64,000 nt of DNA from an uncultured Candidatus Saccharibacteria bacterium (GTDB taxonomy: Bacteria > Patescibacteriota > Minisyncoccia > Phycocordibacterales > DATGWK01), in NCBI GenBank assembly GCA_964428845.1, contig CAYRZH010000005.1, positions 1,647 through 65,646 of the forward strand, in the 5' to 3' direction. Made by a program: the position numbers and the translations under genes. How positions within the stretch are numbered: position 1 is the stretch's first letter; every line of letters starts with the position of its first letter. A model generated the notes under the pieces. It saw nothing but the letters and a program-made list of their open reading frames with translations, was not told the origin of the DNA and ran no database searches. Positions 1 to 64,000 of this stretch are shown here, in pieces.

Positions 1-993
1 TTGATATATGAAATCCTCAAACATGCCAGAGAGAAACTTTCCTGGGACAGAAAAATTTACTTGGCTGGGAATATAAAGGGGGTGGCAACTTTGCCTTTTC
101 TTTCTAAAATACAATCTGGCGATATGGTTGTTGCCGAGCTTTCGAGTTGGCAACTGCAGGGTTTTGGTGAAAGCAAAACATCCCCGCATATAGCTGTCTT
201 CACAAATTTCCTCGATGATCACCTGAACTATTATAAAGACGACAGAAAAAAATATTTTAAAGACAAATCATACATATACAAATATCAGAAAAAAGGAGAT
301 TTTTTAGTTGTTTCTGAACAAGCCCTCAAGTACATTCGGGGTACAAAAGATAGACCGACGGGCAAAATTGTCGCTCCCAAGACTCTACCCGCTTCCTTTA
401 AGACGGGCTTGAGTGGTAACCACAATAGAATCAACGTATCGCTTGCTGTCGAGGTAGCAAAAATTTTAGGAGTAGAGGAAAAGATTGTAAGGGAAGCGGT
501 TCGGGACTTTAGAGGTGTGCCCGGAAGGCAAGAGCTTGTCTTAAAAGCCCATGGGATCGAAATCTACAACGATACTACTTCTACAACGCCGGACTCTATC
601 GCAGTTGCTCTCGAATCTTTCGGTAAAAAAAGAAATGTAGTGCTCATAATGGGCGGAACAGACAAAGGTCTCGATGTAAAAGAAATTTTTGATAACATAA
701 ATAAATATTGTAAAACAGTCGTACTTCTTCCTGGGACAGGAACAGAAAAGTTTAAAAAACAAATAAATAAGATTAAAAATAAATCTCTCCCTATCATCGA
801 AACAAAAAATCTGAAGGAGGCGATAAGGGAGGCGCTGAAAGGAGCTAAACGTGGTGATCGTATCATTTTTAGTCCAGGGTTCACCTCTTTTGGCATGTTC
901 AAAAACGAGTACGATAGAGGCGAGAAGTTCGACCGGGAATTGGCGAAAGTTAAAAAGGATTTACCAAAAATATTGGGCAAAGGTCAGCTTTAA
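1..993 (+). CDS. murD: UDP-N-acetylmuramoylalanine--D-glutamate ligase (MurD), C-terminal part; 5' end truncated by the window edge
   Basis: C-terminal Mur-ligase domain with ...GGTDKGLD... and SPGFTSFGMFKNEYDRGEKF typical of the MurD C-terminus. Lies immediately upstream of murC. Confidence 0.6.
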   Translation: MIYEILKHAREKLSWDRKIYLAGNIKGVATLPFLSKIQSGDMVVAELSSWQLQGFGESKTSPHIAVFTNFLDDHLNYYKDDRKKYFKDKSYIYKYQKKGDFLVVSEQALKYIRGTKDRPTGKIVAPKTLPASFKTGLSGNHNRINVSLAVEVAKILGVEEKIVREAVRDFRGVPGRQELVLKAHGIEIYNDTTSTTPDSIAVALESFGKKRNVVLIMGGTDKGLDVKEIFDNINKYCKTVVLLPGTGTEKFKKQINKIKNKSLPIIETKNLKEAIREALKGAKRGDRIIFSPGFTSFGMFKNEYDRGEKFDRELAKVKKDLPKILGKGQL

Positions 994-1008
994 CATATAC
1001 TTAAGAGA

Positions 1009-2304
1009 ATGGCTCAAATCTACCTCAAAAAGCTTAAAAAGGCCCATTTTATAGGTATTGGGGGCATTGGCATGTCTGCCGTGGCTCGTATGTTCCTGCT
1101 ACAGGGCAAAAGTGTCTCGGGTTCTGATCTGTCGGATTCCCCAATAATAGAAGAGCTTTCGGGGCTTGGAGCAAAAATAAAGATAGGGGAGGGAAAGAAG
1201 AATTTACCAGAAGACACCCAGTTGGTTGTGTACACCGTTGCCATCCCTCCAAAGAACCCAGAGTTAAAAAAATCCCTGGAGAAAAAAATCCCAACGCTAT
1301 CATACCCACAAGTACTCGGTCTCATTTCGAAGGAAAAATTTACTATTGCTGTTAGTGGGACTCATGGCAAGACAACGACTACGGCAATGATCGCGACTGC
1401 AATGATCGATGCTGGTCTTGATCCGACGGTCGTGGTCGGGAGCTTGCTTAAAGACCAAAAAAGCAACTTTATCGCTGGCAAAAGTGGCTATTTTGTCGTT
1501 GAGGCCTGTGAATACAAGAGATCATTTCTAGAACTTAGCCCAAGCATCCTCGTGATCACTAATATCGATGATGACCACCTGGATTATTACGGCAACATTG
1601 CTGGGGTACAAAAAGGTTTCAAAGAGCTGGCTGAAAAACTCAAAGAAAACGATTTTTTGGTTTGTAACCCCAGAGATCCAAATGTAAGACCGATCCTGCG
1701 GGATCTTTCCTGTGCTATTTTTGACTACACTTCAACGAAAAAAAATTTTGAATTAAAGATTCCCGGGAAGCATAACGTGGAAAATGCACAAGCCGCATTG
1801 AATACTTTGAGAATTCTTGGTGTGCCAGAAAAACAAGCCATCGCATCACTTGAGCGCTTCAGTGGTACGTGGAGGAGATTTGAATACAAGGGGAAAACGA
1901 CTGGGGAAGCAGTAGTCTATGACGACTATGCGCATCACCCGACGGAGATAAAAGCAACTCTCGCCGGGGCCCGAGAGCTTTTCCCAAAGAAAAATATTGT
2001 TGTTGTCTTTCAGCCACATCTTTATAGTAGAACAAAAGAACATCGAGATGAGTTTGCTCCAGCTTTTAAGCAAGCCGACTCGGTGATTTTTGCTCCGATT
2101 TATGCTGCCCGCGAGCCTATGGATAAAAGTATTTCGTCAGAGATTCTTGCGAAGGCAATGCGTAAGTCGAAGGGAAAGGCGGTGGCACTTCAAGATTTTG
2201 AGACAATTATCAAGTTCCTCAAAGGGTCTCTAAAATCCGGAGACATCCTTATAACTATGGGTGCCGGAGATATAAATAAAGTAGCTGAAGCCATGGTACA
2301 ATAA
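1009..2304 (+). CDS. murC: UDP-N-acetylmuramate--L-alanine ligase (MurC)
   Basis: N-terminal HFIGIGGIGMSAVARMFLLQG, P-loop GTHGKTTTTAMIA and Mur ligase C-terminal domain. SD-like site 12 nt after the murD stop. Confidence 0.85.
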   Translation: MAQIYLKKLKKAHFIGIGGIGMSAVARMFLLQGKSVSGSDLSDSPIIEELSGLGAKIKIGEGKKNLPEDTQLVVYTVAIPPKNPELKKSLEKKIPTLSYPQVLGLISKEKFTIAVSGTHGKTTTTAMIATAMIDAGLDPTVVVGSLLKDQKSNFIAGKSGYFVVEACEYKRSFLELSPSILVITNIDDDHLDYYGNIAGVQKGFKELAEKLKENDFLVCNPRDPNVRPILRDLSCAIFDYTSTKKNFELKIPGKHNVENAQAALNTLRILGVPEKQAIASLERFSGTWRRFEYKGKTTGEAVVYDDYAHHPTEIKATLAGARELFPKKNIVVVFQPHLYSRTKEHRDEFAPAFKQADSVIFAPIYAAREPMDKSISSEILAKAMRKSKGKAVALQDFETIIKFLKGSLKSGDILITMGAGDINKVAEAMVQ

Positions 2305-2329
2305 TTTCTCTAATATCCTAGCGAATCTA

Positions 2330-2917
2330 ATGGATCCGGCCGCATTACAATACTTTGAGAGCTTGTCCTATTTTGGGATTTTTTTTGCTATTGCTTTAAG
2401 CGGCCATGTCATTCCTATGCCGGAAGAGGTGATACTACTGATCGTCGGTTTTATCGCTGCAAGCGGGATTGTCAAACTCCCTCTGGCCATACTGGTTTCT
2501 GTCATTGGTATTCTCGTCGCTGATATTGGCTTCTATTTTCTAAGTGCCGAGGGGGCAAAGCTCGCAGTTCATTTTAAAAGTAAAATAAAAACAGATATTT
2601 TTGATTGGTATGCAAGCCATATGAAGGAGCGTACGTTTCTTGTGATGTTCTTATCACGTTTTGTGCCAGTCCTACGAGTTGTAAGCCCACTTGTCGCTGG
2701 GGCGGTGAGGATAAATCCTCCAAGATTTATTTTATTTAGCTTCCTCTCGGCTCTGGTATATGTTCCAATCATTGTACTCATAGGGTTCTTTTTCCAATCA
2801 AAAATCACGCCACTTATAAGTGCCGCACAGACGACTCGCCATTTTCTTTTTCTCGGACTTCTTGTCGTAACTGGAGTTGCGGTCGCATTGGTAGCAAAGA
2901 AAAAGTTTTTTACTTGA
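2330..2917 (+). CDS. DedA/SNARE-associated (TVP38/TMEM64) family membrane protein
   Basis: Polytopic 195-aa protein with a DedA-like core (VILLIVGFIAASG...FLSRFVPVLRVVSPLVAG). Confidence 0.55.
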   Translation: MDPAALQYFESLSYFGIFFAIALSGHVIPMPEEVILLIVGFIAASGIVKLPLAILVSVIGILVADIGFYFLSAEGAKLAVHFKSKIKTDIFDWYASHMKERTFLVMFLSRFVPVLRVVSPLVAGAVRINPPRFILFSFLSALVYVPIIVLIGFFFQSKITPLISAAQTTRHFLFLGLLVVTGVAVALVAKKKFFT

Positions 2918-2918
2918 T

Positions 2919-3176
2919 TTGCTATGGTATACTCTTGCCATGATCACGAAAAATAGACTCATCCTCATCCTTGGTATCTGGATTGCTCTGATTCCTTTCC
3001 TCGGTTTTCCAAGTTCGTATAAGTCTTTTTTTGTTGTGGCTTCTGGTATCGCTGTGGCGGTTGTGTCGTTTCTGCATGCTCGTGACAGGTACCGCGCACA
3101 GATGCTTTCTTCAGGACAAGATGACAAGAAGGAAATTTTATCAGAAACATTTACAGAAAATAGTTTAAAATCTTAA
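2919..3176 (+). CDS. Small hypothetical membrane protein (85 aa, 2 TM)
   Basis: ORF abuts the DedA stop and has two hydrophobic helices. No recognisable family. Confidence 0.3.
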   Translation: MLWYTLAMITKNRLILILGIWIALIPFLGFPSSYKSFFVVASGIAVAVVSFLHARDRYRAQMLSSGQDDKKEILSETFTENSLKS

Positions 3177-3199
3177 GTTCCTTCTCTAATCCGAAGATA

Positions 3200-4468
3200 A
3201 TGTCACGGCGGCCTTCCACCTACAAATACGCGACAGCAGGAATTTTTTGTATTGGGACGTTATCATTCCTCTATTTTTTTGTGCCGGTAGCTTTTCCTTC
3301 AGAATATTATTTGGCGAGCGGGATCAAACAACTAAAAATTTCCAAAAACGAATCTAGTCCACAAACACGCCAAGAGCCAGTTTTTGTTGTCACACATCTG
3401 AAGACTCCAGTGCCGCTCAAAGCGATCTACATGACTCAATGTGTAGCTGGCCTGAAGAGTTTTAGAAATGATCTAGCGAAGATTGCTGAAACTACAGAAA
3501 TAAATTCTATAGTTATCGATATCAAGGACTACAGTGGCCGTATTTCTTTTCCAACAGAAAATCCAATGCTTAAGCCTGCTGTGGCAGAAAACTGTCGAGC
3601 CACTGACATGAAAGAATTTATCGGGTCTCTTCATGATAAAAACATCTATGTGATTGGACGAATAACTGTTTTTCAAGATCCCTTTATGACCGCGGCACAC
3701 CCAGAGCGGGCAGTGCATAAGCTATCGGATGGAGGAGTTTGGAAGGATTTTAAGGGTTTGAGTTTTATTGATGTTGGTTCAAAAGAGCATTGGGATTACA
3801 TTGTCGAACTTTCTAAGGAGTCGTACGCAGTTGGTTTTGATGAGCTTAATTTTGATTACATACGTTATCCGTCTGATGGAAATATGAAGGATACTGCCTT
3901 CATGCTCCCGACCGGGAAGACAAAACCACAAATGCTCAAAGAATTTTTTGCATATTTGGAAAGTAAAATCCGCCCTACTGGTGCAGTACTTTCGGCCGAT
4001 CTTTTCGGAATGACAACCACGAACTCGGATGACTTAAATATCGGACAAATTCTTGAACATGCTTTGGAACATTTCGACTACGTAGCACCAATGGTATATC
4101 CATCGCATTATCCACCGACTTTCAATGGTTATGGTGATCCCAACAAATATCCATATGAAGTGGTGAAATATTCTATGGATAAGGCGGTTGAAAAGGCCCA
4201 GGCTTTTGACTTATCACGTTCGCAGATGGCCACGGCAGCAGCAGTAAATAACCAAAACCTAAATCCAATCACCACAGCGGACGCCTCTTTAGGAAATTCG
4301 GCAAAGAAACTACGCCCCTGGCTTCAAGATTTCGACTATGGTGGTAACTATGACATTGCTGAAGTGCGAGCGCAGATAAAGGCGACATATGACGCGGGAC
4401 TCGACTCGTGGATGCTATGGAGCCCGAGCAATAGGTATACTCTGGGGGCATTAGAGAGAGAAATTTAA
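3200..4468 (+). CDS. Putative glycoside-hydrolase-like protein (DUF4015/GHL-type TIM barrel) with N-terminal TM anchor
   Basis: N-terminal hydrophobic segment followed by motifs typical of the DUF4015 family (INSIVIDIKDYSG..., FDELNFDYIRYP). Family assignment is from memory and not searched. Confidence 0.4.
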   Translation: MSRRPSTYKYATAGIFCIGTLSFLYFFVPVAFPSEYYLASGIKQLKISKNESSPQTRQEPVFVVTHLKTPVPLKAIYMTQCVAGLKSFRNDLAKIAETTEINSIVIDIKDYSGRISFPTENPMLKPAVAENCRATDMKEFIGSLHDKNIYVIGRITVFQDPFMTAAHPERAVHKLSDGGVWKDFKGLSFIDVGSKEHWDYIVELSKESYAVGFDELNFDYIRYPSDGNMKDTAFMLPTGKTKPQMLKEFFAYLESKIRPTGAVLSADLFGMTTTNSDDLNIGQILEHALEHFDYVAPMVYPSHYPPTFNGYGDPNKYPYEVVKYSMDKAVEKAQAFDLSRSQMATAAAVNNQNLNPITTADASLGNSAKKLRPWLQDFDYGGNYDIAEVRAQIKATYDAGLDSWMLWSPSNRYTLGALEREI

Positions 4469-4482
4469 ATTTGCGCTTGGTC

Positions 4483-4511
4483 TTGACACATACCAATGAT
4501 GAGTGTAGAAT
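4483..4511 (+). promoter_or_regulatory. Sigma70-type promoter TTGACA-17-TAGAAT driving GC-rich cassette 1
   Basis: TTGACA at 4483-4488, a 17-nt spacer and TAGAAT at 4506-4511, 15 nt after the upstream stop codon. Confidence 0.45.
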
Positions 4512-4679
4512 GCGGCGAGTATACAAAGCAGTTCTTTGGCGTAACCTTGTTGGTGGTCATAGCCAAAAGATGCTGATAAAAACTTTAATAGTTCGGCATT
4601 TTCTGGCTATGACTACCAGTGTGGTATGTCCTCTGGCAAAATCAAAACTGGCGAAAGCCTTGAGAAAGGGAAAAGCGCC

Positions 4680-5291
4680 ATGCACAAGCAAACTGCAGAG
4701 TTGATTGGCCGGATCGCCCAGAATCTTCCGGACATGGATGGAGACATCATGCAGGGCTGGATCAACAACCCCCGTGGTCTCCAGGGGGCTCTTAGATTGG
4801 CCCTCTGCCAACCAAAAGCCGGATCTGTTCCGAAGGAGGAAACTCCTCTCGACACCATCATCCGTGTCGATCGCACCATCCGTCCTGCCTACCCAAGCTG
4901 GGCAACGGAGGTGATGCACCCCGAACTGGAGACTGTTGGGCCTGCCGAGTACGACCTTGCCAAACGAATCAATCTCTGGTTCCACAACGCCCAGATAGTC
5001 GAAGGGCGATCGATGGGCACTGTCATCTACGGATTTCTGAAGGCAACCGATGGTCTGAAAACATGTCTCGGCCTTCACGGCGCAGTGGAGATTCAGCAGA
5101 AGGGCATCGTCGTTTTCCGAAAACTCTTCGGAGGTAGGGCAGTGTTCTGCTGGAAGTCGGTCGTTCGCGACCGCGATGGCAGCCTCCTCGTTCCGTACGT
5201 CTATGACGACGGTGTCAGTGTTGTGGTGCGCTGGCGCTGGCTCGGCCATGACTGGGTCTCCGACGGCCCTGCGGCTCGCTTCGTAAGTTGA
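4680..5291 (+). CDS. Hypothetical protein encoded in GC-rich cassette 1 (203 aa from ATG 4680; alternative start ATG 4626 gives 221 aa)
   Basis: ORF in a ~60% G+C stretch, with GAAAGGG SD-like site 9 nt upstream of ATG 4680 and on the same strand as the promoter and terminator. The competing antisense ORF 4557-5537(-) overlaps the next gene and looks like an antisense artefact. No family recognised. Confidence 0.4.
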   Translation: MHKQTAELIGRIAQNLPDMDGDIMQGWINNPRGLQGALRLALCQPKAGSVPKEETPLDTIIRVDRTIRPAYPSWATEVMHPELETVGPAEYDLAKRINLWFHNAQIVEGRSMGTVIYGFLKATDGLKTCLGLHGAVEIQQKGIVVFRKLFGGRAVFCWKSVVRDRDGSLLVPYVYDDGVSVVVRWRWLGHDWVSDGPAARFVS

Positions 5292-5392
5292 CACTTGGGA
5301 CTTAGTCCCTCGGGTCTTCTGGACCTCTTGATCTTTGTCCTTTGTATCGCGGCCATTTGCCGCAACGTACTCCAAAACGGTAACAATGGAAG

Positions 5393-5421
5393 CCTCGGGC
5401 AACAATGCTCGGGGTTTTTTT
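5393..5421 (+). terminator. Putative intrinsic terminator of cassette 1 (7-bp stem with 2 G-U pairs, 8-nt loop, T7)
   Basis: CCTCGGG-caacaatg-CTCGGGG followed by TTTTTTT. A second T-run follows at 5441-5447. Confidence 0.3.
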
Positions 5422-5461
5422 GTGAGCTGCCTGTCCACCGCTTTTTTTGTCTCAATTTTCC

Positions 5462-5470
5462 TGGTATAAT
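5462..5470 (+). promoter_or_regulatory. Extended -10 element (TGgTATAAT) for the VirD4-like gene
   Basis: tggtataat 20 nt upstream of ATG 5491. Confidence 0.3.
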
Positions 5471-5490
5471 TTCGCCAAAGCACATTTTCT

Positions 5491-7419
5491 ATGGACAACG
5501 ATCGCATCACATATTTCGCAGAGACCGACTCGCGCAATAAGCGAGTAGCATTTGGTATAAAATCAAAAGACCGATCTCGCCACGTCTACGTCATAGGTAA
5601 GACAGGTATGGGTAAATCCACCCTTCTTGAGAATATGGCTGTCCAAGACATCCAAAATGGGGAAGGCATGGCTTTCATAGATCCACACGGCAAGACTGCC
5701 GAGCTCCTACTTGAATACGTACCACAAGATCGCATGAAAGATGTGGTATATTTCGCGCCTTTTGACACCGAATACCCGATTTCCTTCAACGTCATGGAGG
5801 ATGTTGGTCCCAACAAACGCCATTTGGTTGCAAACGGTCTCATGAGTGCATTCAAAAAGATTTGGGTCGATGCTTGGTCGGCCCGCATGGAGTACATTTT
5901 GAATAATATTTTACTCGCTCTTCTCGAGTACCCAGATTCGACCCTGATCGGTGTAAATAGAATGCTAGCCGATAAAGACTATCGCAAGAAGGTCGTCGAC
6001 AATATCACCGATCCGTCGGTAAAAGCTTTTTGGACAGACGAGTTCGCAAAGTATGGCGATCGATATATGCAAGAAGCGGGAGCGGCAATTCAAAATAAAA
6101 TTGGGCAGTTTATCGCTAACCCTTTGGTGCGTAATATCATCGGCCAACCAAAATCGAGTTTCGATCTGCGAAAGATGATGGATGAAAACAAGATAATGAT
6201 CGTCAATCTCTCCAAGGGTCGCGTGGGCGAGGCCAACGCCAATCTCTTGGGTAGTATGCTCATCACAAAGATCTATCTGGCGGCCATGTCTCGTGCTGAT
6301 ACAAGTGAGAGTAAACTCAAGTCTCTTCCACAGTTCTATCTTTATGTCGACGAATTTCAGTCTTTTGCCAACGAATCTTTCGCCGACATTCTTTCGGAGG
6401 CTAGAAAATACAAGTTGAATCTAACCATGGCTCATCAATATATCGAGCAAATGTCGGAAGAAGTTCGAGCGGCAGTGTTTGGTAACGTCGGTACCATGAT
6501 CGTTTTCCGAGTGGGCGCTTACGACGCCGAAGTCCTCGAGAAGGAATTTGCCCCCACCTTTAGTGTAGAAGATCTGGTCAATCTGGGGTTTGTACAGATA
6601 TATCTTAAACTTATGATCGACGGCGTGACGTCTCCACCTTTTTCGGCAACCACACTGCCGCCGATCGATAAACCAGACATTTCATTCAGAGACGATATCA
6701 TAGAAAACTCAAGAAAAACCTTTGCTTCTCCAAGGAGTGAAGTGGAAGAGCAAATCAAAAAATGGCACGAGCCAGTAACTTCTATACGAAGAGATGATAG
6801 ACCAAGGCCGCCGCAAGGGACTGTAGAGTTTTCGCCGCGTCCGCAAACCCAAGCGCCGTCGTCTATGCCATCCCAACTGCCTCAACAACCGTCCCAACCG
6901 CAACCTGTTTCGAAGGTGTCACAACCACCACAACCCTCACAACCACCGCCTGCACCGCAACCTCCGCAACAAACTCCGCCACCTCCAAGACCTCCAGAGC
7001 CGCCCAGATCTATCCAGCCCACTTCTCCTCAACGGCCCCTTCAACAATCACCGCAGCCGCCGAGACCGGATTCCCATCGAGATCAACTTCCGCATCAGGC
7101 TCGACCAGTTTCTCTAGACACGCTCAAAAAAGATAAAGGACCAAGTGGTAAAAATCTTTCAGAGTTGAAAAACGCCCTTAGGGATTTGGTAGAACAGACA
7201 AAACAGCACAGCGAAAAAAAGGATGAGGGGCAGGAAGGGAAACACAACAACAAACCTCAAGAAAAACCGGCGATAGGGAATGGAAATCATAAATCCCAAG
7301 TCAAAGATAATCCTAAGCCTTCAAAAGATTCACCGCCACAAAGTCACCCCCCTCAAAAAGAAAAACCTCGGGAAGTTCCAGAAGATGTACTCCGCAAAGT
7401 CATCAACGGATCAAAGTAA
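5491..7419 (+). CDS. VirD4/TraG/TraD-like type IV secretion coupling ATPase with long C-terminal Pro/Gln-rich low-complexity tail
   Basis: Walker A VIGKTGMGKSTLLENM and Walker B-like YLYVDEFQSF. The N-terminal ITYFAETDSRNKR matches the CPR 'T4SS DNA-binding domain' protein family. The last ~210 aa are PQPSQP-type repeats. Confidence 0.6.
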   Translation: MDNDRITYFAETDSRNKRVAFGIKSKDRSRHVYVIGKTGMGKSTLLENMAVQDIQNGEGMAFIDPHGKTAELLLEYVPQDRMKDVVYFAPFDTEYPISFNVMEDVGPNKRHLVANGLMSAFKKIWVDAWSARMEYILNNILLALLEYPDSTLIGVNRMLADKDYRKKVVDNITDPSVKAFWTDEFAKYGDRYMQEAGAAIQNKIGQFIANPLVRNIIGQPKSSFDLRKMMDENKIMIVNLSKGRVGEANANLLGSMLITKIYLAAMSRADTSESKLKSLPQFYLYVDEFQSFANESFADILSEARKYKLNLTMAHQYIEQMSEEVRAAVFGNVGTMIVFRVGAYDAEVLEKEFAPTFSVEDLVNLGFVQIYLKLMIDGVTSPPFSATTLPPIDKPDISFRDDIIENSRKTFASPRSEVEEQIKKWHEPVTSIRRDDRPRPPQGTVEFSPRPQTQAPSSMPSQLPQQPSQPQPVSKVSQPPQPSQPPPAPQPPQQTPPPPRPPEPPRSIQPTSPQRPLQQSPQPPRPDSHRDQLPHQARPVSLDTLKKDKGPSGKNLSELKNALRDLVEQTKQHSEKKDEGQEGKHNNKPQEKPAIGNGNHKSQVKDNPKPSKDSPPQSHPPQKEKPREVPEDVLRKVINGSK

Positions 7420-7483
7420 AGTTAGCGGAAACTTTGTAACTCGTTTATACTCGATCTGATTGTAGTAGGATACCCGCACAGGC

Positions 7484-8677
7484 ATGAAAAAGAGAATTCT
7501 CATATTTTCCCTAGCATTTAAGCCATTTTTGGGTGGTGCTGAAATCGCTATAAAAGAGATTACCGATAGGATTTCGCCTACCGAATTGGAGTTTGACATG
7601 ATTACCCTTCGCTTCGATAGCAATCTGCCGAAGTTCGAGCGGGTAGGAAATATAAATGTGTATCGGATCGGTTTCTCAAAGAAATCTCCAACGATGACTG
7701 ATCTTGTGAAATTTCCGATGTATCTAAATAAAGTATTCTTTCCGGTCACCGCTTTTTTTAAAGCTCGGACTCTCGATCGAAAACAGAACTACAACGCGCT
7801 CTGGTGCATGATGTCTTATACAGGTTTTCCAGCTCTCTTCCTAAATTGGTTTGGGCGCCGAATTCCGATCATACTCACTCTACAAGAAGGTGATTCGATT
7901 TCTCATATTACCAAGCGTCTCCGGATTAGAATAGTCTTCCCACTTTATCGAGCCATTTTTAAAAAGGCTTCGGTGGTGCAAGCGATTTCAACATTTCTTG
8001 GAAGATTTGCCAGGGATATGGGGTTTCGTGGGCGTATCGAGATAATACCAAATGCGGTAGATACGAAACTCTTTTCAGAAAGAATCTCCGATAAAGACTT
8101 ATCGGACCTGAAGCAGAAAATGGATAAAAAAGACGGAGATGTTTTTCTCATCACCACATCTCGACTTGTGCCCAAGAACGCAGTTGGAGATGTGATCGAT
8201 TCTCTGAAACATCTCCCAGAAAACTATAAGTTTATTATTCTTGGTATCGGACCCCTTGAGAACTCACTAAAATCAAAAACTGATATGTTACATCTCAACC
8301 ACAGAGTGAGGTTTCTTGGTGAAGTCGAACATAAAATAATCCCCACATATCTTCAAGTATCAGACATCTTTATCCGCCCCTCACTCTCTGAAGGTATGGG
8401 GAATTCTTTCATAGAAGCTATGGCGGCTGGCATCCCAGTGGTGGGTACTGCTGTCGGTGGTATCACAGATTTTCTAAAAGACCGGTCGACTGGGGTTGTC
8501 TGTAAAGTAGGTGATTCTGTGGATATTGCCCAGAAGATAAAACTGCTTGTCGAGAACTCTTCTCTTCGAGAAAAAGTTATAAAAGAAGCCCGAGCTCTCG
8601 CCTTTGAAAAATACGACTGGAATCTCATCTCTAAAGAAATGAAAGAGAGGGTTTTTCAAAAGGCATTTTTTTGCTAA
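7484..8677 (+). CDS. Glycosyltransferase family 4 (GT-B, retaining)
   Basis: C-terminal EX7E region EGMGNSFIEAMAAGIPVVGTAVGGITDFL. Confidence 0.75.
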   Translation: MKKRILIFSLAFKPFLGGAEIAIKEITDRISPTELEFDMITLRFDSNLPKFERVGNINVYRIGFSKKSPTMTDLVKFPMYLNKVFFPVTAFFKARTLDRKQNYNALWCMMSYTGFPALFLNWFGRRIPIILTLQEGDSISHITKRLRIRIVFPLYRAIFKKASVVQAISTFLGRFARDMGFRGRIEIIPNAVDTKLFSERISDKDLSDLKQKMDKKDGDVFLITTSRLVPKNAVGDVIDSLKHLPENYKFIILGIGPLENSLKSKTDMLHLNHRVRFLGEVEHKIIPTYLQVSDIFIRPSLSEGMGNSFIEAMAAGIPVVGTAVGGITDFLKDRSTGVVCKVGDSVDIAQKIKLLVENSSLREKVIKEARALAFEKYDWNLISKEMKERVFQKAFFC

Positions 8678-8695
8678 ATTTAAGGTTATATTCAC

Positions 8696-9844
8696 ATGAA
8701 AGTCTTAATCTGCACGGGGATATTTCCACCCGAAATCGGTGGGCCGGCTACCTACGCCGGCCTTTTGGCGCAAGAGCTACCGAAACGTGGTTTTAGTGTC
8801 GAAATCTTCCCATTTCGGGAGGTTCGCGGTTACCCGCGGGGTATAAGGCATTTGATGTATTTCTTTGGGGTTTTTAGGCGAGGTTTTTTTGCCGATGTTA
8901 TTTTTACTCAAGATCCGGTTAGTACGGGTGTGCCAGTGGTTTGTGCCGCTTTCTTGATACGTAAAAGAGTCGTGTTGCGTGTGGCTGGAGACTATGCCTG
9001 GGAACAGGCACGCCAGCACTTTGCCGTTACTGATTCTATCGATGAATTTCAAAACAAGAAATATTCTTTTTTTGTAGAGCTTTTAAGAAAGTTGCAGACT
9101 TTTTCTGTGCGTTATTCTCATAGAGTAATAACTCCGAGCAATTATTTCAACAAGGTTGTCAGTAGTTGGCTTTGGGGCGGAGTAGAAGATATCGCGCGTA
9201 AAAATATCAGGGACAAAAATATCACCACAATTTACAACGGTATTGATATTCATGAAAACTTCAAGAAAGAATCAAAATTTTCTCAAAAAACGATTATAAG
9301 TGCCGGTAGACTGGTACCATGGAAAGGATTCGACGTGCTTATCGAAGCTTTGAGTAAAATGCCAGACTGGCAGCTCCTCATCGCCGGTGAGGGTCCTGAC
9401 AAGGGTAGACTTGTGGAAATTGTGTCGAAGCACAAGCTCGAGGATAGGGTAAATTTTTTGGGGAAGCTCGACCGCGCAGATTTGTTTTCTAAAATATATC
9501 GATCACATGTGTTTGCTCTGCTGTCTACTTTTGAGAGCTTTTCGTTTCAGGTTGTCGAAGCTATGTTTGTGGGGACTCCTGTTATCGCCGCCAAGATCGG
9601 CAATCTAGGGGAGATAATCGAAAACGAGGTGAATGGAATTCTTCTCGAGCCAAGAGATATCGATAGCTTCATAAGATACTCTAAAAAAATTGTTGAGGAT
9701 GATTCGTACAGAGGGAAAATTATTAATGCTGCATCTATACGCGCGGCCGACTTCTCCATCGACAAAACTATAGATCAACTTTCCAAAGTGCTACAAGAAA
9801 GCGGTAGGAGAAAAGATGGGAAAAGTATAGAGAAATCAAAATGA
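8696..9844 (+). CDS. Glycosyltransferase family 4
   Basis: FESFSFQVVEAMFVGTPVIAAKIGNLGEII motif and GT-B N-terminal domain (MKVLICTGIFPPEIGGPATY). Confidence 0.75.
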   Translation: MKVLICTGIFPPEIGGPATYAGLLAQELPKRGFSVEIFPFREVRGYPRGIRHLMYFFGVFRRGFFADVIFTQDPVSTGVPVVCAAFLIRKRVVLRVAGDYAWEQARQHFAVTDSIDEFQNKKYSFFVELLRKLQTFSVRYSHRVITPSNYFNKVVSSWLWGGVEDIARKNIRDKNITTIYNGIDIHENFKKESKFSQKTIISAGRLVPWKGFDVLIEALSKMPDWQLLIAGEGPDKGRLVEIVSKHKLEDRVNFLGKLDRADLFSKIYRSHVFALLSTFESFSFQVVEAMFVGTPVIAAKIGNLGEIIENEVNGILLEPRDIDSFIRYSKKIVEDDSYRGKIINAASIRAADFSIDKTIDQLSKVLQESGRRKDGKSIEKSK

Positions 9845-11001
9845 AAGTCTTAAGTATAAGTACAGATAGAAATATTTTTAAGAAAGACAGTGCTGTACGG
9901 GCGCGAATGATAAAGTACGGAACACTTTTTGATGAGTTACATATCGTTGTTTTTACCAAAAATAGTCAGCCTGCAGAAACCGAGAAAATCTCCGGAAACA
10001 TCTGGGTTTACCCCACGAAATCATGGACCAAATGGCTATTCTTGAAAGATGCCAAAAGGATCGGTTCCAGTATTATAAAGACTCATAAATTTGAAAAAAC
10101 TAAGGACGTGGTGACTGTTCAGGATCCATTTGAGACTGGGCTGGTTGGATTGAAGCTTAAGAGAAACTTTAACTTACCTCTGCATGTGCAGATCCACACC
10201 GATTTTCTAAACCCATATTTTAAAACTCATTCACTTTCAAACTGGGTCAGGGTAATGATGGCGCAGAGAGTCATATCAAAAGCCGATGGCACGCGAGTGG
10301 TTTCAGAACGCATTAGATTTTCTTTAGAAAGAAGTAATCTTACACAAAAACCGATAATGGTATTGCCGGTATTTGTCGATATTGCAAAGTTCGAGGGGGC
10401 GGCAGGTAGCCATACCTCCGGTTCAAACCTAAAAGAAAAATATCCCCAATTTAACTTTATCATTCTCATGGCTTCACGTCTGACTACCGAGAAAAATATA
10501 CCTCTGGCGTTTGGAGTTATGCAGAAGCTTGTGGAAAAGTATCCTCGCGCAGGGCTGGTCGTAGTGGGAGAAGGGCCTCTGAAAAAATATTTACTGAATC
10601 TTACAAAAAAGCTCAATATCCACAAAAATGTAGTCTTTGAGAACTGGCAAAACGATCTTACTAATTACTACAGAACCGCCAATATATTTTTGTCGACCTC
10701 ACAGTATGAAGGATATGGTCTCTCTATGGTTGAAGCTACTGCTTCTCACTGTCTCGTCGTAGCGACTGATGCTGGAGTTGCTCCCGAGCTCTTGGGAAAC
10801 CAGGAAGGGTCGCTCGTTTGTCCGGTCGGGGATGCGAACTGTCTTTCCGAGAAGATAGAAAAACTTATTTCGGACACAGGTCTCCGAGAAAGCCTTGTTC
10901 ATGAAGCTTTTGGTAAACTTGACCGGGTCGTCGTGAGGAGTGAGAGTGGCTACTTAAAAAGTTACAAGGAAAGTATAATGAATGCCTTACAGAAAGAGTA
11001 A
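9841..11001 (+). CDS. Glycosyltransferase family 4
   Basis: YEGYGLSMVEATASHCLVVATDAGVAPELL motif. Overlaps the upstream gene by 4 nt (ATGA). Confidence 0.7.
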   Translation: MKVLSISTDRNIFKKDSAVRARMIKYGTLFDELHIVVFTKNSQPAETEKISGNIWVYPTKSWTKWLFLKDAKRIGSSIIKTHKFEKTKDVVTVQDPFETGLVGLKLKRNFNLPLHVQIHTDFLNPYFKTHSLSNWVRVMMAQRVISKADGTRVVSERIRFSLERSNLTQKPIMVLPVFVDIAKFEGAAGSHTSGSNLKEKYPQFNFIILMASRLTTEKNIPLAFGVMQKLVEKYPRAGLVVVGEGPLKKYLLNLTKKLNIHKNVVFENWQNDLTNYYRTANIFLSTSQYEGYGLSMVEATASHCLVVATDAGVAPELLGNQEGSLVCPVGDANCLSEKIEKLISDTGLRESLVHEAFGKLDRVVVRSESGYLKSYKESIMNALQKE

Positions 11002-12515
11002 TGAAAAAATTACTGATTATTACTCAAAAGATAGACAAAAGGGACAGTATCCTGGGCTTTTTTCATCGTTGGGTGGAGGAGTTTGCCACCAAGTTTGAGA
11101 AAATAACAGTTATTTGTCTTGAAAAAGGGGATGTTCATTTGCCTCCAAATGTAACGGTTCTTTCTCTTGGTAAAGAGAATGGTCGATCGAGAATAAAATA
11201 CTTAGTAAATTTCTATAGACATCTGTGGTTCGAGAAGGATAATTACGATGTTGTTTTTGTGCATATGAATGAAGAATACGTTCTTCTTGGGGGCGTCTTG
11301 TGGCATCTTCTCGGCAAAAAAGTCAGCATGTGGCGCAATCATCCGATAGGAGATTTAAAAACGAGAATTGCCGTTCTTCTTTGTAACAAGGTATTTGCTA
11401 CGTCCAAATATTCCTATACTGCTGGGTTTGGAAAAACAAAAATTATGCCAGTGGGTGTCGATACATCTACTTTCAGATTGCTCGGAAGCCAGGCTACTGC
11501 AGAAGATAGGAAACCTCGGTCGATACTTTTTCTTGCCCGCATTTCTCCGATCAAAAGACCCGACGTTCTCATCGATGCCCTGAAACTGCTTCGGAAATGG
11601 GGGAAAAAATTTAGTGCCTCGATCTACGGTGATCCTCTGCCAGAAGATCTGGAATATTACCAGGCCTTGAAAGATGAAGTCACCAAAAGTGGTCTCGGAG
11701 AATTGGTTGGTTTTTCTGCAGCAGTCCCAAATGATCAAACGGTATCCATATACAATAACCATGAAATTTTTGTGAACTTGAGTCCTAGTGGAATGTATGA
11801 CAAGACAATTTTCGAAGCGGCTCTTTGCGGAGCTCTAGTTCTCAATTCGAACGAAAATTTGGCAGGGAAGATAGATTCTAGGTTGCTCTTTAAAGAAGGT
11901 TCGGTCGAAGATTTGGCCCAAAAACTTAAGACTCTCTTGGATTTGAACGACCTTCAGAAAAAAGAACTGAAGGAACAGCTAAATGCTTATGCGCATAGCG
12001 AACATTCTCTATTTGCTCTGGCGGGTCGACTCCAAAAAGAGTTGGATTTTAAACAAACCCTAATAGGGAAAATGATTAGTTTAGTTTTTCATAATCGTCT
12101 GTTTGTCAGATATCAGAAACTTTATAGGTATCTAGTTTCTGGCGGTACTTCGGCGTTTGTTGATCTGGGGTTCTTGTTTTTTTTCACCTCTGTCCTAGAG
12201 ATCTGGTACCTAGCGTCATCGGTTCTGGCGTTCATAATCGCCGTTGGGGTTAGTTTCGTGATGCAGAAATTCTGGACTTTCAGGGACCATTCGACCGAAG
12301 GCTGGAAAGCTCAAGCGGGCCTATACCTAGCCATTATTTCGACCAATAACCTCGGCCTAAACACCATTCTTATGTATGTATTTGTGGATCATCTCCACAT
12401 CCACTATTTTCTCTCCCAGTTTGTCATAAGTGGTCTTATTGCGATTGAGAGTTATTTTGTATACCAAATTTTTGTTTTTAGGAAAAAAGGACACCAAAGG
12501 AACCATGCCCAATAA
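11001..12515 (+). CDS. GT4-like glycosyltransferase fused to a C-terminal GtrA-like 4-TM domain
   Basis: The N-terminal ~350 aa are GT-B-like (...MYDKTIFEAALCGALVLNS...). The C-terminal ~140 aa carry the GtrA signature (YLVSGGTSAFVDLGFLFF...VSFVMQKFWTFRD). Confidence 0.55.
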   Translation: MKKLLIITQKIDKRDSILGFFHRWVEEFATKFEKITVICLEKGDVHLPPNVTVLSLGKENGRSRIKYLVNFYRHLWFEKDNYDVVFVHMNEEYVLLGGVLWHLLGKKVSMWRNHPIGDLKTRIAVLLCNKVFATSKYSYTAGFGKTKIMPVGVDTSTFRLLGSQATAEDRKPRSILFLARISPIKRPDVLIDALKLLRKWGKKFSASIYGDPLPEDLEYYQALKDEVTKSGLGELVGFSAAVPNDQTVSIYNNHEIFVNLSPSGMYDKTIFEAALCGALVLNSNENLAGKIDSRLLFKEGSVEDLAQKLKTLLDLNDLQKKELKEQLNAYAHSEHSLFALAGRLQKELDFKQTLIGKMISLVFHNRLFVRYQKLYRYLVSGGTSAFVDLGFLFFFTSVLEIWYLASSVLAFIIAVGVSFVMQKFWTFRDHSTEGWKAQAGLYLAIISTNNLGLNTILMYVFVDHLHIHYFLSQFVISGLIAIESYFVYQIFVFRKKGHQRNHAQ

Positions 12516-14175
12516 AAAAATCACATTTATCGTCATAGCCTTTCTCCTGGTTTTCTTTTTGATTAGAATGCCTGGCTTAGACTTGCCTTATCACCAAGAT
12601 GAATGGAAAAATGTTTCTGCGTCATCGGGCGTGGAGGAGGCTGGGAAGTTTTTTGCTCATCCGCCACTTATGCAGATGATTCTTGTTCTCGGCTATCAGA
12701 TTTTTGGGGTTACATACTTTAGATTTTTACCACTCATTTTTTCTCTTGCATCAGCGATCCTCCTGTATTTTGTTGTGAGAAGTCGATTAGGAGGAAAGGC
12801 AGCAATTTGGTCACTTGCTATTTTTACGGTCCTTTTCTACAACATTTTAGGCTCGCTTGTGCCGGATGTTGATGGTGCCATATTGCCGTTCCTTTTTCTT
12901 TTCTCTGTATATCTCTACGACAAGTGGAATGCTGCTCCAGTAGGCGAGAAAACAAAGTGGTTTATTTTTATGATCACCGTACTTTTAGTCGGCTTCTTAA
13001 CCAAATTGAGTTTTATTTTGGTGGTTGGGGCACTCGCTCTCGACTACATCATTGGAAACTGGCGAAACATGAATCCTAAAAGGATTAGCTACGTGGCTTT
13101 GGTAGCTGCTCTCTTCGGAGCTCTCTATGTCGTGCTTCTGTATGTCATCAAGATTCTCTATCCAGCTTTTGATATAAGCATTATGATGGGTCATGCCAAC
13201 CAGTATTCTGAAGGCATAGGCCGGAACTGGATACAGATAGTAGTGCAGGGCGTCAAAGCGCTTTTTTATCTTTCACCACTTGCACTTGTCCCATTATTTT
13301 TTATTTCGAGGGATACTTTAAAAAGCACTCGAGTTTTTAATATTTATTTAGTTCTGGGTCTTATTTTCTATTTTATTATCTTCGACTTTTCGAGAGGGGC
13401 ACTCGATAAATATTTGATGTTCGCGATTATCCCGCTTGCGGTTTTGGTTGGTTCCATATTTGCAAAGATTTTTGGGACGAAAGTAGACAAAAACTTTTGG
13501 CGACTGTTTTTCCCGATAGGGCTAATCCTTTCTTTTGGTCTTATTTTGCTTAATTTCCTGACACACGCTGTCTTGCCTCTTTACCCAAAAACTCTCTGGT
13601 TTAGCCGCGTTTTGCACGGGGATTGGCTCATACTGAACCCTTTCAATGGAGGTTCTGGACCCCTGGGTTTTTATGTTTCCTTTTTGTTTATTGCTATGGC
13701 CTTTATTGTTGCACTAGCCCTTGTCTGTGTTGGCTTATTTAAGAAAGAATGGCAACAAGGTATCGCTCTGGTAATAATTTTGATCGGGTTCTCATACAAT
13801 GCAGTTTTTGCAGAAGAATTGTTTTTTGGAAAAATAAACGGAAGTGCGCCGGAGGCACTCGCGGAGGCAGTAAATTTTATCGAACATGACGAAGATATAA
13901 AGAGCGTTCTCACTTACAACGATACTGGAGCGGGCCTACTTGCCAAAGTCGGAAAGTACGCTGGGCGTATATATGCCACACCGGAGTCTGAAGGTAAGTA
14001 CAAGGAGATTTTTTCTAACCACACAGCTAAAGGAGGGCATTTCTTGGTGGTCGGTATTCCACCTCTTGGGACAGAAACTTTCTATGGGAAATTTTTTGCC
14101 GAGTGTGATAGTCTCTATGAATCGATATCAGGCCGGGTGCACGCAAATGTATACAAGTGTGATATTTTCAAGTGA
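12505..14175 (+). CDS. Polytopic membrane glycosyltransferase, GT-C fold (ArnT/PMT/GT39-like)
   Basis: Start taken at ATG 12505 (AAAGGA SD-like site), 11-nt overlap with the upstream gene. More than 10 TM helices and a periplasmic loop after TM1 (LDLPYHQDEWKN) typical of GT-C enzymes. Confidence 0.45.
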   Translation: MPNKKITFIVIAFLLVFFLIRMPGLDLPYHQDEWKNVSASSGVEEAGKFFAHPPLMQMILVLGYQIFGVTYFRFLPLIFSLASAILLYFVVRSRLGGKAAIWSLAIFTVLFYNILGSLVPDVDGAILPFLFLFSVYLYDKWNAAPVGEKTKWFIFMITVLLVGFLTKLSFILVVGALALDYIIGNWRNMNPKRISYVALVAALFGALYVVLLYVIKILYPAFDISIMMGHANQYSEGIGRNWIQIVVQGVKALFYLSPLALVPLFFISRDTLKSTRVFNIYLVLGLIFYFIIFDFSRGALDKYLMFAIIPLAVLVGSIFAKIFGTKVDKNFWRLFFPIGLILSFGLILLNFLTHAVLPLYPKTLWFSRVLHGDWLILNPFNGGSGPLGFYVSFLFIAMAFIVALALVCVGLFKKEWQQGIALVIILIGFSYNAVFAEELFFGKINGSAPEALAEAVNFIEHDEDIKSVLTYNDTGAGLLAKVGKYAGRIYATPESEGKYKEIFSNHTAKGGHFLVVGIPPLGTETFYGKFFAECDSLYESISGRVHANVYKCDIFK

Positions 14176-14201
14176 TTTCCTAATACAGGATATACAATAC
14201 A

Positions 14202-15521
14202 ATGAGTTCTACGAGTTCTACAATCGAAACAAAATTCAGAGAGATTCCAACACCACGGGCTTTTTGGAAGCGATACTATTACGACTACACAAAATCTTTT
14301 ATCAAGTTTTTGACACCAAATCATGCCAGAGTTTTTTTTGTTGATCAGGTAGTGGCTGAAAAAAATAAAAAAGTAGATTTTGCCAAAGGGAATCTAGCTG
14401 AAGGATATGACTACGTCGTAGCCCAGGACGTTCTTGGATATATCCACGATATCGAATTATTTTTGCGACAGGCGGCCGGTGCTACTGTGCCAGATGGTCG
14501 CATCATAATTACTCAATATAGCGCACTGTGGGAGCCAATCTTGCGCTTAGCTTCCAAGATCGGACTAAGAAATCGCATCGTCGAACAAAATTGGATCTCG
14601 ATTGGTGATCTAAAAAACTTCGCACAACTAGCTGGACTCGAGGTCTTCAAATCTGGGACAAAAATGCTTATACCGGCTCATATTCCTCTCATCTCATATT
14701 TGTTCAATAAAATCTTAGCAAATATCTGGCCATTTAATCACGCTGGCTTGCTTCACTACGCTGTAATCCGCAAACCACTTGTTCCTGTTTTCAACAAAAA
14801 ACCATCGTTCTCAATTGTTGTCCCTGCTCGCAACGAAGCAGGTACAATCGAAAAAATTGCCCGAGAGCTACCTGATGTGGGCTCGTTTACAGAGATCATT
14901 TTTATCGAAGGGAATTCTACTGACAACACTTGGGCCGAGATAGAGAGGGTCGCAAAGGAAGTGAAAGGTTCAAAAAGAATAAAATTTGCGAAACAGGAGG
15001 GGAAGGGGAAAGGGGATGCTGTTAGAAAAGGTTTTGATATGGCAGAAGGGGATATTCTTGCTATATACGACGCAGACATGACCGTACCGCCGGAAGACGT
15101 AGCTAGGTTCTATGAAATAATTCTTGAAAACAAAGCCGACTTTGTAAATGGTTCACGTCTTATATATCCACTCGAGAAAGAATCAATGAGAGTTCTAAAT
15201 TTCTTCGGTAATAAATTCTTCAGCATGGCTTTTAGTTGGATTCTTTCTCAACCACTCAAAGATACACTTTGTGGTACGAAAGTATTGAGAAGAAAAGATT
15301 ACGAGAAAATTAAACAAAACAGAAGCTTTTTCGGCGACTTCGATCCTTTCGGCGACTTCGATCTACTCTTTGGGGCGGCCAAACTTAATCTAAGAATAAT
15401 AGATCTACCGATCCACTATCGCGAACGTGTATATGGTCGAACAAACATTAGTCGCTTCAGGCATGGCCTGCTCCTGCTTCGCATGACCTTTTTTGCGGCT
15501 CGTAAGCTCAAATTTATATGA
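14202..15521 (+). CDS. Bidomain protein: N-terminal methyltransferase-like domain fused to GT2 (polyprenyl-phosphate sugar transferase-like)
   Basis: C-terminal GT-A domain (FSIVVPARNEAGTIEKI...ILAIYDADMTVPPED, DXD). The N-terminal ~190 aa resemble a class I MTase fold fragment. Confidence 0.55.
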   Translation: MSSTSSTIETKFREIPTPRAFWKRYYYDYTKSFIKFLTPNHARVFFVDQVVAEKNKKVDFAKGNLAEGYDYVVAQDVLGYIHDIELFLRQAAGATVPDGRIIITQYSALWEPILRLASKIGLRNRIVEQNWISIGDLKNFAQLAGLEVFKSGTKMLIPAHIPLISYLFNKILANIWPFNHAGLLHYAVIRKPLVPVFNKKPSFSIVVPARNEAGTIEKIARELPDVGSFTEIIFIEGNSTDNTWAEIERVAKEVKGSKRIKFAKQEGKGKGDAVRKGFDMAEGDILAIYDADMTVPPEDVARFYEIILENKADFVNGSRLIYPLEKESMRVLNFFGNKFFSMAFSWILSQPLKDTLCGTKVLRRKDYEKIKQNRSFFGDFDPFGDFDLLFGAAKLNLRIIDLPIHYRERVYGRTNISRFRHGLLLLRMTFFAARKLKFI

Positions 15522-17257
15522 GGTTCGGTCTTACAAAGGATATGGGTAAAAAAAGTGTCTATCTTCTGATTGCAATCATTTTGGTCTCGGTATTTTTTCG
15601 AACTTGGAATATGACCAGTTTTGATGTTTCTGGAGATCATGCCTTAAACTCGCTGCGTTCTCTGGGGTGGCTCGACTATATACCAGGGGAAGGGCAAACG
15701 GGCCCAATCCAGTGGTTTGAAACCCGTCCCTCGTGGGCGGCCTGGTCGTTTCAAGACGCACCTCCGCTTGTTTTTATTATCCAGCATATAAGTTTTTTGT
15801 TTTTTGGTGATAATACATTTGCAGCTCGTTTACCGTTTGTTTTGGCGGGGATTTTGACCACCTTAATAATTTTCTTGCTTCTGAAGAAATACACCGATCA
15901 GAGGTCCGCTTTGATCGGCTCGGCATTATTTGCCATTTCTTCATATGCCGTCTGGGCAAGCCTAACTGGCTATCTGGAGGGCGTTCTGGTCTTTTTTCTT
16001 GCTCTTAGCCTATTTTTTGCCCTACCGTGGGTTACTGTAGGCGGAGGGAAAAAGAAATATCTCTGGCCTTTATTTGCGGCTTTCTCGCTTATGTCAAAAT
16101 ACACCGCTCTTTTTATCCTTCCGGCTGCAGCTGTTTCGTTTCTAGTATATTGGAGAGGCAGAGTATTTAATAAGAAAATACTCAAACATCTTGCGGTATC
16201 GTTTGTTATATTTGTGGTCATTCTTCTACCGTTAATTAACTACAACATTCATGTTTATAAGGCCCGCGGACACTTCGACTCCTCGCTCTCATCTCTCGTA
16301 GGAATATCTTCTCCAGACTTCTCTATCTTGGGTGATCGTCACGCTACGTTGGACATCGTGGGGAATGTGACATCGATGAAGAGTGTTCTCCTGGGTTCTA
16401 ATTCGTTACCATATCTGTTCCTATTTATATTTTCTGTTATCTGGCTCGTTGTTAGGTTTTTCATGAGAAGGAATAGTTTATTTGAAAATGTTCTTCTTCT
16501 CCACGTCATATTTCTAATCACCATGCTTGCTTTTTCGAGTAGTAATGCTGTGAGGATTCTCTCGGTCTTTTCTTTGTTTATGGCCACAACGTCAGCGATA
16601 TTTGTTGTTTCTTTCCATCGATTCCTAGTTTCAAGGAATAAAATTTTATCACACATATTTTTTGTGTTGTTTGCTATTATTTTTATAGCTGAAACTCTGT
16701 TTTCTCTAAACACCAACGTTCTGTCAAAACCTATTGGTTTTAAACCAGATCGTGCATCATCTTTTCTATATTCACCTTCGAGGATTTATGATAATGGTTG
16801 GAACGATATGGAGAGATATGTCGAGAAAAATATTATTTTAAAAAGAAACCCTATAGTGACAGCTACACGTTCGGAAGATATCACTCGTATTGATGACGAG
16901 ATTTATTTTAAAGGTCAGAACGTTCTTTTGTACGACGAACGGTTGAACTGGTTCAATCTATCGTGGTATTCCTATAAGTATCTAATTTATTATAAATTTC
17001 CTCTTTTTAAGGCTTCGGTGCTTGGAGAAGGCCTCGGCGGGAAAAGTTTTATTTCACAGGTCGACAGTATTGGAGCGAAACACATATACTTCATATACGG
17101 GATGGATGATGTCGTCTTGGATACTGTAAAGAAGCATGGCCCGGTTGCGGAAAGTACTAAGGCCTATAAGGAGGTACTAGATAAAGAGAAGGTTCCGTTT
17201 GAAGAAATAAAAGGTGCAGATGGTGGTGTGACGTTTAGGATTTATAAGATGAGATAA
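15518..17257 (+). CDS. ArnT/PMT-family (GT39/GT83-like) polytopic membrane glycosyltransferase
   Basis: N-terminal region (...ARLPFVLAGILTTLIIFLLLKKYTDQRSALIGSALFAISSYAV...) matches the undecaprenyl-/dolichyl-phosphate sugar transferase GT-C family. About 12 TM helices. Confidence 0.55.
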   Translation: MRFGLTKDMGKKSVYLLIAIILVSVFFRTWNMTSFDVSGDHALNSLRSLGWLDYIPGEGQTGPIQWFETRPSWAAWSFQDAPPLVFIIQHISFLFFGDNTFAARLPFVLAGILTTLIIFLLLKKYTDQRSALIGSALFAISSYAVWASLTGYLEGVLVFFLALSLFFALPWVTVGGGKKKYLWPLFAAFSLMSKYTALFILPAAAVSFLVYWRGRVFNKKILKHLAVSFVIFVVILLPLINYNIHVYKARGHFDSSLSSLVGISSPDFSILGDRHATLDIVGNVTSMKSVLLGSNSLPYLFLFIFSVIWLVVRFFMRRNSLFENVLLLHVIFLITMLAFSSSNAVRILSVFSLFMATTSAIFVVSFHRFLVSRNKILSHIFFVLFAIIFIAETLFSLNTNVLSKPIGFKPDRASSFLYSPSRIYDNGWNDMERYVEKNIILKRNPIVTATRSEDITRIDDEIYFKGQNVLLYDERLNWFNLSWYSYKYLIYYKFPLFKASVLGEGLGGKSFISQVDSIGAKHIYFIYGMDDVVLDTVKKHGPVAESTKAYKEVLDKEKVPFEEIKGADGGVTFRIYKMR

Positions 17258-17261
17258 CACA

Positions 17262-19037
17262 ATGAGGCTTTCAATAATTGTTCCAGTTTTCAATGAGCTT
17301 CGTACTCTTGAAAAAGTTCTACAAAGAATAAAACATACGCAACTCCAGGCAGGAATTGAGAAAGAGATTATTGTTGTCGACGATTTTTCAATCGATGGAA
17401 CGCGCGACCTCATTCAAAAATTGAAGGATGAGTACAAATTAAAAGTCATCCTTCAAGATAAAAACCGTGGTAAGGGGGCGGCAATACGAGCAGGGTTAAA
17501 AGCTGTGAGCGGCGATTTTGCAATAATTCAAGATGCTGACCTGGAGTATGACCCAAATGAATATGCGCAACTGCTCTCTCCAATTGTTGATAGAAAAACA
17601 GAAGTTGTGTATGGATCTAGATTCTTGGGCAAGCGTCAGATCGATCTCTTTTCTCTAAATTATTTCGCCAACAGAGTCTTAACAATAATTTCAAACTTTT
17701 TCACTGGTTTCCGGCTTACTGACATGGAGACTTGCTATAAAGTTTTTTCACAAAAAGCTCTTCAGAAAATTGCCCCAATACTTCAGTCAGACAGATTTGA
17801 TATCGAGCCAGAGATAACCGCGATGGTGGCAAGATATGGTTTTTCGATTATCGAGAGGCCGATTTCTTATAAACCCAGGACAATCAATGAGGGAAAAAAG
17901 ATAAAGTGGCGTGATGGTATTTCGGCAATCCGATCAATTGTGAAGTTTGGCTTGCCCGGGCTTTGGGGGCGCAGAACCTGGCTTTTAAGCCTAATCCTAT
18001 CCCTGACCACCCTAGCTATTTTGTTCGGTATTTTTTTAGGTCCAAACATCCTTGGTGATACTCCATCATATCTTCAGGCCATCGAAGTATTGAGCGGCTC
18101 AAAAATATCTTCGGACTTTGTTCCAAACAGGATTCTCACATCTTTTCTTGGTCTTCAGTCTATCGGTGTGATTTCAAACATAACTGGCAGTGTATTATCT
18201 GCTTGGTTTTTGTTAAATCTCTTTTTATATTTTATCGGTTGTCTATTCTTCTTTAAACTGCTTGTCAGAATGTTTGAAGACCAGAGGCTTGCCTATATCG
18301 GTTCAATGTTTCTTGCCGCTAATTATGCTTTCCTTACGTTTGGTATGAATTATTTGATGGATATAGGGGGTTGGACCTTCTACATTTTATCGTTATATTT
18401 CCTTTGGAAGTACGGTCAAACCAAAAAGACTACAGATATTTTGTTATCAGCCTCAATGATTGGGGTGGGTGCCCTTTTTAAGGAATATGCTTTTCTATCT
18501 GCTGTTGCAATTGCTATTTTTCTCATTATTGAGAACCATAGAGATATAAAAGTTCTTCTCAAAAGAGCATTTCAAACTGCTCTGGTCGCTCTTATTCCTT
18601 CCGTACTTCTTTATATATATGTCTATTCTCGTTTTGGCTATACATATCTAGATTGGTTTAGTTTCAATTCTCGTTACTATATTTATCCCTCGCGCATTGT
18701 CGAATATATCAAAGCCTTCGGTTCTCTCGTAAACGTCTTGGCATTATTGTTTATCGCTGGTTTATATGGAATTTACAAGGGTTGGAAAGAAGTCGAAACA
18801 AGGAAGAAAGTCTTTTTGTTATCAGTTTTTCTCTCGATTTTGCCTATTTTCCTTTGGCCAGCAATCACACAAAGAATACTTACAATCACGATTCCATTTA
18901 TAGTTATAGTTTCGTGCTTCCTTTTTAAGAGATATGGCAGACAATATTTCATTTTCATACCTATTTTGGTTATATATACTGTAGCTTCTTTTTTCATGGA
19001 TTCTTTTATTTTGGGTGCAATCAACTTGCCTCTGTAA
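17262..19037 (+). CDS. GT2 glycosyltransferase (DPM1/GtrB-like) fused to a C-terminal ~9-TM membrane domain
   Basis: N-terminus LSIIVPVFNELRTLEKV...VVDDFSIDGTRD...IQDADLEYDP (GT-A, DXD). Residues ~230-591 are polytopic membrane protein. Confidence 0.6.
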   Translation: MRLSIIVPVFNELRTLEKVLQRIKHTQLQAGIEKEIIVVDDFSIDGTRDLIQKLKDEYKLKVILQDKNRGKGAAIRAGLKAVSGDFAIIQDADLEYDPNEYAQLLSPIVDRKTEVVYGSRFLGKRQIDLFSLNYFANRVLTIISNFFTGFRLTDMETCYKVFSQKALQKIAPILQSDRFDIEPEITAMVARYGFSIIERPISYKPRTINEGKKIKWRDGISAIRSIVKFGLPGLWGRRTWLLSLILSLTTLAILFGIFLGPNILGDTPSYLQAIEVLSGSKISSDFVPNRILTSFLGLQSIGVISNITGSVLSAWFLLNLFLYFIGCLFFFKLLVRMFEDQRLAYIGSMFLAANYAFLTFGMNYLMDIGGWTFYILSLYFLWKYGQTKKTTDILLSASMIGVGALFKEYAFLSAVAIAIFLIIENHRDIKVLLKRAFQTALVALIPSVLLYIYVYSRFGYTYLDWFSFNSRYYIYPSRIVEYIKAFGSLVNVLALLFIAGLYGIYKGWKEVETRKKVFLLSVFLSILPIFLWPAITQRILTITIPFIVIVSCFLFKRYGRQYFIFIPILVIYTVASFFMDSFILGAINLPL

Positions 19038-19046
19038 ACATCAAAT

Positions 19047-20111
19047 ATGAAAATATGTTATTTCGGAATTTATGATCCAGAGTTTGGCCGCAATAAAGTC
19101 TACATTTCTGGTTTGAAAAAAAACGGGGTAGAGATCGTCGAATGTCGAGATAATTCTCGGGGAATATTAAAATACTTTAAACTCTGGCGCCGCCATAGGG
19201 CGATTGTAAGGGCTGGTGGGTACGATGTGCTTATTGTTGGCTATCCTGGACATATTGTTGTTCCGTTTGCAAAATTTTTGTCCAAAAAACCGGTTATTTT
19301 TGACGCACTATGCACCCTTTATGAGGGGGAGATCGTCTCACGTGATAAATATCGATGGAACCTAATTATGAGGGGGTGGGTAAATCTTATTGATCATGCC
19401 GCAGTGCTAACTGCCGATCTTATTTTTGTTGAAACTAATGCACAACGAGAATTTTTTATTAAAAGATTTTCACTTCCACCAAAGAAGATCTCGAGGATTT
19501 TTACTGGCGTAGACGAAGAGATTTTCCACTTATATCCGGAAGTAAAAAAGAAAAATCGTTTTACTGCCGTTTTCCGAGGCAAATTTCTCCCAGAAGCTGG
19601 GGTAGCTCATATTATTCAGGCCGCCAAAATCCTTGAAAATCAAGATGTGGATTTCCTTATTCTCGGCCACGGATTTCTTGAAAATGAAGTCCGTTCTCTC
19701 ATTGAGAAGACTAAAGCTAAAAATATCGAATGGGTTTCGGAAAAGCTATCGTTTGCTGAATTGGTGAAAAGGATGTCCGAATGCCATGTTTTGCTCGGTC
19801 AGTTTGAAAAACACGAGCGTTTGGAGCGAACCATTCCGCATAAGGCCTTCGAGGCCTTGGCACTTGGGCTACCGTACGTTACCGCGCGAGCTCGCGGGAT
19901 TTCCGAACTACTAACTGATGGAAAAGATTGTTTTATGGTTGGTCCAGCTAATTCAAATGAAATCGCTGACAAATTAATTTTCATGAAAAATAATCGAAAT
20001 TTACTGGAGAATATTTCCCGAAATGGCCTCCATTTGTTTCAGGAAAAATTAACATCGGCAAAACTTGCGGAAGATATTGTGGAGGTTATCGCGCGAATTA
20101 AAAAAAATTAG
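19047..20111 (+). CDS. GT-B glycosyltransferase (GT4/GT1-like)
   Basis: C-terminal ...HERLERTIPHKAFEALALGLPYVTARARGISELL... with EX7E-like geometry. Confidence 0.55.
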   Translation: MKICYFGIYDPEFGRNKVYISGLKKNGVEIVECRDNSRGILKYFKLWRRHRAIVRAGGYDVLIVGYPGHIVVPFAKFLSKKPVIFDALCTLYEGEIVSRDKYRWNLIMRGWVNLIDHAAVLTADLIFVETNAQREFFIKRFSLPPKKISRIFTGVDEEIFHLYPEVKKKNRFTAVFRGKFLPEAGVAHIIQAAKILENQDVDFLILGHGFLENEVRSLIEKTKAKNIEWVSEKLSFAELVKRMSECHVLLGQFEKHERLERTIPHKAFEALALGLPYVTARARGISELLTDGKDCFMVGPANSNEIADKLIFMKNNRNLLENISRNGLHLFQEKLTSAKLAEDIVEVIARIKKN

Positions 20112-20148
20112 ATAGAGTAATAAGATATGGGGGTAATATTACTCGTAG

Positions 20149-20176
20149 TTGACATTTGTGCTAGTTTGTGTAATCA
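20149..20176 (+). promoter_or_regulatory. Sigma70-type promoter TTGACA-16-TAATCA driving GC-rich cassette 2, preceded by the 10-bp palindrome GTAATATTAC (20133-20142)
   Basis: TTGACA at 20149-20154 and TAATCA at 20171-20176. AAAGGAA SD-like site 7 nt before ATG 20241. Confidence 0.35.
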
Positions 20177-20240
20177 TTAAGTCAGGACATCCTTCAAGTA
20201 CAAATCGAAACGAAACCACCCTTTTGAAAGGAATAGAAAC

Positions 20241-20798
20241 ATGAAATTGCTTGATGAAGCTATCCTTTTTGCGGGCTCCCGAAGAGGGGCTCCGCTAAGT
20301 GATCTCGAGGTCACGCTCCTCGTCCTACTCATGGACAGGGTCAGGTGGCCGGTGCCGCAGCAGGTCTTCGAGGCCTGGGAGGGGAACTTCTACAACTGCG
20401 CTGTCGAGCTGGGTATCGGGAGGCCTGGGGAGGAAGAAGTCTTTCTCGTTCGCCGACCGAACACCGATCGGTATTACCCCGGTCAGTGGCATATGCCGGG
20501 GAAGGTCATTCTGCCGGGGATGAATATCCAAACCACTCTGGCGGCTCTCATTGACAATGAACTTGGTGGTGTGGATCTCGGACATATGACTCGGATCGAT
20601 ACATTCGAATTCTCGAAGGTTGATCGTCCGCGTGGTCAAGGTGTCTGTTTCCTGTTCCACGCTTCTGTGGATGTTGCGACCGCGGAACTGCTTCCCAACG
20701 GCCAGTTCTTCCCGGTTGACCAACTGCCGGAACCAATGATCGGCCACCACATCCCCATGATCAGAAGGCTGTTCTACGGTCGAGGCATCTCGCTCTAG
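20241..20798 (+). CDS. Nudix-fold protein with a degenerate Nudix box (GC-rich cassette 2)
   Basis: PGQWHMPGKVILPGMNIQTTLAALIDNELGGV occupies the Nudix box (GX5EX7REUXEEXGU) but most catalytic Glu/Arg residues are replaced. About 60-65% G+C. Confidence 0.5.
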   Translation: MKLLDEAILFAGSRRGAPLSDLEVTLLVLLMDRVRWPVPQQVFEAWEGNFYNCAVELGIGRPGEEEVFLVRRPNTDRYYPGQWHMPGKVILPGMNIQTTLAALIDNELGGVDLGHMTRIDTFEFSKVDRPRGQGVCFLFHASVDVATAELLPNGQFFPVDQLPEPMIGHHIPMIRRLFYGRGISL

Positions 20799-20814
20799 GA
20801 CCAGCACTCATACC

Positions 20815-20853
20815 CCCCCCGACCGCGCATGCGCGGTCGGGGGTTATTTTTTT
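20815..20853 (+). terminator. Strong rho-independent terminator (12-bp GC stem, CATG loop, T9)
   Basis: CCCCCGACCGCG-catg-CGCGGTCGGGGG followed by TTATTTTTTT. The T-run supplies the last codons and stop of the convergent DegT-like gene. Confidence 0.7.
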
Positions 20854-21941
20854 AGAAACAAACTTATTTGCTCACAAACATAGTCCACCTCTTCATCCTT
20901 TAGATATGGGTGTATTGGGAGGGATAAGATGTGATTTACTTTTTCCTCTACCACAGGGAGATTTAGTGAATTGTATTCAGCAAAACATTTCTGTTTATGA
21001 ATCGGAATAGGGTAGTGAATGAGGGTGCCTATCTCTTTTTCTTTGAGAAACGATTGGAGTCCGTCGCGATTTTCTGCTTCTATTACAAACAAATGATTTA
21101 CATGCCCCACATCTTTTCTAAGACCGGGCAATATAATCCCCCGAACACTCTGTAGACCTTCCAAATACTTCTCGGCTATTCTCACTCGGCGCTCATTGTT
21201 TTGATCCAACGTTTTTAGTTTTTCCGACAAAATTGTCGCTTGTAATTCGTCGAGTCGGCTATTTATACCGCGGACCTCATGCTCGTATCTGTTTTTCTGC
21301 CCATAATTGCGTAAAGAAATACATTTTTCTGCGAGTGAAGCATCATTTGTGGTTATAAGTCCTCCGTCGCCGACTCCGCCTAAGTTTTTTGTCGGATAAA
21401 AACTAAAACAGCCAAAAACTCCAAATGATCCGACTTTTTTACCTTTAAACTCTGCTCCGTGTGCTTGAGCGCAATCTTCTACCATATGCAGGTTATGTTT
21501 TTTTGATATATCCAATAAAGAGTCCATGTCTGCGGGCTGACCATACAAGTGGACAGGAATAATGGCGCGTGTTCTTGAAGTTATCTTTTCTTCTATCTTT
21601 TTGACATCAATGTGGTAGAAATCATCAATATCGACAAAAACAGGTATTGCTCCTACTGCCGATATGGAGAGTGCCGTCGCGACTGCTGAAAGGGGTGTGG
21701 TGATGACTTCATCACCGGGACCAATCCCAAGAGCAAGAAGAGCAATCTGGAGAGCTTCCAACCCGTTAGCAACGCCAACTGCATGTTTTGTGTCGATGTA
21801 CCCGGCAAAATCTGTCTCAAACTTTTTAACCTCTGGACCAAGCACATAATGTCCAGATTCAAAAACCCTCTGCATTGCCGCGAGGATATCCCTTTTTTCT
21901 TCAGCGCTTTGGCCGTTTAGTATATTGAATGAAATCTTCAT
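20844..21941 (-). CDS. DegT/DnrJ/EryC1/StrS-family PLP-dependent sugar aminotransferase
   Basis: Start taken at MKISFNILNG (ATG rc at 21939-21941). Conserved region ...VLGPEVKKFETDFAGYI... and PLP-lysine context (FSFYPTKNLG). Confidence 0.75.
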   Translation of the reverse strand: MKISFNILNGQSAEEKRDILAAMQRVFESGHYVLGPEVKKFETDFAGYIDTKHAVGVANGLEALQIALLALGIGPGDEVITTPLSAVATALSISAVGAIPVFVDIDDFYHIDVKKIEEKITSRTRAIIPVHLYGQPADMDSLLDISKKHNLHMVEDCAQAHGAEFKGKKVGSFGVFGCFSFYPTKNLGGVGDGGLITTNDASLAEKCISLRNYGQKNRYEHEVRGINSRLDELQATILSEKLKTLDQNNERRVRIAEKYLEGLQSVRGIILPGLRKDVGHVNHLFVIEAENRDGLQSFLKEKEIGTLIHYPIPIHKQKCFAEYNSLNLPVVEEKVNHILSLPIHPYLKDEEVDYVCEQISLFLKK

Positions 21942-22326
21942 AATTTCTAATGTAATCTTTCTCGTCGTATTCTTGGTCGGCCAAAACCAGGAGGGAAGTC
22001 CCTGGCTTAAAGCTGTGCATGACGTGCCATACATACGGGAAAAGCCACAGTCCTTCGTTATTTTTGTTTAATACGACGCTCGTTTTGTTTTTTCCGTCGT
22101 CGAGATCTACTATGCATTCTCCCGTGGTGCAGATCAAGATTTGGTTTGTGAGGTGGTGGGTGTGACCTCCGCGCTTATCGGCGTCTTTCATGCCAGTAAT
22201 AGAAAGCACCTTCTTTATTGGGAAAGGTATACTACCTTCTTTTGCCGGTTGGTCTGCTTGAAGCATACAGAGAGTGCCATTTTTAGTATCGAAGGAAGGG
22301 AATTGTATCAGTTTAAGGGGGGGCAT
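21901..22326 (-). CDS. WxcM/FdtA-like cupin, probable dTDP-4-keto-6-deoxyhexose 3,4-ketoisomerase
   Basis: 141-aa cupin with ...KRGGHTHHLTNQILICTTGEC... and LWLFPYVWHVMHSF motifs. Confidence 0.55.
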   Translation of the reverse strand: MPPLKLIQFPSFDTKNGTLCMLQADQPAKEGSIPFPIKKVLSITGMKDADKRGGHTHHLTNQILICTTGECIVDLDDGKNKTSVVLNKNNEGLWLFPYVWHVMHSFKPGTSLLVLADQEYDEKDYIRNYEDFIQYTKRPKR

Positions 22327-22347
22327 AATTTGTGCAGTAGACTTTAA

Positions 22348-23358
22348 TTATATACCAAACACTCGATCGAGCCCCAGCATCTTTAACAACCTCTTTTTTC
22401 TACCAGGTGGCATGTTTCGAGTACGTTCCTCATTCAATCGTCTGCAGATGGGCAAGTATTCATCGAGTGTCATTTTTGGCTTCCAGCCAAGTGCCCGTAT
22501 TTTTGTCGCGTCAAGCGAATATCTCACGTCCTGACCGGGTCTATTTTCCCCATGCTCATAAAAATTTTCATCTTTCCCCATGACTCTTAGTACCTTTTTT
22601 ATAACCTCTAAATTGGTCAGTTCTTCATTTCGAGTGATATTGTAAATTTCACCATCAGCTCCCTTTTCCATAATCAAAAGTATCGCCGAACAATTGTCTT
22701 CAGTATAAATCCAGTCGCGTGTGTATGAGCCATCTCCATCAACTATAGCCCTTTGTCCTTTAATAGCCCGCTTCATTACCCTAGGGATGAGTTTTTCGGG
22801 GCGCTGACCGTAGCCATAGTTGTTGGAACTTCGACAAATTCTCCATCGTAGGCCGTAGGTACGACCCCATCCCATGACGAGTTGGTCGGCAGCGGCCTTT
22901 GTCGCTGAGTAAGGATTTGAAGGTGTCAGTCTGTCTGTTTCCTTAAAAGACCCTTCTAGTATGTCCCCATAAACCTCATCTGTTGAAATCTGAACAAATA
23001 CTGGACGTTTTTCCTCGGGCATTCTCCGCACAAGCTCAAGAAGGTTATATACACCCTGCACATTGCTCTTGAAGAAGGCAAGATTGTCTTTGATCGAATT
23101 AACCACATGTGACTCGGCTGCAAAGTTTACAATCCAGGCTACACCTTCAGGTAATTCCTTTAAGTCGCAAATATCCTTCTTTATAAAACTATAATTTGGG
23201 AAACGCTCAAAGTTGGTGTCTTCCCTTATGGCATAGGTCATTTTGTCTACGTTTATGACAAAAAATCCTTTTTTTAAAACCATTTCTACAAAAGCGCTTC
23301 CGATAAAGCCAAGGCCGCCGGTTACCAGTATTTTTTTAGGATTGCTTACGTCTGCCAT
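22348..23358 (-). CDS. rfbB: dTDP-glucose 4,6-dehydratase (RmlB/RfbB)
   Basis: KILVTGGLGFIGSAFV Rossmann motif and YSATKAAADQL catalytic YxxxK. Length 336 aa. Confidence 0.8.
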   Translation of the reverse strand: MADVSNPKKILVTGGLGFIGSAFVEMVLKKGFFVINVDKMTYAIREDTNFERFPNYSFIKKDICDLKELPEGVAWIVNFAAESHVVNSIKDNLAFFKSNVQGVYNLLELVRRMPEEKRPVFVQISTDEVYGDILEGSFKETDRLTPSNPYSATKAAADQLVMGWGRTYGLRWRICRSSNNYGYGQRPEKLIPRVMKRAIKGQRAIVDGDGSYTRDWIYTEDNCSAILLIMEKGADGEIYNITRNEELTNLEVIKKVLRVMGKDENFYEHGENRPGQDVRYSLDATKIRALGWKPKMTLDEYLPICRRLNEERTRNMPPGRKKRLLKMLGLDRVFGI

Positions 23359-23362
23359 TTTA

Positions 23363-24316
23363 TTATCTAGTCGCTCGAAGGACTATATACTGCTTGATTA
23401 CTCGTAATATATCAAGTTTCTTAACACACCCATAGGTCCAAGATGAATCGATTGCCCGGACACGATCATAGGCTTTTTGCAGGGCTCTCACATATAACCG
23501 ATAAATCGTCCGGTCGAATATCGAGACCGGGTAGGGACGGATTTTTCCACCTGATGTCATGTAAATTTTAAGACCGTGGAAGTGGTATAGGATAAGGGGA
23601 AATTTTTTATTGGAAATTTTTTCGGTCCCTTCGATCTTGCCACCTTTTTTTACGTCAAACTTAAAACGGTCTGTATTCCACGAAGCTACATCCACACCAG
23701 GGTCTGTAAGTACGAAGACTTTTTTAAATCGTGTTGGCCAGTCATTTAAATATAACTGGTCGCCAAACTTTCCGTCTTCATATCGATTGTAGCACCACTC
23801 TATACACCTGTCTTTCCACCATCTTAAACACTCCAAACCACACTCGTCGTTTCTAAAAATCATCATTCCAACATTATATTTACCACTCGTCTTCTCGCGC
23901 TCTTTATGTTTCTCGGAAAATGCGTGGGGGATTATCATTATCGAATTGTTACCAAATTGGTGGTAAATATCATCAACTGGTGCGTAAAAGTACATATCAA
24001 CATCAACATAAGTGACAGTGTCCATACTCGGATTTTTTTCGAGGATATAGAGAGGTAAGCATGAGCTAAACATCCAACAATATTCTGCCGTTGTTCGACC
24101 GGGTTTTACCGCAAGCATTCGGTCATCTTCAACATCAGATAGTTTCAGTAGTTTTGTTCTATCTAAATTTAGTTTTTGGAGCATCGAGTGGCTTTCGTTG
24201 TCCATACAGAGCATCCAGAGGACAAAATCTGGGCATTGTTCCGTTAGGGAACGATGGAGAGCTACCGCCCGGGTCAAAAAGCCCTTATCAAAAACCGCGC
24301 AGAAGTTATACATCAT
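23363..24316 (-). CDS. Nucleotide-diphospho-sugar transferase (GT-A fold, GT8/Nucleotid_trans-like)
   Basis: 317 aa with DxD-type motifs (YVDVDMYF) and a HFHG motif. Not searched. Confidence 0.45.
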   Translation of the reverse strand: MMYNFCAVFDKGFLTRAVALHRSLTEQCPDFVLWMLCMDNESHSMLQKLNLDRTKLLKLSDVEDDRMLAVKPGRTTAEYCWMFSSCLPLYILEKNPSMDTVTYVDVDMYFYAPVDDIYHQFGNNSIMIIPHAFSEKHKEREKTSGKYNVGMMIFRNDECGLECLRWWKDRCIEWCYNRYEDGKFGDQLYLNDWPTRFKKVFVLTDPGVDVASWNTDRFKFDVKKGGKIEGTEKISNKKFPLILYHFHGLKIYMTSGGKIRPYPVSIFDRTIYRLYVRALQKAYDRVRAIDSSWTYGCVKKLDILRVIKQYIVLRATR

Positions 24317-24349
24317 TTCAAAATACTATCATTTTTGACTTTTATGCAC

Positions 24350-24376
24350 AAAAAAACGGCCCCGAAGGCGGGGCCG
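24350..24376 (-). terminator. Rho-independent terminator of GC-rich cassette 3 (minus strand)
   Basis: On the minus strand: CGGCCCCG-ccuu-CGGGGCCG followed by TTTTTTT. The T-run continues into the -35 (TTGTGC-17-TAGTAT) of the downstream GT8-like gene. Confidence 0.6.
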
Positions 24377-24416
24377 CTGTGTTCTTCTCTGTCTTCACTC
24401 TGTCCGACTGGTCCGG

Positions 24417-25103
24417 TCACCGGCCGACAGGCTTCCATCCACCGCGCACATCGGCGAAGGATGGGCGATGAGGATCGAGAACCCATTGGAGCAGGTAACA
24501 GTTGTGGTCGACGATTCGCGGGTCCCCTCGCCTCACTTCATCCGGGGTGAAGATTGTCCACTCACCCTCGAAACCCTCCACGTCCACCACAGAGACCTTC
24601 CTGCGGTGCATGATTGTCGCGCAAGCGCAACGTCTTTCGGGTTCGTCGTGGATCGTCACACCGAGGAACTGGATACCCGGTCTCATGGGGAGGAGATCAT
24701 CTCCGGCGTCACGGAAATCCCTTTCCAGGGCGCTTGCTGGCGTATCGAATCTTCGGATAACTGTGCACGGGCTGTGGTACAGCCCGGCCCACGCGTCGCC
24801 GACCTCGGTCGCCGGATCGCGAAGCTTCAGGGCAAATCCCAGAAACTCGTTACCCTTCCACACTTCATGAACGATCTGAACCGAAGCGCAGAATCCTGCC
24901 ATGCCGACGAGAAGTTCGAAGACCTCTTTCGGCACGCCGCCCATCGTTGTACTCCTGCTTCCATGCCGGGCCCGTTCGGTCAGCTCTGCGATGTGGGAGA
25001 TGATTGGGGCGAGCTCCACGAGCGGAATGTCCCTGATCATCCCCAGGGCACTAAGCGCCAGGGACTGGTGAGAGCTGTCTCGCGTCTGCGCAATCGTCTT
25101 CAT
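24417..25103 (-). CDS. Hypothetical protein, 228 aa (GC-rich cassette 3)
   Basis: ORF in ~57% G+C DNA, flanked on the same strand by a perfect consensus promoter and a terminator. AAAGAAAGGG SD-like site before the ATG. No family recognised. Confidence 0.5.
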   Translation of the reverse strand: MKTIAQTRDSSHQSLALSALGMIRDIPLVELAPIISHIAELTERARHGSRSTTMGGVPKEVFELLVGMAGFCASVQIVHEVWKGNEFLGFALKLRDPATEVGDAWAGLYHSPCTVIRRFDTPASALERDFRDAGDDLLPMRPGIQFLGVTIHDEPERRCACATIMHRRKVSVVDVEGFEGEWTIFTPDEVRRGDPRIVDHNCYLLQWVLDPHRPSFADVRGGWKPVGR

Positions 25104-25166
25104 GGCAACCCTTTCTTTGGTTGGTTGTGTTCGGGGCGAAAACCACGGGAACTCCTATCTTCCTGT

Positions 25167-25195
25167 ATTATAGTACTTCTATTGACTATTGTCAA
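25167..25195 (-). promoter_or_regulatory. Perfect consensus sigma70 promoter TTGACA-17-TATAAT (minus strand) for cassette 3
   Basis: On the minus strand TTGACA (25195-25190), a 17-nt spacer and TATAAT (25172-25167). The -35 is embedded in the partial palindrome TTGACaataGTCAA. Confidence 0.5.
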
Positions 25196-25211
25196 ATGAC
25201 CTAAAATTGTT

Positions 25212-25936
25212 CTAAGATTTCCGTGCCAAAACCACGTTATCCATATACAAATCCTGGTTTGCCGGCAAGATTTTTGAAAGCACAATTCCTAAAATCGTGA
25301 AAGGTGAAATGAGTAAAACATACCAAAATACTCGAAGCCAGTATGACTGAATCCATTCAAGTCTTTTGTGAATAAAGCAAGCGACAAGCTGAAATATGAC
25401 GCGAACGTCCGACGCAGTTTTTATATGTCTTTCAATTTTAAAACCACTTTTTCTTAGGAGGTGTGCGAGACCAAAAGATGAGTATCTTGCATAATCGTGG
25501 GGCTTTTCGTGCTCGTCCCAAACGAAAGGCACGGTGAGAAGAAGAGCACCTCCAGGCATCGTTACTCGCGCTACCTCTTTCAAGAACTGATCAGGATTAA
25601 AAACATGTTCCAATACTTGAGTGGCAATAACAGAATCGAAGGAGTTATTCTCAAAAGGAAATTTCTCGCCACTGTACCAGGTATCAATCCTCTTGAAGCG
25701 AGCGCGATTTTCTGGCGAGTCAAATTCCATGCCGATATAAGGTGAAACATGGGTAAAAATCTTCTCGTAAGGCCGCTCGCCACAGCCGACATCAAGCGTT
25801 TTCCCGTGGATTTCTGCACCAAGACACTACCTGGCCCTTCGTAGCTCTCGCCGAACCAAATAGAAGGGATTGATAAAGATACCCAATAATCCCGGGTTAA
25901 AATATTGGTCGCGAATATATGATTTTATGCCAGTCA
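25212..25936 (-). pseudogene. Class I SAM-dependent methyltransferase interrupted by a single in-frame TAG (complement 25827-25829)
   Basis: The frame reads MTGIKSYIRDQYFNPG...RRAR-TAG-CLGAEIHGKTLDVGCGERPYEK... and continues into ORF 25212-25730. The SAM motif I (LDVGCG) lies downstream of the stop with no in-frame start, so the gene is disrupted as assembled. Confidence 0.5.
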
Positions 25937-25941
25937 TCGGA

Positions 25942-26757
25942 TTATTTCTTTGAAAAAGTAAAATGCCTCAAAGGAACCAAGTTTTCTGTTCCATTATAAG
26001 ACATCGTATCCTGGTTGTACTCAACAATTGTACTGTAACCGTTCCTCTCAAAGAACTCTTTTAATTTAGTAGAATTCAAAATCCATGCCGAATATGAAGC
26101 GTCATATATTCTCGGTGACACTTTTTGGATTGTCAGGCAATCATTTTCATCCCAGAGAGGGGTCCTATCAAATACAACTGATTCAAACCTACTCGAAACA
26201 ACTTTCGTGAGTAGTTCGTATGGATTTTCGATGTACTGGATAGCGCTTGAAGCTAAAAATACTTGTGGTCGAATCTCCCTCAAACCTTCTTCGAGCGAGT
26301 CTCGAAACAAAAGTTGTTCATTTTGAAAATATTGTCTACCGTGTTCGGAGAGTTTTTTTTGCTCCACGATAACCCACCGGAGATTCTTCAAATATTTGAA
26401 GAATTCGATATTTTGAAAATAGACACTTCCAAAAGCCCCACCGAAATCAAGAACATTCAAATTATTTTCATGACGTGAGGCGGACCAGAGAAGTGTCGCT
26501 ACTACTGGCCATGAATATTTTTTAGTATCAAAAGTAACTCCATCGCGTTCAGAGACAGCCAACCCCCCCTTTACCTTACGAGCTGCTTCCTTTACCTTTT
26601 CAAAAATAATGGGGGAGTCGTATCCGTCTGAATCAGCCAGCGCTTCTTTCCAGCTCGCATAATTTCCGAAAAATCCGTATTCTGTCGGTTTCTTCCAAAC
26701 ATTAATAATGATTGGTGGAAGTATATTTTTCAAAACACCTTTAATTTTTTGTTTCAT
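25942..26757 (-). CDS. Putative SAM-dependent methyltransferase (TIGR04325-like family common in glycan loci)
   Basis: Start taken at MKQKIKGV. LDFGGAFGSVYFQN motif. Family assignment is from memory. Confidence 0.4.
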   Translation of the reverse strand: MKQKIKGVLKNILPPIIINVWKKPTEYGFFGNYASWKEALADSDGYDSPIIFEKVKEAARKVKGGLAVSERDGVTFDTKKYSWPVVATLLWSASRHENNLNVLDFGGAFGSVYFQNIEFFKYLKNLRWVIVEQKKLSEHGRQYFQNEQLLFRDSLEEGLREIRPQVFLASSAIQYIENPYELLTKVVSSRFESVVFDRTPLWDENDCLTIQKVSPRIYDASYSAWILNSTKLKEFFERNGYSTIVEYNQDTMSYNGTENLVPLRHFTFSKK

Positions 26758-27502
26758 GTATTGAGTGTGGCCAACCGGGTGTAAAAGGAAGTTCCCGGTC
26801 GCTCGCCCAAAAATAAAGATTATGCCGATCTGGGTATATGGTTTCAAAAATAGTTACCTTTTTGAAGTGTGGAGAAAAGAAACGCATTAGGTCTTCTTTA
26901 TTTTTAAATTCGTATTCATGATGAGATAGTGATTTCTGGCCATTGTTTTTCTCGACGATTGTATATCCACTTAAGATTCCATTTTTCTTCAACCGAAGTT
27001 TTATCTCTTTAATAATTTTTTCTATTTCGATTGGAGTGAAGTGTTCAATCGCTGCATCCCAAATCACATTATCAAAATTACCAGTAGGCATGTTGTTCCT
27101 AATATCTGCCAAGATAAATCGAACGTTTGGCGCTCGATTTATTTTGTTGGCGGTTTGAATGGCTTTTTTATCGAAATCGCATGCAATAACACTCCGTGAT
27201 TTCAAGCTGTAAAAATTTCTTGCGTTGAACCCGTCTCCGCATGCGAGTTCTAACACATCTCCGCCTTCGATCGTTAGATTGCCAAAAACCCCCCTCTCTA
27301 CCCAAAAAGGGTTTCTTGTCCGGAGCCATTTGTAATAGAGATCAATTTGATGATCAAAATGTTCCGGTTGTGGAGGTAGAGACCACTCCACCCATTTTAG
27401 TCTTTTGTGCGCTGAGGAAACCCAAATAGACGATAGCAGGCATTCGACCTGGGACAGAGGTTCCAGTATCTTTTTCGTTGCTTTTTTGAGGGCATTTTTC
27501 AT
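26741..27502 (-). CDS. Class I SAM-dependent methyltransferase
   Basis: VLELACGDGFNARNF (motif I) and an acidic residue after beta2 (IACDFDKKAI). Confidence 0.6.
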   Translation of the reverse strand: MKNALKKATKKILEPLSQVECLLSSIWVSSAHKRLKWVEWSLPPQPEHFDHQIDLYYKWLRTRNPFWVERGVFGNLTIEGGDVLELACGDGFNARNFYSLKSRSVIACDFDKKAIQTANKINRAPNVRFILADIRNNMPTGNFDNVIWDAAIEHFTPIEIEKIIKEIKLRLKKNGILSGYTIVEKNNGQKSLSHHEYEFKNKEDLMRFFSPHFKKVTIFETIYPDRHNLYFWASDRELPFTPGWPHSIHETKN

Positions 27503-27505
27503 GTT

Positions 27506-28426
27506 TTAGTGTCGGATTATTTTCCTTATGATTCTTTGGAGTAAGCTAGTTTTCAGAGACCTTAGCTCGTCTATAATAATCTTCTTTGCCCGCACATTTT
27601 CTTCAATCCGGATTGGCTTTATGTCTATCTGACGTTCAGCCACAGCTTTTTTAAAACTGTTCGAATTTCCACCATGAGTGCCACTGCCATCCCTACCTAT
27701 ATTTTCTATAAGTGATGTTCCCGGGTAGAGAGTCAATACTCCTGCCAGAAATGTGGATGCATACCAAAGTATGGCCCAAGAATCATTCTGTCCCTGGATT
27801 TGCCTTTTCAACATCCCAGAAAAATCATAAGTTCCATCAAAGTCGAATTCGCGCAACAATTTCTCTTTTTCTAGCTTTTTTAGAAGTTTTTTCCCATCCT
27901 GTTCGAACAATTTCCATCCTCTTTTCCATGTTGCCCAGCCCCAGCAGTCTGATCCTCTCAAAAAAAATGTCTCAGGCAGAGCCTTTTTGACTGGGTAGAC
28001 ATAGCCATGAATTGATACAACCCTATTTTCGTTCTCGTACAGGGTCAAAGCATCGTTCATATACTTCAGAAAGTAAGGCGAAGTAAGCAAATCGTCTTCA
28101 AGTACGATTACGCTCCCATATTTGTTTACAATATCGGTGACTCCAGTAATGATCGATCTTGCCAGACCCAAATTTTCACTTCGTTCTATTACGTTAACAT
28201 TTTTGAAACCGGAGACCGTCTTGATAAGATTTCGCACTTCTGCCACCCCCTTTTTTGATTCTTCGTTTTTTGCGCCATCTGAAAAAATAAAAAGATCACT
28301 CTCCTTTGCCAATGTATTTCTTTGCAGGGCTTCGACGGTCCTTTTGGTATGCTCTGGCCGGTTATAGACAAACAAGGTTATAGGGGCGAGCTTCATATTT
28401 GTGCATCGTAACACACGAATAGTCAC
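27506..28426 (-). CDS. GT-A fold glycosyltransferase with GnT-I (GT13)-like N-terminus
   Basis: ITLFVYNRPEHTKRTVEALQRN...FIFSDG pattern resembling the GnT-I family N-terminus, and a DD motif (VLEDDLL). The start could also be ATG at 28396. Confidence 0.4.
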   Translation of the reverse strand: MTIRVLRCTNMKLAPITLFVYNRPEHTKRTVEALQRNTLAKESDLFIFSDGAKNEESKKGVAEVRNLIKTVSGFKNVNVIERSENLGLARSIITGVTDIVNKYGSVIVLEDDLLTSPYFLKYMNDALTLYENENRVVSIHGYVYPVKKALPETFFLRGSDCWGWATWKRGWKLFEQDGKKLLKKLEKEKLLREFDFDGTYDFSGMLKRQIQGQNDSWAILWYASTFLAGVLTLYPGTSLIENIGRDGSGTHGGNSNSFKKAVAERQIDIKPIRIEENVRAKKIIIDELRSLKTSLLQRIIRKIIRH

Positions 28427-28437
28427 TTAACAAAAAT

Positions 28438-30171
28438 CTATTCTATAACCCGTTTCAGATTATATTCTAGGTTATATGGCCTAATAGTATTTTCTCTGAC
28501 AGTCTTGTGTTTGAAAAGAGCTTTGTAAAGTTTTTGCACTTCTGCTCGGATAGCAAGATTTTCTTCTATTTCCGTCGCTTGGTCTGCCAAAATATCTTCC
28601 GTATTGACAAGTGTTTTTGATGATCGGATGAGCATTCTTTCTACACCAGAGATATCGATTTGCTTGCCGAACTGATTTTGAGATTCGATTCGCAACCTTC
28701 TTGAGCGTCTAACACCGCTAAGAAAATGGCGAATTTTACTCGGGATCAGGTAATACAAAAAAATTTTTTTAGTCAGCAGCGGACCATGTCCTTTTGTTTG
28801 TACTGATTCACCTTCTCTTTCCCGCAATCTCATGATCGTTCGGTAGTAGTAAAGCGCCATCCAACGAAACGTTTTTTTCATTCTTTCGTAACCCCACCCA
28901 TCCTGTAGTGCTTGTTCGATTTTTTCGAAATAATCTGCCCGATTTTGCGCGAGATAGTTCAAATCTGGAGGATATGAGATAAGTTCGCTCGAGTAAATCA
29001 CCACAGGAATTCCGAGCAGACTCATCTCTGCACCAGCAGAAGACCAACCGTTCAAAAATAAATCTGCTTCAGTCGCCAGATCATAAAGAGAGATATTGTC
29101 AGCCGGCCAGTTTATCTTCACATTGTCTGGCAGTCCCTTGAGGATGTGCTCAAGCATTTTGGCATGGTCTGATTTCATACCGTCACGTTTGTTTGGAAAT
29201 TCACGTGGGTGAACGCGAATAATCAGAAATAGCTCTGGTTTGTTTTTTATATAGTCGATCAGTGCCCCTATCCATTCCGCCTGTGAAGAAAAAATCAGAT
29301 TGTGTGGTTTGTCACGAGCTCCTGTATACTCTGCGGCGAATAACTCATCGTAACTACTCATTGTTGCAACGATAATTTTTTGCCTATCTCCAACATTGAA
29401 GAAAATTCTAATTCTTGTTGGCGTGTCACTTTTGGGGGACGAATAGACGAAGGGGTTTCGGGCTTCTAAAAGTGCCAGAAAATGTTCGGATACATATGAA
29501 AGCGCTTTTCCTGTTGTGGGGATTTCTTTTACTTGTGCCCAGATCGCTTTTAATTCATCAATGTATGGGGTAGTACTTCTTCTTGCAACTATGAGTGTGT
29601 TGGCCATATCGGACATATTTACTCCATGGTGAAGAAAGTATGTTGGAATTCCTTTTGATTCGGCGTATATCTCCCAAACTCTATTTACTGAATATAAATT
29701 ATTGTACATTATGATTCTGTCTGGTTTTTCTTTTTCACAAATAAGTCGACAGGCAAAATAAGAAACTAGAGTGTTTTTAATTTCTTCCTGACACTCGACC
29801 CATTCACTCTCATTTAAATGTCTCAAAGACATTTTTTTGGTCTTGATTAGAAACTCGTACATGGCAATCCTACCGATATCAATCCCGTCAACTTTCAAAT
29901 TTTCAAAATTGTCCTTCGTTAAACCATTCAGAAGTTTTTGTATTTCTTGTCTTTCTTTTTTTGTTAGAACATGACCGATTCCGTACCCTTTAAGGTGAAA
30001 TTCCTCTCTTAATATCTTTTCATTTTGGGTACTTGATTTTCTTACGAATTCTTTGCCAGGAGTGATATATAAGACGTCGTGGCCTCTTTTTAATAATGCG
30101 GAAGCAATAATTGCTTCCGCAAAAGCAAAAGTCCATATTGAGGAGTGTGATGAAAAAGATATTATTTTCAT
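28438..30171 (-). CDS. Large putative GT-B-like sugar transferase / capsule-type polysaccharide biosynthesis protein (577 aa)
   Basis: Sits directly downstream of the NeuB-family synthase, so it is a candidate nonulosonate/glycan transferase. Only weak GT-B-like features (...LIIRVHPREFP..., ...GWSSAGAEMSLLGIPVV...). Confidence 0.3.
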   Translation of the reverse strand: MKIISFSSHSSIWTFAFAEAIIASALLKRGHDVLYITPGKEFVRKSSTQNEKILREEFHLKGYGIGHVLTKKERQEIQKLLNGLTKDNFENLKVDGIDIGRIAMYEFLIKTKKMSLRHLNESEWVECQEEIKNTLVSYFACRLICEKEKPDRIIMYNNLYSVNRVWEIYAESKGIPTYFLHHGVNMSDMANTLIVARRSTTPYIDELKAIWAQVKEIPTTGKALSYVSEHFLALLEARNPFVYSSPKSDTPTRIRIFFNVGDRQKIIVATMSSYDELFAAEYTGARDKPHNLIFSSQAEWIGALIDYIKNKPELFLIIRVHPREFPNKRDGMKSDHAKMLEHILKGLPDNVKINWPADNISLYDLATEADLFLNGWSSAGAEMSLLGIPVVIYSSELISYPPDLNYLAQNRADYFEKIEQALQDGWGYERMKKTFRWMALYYYRTIMRLREREGESVQTKGHGPLLTKKIFLYYLIPSKIRHFLSGVRRSRRLRIESQNQFGKQIDISGVERMLIRSSKTLVNTEDILADQATEIEENLAIRAEVQKLYKALFKHKTVRENTIRPYNLEYNLKRVIE

Positions 30172-30183
30172 TCTTGGATCGAA

Positions 30184-31248
30184 TTAAGATCTGATATGTT
30201 TCCACTCAAGCGGCGTGCCACGCTCGATGTCTTTCTTTGCTGTCATGCCCATAACTTTGTGAATATTTTCCGGTGCCAGTCCAAAAGCTGGTCGGATACA
30301 TCGAACATTTTTTTTAGTAAATTTTTCGCCCATCTTTATATCCGAAACAGCAAAAAGTGAGCGACGATGCTCTGCCCCAATCTCTTCCTCCTTATCTCGT
30401 GCGTAGTTCGGTTTCCCTAGGGAGGATTCGACTTCTCTAACAGATTTAACTAATGATGCAAATTCTTTCGGCTCAAGTGAAAACGACGAATCAGGCCCAC
30501 CGTCAGAACGGGCGAGGGTCATATGTTTCTCGATTATGCTCGCGCCAAGAACTACCGCACCGAGAGAAACATTTATTCCAAGGGAGTGATCTGACAAGCC
30601 ACTTACTACTCCGAATCTTTTTGCAATATCTGGAATGGTCTTTAGATTCATCTTGCTTGGGTCGGCGGGGTAGATACTTACGCAATGAAGGACTGCGATC
30701 TCCTTTGTTCCAGATTTTTGTAAGGTCTTTATCGCTAAAGAGATTTCTTTGGCAGAAGCCATACCTCGCGCCAATATAACGGGCTTTTTGGTCTTGCCGA
30801 TCTTTTCTAGTAAAGGCAGGTCTGTAATCTCGTATGAAGCAACCTTATAGAGAGGAATTTTCAATTTTTCTAGAAAATCTACTGCTGTCTCGTCGAAGGG
30901 GGTTGAAAATACGACTAGACCTTTTCTTTCGGCGTACTTCTTTAGTTTCGCTTGCCATTTCCAGGGGGTATATGCTTCCTCGTATAGTTTATAAAGAATT
31001 TTATCTTTCCAAACATTATTTACCCTAACCCGGAAGTAGTCGTTGTCGCAGTTCAAAGTCATTGTGTCTGGTGTATATGTCTGAAATTTGATGGCATCAA
31101 CTTTTGCCAATGCCGCGGCATCGATTATTTCCATGGCTCGTTTCAGGCTTTGATTATGGTTGCCAGACATTTCTGCTACGATGAAGACCGGCTCTCCCGG
31201 GCCGATCCTCCTTTTACCCTTAGGTGTTTTAATCGTTATGTGTCTCAT
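30184..31248 (-). CDS. pseI: N-acetylneuraminate-synthase family enzyme, probable pseudaminic acid synthase PseI
   Basis: NeuB TIM-barrel (IFIVAEMSGNHNQSLKRAMEIIDAAALAKVDAIKFQTY) plus a C-terminal SAF domain. Co-operonic with pseB/pseC/pseH/pseF homologs. Confidence 0.7.
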   Translation of the reverse strand: MRHITIKTPKGKRRIGPGEPVFIVAEMSGNHNQSLKRAMEIIDAAALAKVDAIKFQTYTPDTMTLNCDNDYFRVRVNNVWKDKILYKLYEEAYTPWKWQAKLKKYAERKGLVVFSTPFDETAVDFLEKLKIPLYKVASYEITDLPLLEKIGKTKKPVILARGMASAKEISLAIKTLQKSGTKEIAVLHCVSIYPADPSKMNLKTIPDIAKRFGVVSGLSDHSLGINVSLGAVVLGASIIEKHMTLARSDGGPDSSFSLEPKEFASLVKSVREVESSLGKPNYARDKEEEIGAEHRRSLFAVSDIKMGEKFTKKNVRCIRPAFGLAPENIHKVMGMTAKKDIERGTPLEWKHIRS

Positions 31249-31259
31249 TTATCAGTATT

Positions 31260-31877
31260 TTACTTTTTCTCTAGGTATCTCTCGATAAGAAACAAATCCC
31301 TGGGTTCTCTGATAAGAATGGAATTTATTCCAGCTTCCTTGGCACCCCCTATGTCACAGACAATATCATCACCGATCATTAGGGCCTCGTGTGCCTCTAC
31401 CTCGAAAGAGGTTAGAACGTCCTTAAAAACTTTTTTGTGAGGTTTTTCAAACTCCTTACCATTTTCCTGTGCGAAGAAAAATTTATCAAAATATTGCTCC
31501 AACTGCAACGCCTGAACTTTTCTTTTTTGTACCTCTACTGCACCATTTGTGAGTATAGTGAGCTTATATTTTTTGGACAAACTTCTCAAAACCGGCTCTG
31601 CCTCTGGATAAAGTTTCAGCTCCGGTAAATGCCCACGGTAAACTCGGACGAGTTCCTCTATCGAAATATCATCGAGTGGAAACTTCTCTTTGAGTTCATC
31701 AAAATTTCTGCCGCGCCCATTTCCAAGGAAGGACTCACACAATGAATTAAAAATTTCTTCTTTTGATAGATTTCTTTTATTGCTTACATAGTCAGCAACA
31801 GCACGAAAACCGCTTAAAACATATTCATGTTCGCTCGAGAGGGTGTTGTCTAGATCAAAGATTAATAATTTTATCAT
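31260..31877 (-). CDS. HAD-superfamily hydrolase (subfamily IA-like)
   Basis: N-terminal LLIFDLDNTL motif I and ...MIGDDIVCDIGGAKEAG motif IV. Confidence 0.6.
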   Translation of the reverse strand: MIKLLIFDLDNTLSSEHEYVLSGFRAVADYVSNKRNLSKEEIFNSLCESFLGNGRGRNFDELKEKFPLDDISIEELVRVYRGHLPELKLYPEAEPVLRSLSKKYKLTILTNGAVEVQKRKVQALQLEQYFDKFFFAQENGKEFEKPHKKVFKDVLTSFEVEAHEALMIGDDIVCDIGGAKEAGINSILIREPRDLFLIERYLEKK

Positions 31878-32841
31878 GGGGAATGAACAGATCTTTGTTG
31901 TAACGCATCATGACCAAATCGGCCTGGAAACTTTTCTGCTCTGGCACTTTCTCGCCACGAAGAAGTCTCACAAGAAATTCAGCGCTGTTTCCTCCTGCAG
32001 CCAGCGCTAGGGGTGAACCTCCGCCGAAACGAGCTGGATTGGCTTCAAGGAAAAAAATCTTGCCATCTTTTGTTTTGAAACATTGAATTGTGTTGTGGCC
32101 GATAAGGCCAAGCGTCTGGCCGATTTTTTTTGTCAAAGCAATCATTTCTTTTTCATTTTTTGTAATCGTGACTTTTGATTCTCCACCCACGACTTTCAGT
32201 CGAATTCGCGGGATGGTCGAAATTGGCTTTCCAGAGAAATCAGCGAAATAGTCAATAGAGTATTCTGTGCCCTCGATTTTTTTCTGGATTATTTTTCCGG
32301 TGAGCTCTTGTTTTTTTAGTTCTTCGATGCTTCCAATCACCTCTACGCCTATACTAGCGGCACCAATTATGGGCTTTATGATGCAAGGGAATTGCAAATT
32401 TTTAGGTGGCTTGAGCCAGCTTTCTATGGGTCTTAAGTTTTTTGCTTTTAGAAATTTGTAAAACTTCCACTTATCATTGCAGATTGATGCGGCCTTTAAA
32501 GATGGCACCATGATCTTTGTACCCAATTTTTCAAAGCGCTTCTTGTTTTTCGCAAGATACATTACATCTTCGTCTCGGGTAGGGATAATCAGGGAAATTT
32601 TTTCTCTGGTAATGATTTCGGCCAGACGGGCAGGGAATTTTTTGCTATCCATGCGTGGCACTAGATATCCTTTATCAGCGAGGTAGAGACCGGGGCAAAA
32701 TGGGTCAATGTCGGTGGCGACGGTTTTACCCTCTACACCGAGAGATGAAAGAGCGGTGCGGAAGTGCTCAAAAAGGTGGCTCTTATTGCCGATACTTGTA
32801 AATAGAAAGTTTACGGACTTATTTGATTTTGCTTTTTTCAT
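31855..32841 (-). CDS. ATP-grasp domain protein
   Basis: 328 aa with an ATP-grasp-like layout (...CIIKPIIGAASIGVEVI..., ...FFLEANPARFGGG...). Possibly an amide-forming tailoring enzyme for the nonulosonate. Confidence 0.45.
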   Translation of the reverse strand: MKKAKSNKSVNFLFTSIGNKSHLFEHFRTALSSLGVEGKTVATDIDPFCPGLYLADKGYLVPRMDSKKFPARLAEIITREKISLIIPTRDEDVMYLAKNKKRFEKLGTKIMVPSLKAASICNDKWKFYKFLKAKNLRPIESWLKPPKNLQFPCIIKPIIGAASIGVEVIGSIEELKKQELTGKIIQKKIEGTEYSIDYFADFSGKPISTIPRIRLKVVGGESKVTITKNEKEMIALTKKIGQTLGLIGHNTIQCFKTKDGKIFFLEANPARFGGGSPLALAAGGNSAEFLVRLLRGEKVPEQKSFQADLVMMRYNKDLFIPHDKIINL

Positions 32842-33766
32842 GAGAGACTATCTGTCTTATGCCATCGGCAATGCTTATTTCCGGCGACCATCCGGTGGTG
32901 TCTTTGAGCCTGCTTATGTCGCCTCGACTGGCTTCAGGAAATATGGACTCATTGACTTCGGTAAATTTGGCTTCCGGAATTTCTTTTTGTACGAGCCCTG
33001 CGACCTCTGCGATCGTGTTGCTTTTGCCAAAACTCAAATTGATAACGCCAGTGGCATTCTTACAGATTGCCATTTTCATTAACCCTTTCGCCACATCGGT
33101 AGCGTGAATGTAATCAAATGAATTATTTTTGTCAAAGATTTTTAGTGTTTCGCCGCGAAGAGCACCACGTACCCAGCGCGAAATGATGTCTCGCGAATCT
33201 TTACCGTAGACCCGAAAGATCCTGGCATGCGCATAGGTAAATTTACCGCCCATCTGTTCGCTTAAAAATTCAATATCTCGCTCGGTTTGTAATTTGGCTA
33301 TGCCACATAGGTTGCGTGGTTCGATTGCTGAAGATTCACTAAGAATATTGTCCCGTCCTACAACGTTGTAGAGTGATTTATGGTAAATCAGATAACTTGA
33401 AGCAAAAATAATTTTTTTGAGTTCTTCACCTTGGACTATTCTTCGAAGAGTATAATGGGATGCCAAAATATTGTTGTAAAAATTACTTTCCCAAAAATCT
33501 AGACTCTCGGTACTACGCTCAAAATCGGCGGCAAGATGGAAAACATATTCTGGTTCGAAATGGAACGAAAATTGCTCGTCTCTGTGGGACAGGTCACATT
33601 GGAAATACTGAACATCACTAGGGAAGGCTCGAGGCCGCTCGAGCATGTCAACCGCGCGAACCACAGCTCCTTCGGCAGTAAGTAGGCCTACAAGTTCCTG
33701 GCCTATTACACCGGCTGCGCCAGTAACCAAAACTTTTTTATCCTTAAGTGTAACGAGATTTTCCAT
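32819..33766 (-). CDS. NAD-dependent epimerase/dehydratase (extended SDR)
   Basis: VLVTGAAGVIGQELV Rossmann motif and YxxxK (YGIAKLQTE). Confidence 0.65.
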   Translation of the reverse strand: MENLVTLKDKKVLVTGAAGVIGQELVGLLTAEGAVVRAVDMLERPRAFPSDVQYFQCDLSHRDEQFSFHFEPEYVFHLAADFERSTESLDFWESNFYNNILASHYTLRRIVQGEELKKIIFASSYLIYHKSLYNVVGRDNILSESSAIEPRNLCGIAKLQTERDIEFLSEQMGGKFTYAHARIFRVYGKDSRDIISRWVRGALRGETLKIFDKNNSFDYIHATDVAKGLMKMAICKNATGVINLSFGKSNTIAEVAGLVQKEIPEAKFTEVNESIFPEASRGDISRLKDTTGWSPEISIADGIRQIVSHEKSKIK

Positions 33767-33771
33767 TGAAG

Positions 33772-34320
33772 TTACTTCTTATTTATAATGGAGTGAATAA
33801 GCGAATCAGAAAAACGATTTTTTTTCCAAACATGATCGGGCAATCTAGCGTCTCGCTTGAAGCCAGATTTTTCTAAAAGATTGATGTGAAACTTCCTAAA
33901 TGCCCATGTTTCCGTAAAAATTTTGTGCAAAATGAGCTTTTTAAAGGCATAATCGCGGAGCATTACCATGGTTTCGAGAAAAAGCATTGAATATTCGGAG
34001 TGCCTTTTTTCTGTACCTGTTTCCAGGATAAATGATATTTCTCCGCGTTTATTTTCCCAATCAATATGCACAATACCGCAATACCCGATAAGTCTGCCAT
34101 TTTTGTCTAAAATTGAAAAGAGAACCTGGTTCTTATCCCTTTTGAGTTTTTTGTAAAATTTTTCCTGATCCTTGTCAGTCAGCGGTTTGCTCTGCCTCAA
34201 GATGTCCATTTGCTCATTACGCCATTTTTTAAGAAATGGTAAATCTTCTTTGAGTAGATTTGAGAGAATAATATGTCGGCCCAACGAAATTCTTTTTCTT
34301 TTCATAAATTTTAGTATCAA
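33772..34320 (-). CDS. pseH: GNAT N-acetyltransferase, PseH-like
   Basis: 182-aa GNAT whose N-terminal region (LKEDLPFLKKWRNEQMDILRQ) resembles PseH-type acetyltransferases. Located within the pse operon. Confidence 0.5.
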   Translation of the reverse strand: MILKFMKRKRISLGRHIILSNLLKEDLPFLKKWRNEQMDILRQSKPLTDKDQEKFYKKLKRDKNQVLFSILDKNGRLIGYCGIVHIDWENKRGEISFILETGTEKRHSEYSMLFLETMVMLRDYAFKKLILHKIFTETWAFRKFHINLLEKSGFKRDARLPDHVWKKNRFSDSLIHSIINKK

Positions 34321-35222
34321 ACTTTCCGCGAATGAGTAGCAAAACAGATAAGATTACGGCCGAGACCCATATCAGCCAACGCTTCATAAAATTTGTTAAC
34401 TTTTTTAGGTGAGGTTTTGTGCACAAGATTTTCTAACTCGACTCGCGCCTGATGACAAGATTTGCCCTTGGCTTTGTCGATAACGTAGTTGGTGTCTTTG
34501 TTAAGAAGATTTATATCGACAGGGAAGTCGGCCGTAAACCGCTCTGGGCGAAGTCCGGCTGCCTGAACGAGTGCCTCAAGCCCCGTTTTATTGAAGTAGG
34601 AAATATGATCTGGTATAACAATCCAAAAAGGACTTTTCACATAACCATGCTTGTACAAATATAGTTGTAGAATCGAAAAATCGTTTGGTACCACTACAAC
34701 TATAACTCCTTGATTATGAAGTAGTTTCTTGCAATCACCGAGCAATTGGAAAGGATTCAAAACATGCTCCAGAGTATGCTCCATGAAAATAACATCAAAC
34801 TTCTGTTTTTCCTTTATGAGTGATGGGATTTGCTCATAGATATCTCCTTTACGGATAAATGGCAGGCACCTTTTGTTGTGAGTCTTGGTGCCGGAACTAC
34901 TATAGTCGAGGCCTGTGACGGCAAAACCTTTTTTTCTGAAGTAATCTAGAGCCCAGCCTTCGCCGCAGCCAATGTCTAAAAAGCTAAATTTTTCACGGCG
35001 CATTGGTCCGAGCAACTCTTTTATTGTCAGATACTTATCGTCTAGCTTGTTTTTAAAAAAAATAATTTCATCTTTCGAATACGATTGTCTATAGTTACCC
35101 CTTGATTGTTCGTAATACTTATCTATATAGTACTGTTCCAACTCTTTAGGGTTTGGTTTATGTTTCAATTCAAAATAACCAAACTTATTTTTTCTGACAT
35201 TCCTGAAGAGATTATTGCCCAT
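34317..35222 (-). CDS. Class I SAM-dependent methyltransferase
   Basis: FLDIGCGEGWALDYF (motif I) and VTGLDYS. Confidence 0.6.
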   Translation of the reverse strand: MGNNLFRNVRKNKFGYFELKHKPNPKELEQYYIDKYYEQSRGNYRQSYSKDEIIFFKNKLDDKYLTIKELLGPMRREKFSFLDIGCGEGWALDYFRKKGFAVTGLDYSSSGTKTHNKRCLPFIRKGDIYEQIPSLIKEKQKFDVIFMEHTLEHVLNPFQLLGDCKKLLHNQGVIVVVVPNDFSILQLYLYKHGYVKSPFWIVIPDHISYFNKTGLEALVQAAGLRPERFTADFPVDINLLNKDTNYVIDKAKGKSCHQARVELENLVHKTSPKKVNKFYEALADMGLGRNLICFATHSRKV

Positions 35223-35241
35223 TTGGGGGTGGCTAGACTGT

Positions 35242-35913
35242 TTAAACTATTTTGCGGACGACACGAAAGGCTTCAGCACCAGTGAGACCGACTTCAATTC
35301 CACGATACTTCGAAAGTATTTCAATACCCTCAAGCGAACGAGGATGAGGATATTTTCGTAATTCGTCCCCATAGAAATTCATCAAAGCTTTTTTCTCCTC
35401 AACATATTTTGAGATATCAACGTAGTGATTTGGTTTAAAAACGCGGTGGTCCTTAATCTGCCATTCTGTGCAGGAAAGAACTTCAAAAGATAGAATTTCG
35501 GATACACAAAAGTTGGGTTGTGGTCGGCAAGCAGTTAACACTGCTCCGCAGGTTAGTCGGTGGTCTACATTCAGGTCATCGATATGATGTGTATAAACCA
35601 CATCGGGCTTAACTTCAGCAATAACCTTTTCTACTGCTTGTGCCAGACTGATCAGAGAAACCGTATCGAATTTGTTATCCGGGAAATTTTCTAGGAAAAG
35701 TTTGGCACCCAATTTATCAGAGACACCTCTAGCTTGAGAAAATCTTTTTTCAGGATCACTTACAGATCCCCGAGAATCTTCTCCGTTTGCTAGGATTAGA
35801 ATGGATATAGAATCACCGCGGTCACGGTGAACGCAAAGCGTGCCGCCAGCGCCGAGAACCTCATCGTCTGGGTGCGCGACTACAGCCAAAATTTTTTTAT
35901 TTTTTTCCATCAT
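35242..35913 (-). CDS. PIG-L/LmbE-family N-acetylglucosaminyl deacetylase
   Basis: ILAVVAHPDDEVLGAGGTL and HxDH (HHIDDLNVDH) motifs. Confidence 0.65.
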   Translation of the reverse strand: MMEKNKKILAVVAHPDDEVLGAGGTLCVHRDRGDSISILILANGEDSRGSVSDPEKRFSQARGVSDKLGAKLFLENFPDNKFDTVSLISLAQAVEKVIAEVKPDVVYTHHIDDLNVDHRLTCGAVLTACRPQPNFCVSEILSFEVLSCTEWQIKDHRVFKPNHYVDISKYVEEKKALMNFYGDELRKYPHPRSLEGIEILSKYRGIEVGLTGAEAFRVVRKIV

Positions 35914-36631
35914 TTTTTATTGGTGAAATTTTAACTTTTGCAGTTACGGTATCTCCCGTAAATTCTGCTTCACTAAATTCAAATCTCTGTTCTCCAACGT
36001 CCAAAAACGCCCTTGGGTAACCATCAGCATCAAGCATTCTTATAAAATCATATAGCATTCTTCCTGACAAATCACCCAGGATTCTACTTTGTTCGGGCTT
36101 CCTGCGTTTGAAAGTAAAACCACGACCTCGTTGGGGTTTTGGCTTCGGTTGCTTCAAAAGTATTTCGCTCATCATTTCATAGACGATGGCAGAAATCTTA
36201 TAAAATATATCTTGAGCAGAGCCTCGACTCATGTCAACGGGCTTTTTTAAATAAATCGGTCCAGTATCAAGCCCTGCCTCGACGCGAAGTGCGGAAATTT
36301 TTACTTTGTAAATTCCTCTAACGATGTGGTTCTGGATCGGGCTACCGCCGCGACCGTATGGCAGGTTTGCTTCATGAAATACAACACACTCAAAATTTTC
36401 ATAAATTTCAGGCGGGATTATCCAAGACCAATGTGGGAAAAATACAAACCTCGGTTTTATTTTAGAAAGACGTTCAAAAGTAAGTTTTTTGGGCGATGTT
36501 ATGAGAAGTTTCCGGTAACCCTTCGGGACTTTCCATTCACTGAACCTTTTTATGTTCCAGGGTCGAATCGTCGCTACGACAATATTGTCGAGGTTAGCAT
36601 TATCTTTTTGCCTTTTTGTTTTTAAGCTCAT
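35897..36631 (-). CDS. Formyltransferase-domain protein (Fmt N-terminal-domain-like)
   Basis: ...VVFHEANLPYGRGGSPIQNHIVRG... matches the formyl_trans_N catalytic region (the Asn/His/Asp triad context). Confidence 0.5.
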   Translation of the reverse strand: MSLKTKRQKDNANLDNIVVATIRPWNIKRFSEWKVPKGYRKLLITSPKKLTFERLSKIKPRFVFFPHWSWIIPPEIYENFECVVFHEANLPYGRGGSPIQNHIVRGIYKVKISALRVEAGLDTGPIYLKKPVDMSRGSAQDIFYKISAIVYEMMSEILLKQPKPKPQRGRGFTFKRRKPEQSRILGDLSGRMLYDFIRMLDADGYPRAFLDVGEQRFEFSEAEFTGDTVTAKVKISPIKNDGKK

Positions 36632-37317
36632 TTCAGCAGTTTATATTTTATTTCAGCAATTTTCCAATCCTCCTCATTATCAATGTCCTGCATTTCTGAT
36701 TCTGGTATTGGTATAGATCTAGTATTATCAGTGAAGATCTTTTTTTGATTCAAGAAATTTTTCACATTTAGGTAAAAAAACTGTCCTGTATCATGATATG
36801 CAGGTTCCAAATCCTGTGAGCGCACCACAGCATTTTCTGGCCACATCATTTTTAATTTTCCAAACTCGTCGATCCTCAAGGCTCTCTGAATTGGGTAAGA
36901 AAAACGGGCGACTGGCAAAACTGAATCGGCACCAGTCTCTACTATCAAATCCATTGCTTTCTTGAGATTTTCAATTTTTAAAAAGGGAGCGGTCGGGTAA
37001 ATACAGCAGGCCAAATCAAATTCTCGGCCAAGACTTTTGTACCGAACGAGAACTTCTTCCATAACGTCGGGGATCTGTGCAAGATCACCCGAATTCTTCT
37101 CTGACCTAAAGAAGGGGACTTTGGCACCAAAACCTAAGGCGACTTCGGCGATCTCTTTATCATCTGTTGAGACCATTACTTCGTCAAAAAGTCCGCTCGT
37201 TAGTGCGGCATCAATAGAATATTTTATAATCGGCTGTCCGGAAAAGAATTTTATATTTTTCTTCGGAATTCTTTTGCTACCGCCTCGCGCAGGTATAATG
37301 GCAACTATCTTTTTCAT
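36628..37317 (-). CDS. pseF: CMP-nonulosonate (pseudaminic acid) cytidylyltransferase, PseF/NeuA-like
   Basis: IVAIIPARGGSKRIPKKNIKFFSGQPII N-terminal motif of the acylneuraminate cytidylyltransferase family. Confidence 0.7.
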   Translation of the reverse strand: MKKIVAIIPARGGSKRIPKKNIKFFSGQPIIKYSIDAALTSGLFDEVMVSTDDKEIAEVALGFGAKVPFFRSEKNSGDLAQIPDVMEEVLVRYKSLGREFDLACCIYPTAPFLKIENLKKAMDLIVETGADSVLPVARFSYPIQRALRIDEFGKLKMMWPENAVVRSQDLEPAYHDTGQFFYLNVKNFLNQKKIFTDNTRSIPIPESEMQDIDNEEDWKIAEIKYKLLK

Positions 37318-37323
37318 AGGATG

Positions 37324-38442
37324 TTATTTTCTCGAATAATAGAAAGATTTTATTGCATTGATAATATGAGAAGCTTCTCTCGATGTGACGTTTGTGTGGA
37401 GTGGCAAGGTCAAACAGCGTGAAAAATAGTCCAGAGAATAGGGTGCTTTGTCAGTGTAGAAGCCATTTTTTCGGTAGTATGGTTGAGAAAAGACTGGGGG
37501 ATAATGGTAGTTAATTCCGATCTTAGCGGCTGATAAAAAAGTGGCTAGTTCTTTTTTGATTTTTTCATTTTCTGTCAGGATGACAAAAATATGCCATCCG
37601 GAAACGCTGTGTTCTGGTTCTTTTGGTAGCGAGATTTCTTTTACACTACTTAAACCCTTTTTATATTGGGCGACAAGTTTACGTCGTTTTGCGATAAACT
37701 GATCAAGTCGTCTAAGCTGACTCAATCCCAATGCACATTGCATATCGGTCAAACGATAATTGAAACCGAGCTCTTGCATAACATTCACACCATCTTTATT
37801 TTTTGCTACGCCGTGACTTCGAAGAAGTAATAATTTCTCATATATATTTTTGTTTTTTGTCACGACGGCTCCTCCTTCGCCAGTCGTTATCGGTTTAATA
37901 GCGTGGAAACTAAAGCATATGGCACTTGAGGACAGGGATCCAATTTTTTTGCCCCTATATCTAGAGCCGAGCGCATGTGATGCATCCTCGATTATTTTAA
38001 GATTGTGTTTTTTCGCTATCTTAATAATAGAGTTCATTTCGCAGGGACCTCCGGCAAAATGGACAGGTACAATAGCCTTAGTTTTTTTGGTAATTAAACT
38101 GGAGATTTTTTTCTCGTCGATGTTGTAAGTGTCTGGACGGATATCACAGAATATCGGTTTGGCACCAACGGCAAGTAACATATTGGAAGTGGCGACAAAT
38201 GTATTGGGGGTTGTTATAACCTCATCCCCGGCCTTTAGACCACAAGCCAGGTAGGCTAAGTGTAGGGCACTGGTGCCATTATTTACTGCCACGACGTAGG
38301 GCACTCCTATATAAGCGGCTAGAGCATTTTCGAATTCTTTTACTCTTGGACCTTGGGTCAGGAAGTCTGATGTCAAAGCGGCACTTACGGCTCTAATATC
38401 ACTGTCGTTTATATTTTGCCGCGCATACGGAACATATTTCAT
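37324..38442 (-). CDS. pseC: DegT-family aminotransferase, PseC-like
   Basis: Start at MKYVPYARQNI (ATGA overlap with the pseB stop). PLP-dependent fold with the FSFHAIKPITTGEGG lysine region. Confidence 0.75.
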   Translation of the reverse strand: MKYVPYARQNINDSDIRAVSAALTSDFLTQGPRVKEFENALAAYIGVPYVVAVNNGTSALHLAYLACGLKAGDEVITTPNTFVATSNMLLAVGAKPIFCDIRPDTYNIDEKKISSLITKKTKAIVPVHFAGGPCEMNSIIKIAKKHNLKIIEDASHALGSRYRGKKIGSLSSSAICFSFHAIKPITTGEGGAVVTKNKNIYEKLLLLRSHGVAKNKDGVNVMQELGFNYRLTDMQCALGLSQLRRLDQFIAKRRKLVAQYKKGLSSVKEISLPKEPEHSVSGWHIFVILTENEKIKKELATFLSAAKIGINYHYPPVFSQPYYRKNGFYTDKAPYSLDYFSRCLTLPLHTNVTSREASHIINAIKSFYYSRK

Positions 38443-39401
38443 AAAATATCCAGAAGCTTCTTTTTGTTTAGCCACGAAGTATTTGTGTCGCTCGTGAAGC
38501 GAAAGTTCGGTTTCACTTTTTTCCCACGTTTTAGGTGCTTTTCAAACTTTTTGTCTCCCAGAAACTCCGGCAGGATAACATAATATTTTTCTAATTCGGC
38601 GCTGTGGCGTGCCTCCTGTTCCGTCAGTAAAATTTCATGAGTTTTTTCTCCATGTCTGATGCCGATAACTTCCTTCTTGGCGCGTGGCGCCATAGCATCA
38701 AAGAGGGCAGTTAGTTTCATGCTAGGTATTTTCGGTACAAAAATCTCTCCACCCTCCATATGCTCAAGTGCATAAAGTACCAAATCGAAAGTTTGCTCCA
38801 AGGTGATCCAGAACCGAGTCATCTTGACGTCTGTGATCTGAACCTTTTTTGCGTTCGGGTTATTTTTTAATGTCTCGACGATACTACCACGACTCCCGAT
38901 GACGTTGCCGTATCTCACACAACCGAATTTTGTCTCACCATTTGTGTAGGAGTTGCCACTGATGAATAATTTTTCTGCACATAGTTTGGTTGAACCATAT
39001 AAATTGCTAGGGTGGACAGCTTTATCTGTGGAAACAAGCAAAACCCGGCCCACTTTCTTATTGATAGCCGCTTCTATAACATTCTGACTTCCCAAGATAT
39101 TGGTTTTGACTGCCTCGAAGGGATTGTATTCGAGCATTGGTACTTGTTTGAGGGCGGCGGCATGGACGACGATATCAACACCATCGAATGCACGTTCGAG
39201 GCGTGAGATATCTCGAACGTCCCCCAAGAAGAAACGAACTCGTGGGTCGTTTAACTCTTTTTGTATGTGAAATTGTTTAAGTTCGTCACGACTAAAAATA
39301 ATCAACTTTTTAGGCTTAAAGTTGGCAAGAATATGAGTGGCAAAACTTTTGCCAAATGAGCCGGTACCGCCAGTGATTAAAATAGTCTTATTATTAAGCA
39401 T
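38439..39401 (-). CDS. pseB: UDP-N-acetylglucosamine 4,6-dehydratase (inverting), PseB/FlaA1-like
   Basis: MLNNKTILITGGTGSFGKSF...FSRDELKQ closely resembles FlaA1/PseB. Short SDR of 320 aa. Confidence 0.8.
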   Translation of the reverse strand: MLNNKTILITGGTGSFGKSFATHILANFKPKKLIIFSRDELKQFHIQKELNDPRVRFFLGDVRDISRLERAFDGVDIVVHAAALKQVPMLEYNPFEAVKTNILGSQNVIEAAINKKVGRVLLVSTDKAVHPSNLYGSTKLCAEKLFISGNSYTNGETKFGCVRYGNVIGSRGSIVETLKNNPNAKKVQITDVKMTRFWITLEQTFDLVLYALEHMEGGEIFVPKIPSMKLTALFDAMAPRAKKEVIGIRHGEKTHEILLTEQEARHSAELEKYYVILPEFLGDKKFEKHLKRGKKVKPNFRFTSDTNTSWLNKKKLLDIL

Positions 39402-39471
39402 AAATTCTCGATTTACCCCTTAGACTTCACATAATAACTCTGATTTTACTTGATGTCTATTAGAAATTTGT

Positions 39472-39504
39472 AAAAAAAGACCACCAAGTTTTATCTCGGT
39501 GGTC
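39472..39504 (-). terminator. Rho-independent terminator of GC-rich cassette 4 (minus strand)
   Basis: On the minus strand GACCACCgagauaaaacuuGGUGGUC followed by TTTTTTT. A TAGACA-17-TATTAT promoter for pseB follows immediately at 39454-39426. Confidence 0.5.
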
Positions 39505-39531
39505 GACGGAAGTGATTTGTAGATGGTCAAT

Positions 39532-40569
39532 TCAGATCAATGTGGCAACCATTCTCCGTATCGCTTGACCCCTCTCTTCGAGCTTGGGAACAGGGAAGGC
39601 TGATTCTTGGTGTGCCCTCATGGATTCGAATCCGCCCGGGTGCAGCAGCCTTTTGATGGTACAAGCTAGTTTATCGACAGAACCAAAGTAGACCCCCTCT
39701 GAAGCACCAAGTTCTACCAGCTTCCATGGGTCCTTACCGATTGTAGCTGGCCGGCCTTTGAGTGCGACGGTGGTACAGAAGTCAATGACGGGTTTACGCA
39801 GGCAAGCTGCCTGGATGCCTATTGTCGAATTGAACTCTACCACCATATCGCACCCAATGACTATCTCGGAGGTGGGGATTCCGACGTGTTTACCAACGAC
39901 CTTTACCGGACAGCCGGCATACCGCCAGACATCCTCGTACAAAGATGGGCTATTCAGATCACCAGGATGAAATCCAATCAACAGTTCGATCTGCGAACCA
40001 AACCTTCGATTGAGCGAACCAACTGCTTCTCCGGCTGCTCCAAAAAGCAGCATGTTAAGGGCAAGATACTTGTCGCCTGGGCAAAGGATGAGTTTGCGGT
40101 CATCGAAGACCGAGAGTCGCTCTCGTGCCTGAACCCGTGTCTGTACGGGGAAAGCAAACTCCTCCCATCTTGGATTTCCCGTCGCTACGATGTTGGCTTT
40201 CGGGAAATAGGTGGCTGCATCCCGTCCTTCATCCGCGTTGATGACAAAGAGTGTTTCCACGAAATCTCGGACTGGCTCAAAAGCCGGTAGTCGGTGATTA
40301 CCAAATGTGTCGGCATAAAGACTGCAACGTACCCCGATTCGATGAGCTTCTGTTACGGCCATCACCTCGTCGTCAGACAGGTTGGACATTGTTACCACCA
40401 AGTTGTTAGCTGAGGCGATTTCGTGCTTGATAGCCTCGGTTGGCAGAGCTTCTGCTCGTCCACCGCGCAGGAAAGACACAACCTCGACACCACGCTCTTG
40501 GAGTACTTCTCCTAACATTCGCATAACTTCTGACTGCGCAAAGTCACCGGCCACAAGCACAGTTTTCAC
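39532..40569 (-). CDS. GT-B-like sugar transferase with weak LpxB (GT19)-like motifs (GC-rich cassette 4)
   Basis: GTG start 6 nt after an AGGAGG SD. N-terminal VLVAGDFAQSEVMRMLGEVLQERG resembles the LpxB N-terminus (ALVAGEASGDILGAGLIRALK). The LILCPGDK and CDMVVEFNSTIGIQAACLRKPVI regions fit a GT-B C-domain. About 50-55% G+C. From memory only. Confidence 0.4.
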   Translation of the reverse strand: MKTVLVAGDFAQSEVMRMLGEVLQERGVEVVSFLRGGRAEALPTEAIKHEIASANNLVVTMSNLSDDEVMAVTEAHRIGVRCSLYADTFGNHRLPAFEPVRDFVETLFVINADEGRDAATYFPKANIVATGNPRWEEFAFPVQTRVQARERLSVFDDRKLILCPGDKYLALNMLLFGAAGEAVGSLNRRFGSQIELLIGFHPGDLNSPSLYEDVWRYAGCPVKVVGKHVGIPTSEIVIGCDMVVEFNSTIGIQAACLRKPVIDFCTTVALKGRPATIGKDPWKLVELGASEGVYFGSVDKLACTIKRLLHPGGFESMRAHQESAFPVPKLEERGQAIRRMVATLI

Positions 40570-40645
40570 CAAACACCTCCTTCTTCCTGGTTTTAAGGTT
40601 TTTTATCTCGGAATAGGCACAAAAAATTACCCATGGTCCTATAGA

Positions 40646-40675
40646 TTTATACCACAACTTTATGAGTGGAGTCAA
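40646..40675 (-). promoter_or_regulatory. Sigma70 promoter TTGACT-18-TATAAA with extended -10 (TGgTATAAA), minus strand, for cassette 4
   Basis: On the minus strand TTGACT (40675-40670) then ...TGTGGTATAAAT. Confidence 0.4.
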
Positions 40676-40715
40676 TCTAACCAAAACTGAAACAATACCG
40701 TTTGATCTATCTACC

Positions 40716-41759
40716 CTAATCGACGAGCTTGATATTGGATGAATAAACTGGGTTCTTCTGGCAGAAATCCTTAAATGACGGAGATGCGTTTTTAATTTCC
40801 AGTTTTGTATACTTCGCACCAAACATAGAGTCTGTATACTGAAACTCAAGTACCAGTCGATGATCTTTTTTAAGAGGAGTACCTTTATGCCAACATTTTG
40901 TGTCTCCGGCAAATACAGTCCCGGCTGGGGCACAAACTTCAATAAAATCTTCTTTGGTATAATGTCCCTTTAGATCAGAATCAGGAATGCGAGCGTACCC
41001 TCTTTTTAGTAGATTTGCTGGTTTTTTCCCAGGTAGGTGTGAACCTCTAATGTAGCGGTGAGGGCCGGTGTCTGGATTGACATCAGTCAGGTAAATAAAA
41101 ATTTTGAGCCATTTGATCCTATCCATATCAAAATGATAAAGCTGTGCCGCTTCAGAAGAAGCTTCTTTTAGAAAAGACGTACTCCACCACATAGCTGGAA
41201 AATCGAAAATCGGCTCACATCCCAAATAGTTTCTAGCGATATTTATAAAAACAGGGTCCATTATGAGGGATTGAATATCTTTGTTATTGACTAGATCAAT
41301 TACGTCGAATCTATATATCTCGGCAAGGGGGTGAGCCGGATCATAAACGATCTTGGTGTCGTAAGCTGGAGGTATTTTTGCTCCGCTCGTTCCCGCGTAC
41401 TGGTATAAATTTGAAACAGTCTCTTGAGGTAGTTTTTTATCAAAGAGTGCGTATCCGTCTCTATTTAGGGTACTATTGAAATTTTTAAATCTGATTTCGT
41501 CGAATGTACCAATTACCCCTTGGAGCGGAACATCAACGGACTGGGGTGGATTCTTGGCCGCTATTTTTCGATGCTCATCTTCGCTAAACTTGCCGTTGGT
41601 GGCACAGTAAAGCTGGATCAGTGCAGAATAAGATTTTGGTGGTGTTATTTTTGTTTCTTCAAAAACTTTGTAACCCTGGTAGAAATCGTTATAGGCGCCC
41701 TTGCGTTTATAAGTTTCGTGAGCAATTTTATTTTTAATCTTTTTAAACAGGGTATTCAT
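40716..41759 (-). CDS. PhyH-family Fe(II)/2-oxoglutarate dioxygenase-like protein
   Basis: HxD (YHFDMD) ...H (PHRYIRGSH) pattern typical of phytanoyl-CoA dioxygenase-like hydroxylases. Confidence 0.5.
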   Translation of the reverse strand: MNTLFKKIKNKIAHETYKRKGAYNDFYQGYKVFEETKITPPKSYSALIQLYCATNGKFSEDEHRKIAAKNPPQSVDVPLQGVIGTFDEIRFKNFNSTLNRDGYALFDKKLPQETVSNLYQYAGTSGAKIPPAYDTKIVYDPAHPLAEIYRFDVIDLVNNKDIQSLIMDPVFINIARNYLGCEPIFDFPAMWWSTSFLKEASSEAAQLYHFDMDRIKWLKIFIYLTDVNPDTGPHRYIRGSHLPGKKPANLLKRGYARIPDSDLKGHYTKEDFIEVCAPAGTVFAGDTKCWHKGTPLKKDHRLVLEFQYTDSMFGAKYTKLEIKNASPSFKDFCQKNPVYSSNIKLVD

Positions 41760-41770
41760 AATTTTTGGTG

Positions 41771-42481
41771 TTATGTAAGTAATTGTGAAATCACGACAGT
41801 ACTCAAATCATTCTTGTTGTAATGATCATATTCAAAAACGATACGATTTTCAGAAACAGAACTTATTAGCTTTTTTAAGTCGTCCGTGGAATTGAGGTTG
41901 TTGACTCGCACAGCGCCCAATCCCTCTCTGTCCTGTAAAGGATTGTGTTGTATGCCGATTCCTAGTAGGCCTCCAGGTTTGAGAATTCGTTGGCATTCCT
42001 TTACAACTCCTACAGGATCTTTTGAATAACTAATCATCCATCCTAAAAGTACAACGTCATATGTTTTGTCAGCAAACTCTGTGCGGTGGATGTCGCCGAC
42101 AATAATGTTATCAGAATAAGAAAACAAATCTAGCCCATATGTATCTTTAAATCTGTATGCTCGTAACCAATAGATATCATCTTCTGTTCGACAGCCGACC
42201 ACTAGTATTTTTTTCCTATCTCGATCCTTAGTGAAGTAGGCGATAATCGGGTAGATCAGGAGACCCATGCGTCCACCACACCCGAAAACTGCCCTAGGAA
42301 AATTGAATGCAGATAAATTGTGAGAGATAGTTTGTTCCCCAATTTTGTCGGACTTGAGACTATCAAAACGCAAGTGTTTCTTGAGTAAAAAATGTCTAGT
42401 TCGAACGAACCAATATCTTAGTCTGTAAAATCGGAGTAGGGGGGTAAACAATCGGTCAGAGATATTAGAGAGCGTTTTCAT
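41771..42481 (-). CDS. SAM-dependent methyltransferase
   Basis: KILVVGCRTEDD (motif I-like) and ILKPGGLLGIG (motif III-like). Confidence 0.5.
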   Translation of the reverse strand: MKTLSNISDRLFTPLLRFYRLRYWFVRTRHFLLKKHLRFDSLKSDKIGEQTISHNLSAFNFPRAVFGCGGRMGLLIYPIIAYFTKDRDRKKILVVGCRTEDDIYWLRAYRFKDTYGLDLFSYSDNIIVGDIHRTEFADKTYDVVLLGWMISYSKDPVGVVKECQRILKPGGLLGIGIQHNPLQDREGLGAVRVNNLNSTDDLKKLISSVSENRIVFEYDHYNKNDLSTVVISQLLT

Positions 42482-43748
42482 TATGGATTTTTAAAGTGTA
42501 CGGTAATGAAACAAAACCGATATTCTCATGAGCGTCATTGCTTGATGGAAGTATGTTTAACATAGGAATATTTACATTTTCGTCAACGACATCATAAAAA
42601 ATGGAAGCCTCTTTGTTGGCTAGAGAAAAATATAAAGAGTACTGGCCTGGTCGAAGTGTTTTTTTGGGAATTGAAACACTGAAGGATAAGCTTTGGCCAG
42701 CATGGATCGCTTTTTCGGAAACTAAAGTTTTTATATTGGAAACGATTTCCTTCGATAGGGGCTGTCGCAAGGCCATATAGAATAGCAGGCTATCTATGTC
42801 TTTTTCTGCCACAACCGTAAACTCAAATGTAATGTCCTCGTTAAAATTAAAATCCCAACATTCTTTTCCACGTTTTGTTCCTTGGGCCTTATGAAAAGTT
42901 GTACCGCCGGCTGTCCTCTTCAGCCTGTTTTTCAATGACACTGCCCCCAAGTTTTTCGTCTGCGATGAGATAATTCCGTTGTATGTGGAAATAACTTTTC
43001 TTGTGTCACCTGAATCTACAACACGACCATTCTTTAATAGTATCGCTCTCGTACACAAGGACTGAACAGCCGCTATGTTGTGACTGACGAAAAGTATTGT
43101 TCTCCCATCTTTTCTTGTAATCTCATCCATCTTTCCAAGACATTTTTTTTGAAATTCTGCATCACCAACGGCGAGCACTTCGTCGACGAGAAGTATATCT
43201 GGTTCCATGTGTGCGGCTACCGAAAAAGCCAGACGCACATACATACCACTTGAATAATATTTGACCGGGGTATCGAGAAATTTTTCAATACCGGCAAAGG
43301 CTACAATCTCGTCGAACTTGTTGGCAATCTCGTGTTTTTTCATTCCCAGAATTGCGCCGTTTAGAAAAATATTTTCTCTGCCCGTGAGTTCTGGATGGAA
43401 ACCAGTACCAACTTCGAGGAGTGAACCAACACGTCCACGTAAGACAACCTCGCCTTCAGAAGGCGGGGTAATTTGAGACAAGATTTTAAGAAGGGTAGAT
43501 TTTCCTGCACCGTTCGGCCCAATAATACCAACGACCTCACCCTTATTGACCGTGAAGTCAATATTTTTTAAGGCCCAAAACTCCTCTTTCTTTTCAAGAC
43601 CCACAGTGCGTTTGGCTTTATGTTTTAGATAGGAAAAGGGACGTCTAGCAATATTTGCAATAACATCACGTAACGCAATATAACCTCCGCGCATGTGGGC
43701 AATGTCATATTTTTTGCCAAGATTTCTGACTTCGATAATGGGAGACAT
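42465..43748 (-). CDS. wzt: ABC transporter ATP-binding protein, Wzt/TagH-like (O-antigen/teichoic-acid type exporter), with C-terminal extension
   Basis: Start at MSPIIEVRNLGKKY. Walker A GIIGPNGAGKSTLL, signature YSSGMYVRLAFSVA and Walker B ILLVDEVLAVGD. The C-terminal ~190 aa form a candidate glycan-binding domain. Confidence 0.75.
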   Translation of the reverse strand: MSPIIEVRNLGKKYDIAHMRGGYIALRDVIANIARRPFSYLKHKAKRTVGLEKKEEFWALKNIDFTVNKGEVVGIIGPNGAGKSTLLKILSQITPPSEGEVVLRGRVGSLLEVGTGFHPELTGRENIFLNGAILGMKKHEIANKFDEIVAFAGIEKFLDTPVKYYSSGMYVRLAFSVAAHMEPDILLVDEVLAVGDAEFQKKCLGKMDEITRKDGRTILFVSHNIAAVQSLCTRAILLKNGRVVDSGDTRKVISTYNGIISSQTKNLGAVSLKNRLKRTAGGTTFHKAQGTKRGKECWDFNFNEDITFEFTVVAEKDIDSLLFYMALRQPLSKEIVSNIKTLVSEKAIHAGQSLSFSVSIPKKTLRPGQYSLYFSLANKEASIFYDVVDENVNIPMLNILPSSNDAHENIGFVSLPYTLKIHNENAL

Positions 43749-43756
43749 ATTTTTAC

Positions 43757-44581
43757 TTAAATGATATCTGCAAAATAACGTTCTGTTTTTTTGAAATATG
43801 TAATACCAATTATAAAAATGACAGAGCAGCCTATAAATGAAGCCAGAATCAAAGCCCAATTGATCGGAGTTGTGCCCAACAGTGCTGCTCGAGCGCTTTG
43901 GATAATACCCATCATTGGGTTTAGAGCGAGGATTTTGGAATACGCCCCGGCAATTGAGGCTGGATATATAACTGGTGTGACAAACAAAAGAAGTTGTATG
44001 AAGAAAGGTAAAGCATAACGAACATCTCGATACTTAACATTGACCGACGAAAGAAATAAACCGAGACCAACCGCTGTCATAAAGGTTAAAATAAGAAGAA
44101 GGGGTAGGATAAGAAATCCTCCGAGGTGGGGGGTATAGCCGTAGTAGATCATAAGACCCACGAGGATCACTGATGCGATTAAAAAATCTACAAGTTTCGT
44201 AAACACAGTTGAAATCGGCAGAAGTAGTCTTGGAAAATAGACTTTGGTGACGATTGCTTTATTCGCCAAAAGTGAATTGCTCGTTTCTCCCAAAGCGTCG
44301 GAAAAAAACTGCCAGAATAGAAGACCTACATAAACGAAAACAGGATAGGGAACTCCATCAGAAGGGATCTGGGCAAGTTTCCCAAAAAAAATGGTAAAGA
44401 CCACCATGGTAATGAGTGGTTGAAGGATTGACCAAAGTACACCGATTGCTGTTTGTTTGTATCTGACCTTCAGATCTCTCCAGGTGAAAAAATATAAGAG
44501 CTCCCTGTAATACCAAAGCTCTTTTAGGTCTCGGAAGCTGAATATTTTTTTGGGTTTGATTACCGTGGTTTGGACCTGCAT
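43757..44581 (-). CDS. wzm: ABC-2 type transporter permease, Wzm/TagG-like
   Basis: 274 aa with 6 TM helices. The N-terminus IFSFRDLKELWYYRELLYFFTWRDLKVRYKQT is typical of Wzm. Confidence 0.7.
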   Translation of the reverse strand: MQVQTTVIKPKKIFSFRDLKELWYYRELLYFFTWRDLKVRYKQTAIGVLWSILQPLITMVVFTIFFGKLAQIPSDGVPYPVFVYVGLLFWQFFSDALGETSNSLLANKAIVTKVYFPRLLLPISTVFTKLVDFLIASVILVGLMIYYGYTPHLGGFLILPLLLILTFMTAVGLGLFLSSVNVKYRDVRYALPFFIQLLLFVTPVIYPASIAGAYSKILALNPMMGIIQSARAALLGTTPINWALILASFIGCSVIFIIGITYFKKTERYFADII

Positions 44582-44644
44582 ATCACTATTTATTCAAAGA
44601 TTGTACCATAGGCAATACTCTATGTACGTGCTATATTTGAGCCC

Positions 44645-46840
44645 ATGAATATAAATACAACATTAAAAGGCCTTATCCTTTTAGGTATTTTTGCAATCCT
44701 TTTTACTCCTTTCATAGTAGCTAACCACCAATTCTTTCCTTTTATTACGGGTAAAGCCTTTGTATTCCGAATAGCGATCGAAATTATCTTTGCTATTTGG
44801 ATTTTTCTATTTATCAGAGATAAGCAGTACATGCCAAAGTTTTCTTGGATAACTGCAAGCATTCTCATTTTTATCGGTATTATCGCTCTGGCTGATATCT
44901 TTGGCGAAAATCCATACAAAAGTTTCTGGAGCAATTTTGAGCGTATGGAAGGTCTCATTGGTCTTATTCATCTTCTGTTGTACTTCCTTGTTGCATCGAG
45001 CATGCTTACGACAGAGAAATTGTGGAAAACATTCCTAAACACTTCGATTGTGGCAAGCGTCTTGATGGCTTTCTTCAGTTTCTTTCAGCTCGCCGGTAAA
45101 TTACCGATCAATCAGGGCGGTGTCCGTGTTGATGGAACCTTCGGTAATGCTACCTATTTGGCAGTCTACATGCTTATAAATATGTTTTTTGCGACCCTGC
45201 TTTTTGCACGATCAAAAGGGAAAATTTATCTGAAAGTTCTCTATAGTATTGCATTTATTCTACAGGGCATCGTTCTCTACTACACGGCTACCCGAGGAGC
45301 TATCTTGGGTCTTGTTGGGGGCTTCGCTTTGTTTGGACTCATTCTCGCCTTGTTTGCCAGAGGCAACAAGAAAGCTAGGATTACCGGAGTTTCAATCGTT
45401 GTATTTATCGCAATTATTGCTGGAGGTTTTTTCTCTCTCCGAAATACTGATTTTGTCAAAAATAGTTTAACTCTTAGTCGCTTTGCTTCTCTTTCTTCTG
45501 AAAGCATCAAGTCACAAGGAAGATACTATGTCTGGCCAATGGCTATCGAGGGTTTTAAAGAACGTCCGATTTTGGGCTGGGGTCAAGAAAATTTCAGTTA
45601 TGTTTTCAACAAAAATTATAGTTCACAAATGTACACCCAGGAACAATGGTTTGATAGAACACATAACATTTTCTTAGACTGGTTGGTGGCTGGCGGGATC
45701 TTGGGTTTTCTTTCTTACTGGGTTATCTACATAGTGGCCCTTTGGTATCTATGGAGAAAGAAGAGCAGTTTTTCTTTTGTGGACAAATCAATTTTAACCG
45801 GCCTTATCGCCGCTTACATTGCCCAGAACATTTTTGTCTTCGATAATTTGATAAGCTATATCCTATTCTTCTCAATTCTTGCCTACATTCATTCGATGAG
45901 CGTCGCGTCTCGTGAACCGTTGAGGTGGTTATCTAGGCTAACGAATAATTCGGAATTCGCGCAACGTGTTGCCCTACCTCTTATCATCATCGCTATTATT
46001 CCCGCCCTTTACTTTCTGAATGCCAAACCAATCTTTGCCAACCGTGCTCTCATCCGGGCGATCAGCTTTGGACAGACTACTCCTGCTAAGAGTTTGGAAG
46101 ATTTCAAAAAAACTTTCTCGTACAATACCTTTGGTAGTACTGAAGCACGAGAACAATTACCATCTGCCGTATCAAAGTTTGTTTCTGAAGGGGTTCCAGC
46201 CCAAGTAAGGGACGAATTTATCGATCTCGCCAAGAGACAAATGCTCATCCAGGTAAACGAAACACCCCTTGATACCCGCACTCTTCTTTTTACAGGTAAT
46301 TTGTTCAACCAAATTGGTGAGAGTGGAAACGCTATCGAATATTTTGAGCGAGCACTTAAAACTTCTCCTCAAAAACAGACTATCTATTTTGGATTGGGAG
46401 CCGCCTATCTAGCGATGGGGAATAAAGAATATCCTAAAGCTCTGGAAATGTTTAAGAAAGCGTACGAACTCGAACCGAACTATTCTGAAGCCAGACTTAT
46501 CTATGGAATTGGGGCAATTTACAATGGCAACAGCAAGCTTGCTAATGAGATGTTTGCGACTATCGAACCACAACGGGCCATCTTTGACGACAGAATCCTT
46601 TCAGCTTTTCTTGTTACCGGCCAATACAATGATATTGTGAAATTGCTAGAAACGCGTGTCGCTCTAGACCCAAAAAATGCCAAGATTCGCTTTCAGTTGG
46701 CAGCAGCCTATTTCCAAATTGGGGACAGATTCCGAGCAGTAGAACAGCTAAAAGTGGCTATAACACTAGATTCTAACGTTAAGGAGCAAGCAGAATACCT
46801 CATAAAAGAGATACAGGCAGGGAGAAATCCACTGCAATAG
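44645..46840 (+). CDS. O-antigen ligase/polymerase-like (Wzy_C) membrane protein with C-terminal TPR repeats
   Basis: About 12 TM helices with a Wzy_C-like loop (...YTATRGAILGL...). The C-terminal ~250 aa are TPR-like repeats (AIEYFERALK..., ALEMFKKAYELEPNY...). Confidence 0.6.
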   Translation: MNINTTLKGLILLGIFAILFTPFIVANHQFFPFITGKAFVFRIAIEIIFAIWIFLFIRDKQYMPKFSWITASILIFIGIIALADIFGENPYKSFWSNFERMEGLIGLIHLLLYFLVASSMLTTEKLWKTFLNTSIVASVLMAFFSFFQLAGKLPINQGGVRVDGTFGNATYLAVYMLINMFFATLLFARSKGKIYLKVLYSIAFILQGIVLYYTATRGAILGLVGGFALFGLILALFARGNKKARITGVSIVVFIAIIAGGFFSLRNTDFVKNSLTLSRFASLSSESIKSQGRYYVWPMAIEGFKERPILGWGQENFSYVFNKNYSSQMYTQEQWFDRTHNIFLDWLVAGGILGFLSYWVIYIVALWYLWRKKSSFSFVDKSILTGLIAAYIAQNIFVFDNLISYILFFSILAYIHSMSVASREPLRWLSRLTNNSEFAQRVALPLIIIAIIPALYFLNAKPIFANRALIRAISFGQTTPAKSLEDFKKTFSYNTFGSTEAREQLPSAVSKFVSEGVPAQVRDEFIDLAKRQMLIQVNETPLDTRTLLFTGNLFNQIGESGNAIEYFERALKTSPQKQTIYFGLGAAYLAMGNKEYPKALEMFKKAYELEPNYSEARLIYGIGAIYNGNSKLANEMFATIEPQRAIFDDRILSAFLVTGQYNDIVKLLETRVALDPKNAKIRFQLAAAYFQIGDRFRAVEQLKVAITLDSNVKEQAEYLIKEIQAGRNPLQ

Positions 46841-46844
46841 AGCT

Positions 46845-46872
46845 TGACTTATTGCCCGGAATTTGCTAGTAT
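46845..46872 (+). promoter_or_regulatory. Candidate promoter TTGACT-16-TAGTAT, 5 nt after the stop of the preceding gene
   Basis: TTGACT at 46845-46850 and TAGTAT at 46867-46872. Confidence 0.3.
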
Positions 46873-46874
46873 AT

Positions 46875-46960
46875 CCTTGTGAGTGCCGACGTAAATGTTG
46901 GCCCAAACAAACGAATGTCTGCGAAAGGCTCCGCTTCGGCGGAGCTTTTCGTTTGTGTAC
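46875..46960 (+). ncRNA. Candidate small RNA (~80 nt) defined by the promoter at 46845 and the UUCG-loop terminator
   Basis: No ORF. Promoter-to-terminator distance is ~80 nt. Purely structural inference. Confidence 0.15.
46924..46960 (+). terminator. Rho-independent terminator (7-11-bp stem, UUCG tetraloop, T-rich tail)
   Basis: AAAGGCTCCGC-ttcg-GCGGAGCTTTT followed by cgtttgtg...tttttttt. Confidence 0.55.
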
Positions 46961-47048
46961 TTTAGTTTTTTTTAAAGAAGTATTTATCAAGAATATGTTG
47001 TCCTATGGTGACTACTGTATTATTATGAAGCCAAGAAGATTGCGCGAG

Positions 47049-47113
47049 GTCATGGTCGGCGGTTCGCACTCACATAGACATTTGTTTTGGAGCTAGCTGC
47101 CGCCGACCATGAC
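47049..47113. repeat. 14-bp perfect GC-rich inverted repeat (GTCATGGTCGGCGG / CCGCCGACCATGAC) with 37-nt loop in the murB leader
   Basis: Arms at 47049-47062 and 47100-47113, downstream of a TTGTCC-17-TATTAT promoter (46998-47026) and 30 nt before the murB ATG. Confidence 0.5.
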
Positions 47114-47143
47114 TTTGCACAATTTACTCTCGAAGTTACCACA

Positions 47144-48175
47144 ATGAAAATCGAGAAGAACGTTCTTCTAGAAAAATTCACGACATTTCGTGTTGGTGGG
47201 CCGGCCAAAGAGTTTGTCGAAGTTTCTTCAATAGAGGAACTTAGCGAGGCTGTTGCCTATGCCCGCAAGAATAATCTGAAAATCTTTATCCTCGGTGGAG
47301 GATCTAATGTCCTGATTTCAGATAAAGGTTTCGAAGGTCTTGTAATTCATATAACTTTTAAGGGCATTAGCTATGTATCAGTAGGAGAGAAGGTTCGTGT
47401 TACCGCCATGGGAGGTCTCGACTGGGATGATCTTGTTTCTGACACGGTTTCCCGTGGGCTTTACGGTCTTGAAAATCTCTCTGGTATACCGGGAAGTGTT
47501 GGTGCTGCACCTGTTCAGAACATAGGAGCATATGGTGGAGAGCTAAAAGACGTCCTCTTATCACTTGAAATTTTTGATACTGAAACTCTTGAGGCAAAAT
47601 CCCTTTCTGCCGAGGAGTGTCGCTTCGGTTATCGCGATAGTTTATTTAAAAAGGAGCAAGGACACAGATTGGTTGTCACCTCAATAACTCTCGAGCTAAA
47701 AAAAACGGGCCCTGTAAACATAACCTACCGGGACCTAGCTCAATATTTTTCGGGGAAAGAAAGTCAGCCACTTACGGCGGTGGATGTCCGAGAAGCGGTT
47801 CTCTCCATTCGCAAAAACAAACTTCCAGACGTGAAAACATACGGCACAGCCGGCTCATTTTTCAAAAATCCAATCGTTTCCATAAGGGAATCTGAAGAGC
47901 TTCGGACCAAATTCCCAGAAATGCCTTCATATAAGGAGGATGATGGCCGAGTGAAAATTCCTGCGGCTTGGCTTATAGATAGGGTTTGCAACCTCAAGGA
48001 TTTTCGATCGGGGGATGTTGGAACATATCCTAAACAACCCCTCGCCATAGTAAATTATGGCGGGGCATCAGCCAGTGAGATTTCTCAATTTGCCCAGACG
48101 ATCCAGAAATCAGTTTCAGAAAAAACTGGAATAAATTTGGAATGGGAGGTGGCAAAGATTGGAAAATTTGATTAG
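47144..48175 (+). CDS. murB: UDP-N-acetylenolpyruvoylglucosamine reductase (MurB)
   Basis: FAD-binding N-terminus FTTFRVGGPAKEFVEVSS...ILGGGSNVL and a C-terminal MurB domain. Start taken at ATG 47144. Confidence 0.8.
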   Translation: MKIEKNVLLEKFTTFRVGGPAKEFVEVSSIEELSEAVAYARKNNLKIFILGGGSNVLISDKGFEGLVIHITFKGISYVSVGEKVRVTAMGGLDWDDLVSDTVSRGLYGLENLSGIPGSVGAAPVQNIGAYGGELKDVLLSLEIFDTETLEAKSLSAEECRFGYRDSLFKKEQGHRLVVTSITLELKKTGPVNITYRDLAQYFSGKESQPLTAVDVREAVLSIRKNKLPDVKTYGTAGSFFKNPIVSIRESEELRTKFPEMPSYKEDDGRVKIPAAWLIDRVCNLKDFRSGDVGTYPKQPLAIVNYGGASASEISQFAQTIQKSVSEKTGINLEWEVAKIGKFD

Positions 48176-48257
48176 CTTTGACTCAAACCAGCCTTCGGTT
48201 AAATTTTAGTGGAGTTTTGTGCTAAAATACACTGGTTTTTCCTGGTCTATACATTTT

Positions 48258-50774
48258 ATGGCAATTCTTAAGAGCATTATTGGCGACAGCAATACGAGAA
48301 GTCTCAAACCCTTCAGTGAGATAGTTCGAAAAATCAACTCTCTTGAAAGTGACTACGAAAAACTTTCATCTGAAGAACTGAAAGGGAAGACGACTTCTCT
48401 CAAACAAAGACTCGCCGCCGGCGAGACTCTAGACGCGTGTTTGCCCGAAGCTTTTGCTTTGGTCCGAGAGGCAGCCAAGCGTACCCTAAAACAGAGACAC
48501 TTTGATGTTCAGCTTCTTGGTGGTATTGTCCTTCATCGTGGTAGTGGGGCAGAGATGAGAACGGGCGAAGGGAAAACCCTAGTAGCCACTCTTCCAGCCT
48601 ACTTAAACGCACTCGAAGGAAAGGGGGTTCATGTTGTCACAGTAAATGACTATCTTTCTCGTCGTGATGCGGTTTGGATGGGTCAAATTTATTCTTTTCT
48701 TGGATTGTCGGTCGGAGTTTTGAACCACGAAGAATCATTTCTATACGATCCCAACCAAAAGGAACTCGATGCCGAACGTGACGAAGTGGGTTCTTTCCAC
48801 GTCGTTCATGAATTCTTGAGAAGGTGTTCTCGCCGGGAAGCTTATGAGGCTGACATCACTTACGGAACAAATAATGAATTTGGATTTGATTACCTCCGCG
48901 ACAATATCGAGTATGACAATCTTCGACTCCGTCAGAGAGGCTACAACTTCGCTATCGTCGACGAGGTCGATTCTATTCTTATCGACGAAGCAAGAACCCC
49001 CCTCATTATTTCTGGTCCGACCGGTGATTCGGAAAGCCTCTACTCTCTTTTTGCTACGATTGCCAAAAGTCTTTCTCCGGAAGTGGACTATGCTGTGGAT
49101 GAAAAACTGAAGGCGATCAGCGTGACCGAGCAAGGCATCGAGAAAACAGAGAAACTACTCGGGGTAGAAAATATATATACTGACAAAGGAATAAAATATG
49201 TCCACCACCTAGAGACAGCAATACGCGCCAAAGCTTTGTTTCATCGTGATCGTGACTATGTGGTACGAGAAGACGGCGTGATAATTGTCGACGAATTTAC
49301 GGGCAGGCTCCAGCCTGGGCGTCGTTGGTCAGAAGGTCTGCATCAAGCCATTGAAGCAAAAGAGGGTGTAAAGATAGAAAAAGAATCACGAACATACGCC
49401 TCTATTACATTTCAAAATTATTTCAGGCTGTATAAGAAACTTGCTGGCATGACGGGTACTGCCATCACTTCGAAAGAAGAATTCTATAAGGTTTACGGCC
49501 TAGATATTTTTGCTATTCCTACCAACAAGGCACCGCGTCGAGTCGACCACAACGACCTCATCTTTCAGACAGAACACGGCAAATTTAAAGCAGTTGCTCG
49601 AGCTGTAAAAGAGCTAAATAAGAAAGGACAGCCGGTACTTATCGGCACGGTTTCTATAGAAAAGAACGAACTCCTTTCAGAATATTTAAATAAAGAGGGA
49701 ATTAAGCACGAACTTTTGAATGCCAAAAATCATGAGAAAGAAGGCGAGATTATTTCGCAGGCTGGCCGCAGGGGTGCAGTCACGCTTGCTACCAACATGG
49801 CTGGCCGTGGAGTCGACATCAGGCTTGGAGGCAACCCTTCAAGTCAGGAAGAAAATAGAGAGGTGGAAGCCCTCGGCGGCCTCTTTGTGATCGGAACCGA
49901 GCGGCATGAGGCGCGACGTATAGACAATCAGCTACGCGGTAGGTCTGGCCGCCAGGGTGATCGTGGTGAAACACAATTTTTCGTGTCTCTCTCTGACAGT
50001 CTGATGCGTATTTTTGCTTCTGACACTATCAAAAAACTTATGGGGAAAATTGGCATTGCCGAAGATGAGCCTATCCAAAACAGAATGATTACCCGCGCCC
50101 TCGAGGCAGCTCAAACTAAGATAGAAGGTTATAACTTTGACGCCAGAAAACACGTCTTACAATTCGATGATGTGCTGAATCATCAGAGAAAAATCATCTA
50201 CGATCGTCGCCGCAAAATTCTCACTGGTTCCATAGATGATGTGTACAATTATATTTATGAAATTATTGCCGAACTTGGTGAAGCAAATTTGAAGTCGGTT
50301 ATCGATGAGAAGCGTAGAGTGGTGGGGGAAGAGCGCTTCGCTCTTTCACTGCAACGATCGGCACTTCAGACCATCGATCTCTTCTGGGTGGAACATCTAG
50401 AAATGATGGATTATATGAGGGGCAGTGTAAACCTACGTGCATACGGCCAGCGTGACCCACTTGTTGAATACAAAAAAGAGGGTTTGAGGCTCTTTAAAGA
50501 AATGGAGGAAGCATCTAAGATTGAAATTTTGAAACTTATTCCAAAGATTGGAGGAGAGGTTTTTGTCAGTGAACCTGAACATTTGAAGGAGATTCATGAG
50601 CAGGCGGCTATGATAGGCAAAAGCGAAGATGATACTGATACCTCAACAGGATCACATATGAAAAATGTTGGTAGAAATGATCCCTGTCCGTGCGGAAGCG
50701 GAAAAAAGTATAAACACTGTGGCCTTTCAAACTCACGCGAACACCAGAGTCGCATGAAGCTAGATGTAAAATAA
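48258..50774 (+). CDS. secA: Preprotein translocase ATPase SecA
   Basis: MAILKSIIGDSNTRSLK N-terminus, Walker A MRTGEGKTLVATL, DEVD motor box and a C-terminal zinc-finger CPCGSGKKYKHC. Confidence 0.9.
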   Translation: MAILKSIIGDSNTRSLKPFSEIVRKINSLESDYEKLSSEELKGKTTSLKQRLAAGETLDACLPEAFALVREAAKRTLKQRHFDVQLLGGIVLHRGSGAEMRTGEGKTLVATLPAYLNALEGKGVHVVTVNDYLSRRDAVWMGQIYSFLGLSVGVLNHEESFLYDPNQKELDAERDEVGSFHVVHEFLRRCSRREAYEADITYGTNNEFGFDYLRDNIEYDNLRLRQRGYNFAIVDEVDSILIDEARTPLIISGPTGDSESLYSLFATIAKSLSPEVDYAVDEKLKAISVTEQGIEKTEKLLGVENIYTDKGIKYVHHLETAIRAKALFHRDRDYVVREDGVIIVDEFTGRLQPGRRWSEGLHQAIEAKEGVKIEKESRTYASITFQNYFRLYKKLAGMTGTAITSKEEFYKVYGLDIFAIPTNKAPRRVDHNDLIFQTEHGKFKAVARAVKELNKKGQPVLIGTVSIEKNELLSEYLNKEGIKHELLNAKNHEKEGEIISQAGRRGAVTLATNMAGRGVDIRLGGNPSSQEENREVEALGGLFVIGTERHEARRIDNQLRGRSGRQGDRGETQFFVSLSDSLMRIFASDTIKKLMGKIGIAEDEPIQNRMITRALEAAQTKIEGYNFDARKHVLQFDDVLNHQRKIIYDRRRKILTGSIDDVYNYIYEIIAELGEANLKSVIDEKRRVVGEERFALSLQRSALQTIDLFWVEHLEMMDYMRGSVNLRAYGQRDPLVEYKKEGLRLFKEMEEASKIEILKLIPKIGGEVFVSEPEHLKEIHEQAAMIGKSEDDTDTSTGSHMKNVGRNDPCPCGSGKKYKHCGLSNSREHQSRMKLDVK

Positions 50775-50776
50775 AT

Positions 50777-51424
50777 ATGATTGCCTACGTAGTAGAGATA
50801 CTCGAGATATATGTTATCCCACTAGGGGCCCTCGGTGTTTTTGCTGCTGCAGTTCTTGAGGAAATAATCGCCCCTATCCCTTCGGCAGTAGTTCAGATTG
50901 GATCCGGTTTTCTTTTTGTAAGTGGGGCCGTATCGTTTTCCACTGTCTCCAAATTGATTTTTATAGTTGTTTTGCCTGCCGCTCTTGGTGTCACGGTAGG
51001 GTCTCTCCTTGTCTACGGCCTCGCGTATCGATTTGGTAAGCCGGCTCTCCTCAAATGGGGTAAATGGCTCGGTCTTACTTGGGGTGATGTAGAGAGAGTG
51101 CAGGCCAGGTTCGAACAATCGTCTCTGGACGAATGGGTCCTTCTCATTTTTCGAGCTATCCCTGCTCTTCCGAGTGTGGCGGTCTCTGCTCTCTCTGGTC
51201 TAATGAGAATTCCTCTCAAAGAATATTTAATTTACACATTTTTAGGGACGTGTATCAGAGCTCTTGTGCTCGGAGCTGTTGGTTGGCAAGTCGGTGTTCT
51301 CTATGACCGCTATGCTAGTTTTGTGAATAGCATAGAAAAAGGAATTTTTATAATTGTTATCTTGGCTGTAGTTGTTTTTGTTGGCTGGAGGACTGCTGTT
51401 TCTAGGAAAAATCGAGCTAAATAA
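50777..51424 (+). CDS. DedA/SNARE-associated family membrane protein (second paralog)
   Basis: ...YGLAYRFGKPALLKWGKW... and ...LIFRAIPALPSVAVSALSGLMRIPLKEYLIYTFLGT, the DedA core. Confidence 0.55.
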   Translation: MIAYVVEILEIYVIPLGALGVFAAAVLEEIIAPIPSAVVQIGSGFLFVSGAVSFSTVSKLIFIVVLPAALGVTVGSLLVYGLAYRFGKPALLKWGKWLGLTWGDVERVQARFEQSSLDEWVLLIFRAIPALPSVAVSALSGLMRIPLKEYLIYTFLGTCIRALVLGAVGWQVGVLYDRYASFVNSIEKGIFIIVILAVVVFVGWRTAVSRKNRAK

Positions 51425-51466
51425 TCGAATATAAATATTGGGGTTAGCATCTAACCCTGTGCTATA

Positions 51467-51850
51467 ATGCTCGTTATGAAAACCAAGAATATTGTTATTG
51501 GCATAGTTATTATTGTTATTATTGCCGGAGGTATTTTTTGGCTTATAAAAACACCCGGCAAACCAGGTCAGTATGATACTTTTGCACAGTGTTTAGGAGA
51601 AAAAGGTGCAAAGTTTTTTGGAGCTTTCTGGTGTCCTCATTGTAGAGATCAAAAAGCTTTATTTGGCAGATCGGCAAGCCTTTTGCCATACACAGAGTGC
51701 TCGACCCCAGACGGCAAAGGTACCCTTCAGGTTTGTCTCGATCAAAAGATCCAAGGATACCCAACCTGGGAATTCGCTGGTGGAGAACGGATTGTGGCTG
51801 TGATGAGTCTTGAGGAGCTTTCCGAAAAAACAAGTTGTCCACTACCTTAA
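51467..51850 (+). CDS. Thioredoxin-like thiol-disulfide oxidoreductase (membrane-anchored, CPHC active site)
   Basis: N-terminal TM helix and FGAFWCPHCRDQKALFG, as found in VKOR/DsbB-associated thioredoxin-like domains. Confidence 0.55.
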   Translation: MLVMKTKNIVIGIVIIVIIAGGIFWLIKTPGKPGQYDTFAQCLGEKGAKFFGAFWCPHCRDQKALFGRSASLLPYTECSTPDGKGTLQVCLDQKIQGYPTWEFAGGERIVAVMSLEELSEKTSCPLP

Positions 51851-51868
51851 CCTAGTTTCCCAAACATT

Positions 51869-52408
51869 ATGTCTCAATCGTTTATAGTCAATGCTTCTGC
51901 TATAGGGACTCTTGTGGTTCATGTTGTCCTAGTAATTTTTGGGTTGACTCTTATTTTACACAAAGAGTCTGCTTTTCGGTTTATGCGTTATTTCTCTCCA
52001 TACGCATTTATTTTTTCCTTTGCTGTGGCACTTCTCGGGATTGTTGGAAGTATTTTGTACTCAGAAATTATTGGTTTTGATCCATGCGTTCTCTGTTGGC
52101 TCGAGAGAGTTTTGTTGTACCCCCAGGTAATAATTTTTGGGATAGCAATCTTTCGTCGCGATGACTCCATTATTCCGTATATACTTGGGCTATCTATCCC
52201 TGGAGTTATTCTTTCTCTTTATCACGCCTCCGTCCAACTTGGAGGTTTTTCCCTCACAGCTTGCACTTCAGAAGGGGGTTCGTGTTCCAAGGTGTACGTT
52301 CTCGAATATGGCTACATAACAATACCTCTCATGGCTTTTACGGCGTTTCTTCTTATTGTTATAAGCACTCTTATACGAAAAAAGAATTTAGGAAAATTGG
52401 CTTCGTAA
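51869..52408 (+). CDS. Disulfide bond formation protein B homolog (DsbB/BdbC family)
   Basis: 4-TM protein with ...EIIGFDPCVLCWLERVLLYPQV... (CxxC) matching the BdbC/DsbB N-terminal pattern, and a second Cys pair (TACTSEGGSCS). Confidence 0.55.
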   Translation: MSQSFIVNASAIGTLVVHVVLVIFGLTLILHKESAFRFMRYFSPYAFIFSFAVALLGIVGSILYSEIIGFDPCVLCWLERVLLYPQVIIFGIAIFRRDDSIIPYILGLSIPGVILSLYHASVQLGGFSLTACTSEGGSCSKVYVLEYGYITIPLMAFTAFLLIVISTLIRKKNLGKLAS

Positions 52409-52411
52409 GGA

Positions 52412-55147
52412 TTGTCTATGCCAAGCTCAAACGACAAAGATCTTCAAACCGTGGCGGAGAAACCAGATATACCTTGGCCTAGTTTATCTATAGAGGAAAT
52501 TCTGCCAAAACTTTCCTCTTCTCTTTCTGGTCTTTCTTCCACAGAGGCGATTCGTCGGCTTAGATCCCATGGCCCTAATGCACTGCCTCAAAAACCACCA
52601 CCGAGTCGTTTGGTGATATTTTTCAGACAATTTCAAAGCCCGCTTATTTATATACTTCTTCTGTCAAGTATAATCGTTTATTTTCTTGGAGGAGTTACGG
52701 ATTCTATTGCGATTCTAGTCGTACTCTTCATAAACGCCTGCGTCGGCTTTTTCCAAGAAGGTAAAGCTGAAAATACACTTGCTGCCCTAAGAAAATTTAC
52801 AAAGACAGATGCCACCACTCTTCGGGATGATATGGAGGTGGTGTTAAGCGATGAAGAGATAGTCACTGGTGACATGGTCGTTTTGCGAGAGGGAGACAAA
52901 GTTCCCGCTGATGCTCGTATTGTTGAAGAAAAAATATTTCGTGTCGATGAATCGGCTCTTACTGGCGAATCAATGCCAGTCGTGAAGACGAGTGAAAGGA
53001 TCAGTCGAGACGTGTCAACAACTTCTGATCAAAAAAATATGGTGTTTAGGGGTACCTTTGTCATGGGTGGGTTTGCTAAAGCTATTGTGGTGCGTACGGG
53101 TATTTCTACTCTTATGGGTGCTCTGTCGGAGAAGATAGCGAGTATTGATACAGATGTTCCGCTCAAAAAAAATATTACAATCCTATCGAGGTTTATTGGT
53201 GTCGGAGTTATTTTTGCAAGTATTCTAGTATTTCTGATCGGACTATCTTACGGCAATTCTGTGAGAGATATGTTTTTTACTGCGGTCACAGTTGCGGTTT
53301 CTCTTATTCCCGAGGGTTTGCCAATTGTTATTACTCTGGTTCTTGCCACTGGAGTCTATCGGATGGCTAAACAAAACGCTTTGGTCAAAAAACTCGGTGC
53401 GGTCGAGGCTCTCGGTCAGGCCACCCTTATCGCTGTCGATAAGACAGGTACTATCACAAAGAACGAGTTGATGGTTGAGGAGGTCTATGTGGGTGAAAAA
53501 CTTTTTTCAATTCTTGGAAATGGGTACGAACCAAAGGGTGATGTTCTGCTCTCCGGCAATAAGATAGAACCGGCCAATCATCAGGAATTGCTTTTGGCAG
53601 GGAAATTGGCCACTTTTTGTTCCAATGCCAGGGTCTCTCTGGTCGAGGGTGAAGGAGTTTTTAGAGTTATTGGGGATCCGACAGAGGCCGCTTTGGGAGT
53701 TTTTGGTGAGAAAGTTGGTTTCCCAAAGAATGATCTTGAAGCCGAAGAACCACAGATTACCGAATTACCGTTTGACTCCAAAAGGAAATATCACGCCACT
53801 CTTCATAAGGTCGGGAGGAGAAAATTTCTTTCTGTGATCGGGGCTCCAGAGGCGGTACTCAATGTTTGCACATCGATCGGTAGAGACGGAAAAACGTACA
53901 AACTTACGGCAGAGGAACGTGGGCATATAGAATCTGTTATTCATGAAATGTCCAAAAAAAGTTTGCGAGTCTTGGTTTGCGGAGTGATAGAAAATTTTAA
54001 GGGGGATTTTGGGTCGGGTATATTTGAAAATTTAGTCTTTATGAGTATTTATGGGTTACGAGATGTGTTGCGTGAAGGTGTCCGAGAATCAATCGAAGAT
54101 GCTCGCGCCCTTGGGCTTCGTGTCATTATGATTACTGGTGACCATCGCAACACTGCAGAATCTATAGCAAGGGAAGCTGGTATCTACCACGAGGGAGATC
54201 ATGTTCTCTCGGACATTGATCTTTCCAGCATGAAAGATGAGGAACTCATGGCCCGATTACCAAAAACTACTGTCTTTTCGCGCATCACCCCAGAGCATAA
54301 GTTTAAAATTATAGAGCTCGCAAGAAGACGTGGAGATGTTATCGCTATGACTGGGGATGGGGTAAATGACGCACTCTCCCTTGCTGCTGCTGATCTGGGT
54401 ATCGCAATGGGTAAGGGTGGAACAGAAGTGAGTAAAGAAGCTTCGGATATTGTTCTTTTGGACGACAATTTCAGAAGTATTGTTTTGGCTATCGAAGAGG
54501 GCAGGAATATGTACCGCACTATAAGAAAAGTCATTACCTATCTTTTTTCTACTGGTCTTGGAGAGCTTTTTACCATAATCGGGGCTATGCTACTGCTTCT
54601 GCCTTTACCCTTTGTACCGACACAGATTCTGTGGCTGAATCTTGTGACTGACGGGTTCCTTGTTGTAGCCTTGGCCATGGAGCCCAGAGAGCGATTTGAG
54701 AATTTCAAAAATGGTGATAATTCAAAAAGGGTACCCAAATCATCAATCTTTGATCGGCTGATGTTTTTTAGAACTTTTATGATGGGGCTCATTATGGCCA
54801 TCGGTAGCGTCCTACTTTTTTACTTTTTTGTATCGAAGGACCCATTCCGAGCTTCGACGATTGCCCTTACTGCTTTAGCAAGTTTTCAGTGGTGGAATGC
54901 GTGGAATGTTCGTTCGGATCGTTCCTCGATCTTTTCTTCGGGTATTTTTTCAAACAAATATTTGATTTTGGCCACTGTCCTAGTCGTTATCTTGCAGTTG
55001 TTCGCAATATACAATCCACTTATGCAAAAAGTCCTTTCTACTGTAAGCTTGTCTTTCGGCGAGTTACTTATAGCTTTCACGATTCCGCTCTCTATTGTGG
55101 TTGTCGAAGAGCTTCGTAAGATATTGAGGCGCAGAAAATCGAAATGA
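52412..55147 (+). CDS. P-type cation-transporting ATPase (type IIA/Ca2+-ATPase-like)
   Basis: TGES (LTGESMPV), phosphorylation site DKTGTIT, hinge TGDGVNDALSLAAADLGIAMG and 10 TM helices. Confidence 0.8.
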   Translation: MSMPSSNDKDLQTVAEKPDIPWPSLSIEEILPKLSSSLSGLSSTEAIRRLRSHGPNALPQKPPPSRLVIFFRQFQSPLIYILLLSSIIVYFLGGVTDSIAILVVLFINACVGFFQEGKAENTLAALRKFTKTDATTLRDDMEVVLSDEEIVTGDMVVLREGDKVPADARIVEEKIFRVDESALTGESMPVVKTSERISRDVSTTSDQKNMVFRGTFVMGGFAKAIVVRTGISTLMGALSEKIASIDTDVPLKKNITILSRFIGVGVIFASILVFLIGLSYGNSVRDMFFTAVTVAVSLIPEGLPIVITLVLATGVYRMAKQNALVKKLGAVEALGQATLIAVDKTGTITKNELMVEEVYVGEKLFSILGNGYEPKGDVLLSGNKIEPANHQELLLAGKLATFCSNARVSLVEGEGVFRVIGDPTEAALGVFGEKVGFPKNDLEAEEPQITELPFDSKRKYHATLHKVGRRKFLSVIGAPEAVLNVCTSIGRDGKTYKLTAEERGHIESVIHEMSKKSLRVLVCGVIENFKGDFGSGIFENLVFMSIYGLRDVLREGVRESIEDARALGLRVIMITGDHRNTAESIAREAGIYHEGDHVLSDIDLSSMKDEELMARLPKTTVFSRITPEHKFKIIELARRRGDVIAMTGDGVNDALSLAAADLGIAMGKGGTEVSKEASDIVLLDDNFRSIVLAIEEGRNMYRTIRKVITYLFSTGLGELFTIIGAMLLLLPLPFVPTQILWLNLVTDGFLVVALAMEPRERFENFKNGDNSKRVPKSSIFDRLMFFRTFMMGLIMAIGSVLLFYFFVSKDPFRASTIALTALASFQWWNAWNVRSDRSSIFSSGIFSNKYLILATVLVVILQLFAIYNPLMQKVLSTVSLSFGELLIAFTIPLSIVVVEELRKILRRRKSK

Positions 55148-56031
55148 AAAAACACAAAATCATAACCCATAGTGGTTCTTATCACTGCGATGATGTCATG
55201 GCTGTTGCTACCTTGTCTCTTTTTCTAGGTAAGGATGCCGTGGAAATTGTTCGAACCAGAGACGAAGAGGTAATTAAAACTGGAGACTACGTTGTCGATG
55301 TTGGTGGCATCTACGATGAAACTAGATATCGGTTTGACCACCACCAAAAAGAAGGAGCCGGAGTCCGTCCCAACGGTATTGCTTACGCTTCTTTTGGTTT
55401 GGTCTGGAAATATTGTGGAGAAAAGGTAAGTACTTCGAGCGAAGTCGCGCAGATAGTTGAGAGGAAGCTAGTAGAACCTGTCGATGCTGTTGATAATGGT
55501 ATCGATTTGGTGGATTATAGAATTCCTAATACACATCTGTATTTAATCCAGGATTTTTTTCGTTCTTTTTCTCCAACCTGGAAAGAGGAGGGTGCTGATG
55601 TTGATGAAATATTTTTCAAATTGGTAGATGTTGCTCGAGATTTGCTCACGAGAGAGATAAAAAGAGCCAAAGATGGAGTCGAAGCAGTACGACTAGTAGA
55701 GGAAGCTTATAAAAATAGTTCGGACAAACGGCTAATTATATTAGAAAAAGATTGGCCGTGGAGACAAGTTCTCGACAAGTACACCGAACCTGTTTATGTT
55801 GTATCACCGGATAGAGATGGTCACTGGAATGCCCGAACCGTTCAAAAGAAGCTTCTCTCTTTTGAAAATAGGAAGGATTTTCCTACCGAGTGGGCAGGGA
55901 AGAAAGGAGAAGAGTTTAGGAAAATAAGTGGAGTAGAGGATGCGATCTTCTGCCACAAGAACCTTTTCTTTGCCTGTGCCGAGTCTAAAGAAGGTACTAT
56001 AAAGCTTGCCAAGCTTGCTCTAGAAAAATAA
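55144..56031 (+). CDS. UPF0160/MYG1-family metal-dependent hydrolase
   Basis: IITHSGSYHCDDVMAVATLSLFLG and RFDHHQKEG motifs. Confidence 0.6.
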   Translation: MKKHKIITHSGSYHCDDVMAVATLSLFLGKDAVEIVRTRDEEVIKTGDYVVDVGGIYDETRYRFDHHQKEGAGVRPNGIAYASFGLVWKYCGEKVSTSSEVAQIVERKLVEPVDAVDNGIDLVDYRIPNTHLYLIQDFFRSFSPTWKEEGADVDEIFFKLVDVARDLLTREIKRAKDGVEAVRLVEEAYKNSSDKRLIILEKDWPWRQVLDKYTEPVYVVSPDRDGHWNARTVQKKLLSFENRKDFPTEWAGKKGEEFRKISGVEDAIFCHKNLFFACAESKEGTIKLAKLALEK

Positions 56032-56032
56032 T

Positions 56033-57001
56033 ATGGCTTTCGTCGATGAAATAAAACTACATCTTGAGGCGGGCAGTGGTGGTTCTGGGGTTGTCCGTTG
56101 GCGTCACGAGAAAGGAAAGGATAAAGCCGGAGCTGCCGGTGGAAATGGTGGAAGAGGTGGGGATGTGTACATGCAAACAGTCCGTGATCTGGGCGTACTT
56201 GCCCGATACAAACAGATAAAAGTTTTTCGTGCCAAAAATGGTGAAGATGGTATGCAAAGTAGCATGCATGGCAAAAAAGGAGAAGATCTGTCTATAGATG
56301 TCCCCATTGGTAGTGCTGTCACAAATCTTCTAAATGGTAAAAAGATAAATTTTCTAAAGGAAGGGGAGAAGGTCCTGGTTCTGTCTGGTGGTAACGGGGG
56401 GTTAGGAAACGAGCATTTCAAAGCTTCTACAAATGTAAAACCGAAAGAACATACTCCAGGGAAAGCGGGCGAGTCCGCCGATTTCCTAATAGAGCTCGAA
56501 CTTGTCGCAGATCTTGGGCTTGTTGGTCTTCCGAATGCCGGTAAGTCTAGTCTACTCAACGCTCTGACCAATGCCAAATCAAAAGTAGCAAGCTATCCAT
56601 TTACTACTCTCGAGCCTGATCTGGGGGACATGTTTGGCTTTATTATCGCTGATATCCCGGGTCTCATTGAAGGAGCCTCTATGGGTAAGGGACTCGGTCA
56701 CAAGTTTTTGAGACACATAAAGAGGACGAGAATGATTCTTCATTGTGTAGCAGCCGACAGTGAAGATATTTTGAATACGTACAAAACAATCCGCAATGAG
56801 CTCAAAACATACAGTAAAGAACTATCAGAAAAACCAGAGATTATTATAATCACAAAAATAGATGAAGTTCCCCAGGAAGTTGTTAAAGAAAAAACAAAAA
56901 TACTTTCAAAATTCTCAAAACACATTTTTACTGTTTCTGTGCTCGATGATTCATCTGTGAAGGGTCTACGGGATGGGCTGATTAAAATTTTGAACAAATA
57001 G
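56033..57001 (+). CDS. obg: GTPase Obg/CgtA
   Basis: Glycine-rich Obg fold (GGSGVVRW...GGNGGRGGDVY) and G-domain GLVGLPNAGKSSLLNALTNA, DIPGLIEGA, TKID. Confidence 0.8.
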   Translation: MAFVDEIKLHLEAGSGGSGVVRWRHEKGKDKAGAAGGNGGRGGDVYMQTVRDLGVLARYKQIKVFRAKNGEDGMQSSMHGKKGEDLSIDVPIGSAVTNLLNGKKINFLKEGEKVLVLSGGNGGLGNEHFKASTNVKPKEHTPGKAGESADFLIELELVADLGLVGLPNAGKSSLLNALTNAKSKVASYPFTTLEPDLGDMFGFIIADIPGLIEGASMGKGLGHKFLRHIKRTRMILHCVAADSEDILNTYKTIRNELKTYSKELSEKPEIIIITKIDEVPQEVVKEKTKILSKFSKHIFTVSVLDDSSVKGLRDGLIKILNK

Positions 57002-57017
57002 AAAGCGCGCCGTCTTC

Positions 57018-57662
57018 TTAGACTAGCGCGCCTTGAGGTCTCCTTTCTCTCATCATCGTGCGGAGGATGAGGCAGACCGTGATGCCCGAAGTGATTGCTG
57101 CTCTCGTTCCGTAAAGAAATCCGAGGGCATCGTTTTTCTCTATCGCGGGCACAAGACAGAGAATCGACGAGATGCAAATGCTGGCCCAGGTGAAGAGTGA
57201 TTCGGTCTTCTCGTTCTGTCCCCAGAGCTTCTGGGCGAGGGCAGTGTAGCCGATCACCATAAGAATCTGGGTCAAGACGTTCGAAATCGTCGCCGCAAGT
57301 TCGTTGCCCACGTAGAACCGCAAGATGCACCAGAGTGCAACGATTCCTGCAGACCAAATGAGGCATCTTACTTGGAATCGGCTGAACTTCACCCGAAGCT
57401 CTTTTCTGCAGAGCTGTATCAGGGCCACTGCCACGAGAATCGAACCCGTAGATACAATGGCGCTCAAGTTCCCGATGTTCCCGACGAGACTGTGGTTCGG
57501 GGAGTTCCAATAACTCCAGAAGCCGATGGCTATTGTTGTACCGAAAATAATCCAGGATGCCAAGACGGGGCGAATCTTGCCGCGGAGGGCAAGATAGATG
57601 TACCATGCGGTGCCGAGCCCTATGCCGGCAACCGACAACAGGACTGCTGCACTCGATAGCAT
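57018..57662 (-). CDS. Hypothetical 6-7 TM membrane protein, 214 aa (GC-rich cassette 5)
   Basis: Start ATG (rc 57660-57662) 6 nt after a GGAGAG SD-like site. About 55% G+C. Hydrophobic helices throughout. No family recognised; size and topology are compatible with a small-solute transporter. The alternative-frame ORF 56740-57669(-) was rejected. Confidence 0.45.
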   Translation of the reverse strand: MLSSAAVLLSVAGIGLGTAWYIYLALRGKIRPVLASWIIFGTTIAIGFWSYWNSPNHSLVGNIGNLSAIVSTGSILVAVALIQLCRKELRVKFSRFQVRCLIWSAGIVALWCILRFYVGNELAATISNVLTQILMVIGYTALAQKLWGQNEKTESLFTWASICISSILCLVPAIEKNDALGFLYGTRAAITSGITVCLILRTMMRERRPQGALV

Positions 57663-57692
57663 GACACACTCTCCATTCAAAAGAACTTTCTT

Positions 57693-57713
57693 ATGGTGAT
57701 ACGTTATCACCAT
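57693..57713. promoter_or_regulatory. Perfect 9-3-9 palindrome ATGGTGATA-cgt-TATCACCAT in the leader of the cassette-5 gene (operator-like or leader hairpin)
   Basis: Lies between the -10 (57729-57724) and the start codon (57662) on the minus strand. Confidence 0.35.
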
Positions 57714-57723
57714 TTCTGCTACT

Positions 57724-57752
57724 ATGATAGCATATTTGACTCTTTTTGTCAA
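57724..57752 (-). promoter_or_regulatory. Sigma70 promoter TTGACA-17-TATCAT (minus strand) for cassette 5
   Basis: On the minus strand TTGACA (57752-57747), a 17-nt spacer and TATCAT (57729-57724). Confidence 0.45.
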
Positions 57753-57829
57753 TAAAAAAGATATATCAAAAGCGCCAATCTTAGGCGTATAATTCGAGTA
57801 ACTTTTGAACTTATGATACAATCGCCGTT

Positions 57830-59254
57830 ATGAACAAGGAATACGTCACTACCGTCGGTCTTGAGATACATGCGGAACTCAAAACCAAGACAAAAATGTT
57901 CTGTGATTCCAAAAACGACCCTGATGAAACTAGGCCAAACGTAAACATTTGTCCGATATGTATGGGGCACCCCGGGACACTTCCGGTTACGAACAAAGAA
58001 GCAGTGAAGCATGTCCTTCGGGTGGGGGTGGCTCTGGGTGGAACTCTAGCAGACTTTACAGAGTTTGATCGCAAAAATTATTTTTACCCAGATATTCCTA
58101 AGGGCTACCAGATCAGCCAGTACAAAAATCCTCTCGTTGTCGGTGGAAGCCTTCTCGGGGTAAAAATCACAAGAATCCATCTTGAGGAGGATACCGCAAA
58201 GTCAACCCATGACACGGGCGAGCATAGTTTAGTCGACTTCAATCGGGCTGGAGTGCCTCTTATGGAGCTTGTCACCGAGCCGGTGATTCATTCGGCTCAA
58301 GATGCTTCAAATTTTGCTAAGGAGCTTCAGCTTTTACTCCAGTATTTGGGAGCTAGTGATGCCAACATGGAGAAGGGAGAGATGCGAATAGAGGCAAATA
58401 TTTCAGTCGCTCCCGCTGGTAAACGCGGTACGAAAGTCGAAGTCAAGAATCTGAATTCGTTTCGTTCGGTTGAGAGAGCAATTCTTTTTGAAACAAAAAG
58501 GCATGTGGAATTGATCGAAGGAGGTGGAATTGTCGTCCAGGAAACCAGAGGCTGGGACGAGACTAAAAATACTAGTTTCTCGCAGAGGCTTAAAGAAGAA
58601 TCACATGATTACAGGTACTTTCCAGATCCAGATTTACCTAAGCTCAAACTGTCAGAAATTAAAGATTTTCAGAGGGAAAAATTAAGGGAGGAACTTCCTG
58701 AATTACCCTGGCAAAAGAGAGAAAGGCTAAAAAAGGAGTTTGGTCTAAAAGATGAAGATGTCGAAGTTTTTGTACGTTCTCATGAGTGGGGCAAGTATCT
58801 CGAGTCGGTCGCGGCATCTCTTGGTGGAAATAAAAAACTTGTTGTTCTCGCTTCCAACTATATAACATCTGATCTAGCGGGACTTGTTAAAAATTCTTCT
58901 GTTGTCTGGGACGGCAATACTCCTACCGCGTCAAATTTTTCAAGGCTAATGCTGATGATTGACTCGGGCAAGATCTCCTCACGTGGTGCGAAGGATATCC
59001 TAAAGGTCATGTACGAGAAAGGCACTGAACCCGAGGTGGTCGCAGAAAAACAAAATCTTCTACAGAAGAGCGACGAAGGCGAGTTGGGAGCTATTATCAA
59101 AAAGATTATTGATGCAAACAGCGCGGTTGTCCTAGATTATAAGAATGGTAAGGAGCCAGCACTTCAGTTTCTGATCGGGCAGGCGATGAAGGAGACAAAA
59201 GGTTCTGCTAACCCAGAAATTCTAAAAAAGTTATTTTTGTCATCCATCCAGTAG
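57830..59254 (+). CDS. gatB: Aspartyl/glutamyl-tRNA(Asn/Gln) amidotransferase subunit B (GatB)
   Basis: VGLEIHAELKTKTKMFC N-terminal motif and a C-terminal YqeY-like tail (LQFLIGQAMKETKGSANP). Confidence 0.85.
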   Translation: MNKEYVTTVGLEIHAELKTKTKMFCDSKNDPDETRPNVNICPICMGHPGTLPVTNKEAVKHVLRVGVALGGTLADFTEFDRKNYFYPDIPKGYQISQYKNPLVVGGSLLGVKITRIHLEEDTAKSTHDTGEHSLVDFNRAGVPLMELVTEPVIHSAQDASNFAKELQLLLQYLGASDANMEKGEMRIEANISVAPAGKRGTKVEVKNLNSFRSVERAILFETKRHVELIEGGGIVVQETRGWDETKNTSFSQRLKEESHDYRYFPDPDLPKLKLSEIKDFQREKLREELPELPWQKRERLKKEFGLKDEDVEVFVRSHEWGKYLESVAASLGGNKKLVVLASNYITSDLAGLVKNSSVVWDGNTPTASNFSRLMLMIDSGKISSRGAKDILKVMYEKGTEPEVVAEKQNLLQKSDEGELGAIIKKIIDANSAVVLDYKNGKEPALQFLIGQAMKETKGSANPEILKKLFLSSIQ

Positions 59255-59377
59255 TTGTCTCGTTTTCCATAGTACACAAGTTCTCCCCACGTTGTCCTAC
59301 TTCTTCTCGTTTGGCTTTTATGTCTATAAATAGTGCCCTCTGATATAATTCAGACCATTACAATCTAAGCTTTTAAA

Positions 59378-60214
59378 ATGGCAAAAAAAGAAGGAGGGGA
59401 GAAAATAGTCTCGCCAATAAGGCAAAAAATTTACCATTTTATCTCCGGTATGCCGAGAAGTGGGTCCACTCTTCTTGCAAATATTCTTGCTCAAAATCCT
59501 CGTTTTCACACTACAAGCACGAGTGGCATTATGGATGTGATGTTTGGCGTTCGCAACAACTGGGACAAGTTAGTCGAATTTCAGGCTACACCAAACGACG
59601 CCGCCAAGGTTAGGGTGCTTCGTGGAATCCTCGATACATTTTATGCTGACGTAGATAAACCAATAATTTTCGATAAGTGCCGTGGGTGGCTCTCACTTCT
59701 TGAGATGGCAGAAACTGTCCTTGGGTACAGGGTAAAGGTTCTCGTACCGGTGCGTGATGTTCGCGATATTTTGTCTAGTTTTGAAAAACTATGGAGGGAA
59801 ACCTCCAAAACGAGCCAGGTCTCTCAGGAAAGTGCCAATTATTTCAAATTTCAAACTGTACAGGGTAGATGCGATGTCTGGATGTCGGCAGGGGAACCAC
59901 TTGGTCTTGCATACAACAGAGTGACCGACGCCCTTGTCCGTGGATACAAGGACAGAATGTATTTTATTGACTTTGATGATTTAACTCGGGAACCGGAAAG
60001 AGTGTTTTCGAGCATATACACATTTCTTGGGGAAGAACCTTTTAAGCATGATTTCAATAATGTAGTCCAAGTAACCTGGGAGGACGATACTGTTCACGGT
60101 TTTAAGGGTCTTCATGACATAAGGAGCAGGGTTGAGCCTATGAAACCTCAATGGCCAACTGTTCTGGGGCAGTGGGCAGAAAGCTTAAATAAACTTAATT
60201 TCTGGAAACAGTAG
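59378..60214 (+). CDS. Sulfotransferase-family protein
   Basis: 5'-PSB-like SGMPRSGSTLLANIL P-loop and 3'-PB-like ...VLVPVRDVRDILSS..., 278 aa. Confidence 0.45.
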   Translation: MAKKEGGEKIVSPIRQKIYHFISGMPRSGSTLLANILAQNPRFHTTSTSGIMDVMFGVRNNWDKLVEFQATPNDAAKVRVLRGILDTFYADVDKPIIFDKCRGWLSLLEMAETVLGYRVKVLVPVRDVRDILSSFEKLWRETSKTSQVSQESANYFKFQTVQGRCDVWMSAGEPLGLAYNRVTDALVRGYKDRMYFIDFDDLTREPERVFSSIYTFLGEEPFKHDFNNVVQVTWEDDTVHGFKGLHDIRSRVEPMKPQWPTVLGQWAESLNKLNFWKQ

Positions 60215-60237
60215 GGCCCGGGGATCTCAATAAAACA

Positions 60238-61374
60238 CTAAATCTCCTCTTTTAGGAGTTTGTGGTATCTGTTGGTAAAAAAGGACTCGGGAATAAGAGG
60301 AATTATAATGTTTACTCCCTTTCTGATCCATTTTGATTTAATAAATGCCCAAGCTCGCATTTTGTTTGTAAGTGATCGGGCAATTTTTACTCTTTCCTTT
60401 CTAACTCTCTCGTATCGCTCAAATGCCCGCTTGAATGAGTAAGATTCTGAAATTTTCATCAACACCGCTGCGAGGACATAACCATCTTCCATTGCCATAG
60501 AAGCTCCTATGCCTGCGTGAGGTTCAAAGCCGTGAGCTGCATCCCCAACAAGCACGACTCTCCCTTTAGTAAATTTCTTTAGTCTCACACAACTCAAATC
60601 AGTTGGAACCAAGTCTTTGTCTTTTAGATTAGTTAAAAAATCATTCAGTATGGTTTCGTCCTTAAATATTTTCTTCAGGCGCGTGATTCGATTGTGGACA
60701 CTGTCCCAGGCTTTATGGTCGGCAGGGGAGATAAGTACAGCTAGAGCTTTTTTACCGACATCAAATATTCCGACGAATTCACTAGGTTCAACATATTCTG
60801 TTACAGTAGCATTTTGCTTAAACTTGTTGTCCACCCATGCGTACCAAACACGCCAATTATCAAATCGCTCGCAGTTCTCGGTGAAATACAAATTTCTAAT
60901 TTTTGAATGAATACCATCGGCCCCGATTACAAAATCAAAAGCAGCCTTTTCTCCATCACTGAACACGACCTCGACCCCGGTATCATTTTCTAAAATTGAA
61001 TCGATAGTCATTCCCAACCTGACCTTGCTGGGATTGATGAGGTCACGTAGCCAACGGTGTAGGGAGGTACGATCAATGTGAGTATAGGCTGTTCCGTATT
61101 CAGAATAAAAATTTTTTAAATTATAACTGCGTATCAATTTTCCTTTACCGTCGCACACTCTATAAAAGTTGATGTGATTTCCTTGTTTATCAAATTTATC
61201 TGCAAGCCCAAGTTTTGCCAAAATGTTTCGTCCGTTATTCCAAAGACCGATAGAGAATCCCTGGCTATCCCAATTATGTTGCTTATCAATAATTTGGAAA
61301 TCTATATTTGAATCCTTGAGGAAGGCGGCTAGCGTGAGACCGGCGATTCCTGCACCAACTATCAAAATTCTCAT
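60238..61374 (-). CDS. FAD-dependent monooxygenase/oxidoreductase (UbiH/salicylate-hydroxylase-like)
   Basis: MRILIVGAGIAGLTLAAFL dinucleotide-binding motif and GDAAHGFEPHAGIGASMAMEDG second FAD motif. Confidence 0.6.
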   Translation of the reverse strand: MRILIVGAGIAGLTLAAFLKDSNIDFQIIDKQHNWDSQGFSIGLWNNGRNILAKLGLADKFDKQGNHINFYRVCDGKGKLIRSYNLKNFYSEYGTAYTHIDRTSLHRWLRDLINPSKVRLGMTIDSILENDTGVEVVFSDGEKAAFDFVIGADGIHSKIRNLYFTENCERFDNWRVWYAWVDNKFKQNATVTEYVEPSEFVGIFDVGKKALAVLISPADHKAWDSVHNRITRLKKIFKDETILNDFLTNLKDKDLVPTDLSCVRLKKFTKGRVVLVGDAAHGFEPHAGIGASMAMEDGYVLAAVLMKISESYSFKRAFERYERVRKERVKIARSLTNKMRAWAFIKSKWIRKGVNIIIPLIPESFFTNRYHKLLKEEI

Positions 61375-61376
61375 GG

Positions 61377-61619
61377 CTAATTGTCTAAGTGTTTTACAGA
61401 CAATTTCTTCACTTGATTTTTAGGCTTTCGCATTGTCCAACTCTTTGAGCGAATGTCCTCGATAAGCATCTCCACCTCGTCCCGTTTATACACTCTGTAG
61501 TTGTTTATGGGGTGTCTCGAAGCGGTAAACTTACCACTCTTGTCCCAATTACGAAGGGTGAGGGTAGATACCCCAAGCATCTTCGCGGCCTCTTTGATTG
61601 TTAAAAAATTATCCTTCAT
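61377..61619 (-). CDS. MerR-family helix-turn-helix DNA-binding protein (HTH domain only, 80 aa)
   Basis: LTIKEAAKMLGVSTLTLRNWDKSGKFTASRHPINNYRVYKRDEV matches the MerR/excisionase-type winged HTH. Its stop abuts the start of the FAD monooxygenase gene. Confidence 0.5.
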   Translation of the reverse strand: MKDNFLTIKEAAKMLGVSTLTLRNWDKSGKFTASRHPINNYRVYKRDEVEMLIEDIRSKSWTMRKPKNQVKKLSVKHLDN

Positions 61620-61919
61620 TTGCTTGATATAACCTATATAAACATTGATAATGATTTATAGATATTGAATCTAGAATGGCAATCTTTATTAAGGTTAATT
61701 AAGAATTGTTTTGGTTCCATTGTGATGATAAAAAAAATTATTTTGGATATTTTTTTGTAGGCACATCACGAAATGGCAGTGTGGCCCCGAGGTTGAATTT
61801 AAATCTAAAATCTATCCTTAACCTACGGATTTAAGCTGCGGCTGGCCTGGTACAAGTTTACACCCAAAAAAAGTTTTTTGTAATCGTTCTACTATCCACA
61901 GAAAATCGCGTTTTTTGAG

Positions 61920-62990
61920 GTGTCTGGAGGATATAATATTCCCATGGGTAATGAGCTCGATTTTGAGGGGAAAAAATATATCTCGGCTAGGCGAGCTTCT
62001 GAAATTAGCGGCTATAATTCCGATTATATCGGCCAGCTATGCAGAAAAGGATCCTTGGATTGCAGGCTAGTCGGCAGAAGTTGGTTTGTCAACGAAATTT
62101 CACTTCGAGAGCACAAGGATGTAGCTAGCAAAACTCCCCGTGGTAGAATCCCAATTCTTGAAAATAGAGCTGCCTCCGGTGAGAAAAGCGATAAAACTAC
62201 GTTTGCCCATAAAGCCGAGATCCCAAAAACTGCAGCAATTCAGAAGGGGGTGACTAGGCCCGTTGTGTCTGAATTTGCTACAGGTGTACAAAAGGAACCA
62301 GAGAGCTTTGATGATAGTTATCTTTCATTTCGCTCACACGAACACCAGGAATTTTCTTATGATGTTGCTTCTGGTGACAATGGAAGTAATTTTGCAAAAA
62401 AAATTTTTGCCGTGTGTGCAATTGTGCTCATTTTTATTTTCTCTGCCCCGTACTTCCTAAAAAGTATAAGTAGCGATAGTAAGTTTGTAGTTATCCCCGA
62501 CGAGGGAATCGAACTAGTAAATGAAATAAAAATTTTGGCTTCACCATATCTATCATCGGCGAACGCCCTTTTTGCCGAAGTCCACGAGTCGATTCTTTTT
62601 GGAAACAGTCTGGGAGCTTTCTTCGAAGGGAAACTACGCGAGTTTGCGTTTGAAACATACCAAACAATTCTCGCGCTTCCAGACACGATTTTCGATACGG
62701 CGAAAAACATGAAAAGAATCGTCATGGGTGAACCTAGACAGACAAAAGAAAACTTTGCGAGCGATGAACTTCTGGGCACCGATTCAGAAAATCGAGCCGG
62801 CATTACAGTTGTTCTATCAACTGGAGACAAAGAGAAAGACGAAAAATTGAAGCAATATATTAAAGATTCATTTTCTGGAGAAACCAACGTCTTGCCTGAC
62901 GATACGGGCGAATCCGGAATCATCAAGCCTGTATTCAAAGAGCAGAACGATCAGGATTATTTGTATGTAATTGTGCCAGTCAAAGAGTGA
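61920..62990 (+). CDS. Hypothetical protein with N-terminal HTH-like segment and one TM helix
   Basis: ISARRASEISGYNSDYIGQLCRKGSL... (HTH_17-like) then KIFAVCAIVLIFIFSAPYFL (TM). The remainder has no recognisable family. Confidence 0.35.
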   Translation: MSGGYNIPMGNELDFEGKKYISARRASEISGYNSDYIGQLCRKGSLDCRLVGRSWFVNEISLREHKDVASKTPRGRIPILENRAASGEKSDKTTFAHKAEIPKTAAIQKGVTRPVVSEFATGVQKEPESFDDSYLSFRSHEHQEFSYDVASGDNGSNFAKKIFAVCAIVLIFIFSAPYFLKSISSDSKFVVIPDEGIELVNEIKILASPYLSSANALFAEVHESILFGNSLGAFFEGKLREFAFETYQTILALPDTIFDTAKNMKRIVMGEPRQTKENFASDELLGTDSENRAGITVVLSTGDKEKDEKLKQYIKDSFSGETNVLPDDTGESGIIKPVFKEQNDQDYLYVIVPVKE

Positions 62991-63077
62991 TGCGGATCAA
63001 CCAGAGGGAACTCTTTTTTGAGCGAAGGGTTCTCCAGGTTGCTATACAAACTCGATTGGGGGTTTAAAAAAAGGAAA

Positions 63078-64000
63078 ATGGAAAAAATGAAATTCACAAA
63101 AAGTAATATCACCCGAAAAAGCCTCAAGGTTTCTTTTTTTGTTCTGTTTCTTTGCCTCTTGTCGCCCACCGGGGTTTTGTCTGCGTACCAAATCGAAAGT
63201 GTGGCTAGTGCACAGATCAATAACGGTTTTGTTGTGAGCCCTGGAAAGGTAGAAGTCGAGCTTAAGTCTGGGGGGAAAAAAATCGTTCCTATAAAAGTTT
63301 TGAATCATACTGGAAGTACAAAAACTTTTAGTATCGGCGTAGAAGATTTTAGTGGTTCAAAAAATCCACTTGAAACAGTCTTGCTTTTGGGAAGTGAACG
63401 GGGTCCGTATTCTCTGAAAGATTATCTTCGTGTGGACGAAAAAAGTTTTGAATTAAAAAATAATGAACAGGCAACTGTTCCGGTATATATTTCTATCCCG
63501 ACTGACGCCGAACCAAGCGGCCTCTATGGTGCTCTCATTGTGAGCACCGCTTCAGGAGATGATTCAACGAGTAGAGGTACATCAGCTGTCATCTCGCGGC
63601 TGGGCGTACTTTTCTTTGTTAAGGTTTCAGGAAATATTTTTGAACAAGGTCAGGTCGTAAGTTTTGAGACTGCACCAAGCGGAGGTTTTCTCTCTCATGG
63701 CCCGATCACATTTAGGCTTCTTTATGAAAATACTGGATCAGCCCATTTGAATCCATATGGCCAAATCAAGATAAAAAATATATTTGGGAAAGAAGTTGGT
63801 ACCGTAACCCTGGATCCTTGGTTTACAATGCCTCAATCACTTCGATTGCGAGAAATTTCTTGGAATAAAACTTTTCTCTTTGGTCGATACAGGGCAGAAG
63901 CTTCTGTTAACAGAGGTTATTCAGATATTGTCGATTCAAATTCTCTCTCTTTTTGGGTAATTCCTTGGTGGGTTTCTGTCATTGCTGTGGCTCTAATAAT
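63078..64000 (+). CDS. Secreted/cell-surface protein with signal peptide (DUF916-like), 3' end outside the window
   Basis: ATG 63078, Lys-rich n-region plus hydrophobic h-region (SFFVLFLCLLSPTGVLSA) and a beta-rich body. The ORF runs off the window end and is not in the supplied ORF track. Confidence 0.4.
   Translation, partial: MEKMKFTKSNITRKSLKVSFFVLFLCLLSPTGVLSAYQIESVASAQINNGFVVSPGKVEVELKSGGKKIVPIKVLNHTGSTKTFSIGVEDFSGSKNPLETVLLLGSERGPYSLKDYLRVDEKSFELKNNEQATVPVYISIPTDAEPSGLYGALIVSTASGDDSTSRGTSAVISRLGVLFFVKVSGNIFEQGQVVSFETAPSGGFLSHGPITFRLLYENTGSAHLNPYGQIKIKNIFGKEVGTVTLDPWFTMPQSLRLREISWNKTFLFGRYRAEASVNRGYSDIVDSNSLSFWVIPWWVSVIAVALI

Follow-up and report, generated by a model that had tools for sequence, protein, structure and literature searches.

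A divergent Nudix-fold protein, probably a nucleotide-sugar enzyme, encoded as an autonomous unit in a polysaccharide cluster of a CPR bacterium

Within a 64,000-nucleotide stretch of DNA (hereafter the window), a 228-amino-acid protein is encoded on the minus strand (24417–25103, ATG start) by a gene that, as read from its layout, is an autonomous monocistronic promoter–gene–terminator unit. The protein belongs to an unnamed and very divergent branch of the Nudix superfamily, for which there is no Pfam or NCBIfam model. As its family adjoins amino-sugar genes in CPR bacteria, the protein is most likely an accessory enzyme that handles nucleotide sugars, and the interpretation that we favour is that of a nucleotide-sugar enzyme of Nudix fold, strongly expressed and probably hydrolytic, within a polysaccharide cluster; we regard this as probable, with considerable room for doubt. 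SecA, MurB, MurC and GatB are all present in the window, and the named relatives of SecA were almost all from Paceibacterota, Parcubacteria or Patescibacteria (68–71% identity); as judged from its genes, the host replicon is a Paceibacteria (CPR/Patescibacteria) chromosome.

The promoter of the unit, TTGACAATAGTCAATAGAAGTACTATAAT (25195–25167, minus strand), is of the sigma-70 type with the arrangement TTGACA-17-TATAAT, and agrees with the consensus at all 12 positions; activity is predicted from this match. It is the sole 12/12 match within the window (0.02 expected from shuffles, with one match in 2 of 100 shuffled sequences) and ranked top among all promoter-like sites in a scan of the 64 kb. 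The ortholog at locus L007, from a relative with about 70% DNA identity, carries likewise a TTGACA-17-TATAAT promoter, of which the spacer is identical at 11 of 17 bases. The perfect promoter noted in the original prediction is real, and all the coordinates given there were correct. A promoter of this quality would be expected to give strong expression of the 228-aa gene and, being natural and conserved in a relative, is a possible part for CPR genetics or heterologous expression. Pathway enzymes do not usually have a promoter that agrees perfectly with the consensus, and this counts against the enzyme interpretation.

Transcription is predicted to start near 25160, giving a 5′ UTR of about 57 nt (25104–25160) with a Shine–Dalgarno-like AAAGGG located 5 nt ahead of the ATG. 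Folding of this leader indicated no significant structure in the window (z = +0.75), an unrelated hairpin was found in the L007 leader, and no alignment of the 5′ UTR with those of L007 and L008 was obtained. The Rfam scan of the leaders gave no match, and a sub-threshold match to the fluoride riboswitch inside the DegT gene was attributed to chance. With Rfam empty and the 5′ UTR of the window unstructured, a riboswitch or attenuator in the leader was dropped from consideration.

At the other end, the proposed hairpin terminator on the minus strand is present as a 9-bp G+C hairpin with a UUCG loop followed by U7 (24350–24378): the stem GGCCCCGCC/UUCG/GGGGCC(G) occupies 24376–24357 and the U7 tract 24356–24350, with a fold energy of −26.6 kcal/mol (z = −2.7). 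In the L007 ortholog the stem differs (GGCTCCC...GGGAGCC) and the same GTTTTTTTGT comes after it; elsewhere, then, the unit recurs as an ortholog with the same perfect promoter and a terminator of its own. Among 13 loci with 3′ flank, a hairpin-plus-T terminator was detected 3′ of the gene in 11 (window, L001, L003, L006, L007, L008, L009, L010, L014, L015 and L016) and was not evident in L002 and L013. In most loci, a TTGACA-type promoter and a hairpin/T terminator bracket the gene. The stop codon of the upstream gene, which encodes a class-I methyltransferase by Pfam (25212–25937, minus strand), lies 16 nt ahead of the −35 element; its reading frame carries an in-frame TAG at codon 37 (25829–25827), and its L007 ortholog is intact with 241 aa. 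On the downstream side, a putative promoter of the following operon, TTGTGC-17-TAGTAT (24323–24351, minus strand), begins within the T-run of the terminator, and its equivalent in L007, TTGTAA-17-TATTAT, is conserved.

The assignment of the gene to the minus strand was confirmed. The opposite-strand 243-aa ORF (24468–25199, plus strand) gave no match in Pfam, NCBIfam or PADLOC and only a chance-level 13-bit match in PHROGs (E = 0.17); its frame is broken by 1–6 stops in 7 of 9 homologous loci, and stays open only in the two most G+C-rich. As far as its sequence tells, this ORF is a spurious by-product, as had been proposed. The deposited annotation of the gene on the minus strand (P0001) gives a 175-aa protein starting at M54. 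This model is truncated, because the N-terminal region is shared by the homologues and contains the conserved R46, and the annotation should be corrected to 228 aa.

The protein had been described as an orphan, a description that did not hold. A total of 15 homologues with 44–55% identity over about 90% of the length were identified, together with 123 clusters of relatives (50% identity clustering) from a library of 1.84 billion protein representatives. The family, with at least 123 sequence clusters and previously unannotated, extends the Nudix superfamily; among 185,579 species representatives it was found at one locus. The protein itself gave no match in Pfam (no NUDIX at E ≤ 1), NCBIfam, PADLOC or PHROGs, and Pfam NUDIX (PF00293) was touched by 4 of 101 relatives, at best with E = 0.0036. 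A sequence-profile search of PDB returned only designed helical repeats and a weak match to MutT. When a 93-sequence profile was aligned by hhalign with E. coli Gmm, the Nudix box fell in register, with a marginal score (probability 41%, E = 2.8e-4), for which a 16-sequence profile was insufficient. With a neighbouring 185-aa Pfam-NUDIX protein of the window, the box of the family profile likewise fell in register; this protein, matched over its whole length (probability 91%, E = 1e-6), is a distant homologue. The proposal of metal binding by Cys and His residues was not borne out: a Cys at position 159 is shared by 7 of 93 relatives, 68 of 93 have Gly in place of C113, most close relatives carry Trp at the position of C202, and neither a CxxC nor an HxxH motif is present.

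The AlphaFold (AF2) model (pLDDT 89.5, pTM 0.84) shows three N-terminal helices of 20, 21 and 11 residues (residues 4–69) followed by a Nudix core (approximately 70–228), and the alpha/beta/alpha sandwich of this model places the protein in the Nudix superfamily at the level of predicted fold. In the Foldseek comparison that the original prediction had suggested, the best match in PDB was E. coli Gmm (2gt2/1rya; E = 4e-6, TM-target 0.65), followed by NUDT15, the MutY C-terminal domain, NrtR, AraR and MTH1, all Nudix. The best 50 of 106 PDB matches (E ≤ 1e-3) are all of Nudix fold, including the MutY C-terminal domain, NrtR, AraR and TRPM2, and the matches listed from the viral library BFVD are overwhelmingly Nudix hydrolases. 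Similarity to Gmm lies at the level of fold plus the marginal profile match (probability 41%), a point that counts against our interpretation.

The Nudix box is degenerate. Compared in register, the box of the window protein, T114-x5-D120-x7-R128-D129-F-R-D132-A133-G134-D135, does not conform to the classical G-x5-E-x7-R-E-U-x-E-E-x-G-U, and the family consensus consists of G113, D120 (80%), R128 (95%), L, D or N at 129, E132 (78%), a non-acidic residue at 133 and G135 (72%). The classical three-carboxylate metal site is incomplete because the second Glu of EE is missing and the Glu of RE is replaced by D, N or L; the protein could accordingly be non-hydrolytic or non-enzymatic. Four arginines, R46, R95, R128 and R157, are invariant, R46 being carried together with P58 by the N-terminal extension, which is conserved in the family. 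R95 and R128 align by hhalign with two arginines of Gmm, R37 and R65, that hold the GDP leaving group; the Gmm family is further marked by a catalytic His base (His124 in Gmm).

These features bear on whether the protein is instead a non-enzymatic sensor or regulator of the NrtR or Bacteroides AraR type, which would bind a sugar nucleotide of the pathway, control the cluster and repress its own promoter. The fold matches include NrtR (3gz5) and AraR (5bs6), and the degenerate box and the additional conserved helical domain at the N-terminus would suit such a role. Strong promoters are typical of autorepressed regulators, and the −35 element is overlapped by a palindrome, TTGACaataGTCAA (= TTGACAATAGTCAA; 25182–25195, minus strand), which exists as described and for which a regulator-site function had been raised. 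The palindrome, however, reads TTGACAATATTTAA in the L007 ortholog, and because it is not conserved there, the role as an operator is unsupported. Moreover, no recognisable DNA-binding domain was detected, HTH/HhH matches being at chance level and confined to 1–4 of 101 relatives, and an active site seems to be retained, to judge from the invariant Arg/Asp/Glu pattern that falls in register with the box. We therefore consider a regulatory function unlikely, although it is the least improbable of the alternatives.

The neighbourhood points to a sugar-nucleotide enzyme. Downstream lies an operon (20844–24316, minus strand; Pfam assignments) that is conserved along with the 228-aa gene and encodes a GT8-like protein (23363–24316, of which the L015 ortholog weakly matches GT8, E = 7e-4), an NDP-hexose 4,6-dehydratase (22348–23358), an FdtA 3,4-ketoisomerase (21901–22326) and a DegT aminotransferase (20844–22034). 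Synteny with L007 extends across 10 genes with the ortholog in place, and the operon itself has the same order there, at 71–79% amino-acid identity. A polysaccharide-type context was observed in all 14 loci examined, and a 4,6-dehydratase, FdtA or DegT gene lies within a few genes of the family gene in 13 of these 14 independent loci. Within four genes, at least one of DegT, FdtA or a 4,6-dehydratase-type SDR was found in the window, L001, L002, L003-5, L006, L007, L009, L010, L014 and L015/16; L008 has only a methyltransferase and a GT8-like protein as neighbours, and L013, a 5-kb contig, only glycosyltransferase/Wzy genes. The orientation of the gene relative to the amino-sugar module varies among loci, and in L015 it is inverted and repositioned. 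One relative (P0043) is fused to an SDR epimerase/dehydratase. A role as stand-in for the missing nucleotidase of a neighbouring NeuB/PseB/PseC-type (pseudaminic-acid) pathway was rejected, because the other loci with the gene have no NeuB, PseB or CMP-transferase homologues nearby.

The family travels with an NDP-3-amino-3,6-dideoxyhexose module (4,6-dehydratase, FdtA ketoisomerase and DegT aminotransferase), which links it genetically to the synthesis of 3-amino-6-deoxyhexoses in CPR bacteria, of which the surface glycans are, to our knowledge, essentially unstudied. In the mechanism that we propose, a nucleoside-diphosphate sugar of the pathway would be bound via R46, R95, R128 and R157 and then acted upon. 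Most probably it would be hydrolysed, so that the intermediates or the product of the pathway are kept down or cleared from the pool. The suggested analogy is with GDP-mannose mannosyl hydrolase of E. coli, the gene of which adjoins gmd/fcl in the colanic-acid cluster. The dehydratase–FdtA–DegT pathway is complete without the 228-aa protein, a point that counts against this mechanism and leaves the accessory role a presumed one. If a dTDP-sugar is hydrolysed or otherwise remodelled, an extra control or editing step would be added to a textbook pathway.

The same gene context could also accommodate a non-hydrolytic protein, a single-domain analogue of the EvaA-type NDP-4-keto-6-deoxyhexose 2,3-dehydratases that would supply a 3-keto sugar to DegT. 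Nudix-fold 2,3-dehydratases act right after 4,6-dehydratases and ahead of C3-aminotransferases (PMC8987622). In L003-5, and by sequence reading in L001, DegT and a TylC3/EvaC-type C-methyltransferase (PF08421/PF08484) stand beside the gene, recalling the EvaA–EvaB–EvaC trio, and the degenerate metal-binding box is suited to non-hydrolytic chemistry. However, Pfam Hexose_dehydrat (PF03559) was matched neither by the window protein nor by any of 101 relatives, EvaA is not among the best 50 PDB fold matches, and EvaA consists of two tandem Nudix domains (about 470 aa in total) against one in the 228-aa protein. FdtA, already a source of 3-keto sugar, co-occurs in most loci. Such a dehydratase appears slightly less probable still than a regulator, and the hydrolase remains our preferred reading.

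The composition of the gene, described in the original prediction as foreign, is truly anomalous: G+C is 0.565 for 24308–25196 and 0.60 for the coding sequence, against a window mean of 0.424 and 0.39–0.44 for the flanking genes. This excess is no mark of recent insertion, as the L007 ortholog at the same site is equally G+C-rich and the gene exceeds its flanks in 12 of 12 loci measured; the amino-sugar association likewise argues against a recent random insertion. Between the window and L007, identity at four-fold sites is saturated (0.28 observed, 0.28 expected), and yet GC4 of the two genes is 0.64 and 0.69, respectively. Retained although synonymous sites are saturated, the G+C excess is not a fresh insertion scar and is, from these comparisons, a long-standing trait of the family. 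Selection, perhaps in connection with high expression, may maintain it, or else alleles of higher G+C may have been exchanged repeatedly. G+C-rich codon usage in an A+T-rich genome after synonymous saturation is a puzzle that bears on base-composition selection.

In a comparison addressing xenolog replacement, based on codon-position identities and on pairwise identities with DegT/FdtA, the gene was 57% identical between the window and L007 against 72–79% for its immediate flanks, and another gene of the cluster gave 56.5%. Pairwise identities of the family correlate poorly with those of DegT (r = 0.34), which would also fit independent horizontal movement. No relatives of the 228-aa protein were found in IMG/VR, INPHARED phages or PLSDB plasmids, and an origin from a mobile element was rejected. 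A recently acquired moron-like cassette, unrelated to the cluster and encoding a Cys/His metal-binding orphan, would fit the unit's own promoter and terminator, its G+C 18 points over the flanks, the rarity and patchy distribution of the family across CPR classes, its poor correlation with DegT and the presence of other G+C-rich single-gene units in variable slots of related genomes, but is very improbable given the ortholog of matching site and promoter in L007, the retained G+C, the amino-sugar neighbours, the lack of relatives among the phages, plasmids and viral contigs searched and the unconserved Cys/His motifs, and its orphan, metal-binding and unrelated-to-cluster claims are refuted.

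The unit has a counterpart in the same cluster. A second G+C-rich autonomous unit (20149–20850, plus strand), convergent on DegT, consists of a promoter TTGACA-17-AATCAT, the gene for the 185-aa protein noted above (20241–20798) and a terminator, CCCCCGACCGCGCATGCGCGGTCGGGGG followed by T's. This protein passes the Pfam NUDIX threshold (26.4 bits vs 21.1), a homologue search with it returned itself alone, and L007 has this unit at the corresponding site. Of the promoter matches in the 64-kb window, the best three (12/12, 11/12 and 11/12) all lie ahead of such G+C-rich units, as do two at 10/12. The gap between Obg and GatB is occupied by a 214-aa membrane protein in the window; in L017 it holds a 291-aa protein unrelated to this one, and in L018 a pair of small TM proteins. 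All of these exceed their flanks in G+C and have their own terminators; promoters are near-consensus (11/12) in the window and L017, and weaker TTGACT-type candidates (8/12) for the L018 pair. We tentatively raise the idea, itself rather doubtful, that Paceibacteria (CPR) genomes contain an undescribed and more widespread type of accessory gene, exemplified by this unit, in which G+C-rich single genes, each placed between a TTGACA-type promoter close to consensus and a strong hairpin terminator, occupy conserved slots and are exchanged, inverted or replaced as whole cassettes. If so, the G+C excess would point either to a common pool of G+C-rich donors or to selection acting on cassettes that are highly expressed, and in both cases the usual A+T-richness of acquired genes would be reversed.

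Among known systems, phage morons are autonomous accessory units, each a single gene with its own promoter and terminator and a composition unlike that of its neighbours. The 228-aa gene resembles them in these respects, but differs in that it is chromosomal, lacks relatives in the phage and plasmid collections searched, keeps its position in a diverged relative, appears functionally tied to its neighbours and is G+C-richer, not A+T-richer, than its host. NrtR and AraR (3GZ5, 5BS6), both among the fold matches, share the combination of a degenerate Nudix domain with an added domain; the latter is a C-terminal winged helix there, whereas N-terminal long helices without an HTH signature are found here. 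With the EvaA-type enzymes (4J7G; PMC8987622), which use the 4,6-dehydratase product and pass a keto-sugar to a DegT-type aminotransferase, the Nudix fold is shared and, in some loci of the family, an EvaC-like C-methyltransferase; the single domain, the unmatched PF03559, the position of EvaA outside the top 50 fold matches and the usual presence of FdtA set the 228-aa protein apart. The best structural match is E. coli GDP-mannose mannosyl hydrolase (Gmm/WcaH/NudD; 1RYA, 2GT2). Differences include an identity of about 20%, no Pfam NUDIX match and the marginal profile match, the extra conserved 70-residue helical N-terminus with R46 and P58, a Glu retained one position earlier in the box, a neighbouring pathway of 3-amino-6-deoxyhexose (FdtA/DegT) and not of GDP-fucose, and predicted transcription alone from a consensus promoter and not within an operon. 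In both proteins, however, the box has lost part of its Glu cluster (R-L-x-x-E in most of the family, R-L-T-M-A-E in Gmm), and both are encoded in a surface-polysaccharide cluster beside an NDP-hexose 4,6-dehydratase, E. coli gmm likewise adjoining gmd and fcl.

The 228-aa gene (24417-25103, minus strand) was found to lie between a promoter and a terminator of its own. By sequence match, the promoter TTGACA-17-TATAAT (25195-25167, minus strand) agrees with the consensus at 12/12 positions; it tops all promoter-like sites in the window and is the sole 12/12 match there, against 0.02 expected from dinucleotide shuffles. On the same strand it is followed by a leader of about 57 nt, an ORF of 228 codons from the ATG at 25103 to 24417, and a terminator recognized by sequence and folding (24376-24350), with a 9-bp all-G+C hairpin, a UUCG loop and a U7 tail. 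Promoter, gene, terminator and base composition were each as the original prediction had described them. The protein is no orphan as had been claimed, since 15 homologues with 44-55% identity across about 90% of its length were identified, and 123 clusters, 100 of them at E < 1e-10, were matched when 1.84 billion representative proteins were searched with a profile. Homologues were found for the minus-strand protein and none for the 243-aa antisense ORF on the plus strand, supporting the minus strand as the coding strand. The antisense ORF gave no relatives in scans of Pfam, NCBIfam, PADLOC and PHROGs, and its frame carries 1-6 stops in 7/9 homologous loci, staying open just in the two with the highest G+C; its earlier dismissal was well founded, and we regard it as a by-product of G+C-rich codons. 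The deposited annotation P0001 (175 aa) begins at Met54. The homologues, the near-invariant R46 and the confident N-terminal helices show that the 228-aa form is the correct one.

Because no Pfam, NCBIfam, PADLOC or PHROG model matched the 228-aa protein, it is unannotated at the sequence level. AlphaFold2 with the family alignment as input gave a confident model (pLDDT 89.5, pTM 0.84), in which three N-terminal helices (residues 4-69) precede an alpha/beta core. The Foldseek search of PDB gave 106 matches with E <= 1e-3; the 50 listed were without exception of the Nudix fold. The best was E. coli GDP-mannose mannosyl hydrolase, Gmm (2gt2/1rya; E 4e-6, TM 0.65 on target), followed by NUDT15, the MutY/MUTYH C-terminal domain, NrtR, AraR and MTH1; the matches listed from a viral structure library were overwhelmingly Nudix hydrolases. 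The 93-sequence family profile placed the Nudix-box region in register with Gmm (E 2.8e-4), matched MutT weakly, and aligned over 161 columns (prob 91%, E 1e-6) with a 185-aa protein encoded 3.6 kb away, itself passing Pfam NUDIX; the same Pfam model was touched by 4/101 relatives. Compared with the canonical box, G-x5-E-x7-R-E-U-x-E-E-x-G, the family box is degenerate (G113, D120, R128, L/D/N129, E132, a non-acidic residue at 133, G135), and the window protein carries T114...D120...R128-D129-F-R-D132-A-G. The best-conserved residues are R95 (100%), R157 (99%), R46 (97%) and R128 (95%), together with P58 and W182; these arginines form the pattern that would be expected of a diphosphate-binding pocket. 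The Cys/His residues once suggested to bind metal are poorly kept: C159 is Cys in 7/93 relatives, C113 is Gly in 68/93, C202 is replaced by Trp in most close relatives, and neither a CxxC nor an HxxH motif occurs in the protein. Promoter, terminator and Nudix fold are of known kinds; the novelty lies in the family itself, a divergent Nudix branch that no model covers and that has a conserved extension at its N-terminus.

The window is chromosomal, carrying genes for SecA, MurB, MurC, GatB and a P-type ATPase, and the named relatives of its SecA (68-71% identity) are almost all Candidatus Paceibacterota, Parcubacteria or Patescibacteria. The 228-aa gene is housed in a minus-strand polysaccharide cluster of about 24 kb with Wzm/Wzt, a NeuB/PseB/PseC-type nonulosonic-acid set, methyltransferases and glycosyltransferases. 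Directly downstream are genes for a GT8-like protein, an NDP-hexose 4,6-dehydratase, FdtA (3,4-ketoisomerase) and a DegT aminotransferase; 4,6-dehydratase, FdtA and DegT constitute the standard route to NDP-3-amino-3,6-dideoxyhexoses. Within the coding region of DegT (21609-21725, minus strand), a hit to the Rfam fluoride riboswitch scored 21.7 bits (E 0.012), below the gathering score of 34, and was judged to be due to chance. The pseudaminic/legionaminic-acid-like set (30184-39401, minus strand) includes PseB-like, PseC-like, CMP-transferase, formyltransferase-like, PIG-L deacetylase, GNAT, ATP-grasp, HAD and NeuB genes; no PseG/NeuC-type nucleotide-sugar hydrolase was recognizable among its ORFs scanned. 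Just upstream of the promoter, a methyltransferase gene (25212-25937, minus strand) has an in-frame TAG at codon 37 (25829-25827), its remainder being 77% identical to the intact 241-aa ortholog in the related locus L007. ORF callers give just a 172-aa C-terminal portion that is devoid of SAM-binding motif I; this may reflect a pseudogene, a sequencing error or reinitiation.

A polysaccharide-type context was observed at all 14 independent loci recovered, which came from Saccharibacteria and Berkelbacteria MAGs and metagenomic contigs, several of them from Hainich 0.1-/0.2-µm fractions. At least one of DegT, FdtA and a 4,6-dehydratase-type SDR was present within four genes at 13/14; the 5-kb contig L013 carries glycosyltransferase and Wzy genes only. 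A fusion to an SDR epimerase/dehydratase occurs in one relative. Since NeuB, PseB and CMP-transferase homologues were absent from the other family-bearing loci, the link is to the amino-sugar module, not to the nonulosonic-acid genes. This tight genetic link of a Nudix family to 3-amino-sugar synthesis in CPR bacteria is new. Gene orientation relative to the module is variable, being inverted in L015 and L016. A TylC3/EvaC-type NDP-hexose C-methyltransferase adjoins DegT in L003 (1980-3242, PF08421/PF08484) and, as judged from sequence only, in L001 (6977-8251), an arrangement suggesting that some CPR glycans contain branched-chain amino sugars.

Upstream of the gene, TTGACA-type promoters matching at 9-12/12 positions were detected at eight of these loci, and hairpin/T terminators followed it at eleven. 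L007 shares a syntenic stretch of ten genes with the window (about 70% DNA identity, 56-79% protein identity); its ortholog of the 228-aa protein (57% identity) is flanked by the same methyltransferase and GT8-like genes and preceded by the same perfect promoter, with a spacer identical at 11/17 bases. The terminator in L007 keeps the T-run with a different stem, and a weaker downstream-operon promoter overlapping the T-run is conserved. Leader sequence and structure are not conserved, and no leader matched an Rfam family.

The coding sequence has 60% G+C (GC3 0.69) versus 39-44% (GC3 0.36-0.49) in neighbouring genes, and the gene exceeded the rest of its contig by 3.5-18 points at 12/12 loci measured. 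The foreign composition originally noted is real as an anomaly of G+C; recent insertion is contradicted, as the L007 ortholog shares the site and, between the two, conserved codons show saturation at their four-fold degenerate sites (0.28 identical, 0.28 expected). GC4 stays at 0.64 and 0.69 in window and L007, against 0.34-0.47 in the window's flanking genes, and a recent insertion in the course of amelioration does not account for this. Either the use of G+C-rich codons has been kept up, or another G+C-rich allele has taken the place of the coding region in one lineage. Between window and L007, identity is 57% for the 228-aa gene, 72-79% for immediate neighbours and 56.5% for another cluster gene; identities within the family level off at 40-60% and show a weak correlation with DegT identities (r = 0.34). 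No relatives were found in viral contigs, phage genomes or plasmids. The conserved perfect-consensus promoter and the persistent G+C excess are new features of the family.

The window holds at least four such G+C-rich units (4483-5425, 20149-20850, 24350-25195, 57000-57752), and its three best promoter matches all belong to them. The unit at 20149-20850 (plus strand, convergent on DegT; TTGACA-17-AATCAT) encodes the 185-aa protein (Pfam NUDIX 26.4 bits, box almost Glu-free), which is distantly homologous to the 228-aa family along its full length (hhalign prob 91%); a perfect 11-bp G+C hairpin serves as the predicted terminator of the unit. It occupies the same site in L007, and a 5.8-billion-protein search gave no other homologue of its product. 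The unit at 4483-5425 (plus strand, GC3 0.65; TTGACA-17-TAGAAT, 11/12) has an approximately 115-nt leader and a 221-aa ORF (4626-5291) for which Pfam gave no match, and closes with a hairpin and T7; just downstream, at 5491-7419, is a gene for a VirD4/TraD-like coupling protein. The unit at 57000-57752 (minus strand; TTGACA-17-TATCAT, 11/12), between genes for an Obg-like GTPase and GatB, has a hairpin in its leader and encodes a multi-pass membrane protein of 214 aa (57661-57018). This Obg-GatB gap has the look of a variable slot for cassettes. Three related genomes have unrelated G+C-rich units at this position: in the SecA-syntenic contigs L017 (18230-19300) and L018 (18080-19123) the gap contains, respectively, an unrelated 291-aa protein with TTGACA-17-TATTAT (11/12), and two small paralogous TM proteins with only weaker TTGACT-type promoter candidates. 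All of these gap units exceed their flanks in G+C and have their own terminators. It is conceivable, if speculative, that such units are a general, exchangeable format for accessory genes in these genomes. A 346-aa ORF in the glycan cluster (39532-40675, minus strand; G+C 0.52, GC3 0.52, no Pfam match), with TTGACT-18-TATAAA upstream (10/12, 40675-40646), may be another unit of this style. On L019, a SecA-syntenic Paceibacteria contig, a 156-aa gene (13351-13821, minus strand; G+C 0.51 vs 0.42) inserted between SecA/VTT and DsbB genes is preceded by a TTGACA-18-TACAAT promoter and a leader that is long and structured, and is followed by a hairpin/T terminator.

Taken as a whole, the data point to a probable role in which a Nudix-fold protein, made from an insulated unit predicted to be strongly transcribed, binds and hydrolyses an NDP-sugar of the adjacent pathway; hydrolysis specifically is proposed tentatively. 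A non-enzymatic sensor like NrtR or AraR is unlikely, because the protein shows no recognizable DNA-binding domain and the palindrome over the -35, earlier considered a possible regulator site, is not conserved (TTGACAATATTTAA in L007). An EvaA-like 2,3-dehydratase would accord with the known Nudix-fold dehydratases (PMC8987622) and with the EvaC-like C-methyltransferases at two loci, but is improbable for a single-domain protein with no PF03559 signal whose gene co-occurs with FdtA. That the gene encodes a foreign metal-binding orphan, as first proposed, is very improbable given its relatives and poorly kept Cys residues. As an NDP-sugar hydrolase, the protein would bind a nucleoside-diphosphate sugar from the adjacent pathway, and its hydrolysis would control or clean the pool. 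The setting resembles that of gmm in the colanic-acid cluster of E. coli, where it adjoins gmd and fcl and where Gmm is thought to control or clean the sugar-nucleotide pool by hydrolysis.

Follow-up and report, generated by a model that had tools for sequence, protein, structure and literature searches.

Pseudaminic acid (Pse) and related nonulosonic acids serve as decorations of surface structures and influence how a host or partner is recognised, and bacteria of the candidate phyla radiation (CPR) live attached to other cells. In the Pse pathway the sugar is released by PseG, a UDP-sugar hydrolase of GT-B fold with its catalytic histidine on the loop after strand 1, while in the sialic and legionaminic acid pathways Epimerase_2-family enzymes carry out the corresponding release of the sugar. 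Most proteins of GT-B fold are transferases. Among them, the TagF-like enzymes carry two conserved histidines, one of which is the N-domain catalytic base (H444 in TagF, H300 in TarL), and have been described as membrane-binding (PMC10901376). The GT-B/TagB-like proteins BFO_1060 and Tanf_01245 of Tannerella forsythia, whose loci are concerned with CMP-nonulosonic acid, carry a His-Pro (HP) motif, and the relatives of BFO_1060 have been shown genetically to be Pse or Leg transferases (PMC5420450). In the full-text literature, no paper was found in which nonulosonic acids are mentioned alongside Saccharibacteria, Patescibacteria or the candidate phyla radiation.

The window, which is the whole stretch of 64,000 nucleotides that was analysed, carries a tailored pse operon of a CPR organism, and beside it stands a gene for a conserved enzyme of a family without a Pfam or NCBIfam model (Table 1). 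The operon encodes, in order, PseB, PseC, PseF, a formyltransferase-like protein, a PIG-L deacetylase, a methyltransferase, a PseH-like GNAT protein, SDR, ATP-grasp and HAD proteins, and PseI, with PseB, PseF and PseI exceeding the NCBIfam cut-offs. NCBIfam and Pfam models detected no PseG in the ORFs scanned, which were 31 of the 33 with at least 150 amino acids between 7.4 and 46.8 kb and four of those between 1 and 7.4 kb. Nor was anything found by tblastn with the PseG of B. thuringiensis across the whole window and 25 loci, while PseH_Bt, used as a positive control, recovered the GNAT protein of the window at E 9e-9. A canonical PseG hidden in the window or the loci was dismissed on the basis of these scans and this search.

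Table 1. Coordinates of the orphan gene, its flanking signals and the neighbouring modules in the window
Feature	Coordinates	Strand	Basis
PhyH-like dioxygenase, methyltransferase, Wzt and Wzm ABC exporter subunits (upstream co-directional module)	40716..44581	minus	domain scans
Promoter-like site TTGACT (40675-40670), 18 nt, TGgTATAAA (40654-40646), extended -10 type	40646..40675	minus	consensus match only
Shine-Dalgarno AGGAGG, 6 nt before GTG start	40576..40581	minus	sequence
Orphan GT-B protein CDS	39532..40569 (345 aa, GTG 40569) or to TTG 40572 (346 aa)	minus	ORF list
Intrinsic terminator: hairpin 39504-39479, then T7 run	39472..39504	minus	folding versus shuffles
Promoter-like site for pseB: TAGACA (39459-39454), 17 nt, TATTAT (39436-39431)	39431..39459	minus	consensus match only
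pse operon, downstream of orphan gene	30184..39401	minus	Pfam and NCBIfam scans
577-aa GT-B protein after pseI with HP motif (RVHPRE), separate candidate Pse transferase	28438..30171	minus	weak NCBIfam BFO_1060-family match (E 7.5e-4)

The orphan gene is real and intact and codes for a two-domain (GT-B) sugar-nucleotide enzyme. Both peptides quoted in an earlier, sequence-only reading of this DNA occur in its product, VLVAGDFAQSEVMRMLGEVLQERG as residues 5-28 and CDMVVEFNSTIGIQAACLRKPVI as residues 241-263. The length of 346 amino acids given there holds for the ORF opening at the in-frame TTG, while the GTG that fits the Shine-Dalgarno sequence gives 345. The shorter version is NCBI protein P0001 (100 % identity, same length), and the GTG start also agrees with the MK(I/T)VLVAGD N-termini of the homologues. 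The AGGAGG-6-GTG start and the terminator are present as that reading described, and the latter combines a 10-bp stem including six G-C pairs with a 6-nt loop (-17.4 kcal/mol; z = -4.9 versus shuffles). Hairpin-plus-U-run terminators that are unrelated in sequence lie at the equivalent place 3' of the homologous genes in two other contigs (L017 and L020). The two promoters that had been proposed, TTGACT-18-TGgTATAAA and TAGACA-17-TATTAT, also exist as sites. However, promoter-like sites are no commoner in the stretch than in shuffled sequence (two found versus 1.9 expected), and they are consensus matches and not evidence of function; the TTGACT/TGgTATAAA site is absent from the promoter scan output because its last base is A. 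The terminator constitutes stronger evidence than the promoter-like sites.

The AlphaFold model of the protein (pLDDT 91.5; pTM 0.88) comprises two Rossmann-like domains, with strands and helices alternating in the two halves, a cleft, and a nucleotide-binding strand-helix in the C-domain, all features of the GT-B fold superfamily. Foldseek matched it with 230 GT-B chains (E <= 1e-3) at a probability of 1.0, bearing out the earlier description of a GT-B-fold protein of sugar-nucleotide type; the C-terminal segment quoted there is indeed the nucleotide-binding strand-helix and aligns to LTDSGGIQEEAPSLGKPVL of WecB in hhalign. The family HMM check proposed at that time gave no assignment, as no Pfam or NCBIfam model was reached even at E <= 10. 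The best Foldseek matches are UDP-GlcNAc 2-epimerases (TM 0.65-0.69), CapG is the only significant match in a profile search of PDB sequences (E 6.8e-7), and hhalign joins the protein to WecB with 88 % probability over 266 columns in both domains at approximately 14 % identity. Judged by sequence comparison, the family is remotely related to both the TagB/TagF-type transferases and the UDP-GlcNAc 2-epimerases. It comprises at least 348 sequence clusters, its named members all derive from Patescibacteria, and it represents an uncharacterised family so far found only in Patescibacteria (CPR). Both domains are strongly conserved among members that are merely 25-50 % identical. H202 is the sole invariant histidine among 96 sequences and P203 is at least 90 % conserved, so that the C-domain HP motif is present as in the bacterial sialyl and nonulosonate transferases, while a scan of the family consensus for [DE][DE]G (the D/E-D/E-G motif) showed none conserved. 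The median family pI is 5.6 versus 8.9-9.7 for all eleven glycosyltransferases of the window, a value only partly useful for discriminating soluble from membrane proteins because many soluble enzymes of the genome are also basic. A role as a defence or phage protein was dismissed, with no PHROG match and a single spurious PADLOC match (E 0.014).

The place of the gene is conserved. In the window, in L017 and in L020 it directly precedes pseB, and the order of gene, terminator, promoter-like site and pseB recurs in both L017 and L020; L017 has a collinear pse operon, with its PseB 79 % and its family gene 63 % identical to those of the window. Nonulosonic-acid genes occur in the sampled flanks of eleven of the eighteen non-redundant loci. 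An independently organised cluster (L026) encodes PseB, PseC and PseI, all scoring above cut-off, as well as a PseH-like GNAT protein, a second NeuB and a cytidylyltransferase, together with a family member of 36 % identity, and PseG was not detected in this cluster. The window/L017 and L026 thus represent two independent pse clusters, each of which pairs a family member with a distinct BFO_1060-type candidate Pse transferase and lacks a detectable PseG. This conserved gene order speaks in favour of the link with the neighbouring glycan pathway that was suggested in the sequence-only reading. Other contexts occur as well. In Saccharibacteria the family gene lies inside a run of glycosyltransferase genes (GT4/GT47/GT9/TagF-like), approximately 8 kb from pseB, and in three loci (L024, L028, L029) it stands alone among housekeeping genes, without pse genes within 10 kb. 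Tandem or adjacent paralogues are found in L010 and L012, TagF-like genes adjoin the family gene in L002, L008 and L010, and bona fide Epimerase_2 genes stand beside it in L002, L010 and L018.

The leading proposal, which is put forward tentatively, is that the protein is a soluble hydrolase of NDP-sugars that stands in for PseG as a non-orthologous substitute. With greater reserve, it may be suggested that the family as a whole is a Patescibacteria-specific PseG replacement, perhaps generally an NDP-sugar hydrolase that frees hexosamine for NeuB-type synthases in CPR. The soluble, acidic enzyme would accommodate a nucleotide-activated sugar in the cleft that separates the two Rossmann-like domains. 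PseB, PseC and the PseH-like enzyme would make UDP-2,4-diacylamido-2,4,6-trideoxy-L-altrose, which would be the substrate hydrolysed by the orphan protein, and PseI would carry out the subsequent condensation of the freed sugar with PEP. The invariant His202-Pro203, Lys168 and Ser249/Thr250 are predicted to hold the phosphates and to aid departure of the nucleotide, Gln254 (Glu in most family members) would touch the ribose, and one of the conserved carboxylates of the N-domain (Asp10, Glu69 or Asp88) may activate water; Asp10 lies on the loop after strand 1, where PseG has its histidine. This proposal would fill the one step of PseB-PseC-PseH-[PseG]-PseI-PseF for which no other candidate was detected in the clusters of the window, L017, L020 and L026, and in both the window and L026 the candidate Pse transferase is already a separate protein. 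It is also consistent with the conserved linkage to pseB, with the acidic pI and the conservation of both domains, which look like those of a soluble enzyme with one substrate class, and with the 2-epimerases as top structural matches, the WecB alignment pairing H202 with H213 and Q254 with E296. Against it, the protein shares the fold of PseG without significant sequence similarity: hhalign against the B. thuringiensis PseG reaches only E 0.002 and 0.044, and TIGR03590 is not matched. Furthermore, by the family HMM the nearest non-family sequences in the loci compared are TagF-like (79 bits for the L010 neighbour and 30 bits for that of L002), while the HMM matches none of the Epimerase_2 proteins encoded there. 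The glycosyltransferase runs of the Saccharibacteria, the lone members, the paralogue pairs and the intrinsic terminator between the gene and pseB also count against it, and a real PseG might lie in another part of the genome or have diverged beyond detection. If the proposal holds, it would add a new enzyme family for a committed step of nonulosonic-acid synthesis, drawn from the TagF/2-epimerase branch and not from the MurG-like branch behind PseG. It would also close a pathway gap, improve the annotation of hundreds of CPR genomes and provide an enzyme for chemo-enzymatic Pse synthesis.

Several of these objections speak for a genuine transferase, belonging to the TagB/TagF-like GT-B branch with an HP motif and using a nucleotide-activated donor such as CMP-Pse or a derivative, a CDP-polyol or a UDP-sugar. 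This is a close rival of the hydrolase proposal, although slightly less likely, and with similar caution such an enzyme might add one residue to an envelope glycan or protein, the product being exported by the upstream Wzm/Wzt. Most GT-B proteins are transferases. The family HMM and hhalign tie the family to the TagF-like proteins encoded in CPR loci (E 4e-17 to 2e-4), which are frequent genomic neighbours, and the 577-aa, BFO_1060-like protein of the window aligns with it across the HP-containing C-domain (hhalign E 8e-7). The invariant His-Pro motif is typical of sialyl and NulO transferases that use cytidine nucleotides, and occurs in the Pse/Leg transferases of T. forsythia (PMC5420450). 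The TagF-like neighbour in L010, a divergent paralogue, matches PF04464 at 30.8 bits versus a cut-off of 22.1, aligns to the family with a probability of 98.8 % in hhalign and shares its C-domain His-Pro, while the other CPR TagF-like neighbours have Pro-Gly or Gln-Pro at the aligned position. However, neither the protein nor 14-15 relatives matched Glyphos_transf (PF04464) at E <= 10, and the family reaches no Pfam or NCBIfam transferase model. The invariant N-domain catalytic histidine of the TagF-like enzymes has no invariant counterpart, as H202, in the C-domain, is alone invariant; the region expected to hold the TagF-type base carries the conserved D88, and the CPR TagF-like neighbours also lack a histidine of the WHG type. 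The family proteins are acidic, of single-domain type and approximately 345 amino acids long, in contrast to the basic, membrane-binding TagF-like enzymes, and the transferases of these loci are basic save one (a TagF-like protein in L001, pI 6.65). Compared with BFO_1060 and Tanf_01245, the protein has no NCBIfam match, lacks a conserved D/E-D/E-G or DXD motif and is much shorter. Each complete pse cluster already has its different candidate Pse transferase, and a transferase would leave the missing PseG step unexplained. With a transferase of this kind, the TagB/TagF-like enzymes would gain a new, soluble branch.

That the protein is a working but very divergent UDP-HexNAc 2-epimerase, hydrolysing or not, is highly improbable, in spite of the epimerases being its best matches in structure and among PDB sequences. 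Like the Epimerase_2 proteins (WecB/MnaA, CapG and the hydrolysing NeuC/LegG), it has a GT-B fold, a TGNP/TGNT motif, an HP histidine aligned with H213 of WecB and a segment, STxGI(E/Q)AA, that aligns with SGGIQEEA, and one of fifteen family members matches Pfam Epimerase_2 (E 9e-5). The protein itself has no match to this model (PF02350), and of the WecB set D95, E117, E131 and H213 only the last is kept (as H202). The position of the catalytic D95 is a conserved serine (S63), E117 aligns with A87, beside the conserved D88, E131 falls at a non-conserved position, and the N-terminal R10/K15 motif is replaced. A working 2-epimerase was rejected for the loss of the catalytic acids, two of the three being clearly absent; moreover, bona fide Epimerase_2 genes adjoin family members, and the Pse pathway needs no 2-epimerisation. 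There is virtually no chance that the protein is, as the sequence-only reading had it, a lipid-A disaccharide synthase of LpxB type (GT19) that came by horizontal transfer, as a foreign cassette, from a lipid-A-bearing bacterium. The N-terminal VAGDxxxSE loosely resembles the glycine- and acid-containing AGExSGD loop of LpxB, the GC and GC3 of the gene are high for the window, and LpxB is among the Foldseek matches (E 1.7e-8). However, it ranks only 27th there, after 2-epimerases, GT4 and GT28, with an rmsd of 21 Å. The hhalign comparisons with E. coli LpxB are at noise level and confined to the C-domain (E 0.082 over 55 columns and 0.023 over 107 columns), and LpxB is absent from the PDB profile matches at E <= 1. 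Membership of the LpxB family was dismissed on these grounds and on the missing model match. The host belongs to the CPR, and no lpxA, lpxC, lpxD or lpxK was found among the window ORFs scanned. The outcome removes the misleading inference of a lipid-A gene picked up by a CPR bacterium.

The unusual composition that had been taken to indicate a foreign cassette is present as described. The gene has a GC content of 0.522 versus 0.424 for the window, its GC3 of 0.52 compares with an average of 0.40 across 49 other ORFs (z = 2.4; two ORFs higher), and its product is Lys-poor and Arg/Ala/Gly-rich, in contrast to its neighbours. An RNA gene as the cause of the high GC was dismissed, as a scan of the window for Rfam families and tRNAs gave no matches. 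The composition is largely a family trait, because the homologues also exceed the overall GC of their own loci (14 of the 14 loci tested), with the GC3 of the family gene outlying (z > 2) in ten of fifteen loci. No homologues were found in the plasmids, phages and viral contigs searched, no mobility genes are adjacent and no flanking repeats exceed chance, the single 11-nt direct repeat (TTTTATCTCGG, at 39489 and 40601) comparing with approximately 0.4 such pairs expected in 1.8 kb. A mobile cassette was dismissed on these three counts, and the exclusively patescibacterial named homologues, the family-wide GC excess and the conserved position upstream of pseB also speak against the claimed insertion. 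The gene is not a recent foreign insert. An older transfer from another CPR lineage, for example a Saccharibacteria-like one, with later retention beside pseB, would concern the origin only and is rather unlikely. Besides the chance-level repeats and the lack of adjacent mobility genes, a neighbour-joining tree places the window, L017 and L020 as sister to the Saccharibacteria-synteny clade and not nested inside it, and taxon labels are few. Such a transfer would accord with the raised GC3 and with the MurC of the window, which is closest to Parcubacteria/Paceibacterota. The Saccharibacteria members are dispersed across the family tree, and among the nearest full-length relatives of the protein (43-52 %) are those of a Saccharibacteria MAG (L007) and of the set syntenic with it.

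The target, the orphan GT-B protein gene immediately upstream of pseB, has a GTG codon which fits an AGGAGG box and yields a product of 345 aa; the only exact database match is the NCBI protein P0001, the same 345-aa product (100 % identity). The promoter-like sites of the target and pseB are consensus matches of a kind no more frequent in this region than in shuffled sequence, and the target's terminator (a 10-bp stem and a T7 run; -17.4 kcal/mol, z = -4.9) is the convincing transcription signal. With a GC content of 0.522, compared to 0.424 for the window, and a GC3 of 0.52 against 0.40 (z = 2.4), the gene is a compositional outlier, and its product is poor in lysine and rich in arginine, alanine and glycine. 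The observations of the sequence-only reading, including the open reading frame, both quoted peptides (found in the target protein), the gene's own transcription signals and its composition, are confirmed as a whole.

Coordinates of features in the window and in other loci bearing family members (L numbers)
Locus	Feature	Position	Strand	Remark
Window	Target ORF	39532..40572	minus	sole ORF in 39402-40715; rest is its two intergenic spacers
Window	Target GTG start	40569	minus	
Window	AGGAGG box	40581-40576		
Window	Promoter-like TTGACT-18-TGgTATAAA	40675-40646	minus	consensus match
Window	pseB promoter-like TAGACA-17-TATTAT	39459-39431	minus	consensus match
Window	pse operon	30184-39401	minus	PseB, PseC, PseF, formyltransferase-like, PIG-L deacetylase, methyltransferase, PseH-like GNAT, SDR, ATP-grasp, HAD, PseI (in order)
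Window	Large GT-B protein	28438-30171	minus	HP motif, weak BFO_1060 match
L026	Large GT-B protein	1689-3113		HP motif, weak BFO_1060 match
Window	Wzy_C/TPR protein	44645-46840	plus	
L010	Wzy_C/TPR protein	12046-14247		
L024	Wzy_C/TPR protein	1678-3738		
L010	396-aa paralogue	8769-9959	minus	strand opposite family gene
L012	Tandem family duplication	8496-10881		second copy broken over two frames
L020	Family gene/pseB junction	830-1512		
Window	High-GC island	20241-20798	plus	
Window	High-GC island	24417-25103 / 24468-25199	minus / plus	
Window	High-GC island	4557-5537 / 4626-5291	minus / plus	
Window	High-GC island	56740-57821	minus	

The target alone has no match in Pfam, NCBIfam, PHROGs or PDB sequences. 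Fifteen full-length or partial relatives, all without annotation, were found in a set of 5.8 billion proteins (best 52 % identity), and a profile built from these recovered 1882 representative clusters at E <= 1e-3, of which 348 reach E <= 1e-30. All organism-named relatives are Patescibacteria (candidate phyla radiation, CPR), either Saccharibacteria, Parcubacteria or Buchananbacteria, and the target belongs to an unannotated, CPR-specific GT-B family. The MurC encoded in the window is nearest to Parcubacteria/Paceibacterota, and the parcubacterial locus L012 carries a broken tandem copy.

An AlphaFold prediction using an alignment gave a confident two-domain model (pLDDT 91.5, pTM 0.88), which Foldseek places firmly in the GT-B fold, as had been proposed, with UDP-GlcNAc 2-epimerases on top (E 6e-10, TM 0.65-0.69) and GT4 (MshA, BshA) and GT28 (MGD1) enzymes interspersed among them. 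The proposed assignment to LpxB (GT19) is wrong, with LpxB ranking only 27th and hhalign against the E. coli enzyme at noise (E 0.08 and 0.02), and an LpxB function is scarcely credible. By profile, the one significant PDB sequence match is the 2-epimerase-family protein CapG (E 1.9e-4 with 15 sequences, 6.8e-7 with 96), while hhalign of the 96-sequence family alignment with E. coli WecB gave 88 % probability over 266 columns. B. thuringiensis PseG, MurG and the window's GT4 proteins gave E between 0.002 and 0.3. TagF-like proteins from the CPR loci are nearer to the family than all of the preceding. The 396-aa neighbour of the L010 family member, a divergent paralogue above the Pfam Glyphos_transf cut-off which bridges the family to that model, aligns with 98.8 % probability (E 4e-17; 79 bits by family HMM), and other TagF-like neighbours at E 5e-8 to 2e-4. 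In the window, the gene after pseI encodes a 577-aa protein with a weak NCBIfam match to the BFO_1060 family; this protein aligns with the target's family over the C-domain (E 8e-7). BFO_1060-family members of T. forsythia, genetically shown to be pseudaminic (Pse) or legionaminic acid transferases, combine an HP motif with a TagB-like domain (PMC5420450). Judged from these profile links, the family is an unnamed GT-B branch between TagB/TagF-like transferases and 2-epimerases.

Across 96-154 family members sharing just 25-50 % identity, H202 is invariant, and at least 80-90 % conservation is seen for D10, G38, G61, S63, E69, D88, F98, G132-N133-P134, E137, R150, K168, P203-G204-D205, Y212, D242, S249, A255, R259, P261, W283, Q322 and G335. 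Aligned with WecB, H202 corresponds to H213 and Q254 (mostly Glu in the family) to the ribose-binding E296, whereas S63 stands in place of the catalytic D95, the position matching E131 is variable and E117 aligns beside D88 rather than on it; a working 2-epimerase is improbable. Nor does the family have an invariant counterpart of the catalytic N-domain histidine by which TagF-like enzymes are defined (PMC10901376). The target retains the nucleotide- and phosphate-binding half with an N-domain chemistry of its own, in which the base is probably a carboxylate.

Upstream of the target lie genes for a PhyH-like dioxygenase, a methyltransferase, Wzt and Wzm, and downstream the co-directional pse operon, in which PseB (447 bits; cut-off 408), PseF (285; 206) and PseI (455; 340) score above their model cut-offs, followed by the BFO_1060-like gene and a GT2 gene. 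No PseG was detectable by model scans, which covered 31 out of 33 ORFs of 150 aa or more in the region from 7.4 to 46.8 kb and four such ORFs from 1 to 7.4 kb, or by tblastn over the entire window. The additional tailoring genes (formyltransferase-like, PIG-L deacetylase, methyltransferase, SDR, ATP-grasp and HAD) suggest that the product is not plain Pse5Ac7Ac but a modified form of pseudaminic acid; the orthologous L017 operon is without the formyltransferase-like gene. L017 shares the window's gene order (PseB 79 %, PseC 69 % and PseF 70 % identity), with a family gene (63 %) in the equivalent place, then a terminator and pseB. The same junction occurs on the short contig L020 (family gene 70 %). 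This conserved gene order supports the proposed tie to the adjacent glycan pathway, and the interpretation in the sequence-only reading is partly right, namely on the fold, the gene's own transcription signals and this tie. On L020 only the final third of the family gene is present; after it come the terminator, a promoter-like site and ~60 pseB codons until the frame ends. With unrelated low-GC sequence on both sides, this is either a decayed junction copy or an assembly chimera. In L026 a differently ordered cluster (BFO_1060-like, PseB, PseC, FemAB-like, LamG, family member, AKR, NeuB, cytidylyltransferase, DUF218, PseH-like GNAT, PseI) likewise yielded no PseG. In both complete clusters the pse genes are flanked by a BFO_1060-like GT-B protein, a candidate for the Pse transferase in CPR bacteria.

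Nonulosonic-acid genes occur within the examined flanks in 11/18 non-redundant loci. The nearest relatives among Saccharibacteria (43-52 %) lie in a conserved GT4/GT47/GT9/TagF-like array, with PseB-PseC at its end, ~8 kb downstream. This locus (L001, L004, L006, L007, L022, L023, L025) comprises DUF4015, a VirD4/TraG-like ATPase, four or five GT4, GT47, a 277-aa unknown, the family gene, two GT4, a 294-aa unknown, GT9, two TagF-like proteins (~620 aa), PseB and PseC; an ATPase that resembles a coupling protein, as found at the head of this locus, is unusual in a glycan locus. The family gene accompanies Epimerase_2, NeuB and/or CMP-sugar synthetase genes in L002, L010 and L018, and is solitary amid housekeeping genes in L024, L028 and L029. 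A membrane protein of ~700 aa, which combines a Wzy_C (O-antigen-ligase-like) domain with TPR repeats, lies within a few kb from the family gene in three otherwise unlike contexts.

PseG too has the GT-B fold, and in the sialic and legionaminic acid pathways 2-epimerase-family proteins perform the corresponding step. For this reason, and because PseG is the sole unfilled step in two independent pse clusters, both of which encode another protein as candidate Pse transferase besides their family member, we tentatively favour a soluble NDP-sugar hydrolase which would stand in for PseG and feed the Pse pathway; we infer its substrate, activity and residue roles. The acidity of the family (median pI 5.6), where all window glycosyltransferases are basic, and the conservation of both domains, as though for one small substrate, also argue for hydrolysis. 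A nucleotide-dependent, TagB/TagF-like transferase is only slightly less likely, and is favoured by base rates, the nearest sequence relatives, the HP motif, the location among transferase genes in Saccharibacteria, the solitary and duplicated copies, and the terminator between the target and pseB. As a putative hydrolase, the target is a concrete, testable candidate for the missing nonulosonic-acid synthesis step in CPR bacteria.

The sequence-only reading had also considered the gene a foreign cassette inserted here, which fails as stated. Homologues have an overall GC content 4-13 percentage points above that of their own loci in 14/14 loci tested, and the junction is shared with L017 and L020. 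No flanking repeats beyond chance or mobility genes were found at the target, nor any homologues in plasmids, phages or viral sequences. In a neighbour-joining tree, the window, L017 and L020 form the sister group of the Saccharibacteria-synteny clade; the pseB-adjacent arrangement is older than the split among these three, and the tree neither demands nor rules out an old transfer between CPR lineages. GC1 of the family gene is higher in every locus because of its acidic, Lys-poor protein composition, which does not account for GC3. The latter stands above the locus mean (z > 2) in 10/15 loci (z up to 7.8; e.g. L007, L023, L025 and L028, the last at z = 5.2 even among housekeeping genes); possible causes include recurrent transfer and codon choice linked to expression. 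Other short high-GC islands in the window (GC 0.48-0.60 against ~0.42) contain one ORF each, and no RNA genes accounting for them were found. A 228-aa island protein has no PDB match and a 185-aa one resembles Nudix proteins, though not significantly (PDB E 0.4); at least two islands share the Lys-poor, Arg-rich composition of the target (K 1.6-2.6 %, R 7.6-9.2 %).

Follow-up and report, generated by a model that had tools for sequence, protein, structure and literature searches.

Organization of the locus

The window, i.e. the whole 64,000-nucleotide stretch of DNA that was analyzed, carries a compact gene unit in the space between obg and gatB. The initial annotation had placed there a 214-residue open reading frame (ORF) on the minus strand, preceded by a TTGACA-17-TATCAT promoter and a GGAGAG Shine-Dalgarno (SD) sequence, and all of these features are present (Table 1). 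Both flanking genes were confirmed with Pfam, and the Pfam neighbors of the ORF in the window are obg, gatB, MYG1 and a sulfotransferase. The ORF is referred to below as the 7-TM gene, for the seven transmembrane (TM) helices predicted in its product.

Table 1. Positions of the features of the obg-gatB junction in the window, and of the predicted helices in the protein
Feature	Position	Strand	Remarks
7-TM coding sequence (P0001), 214 aa	57018..57662	-	ATG start; from the ORF list
Helices in the AF2 model of P0001	residues 2-26, 34-52, 63-85, 95-117, 120-148, 156-175, 179-206		
Shine-Dalgarno sequence GGAGAG	57669..57674	-	6 nt 5' of the ATG of the 7-TM gene; read from the sequence
Sigma-70-type promoter of the 7-TM gene, TTGACA-17-TATCAT with TG extension	57724..57752	-	
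Leader hairpin, 9-bp stem (AUGGUGAUA/UAUCACCAU), 3-nt loop	57693..57713	-	
Terminator hairpin, GC-rich 14-bp stem	57002..57034	-	5' arm formed by the last codons (Gly-Ala); TAA in the loop
U-rich terminator tail UUUCUAUUUGUU	56990..57001	-	overlaps the last codons and stop of the convergent obg
obg, left flank	56033..57001	+	Pfam GTP1_OBG and MMR_HSR1
gatB, right flank	57830..59254	+	Pfam GatB_N and GatB_Yqey
Extended -10 box of gatB, TGaTACAAT	57814..57822	+	ends 7 nt before the gatB ATG; no SD

The locus is best explained as a monocistronic unit in which a strong promoter, a leader of roughly 55 nucleotides and an SD sequence precede the coding sequence, and in which the terminator and the stop codon overlap. 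The -35 hexamer (57752-57747) and the -10 hexamer (57729-57724) of the promoter match the consensus at 11 of 12 positions. Most of the family members on other contigs likewise have the arrangement TTGACA...TGnTAnnAT in front of the gene.

Long ORFs arise by chance in GC-rich DNA, and two further long ORFs, in different frames or on the opposite strand, overlap the region of the 7-TM gene. The gene might thus be viewed as a spurious ORF, or as the product of a chimeric assembly in a GC-rich patch. This view is refuted, and we give it next to no weight. The protein has homologs with E-values down to 1e-77, belongs to a large family and yields a high-confidence structural model. Furthermore, the boundaries of the anomalous composition coincide with those of the gene, and the promoter and the terminator are preserved in other contigs.

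Terminator

The hairpin at the 3' end of obg, which was at first described as weak, is a good intrinsic terminator of the 7-TM gene. On the strand of that gene, the segment 57034-57002 folds with an energy of -20 kcal/mol, which is equaled by 1 of 200 shuffled sequences, and its stem is continued by a U-rich tail. On the obg strand, the same palindrome has an energy of -18 kcal/mol and a poor U tract. The hairpin was not picked up by a consensus terminator scan of the locus.

A stem with a CGCG core, a translated 5' arm and a stop codon in or beside the loop was also found for family members on five other contigs (L001, L002, L003, L005 and L104). The GGCGCG sequence of the 5' arm is read as Gly-Ala, which explains the conserved C-terminal Gly-Ala-Ser of the family. 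The conservation of these residues reflects the structure of the RNA and not the function of the protein.

Leader RNA

In AT-rich hosts, nearly all family members have a TTGACA...TGnTAnnAT promoter of their own and a leader of 40-65 nucleotides with a recurrent RGNTCYTT motif ahead of the SD sequence. The leader hairpin is kept in the four closest family loci as a stem of 8 bp, with compensatory changes in four of the eight pairs, and none of 200 shuffled versions of the window leader folds as well as the original. The leader is possibly a regulatory RNA.

An Rfam scan of the leader (E-value of 10 or better) gave no known aptamer or riboswitch. A resemblance to guanidine-II or preQ1-type hairpins was considered and dropped because the loops vary among the four leaders. 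Sequestration of the SD sequence was also abandoned: the accessibility of the SD/AUG region is 0.50, compared to 0.56 +/- 0.13 for 45 genes of the window, and is thus within the background. A covariance model of the leader recovered only the leader itself and a marginal match in the window at 40558-40595 on the minus strand. This match (E-value 0.16) is located at the start of the fourth of the high-GC islands described below, and is probably due to similarity around the SD sequence and the start codon.

The segment 57688-57700, which comprises the 3' arm of the leader hairpin and the linker, is perfectly complementary over 13 nucleotides to 57253-57265. The latter segment contains the codons of a conserved ILMVIG motif and is located 422 nucleotides into the mRNA. 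The complementarity is absent from contig L002 and may be due to chance.

Protein family

When 1.84 billion cluster representatives were searched with a HMMER profile, 338 proteins had E-values of 1e-3 or better, and 242 of these had E-values of 1e-10 or better. The 338 representatives are counted at the level of 50% identity clusters. The best 150 of them are mostly about 200 residues long, and most match nearly the whole profile. A word-indexed search of 5.8 billion proteins returned only four relatives, with identities of 47-64%, and at least seven proteins when a large alignment was used. The 7-TM proteins therefore constitute a real conserved family. Nine residues are nearly invariant in the family, namely Tyr21, Pro32, Trp37, Tyr51, Trp111, Gln132, Tyr139, Trp159 and Arg187, and all of them are retained in the window protein. 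Asn62 and Asn65 are conserved as well.

None of the models in Pfam or NCBIfam matched the window protein, and 134 of its relatives gave only scattered, noise-level matches to these collections. Neither PHROGs nor PADLOC contained a match to the protein, and sequence-profile searches of the PDB returned nothing meaningful. A tandem paralog or a second copy of the gene was found neither in the window nor in 80 related loci. The family contexts examined (RNase J/MFS, UvrD, CSD/BacA, YchF and obg/gatB) have no conserved gene neighborhood that would hint at a substrate.

One relative outside the window (P0044, 314 residues) consists of the 7-TM core and an extra C-terminal unit of three TM helices with an LPQ motif. 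This unit matches the Pfam PQ-loop model with an E-value of 1.5e-3 and a score of 18.7 bits, for a cut-off of 22, and its sequence matches in the PDB are SemiSWEETs only. A homolog search with the unit returned nothing.

Overall, the proteins form a new, if modest, sequence family of known fold, positioned outside the named families. The gain is modest too: the family is defined by its signature residues, its structure is modeled with confidence, and the expression unit is well delimited for cloning.

Fold and topology

The initial annotation of the gene product as a polytopic membrane protein with six or seven TM segments is in agreement with the later analysis, in which the hydropathy profile has seven peaks and the AF2 model has seven helices. 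The model was calculated from an alignment of 134 sequences and has a pLDDT of 95.8 and a pTM of 0.89. Loop 1, loop 3 and the C-terminal tail are enriched in Lys and Arg residues. By the positive-inside rule, this distribution corresponds to a topology with the N terminus outside and the C terminus inside.

In a Foldseek search of the PDB, cystinosin ranks first (7zk1, TM-score 0.65; 8dkw, 0.63). The KDEL receptor, SWEETs and cystinosin fill nearly all of the top 15 ranks, and other folds have TM-scores of at most 0.36. The matches are moderate, with TM-scores of 0.5-0.65 and E-values no better than 1e-2. The alignments with the SWEET chains 5cth, 5ctg and 5xpd extend over some 220 columns, with TM-scores of about 0.5. 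An independent AlphaFold model calculated from five sequences gave the same set of fold matches. A library of viral structures gave a PQ-loop repeat protein of Indivirus as its best match (E-value 2.2e-4, TM-score 0.60). Part of the 7-TM protein could also be aligned with a phage SemiSWEET, over 80 columns and with an rmsd of 2.0 Å.

Judging from the models, the 7-TM protein has the fold of the SWEET/PQ-loop/KDEL-receptor superfamily. SWEETs, PQ-loop proteins such as cystinosin, and KDEL receptors are built as 3+1+3 helices. When the N-terminal half of the family was aligned with the C-terminal half using hhalign, the match was weak (E-value 1.3e-3) but in register, with TM2-3 placed on TM6-7 and Trp37 on Trp159. 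The full-length fold matches and this half-to-half alignment suggest that the 7-TM protein, too, is arranged as 3+1+3 helices.

Insertion at the obg-gatB junction

The window derives from the small genome of a bacterium of the Patescibacteria (Paceibacteria type), and its GatB is 61-70% identical to GatB of Paceibacterota, Zambryskiibacteria and Taylorbacteria metagenome-assembled genomes. Sequences around gatB were fetched for 80 related loci, among which the gene order ATPase, MYG1, obg, gatB is conserved. In 57 of the 80, obg is followed by gatB on the same strand with a median gap of about 30 bp, and the gap does not exceed 190 bp in 39 of these 57. The 7-TM family is absent from the sequence fetched at all 80 loci. 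Because the junction is normally so tight, the 7-TM gene is an insertion relative to the common state, and the comparison of spacers that was proposed together with the initial annotation has borne this out.

The closest GatB among those found is on the metagenome contigs L002 and L086 (79% identity over 301 residues). The order on these contigs is the 3' end of obg, a terminator, the 7-TM gene on the minus strand, its promoter and gatB, as in the window. Furthermore, their 7-TM protein is the closest known relative of the window protein, with an identity of 64%. The comparison, which includes the native composition described below, favors an insertion that predates the divergence of the two lineages: the unit would have entered the normally tight junction in an ancestor shared with the L002/L086 organism.

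The remaining 18 of the 57 relatives have obg-gatB gaps of more than 300 bp (300-1700 bp) occupied by unrelated ORFs. Some of these ORFs are hydrophobic with an N-terminal TM or signal-like segment, others are small and hydrophobic, and several encode small soluble proteins.

The window, L002 and many Paceibacteria relatives have an extended -10 box (TGnTAnnAT) that ends 5-9 nucleotides before the ATG of gatB and is not accompanied by an SD sequence. By a strict pattern it was counted in 15 of the 80 loci, and more were recognized by eye. Thus gatB probably has a promoter of its own and is translated from a leaderless mRNA. The presence of this promoter is a likely reason why an insertion between obg and gatB is tolerated.

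In L002, an extra 175 bp (1244-1418) lie between the terminator of the 7-TM gene and the obg stop codon. They contain a long palindrome (CAGAATTCACACAAGTGCC ... GGCACTTGTCTGAATTCTG) and are absent from the window.

Signs of mobility were looked for around the unit. No ORF of recombinase size adjoins it, its neighbors being obg and gatB. Target-site duplications or inverted repeats amount to short matches at chance level, and the TTTTGAAC repeat is missing from L002. As for the 3' hairpin, all close relatives have it, and it is a terminator of the ordinary kind. A tblastn search of phages and plasmids and a scan of IMG/VR viral contigs returned no relative of the 7-TM protein. In the sequences compared, nothing points to a dedicated mobility mechanism.

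Composition and origin

The 7-TM gene has a GC content of 0.538 and a GC3 of 0.67, and the GC content of the window is 0.424. The GC3 of 53 long ORFs in the window has a mean of 0.416 and a median of 0.395, and the 7-TM gene is among the five outliers. Third codon positions are occupied by C in 40% of its codons, compared to 18% in obg and the P-type ATPase gene. Usage of AAC is 100% compared to 34% in seven pooled genes of the window, and usage of TTC is 86% compared to 29%. In 10 of 17 distinct family loci the GC content of the gene exceeds that of its flanks by at least 0.04, and in none is it clearly lower. The family is also native to genomes with a GC content of 52-65%.

Four other single-gene islands with a GC content of 52-60% are present in the window, at 4626-5291 (+), 20241-20798 (+), 24417-25103 (-) and 39532-40572 (-). 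They have the same bias towards C-ending codons as the 7-TM gene, with C at 0.28-0.41 of third positions against a background of 0.18. One of the islands encodes a NUDIX protein, and the other three have no match in Pfam, PHROGs or PADLOC. The first island adjoins a 642-residue ORF at 5491-7419 (+), which combines a Walker-A motif (GKTGMGKS) with a C-terminal tail that is long, Pro/Gln-rich and of low complexity.

The initial annotation considered the gene to be a foreign cassette, and added that a copy with native composition in related genomes would contradict this. Its anomalous composition and its own promoter, SD sequence and terminator were confirmed. Such a native copy exists, however, on L002/L086, where the 7-TM gene has a GC content of 0.458, its flanks have 0.457, and its GC3 is 0.47. 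Because this copy occupies the same slot, and because signs of mobility were not found, a recent foreign origin is only partly supported.

The window copy could nevertheless be a recently acquired, GC3-rich allele, brought in as a new insertion at a tolerant junction or by xenologous replacement of a copy already present, from the same GC-richer donor pool that gave rise to the four other islands. We regard this as possible, if rather doubtful. It would account for the GC3 of 0.67 in surroundings of about 0.39, for the excess of C-ending codons and for the islands that share this bias. The junction is variable, as seen from the unrelated ORFs in 18 of 57 relatives; the gene is richer in GC than its flanks at many of the family loci; and the family members in GC-rich hosts are possible donors. 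Furthermore, the protein is 64% identical to its syntenic counterpart, a distance over which an old foreign signal would be expected to have faded. On the other hand, the closest known relative genome carries the nearest known relative of the protein at the same place and in the same orientation, the repeats at the flanks are at chance level, and an integrase or transposase is absent from beside the gene. Relatives are likewise absent from the phage, plasmid and viral-contig collections, as are matches in PHROGs and PADLOC.

The old insertion shared with L002/L086 remains the preferred reading, and the GC3 of the window copy then calls for an explanation, because it should have decayed since. 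It could stem from a later xenologous replacement in the window lineage, from insertions that occurred repeatedly at a permissive junction, or from a bias of another kind.

Likely function

Taken as a whole, the locus is probably best explained as encoding a seven-helix inner-membrane carrier of the SWEET/PQ-loop fold, inserted long ago and shared with the L002/L086 lineage. The most likely function of the 7-TM protein, by analogy with proteins of the same fold, is that of a small-solute carrier. It would operate by alternating access, as a uniporter or coupled to protons, and its cargo would be a small polar metabolite that crosses the membrane of the auxotrophic Patescibacteria cell. The side chains of Trp37, Trp111, Gln132, Tyr139, Trp159 and Arg187 may line its pocket and gates. 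The suggestion of a small-solute transporter in the initial annotation is supported by the fold, SWEET being among the families listed there, but not by a sequence match to a named family in Pfam, NCBIfam or hhalign.

The fold alone does not prove transport, because the KDEL receptor has the same fold and is a receptor. The 7-TM protein might thus be a receptor or sensor similar to the KDEL receptor, or might handle a lipid-linked sugar or polyprenyl phosphate in the manner of MPDU1 and the LAB_N-type PQ-loop relatives. Such a role appears unlikely to us. KDEL receptor chains are indeed among the top fold matches, a few relatives match the LAB_N, PigN, GPI2, EPS_sugtrans and Wzx-like models weakly, and the invariant Arg of TM7, together with a conserved Glu/Asp, is reminiscent of ligand binding by KDEL receptors. 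However, the weak matches occur in 1-3 of 134 members at noise-level E-values, as is typical of hydrophobic proteins. An envelope-biosynthesis neighborhood is not conserved among the family contexts examined, and cystinosin and PQ-loop transporters head the matches in both structure libraries.

PnuC, the nicotinamide riboside or nucleoside transporter that was initially offered as a candidate class, did not hold up. Bacteria of the candidate phyla radiation (CPR) must salvage cofactors, and the size of PnuC proteins (about 200-240 residues) is suitable. PnuC has also been described as related to SWEET and PQ-loop transporters (Feng and Frommer 2016, cited in PMC5972207). Nevertheless, the Pfam model NMN_transporter (PF04973) did not match the protein at an E-value of 10 or better, and does not figure in the top 25 families by number of matches to the 134 relatives. 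The hhalign probability of a match between the 134-sequence family profile and E. coli PnuC is 0.09%, and PnuC chains are absent from the best 50 Foldseek matches in the PDB. Neither an NAD-related gene (nadR or nadA) among the Pfam neighbors nor an NAD riboswitch in the leader (Rfam) was found. Membership in the PnuC family is thus largely refuted, and we consider it very improbable.

A wider proposal would combine the carrier with its leader. The proteins would then represent an undescribed prokaryotic branch of the seven-helix SWEET/PQ-loop/KDEL-receptor fold that passes between bacteria, Patescibacteria and others, as an intact unit of promoter, leader, coding sequence and terminator, and the leader, with its covarying hairpin and the pyrimidine motif before the SD sequence, would be an RNA that senses a ligand or signal. 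This is a long shot. If the leader is indeed a sensing RNA, the substrate would become apparent from its effector.

Patescibacteria (CPR) cells lack the means to synthesize most building blocks, yet few of their uptake systems have been identified. The preferred assignment, a conserved, well-expressed and so far unannotated 7-TM carrier, would make the protein a candidate for a missing importer of these bacteria.

Comparison with known systems

The closest structural counterparts of the 7-TM protein are PQ-loop proteins (PF04193) such as cystinosin, with which it shares seven TM helices and a weak internal duplication. At the junction of TM5 and TM6, the family consensus reads Y-x-P-T ... N-T-E-S ... 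W, with a spacing that in our own reading resembles that of the PQ ... S-x-E-G-x-S signature. However, PF04193 matched neither the window protein nor its 134 relatives. The window protein has no PQ dipeptide, and Thr-Ala takes the place of the consensus Pro-Thr. It differs from cystinosin in being prokaryotic, about 210 residues long and devoid of lumenal domains.

SWEETs (PF03083, MtN3_slv) are similar in fold and length. With TM-scores of about 0.5, OsSWEET2b and AtSWEET13 rank high in the fold search, and a conserved Trp of the present family is located at equivalent places in TM2 and TM6. The MtN3_slv model, on the other hand, did not match the protein at an E-value of 10 or better and is outside the top 25 families of the 134 relatives. 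The SWEET pocket presumably contains an Asn where the present family has the invariant Arg in TM7. Comparison with LbSemiSWEET by hhalign was not significant (E-value 0.014, probability 3%), and direct homology to SemiSWEETs was rejected for this reason.

The KDEL receptor (PF00810) has a fold match with a TM-score of about 0.55 and a nearly equal length, but it is a eukaryotic trafficking receptor with no sequence match to the window protein. PnuC (PF04973) is a small vitamin carrier whose relatedness to SWEET and PQ-loop proteins has been described (PMC5972207), but it has neither sequence nor profile similarity to the window protein and is not among its top fold matches.

Single-chain, seven-helix members of the SWEET/PQ-loop group are rare in prokaryotes, with 20 proteins in a 2018 survey (PMC5972207). 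The few bacterial proteins of the MtN3 clan with seven TM helices that have been reported were all recognized through motifs of the MtN3 or PQ-loop type (Jia et al. 2017/2018, PMC5742349, PMC5972207). The present family resembles these SWEET-like fusions in being prokaryotic, single-chain and seven-helical. It differs from them in having neither the MtN3_slv nor the PQ-loop motif, and it is larger, with 338 representatives. Such single-chain members bear on the origin of the eukaryotic 7-TM forms from 3-TM SemiSWEET units.
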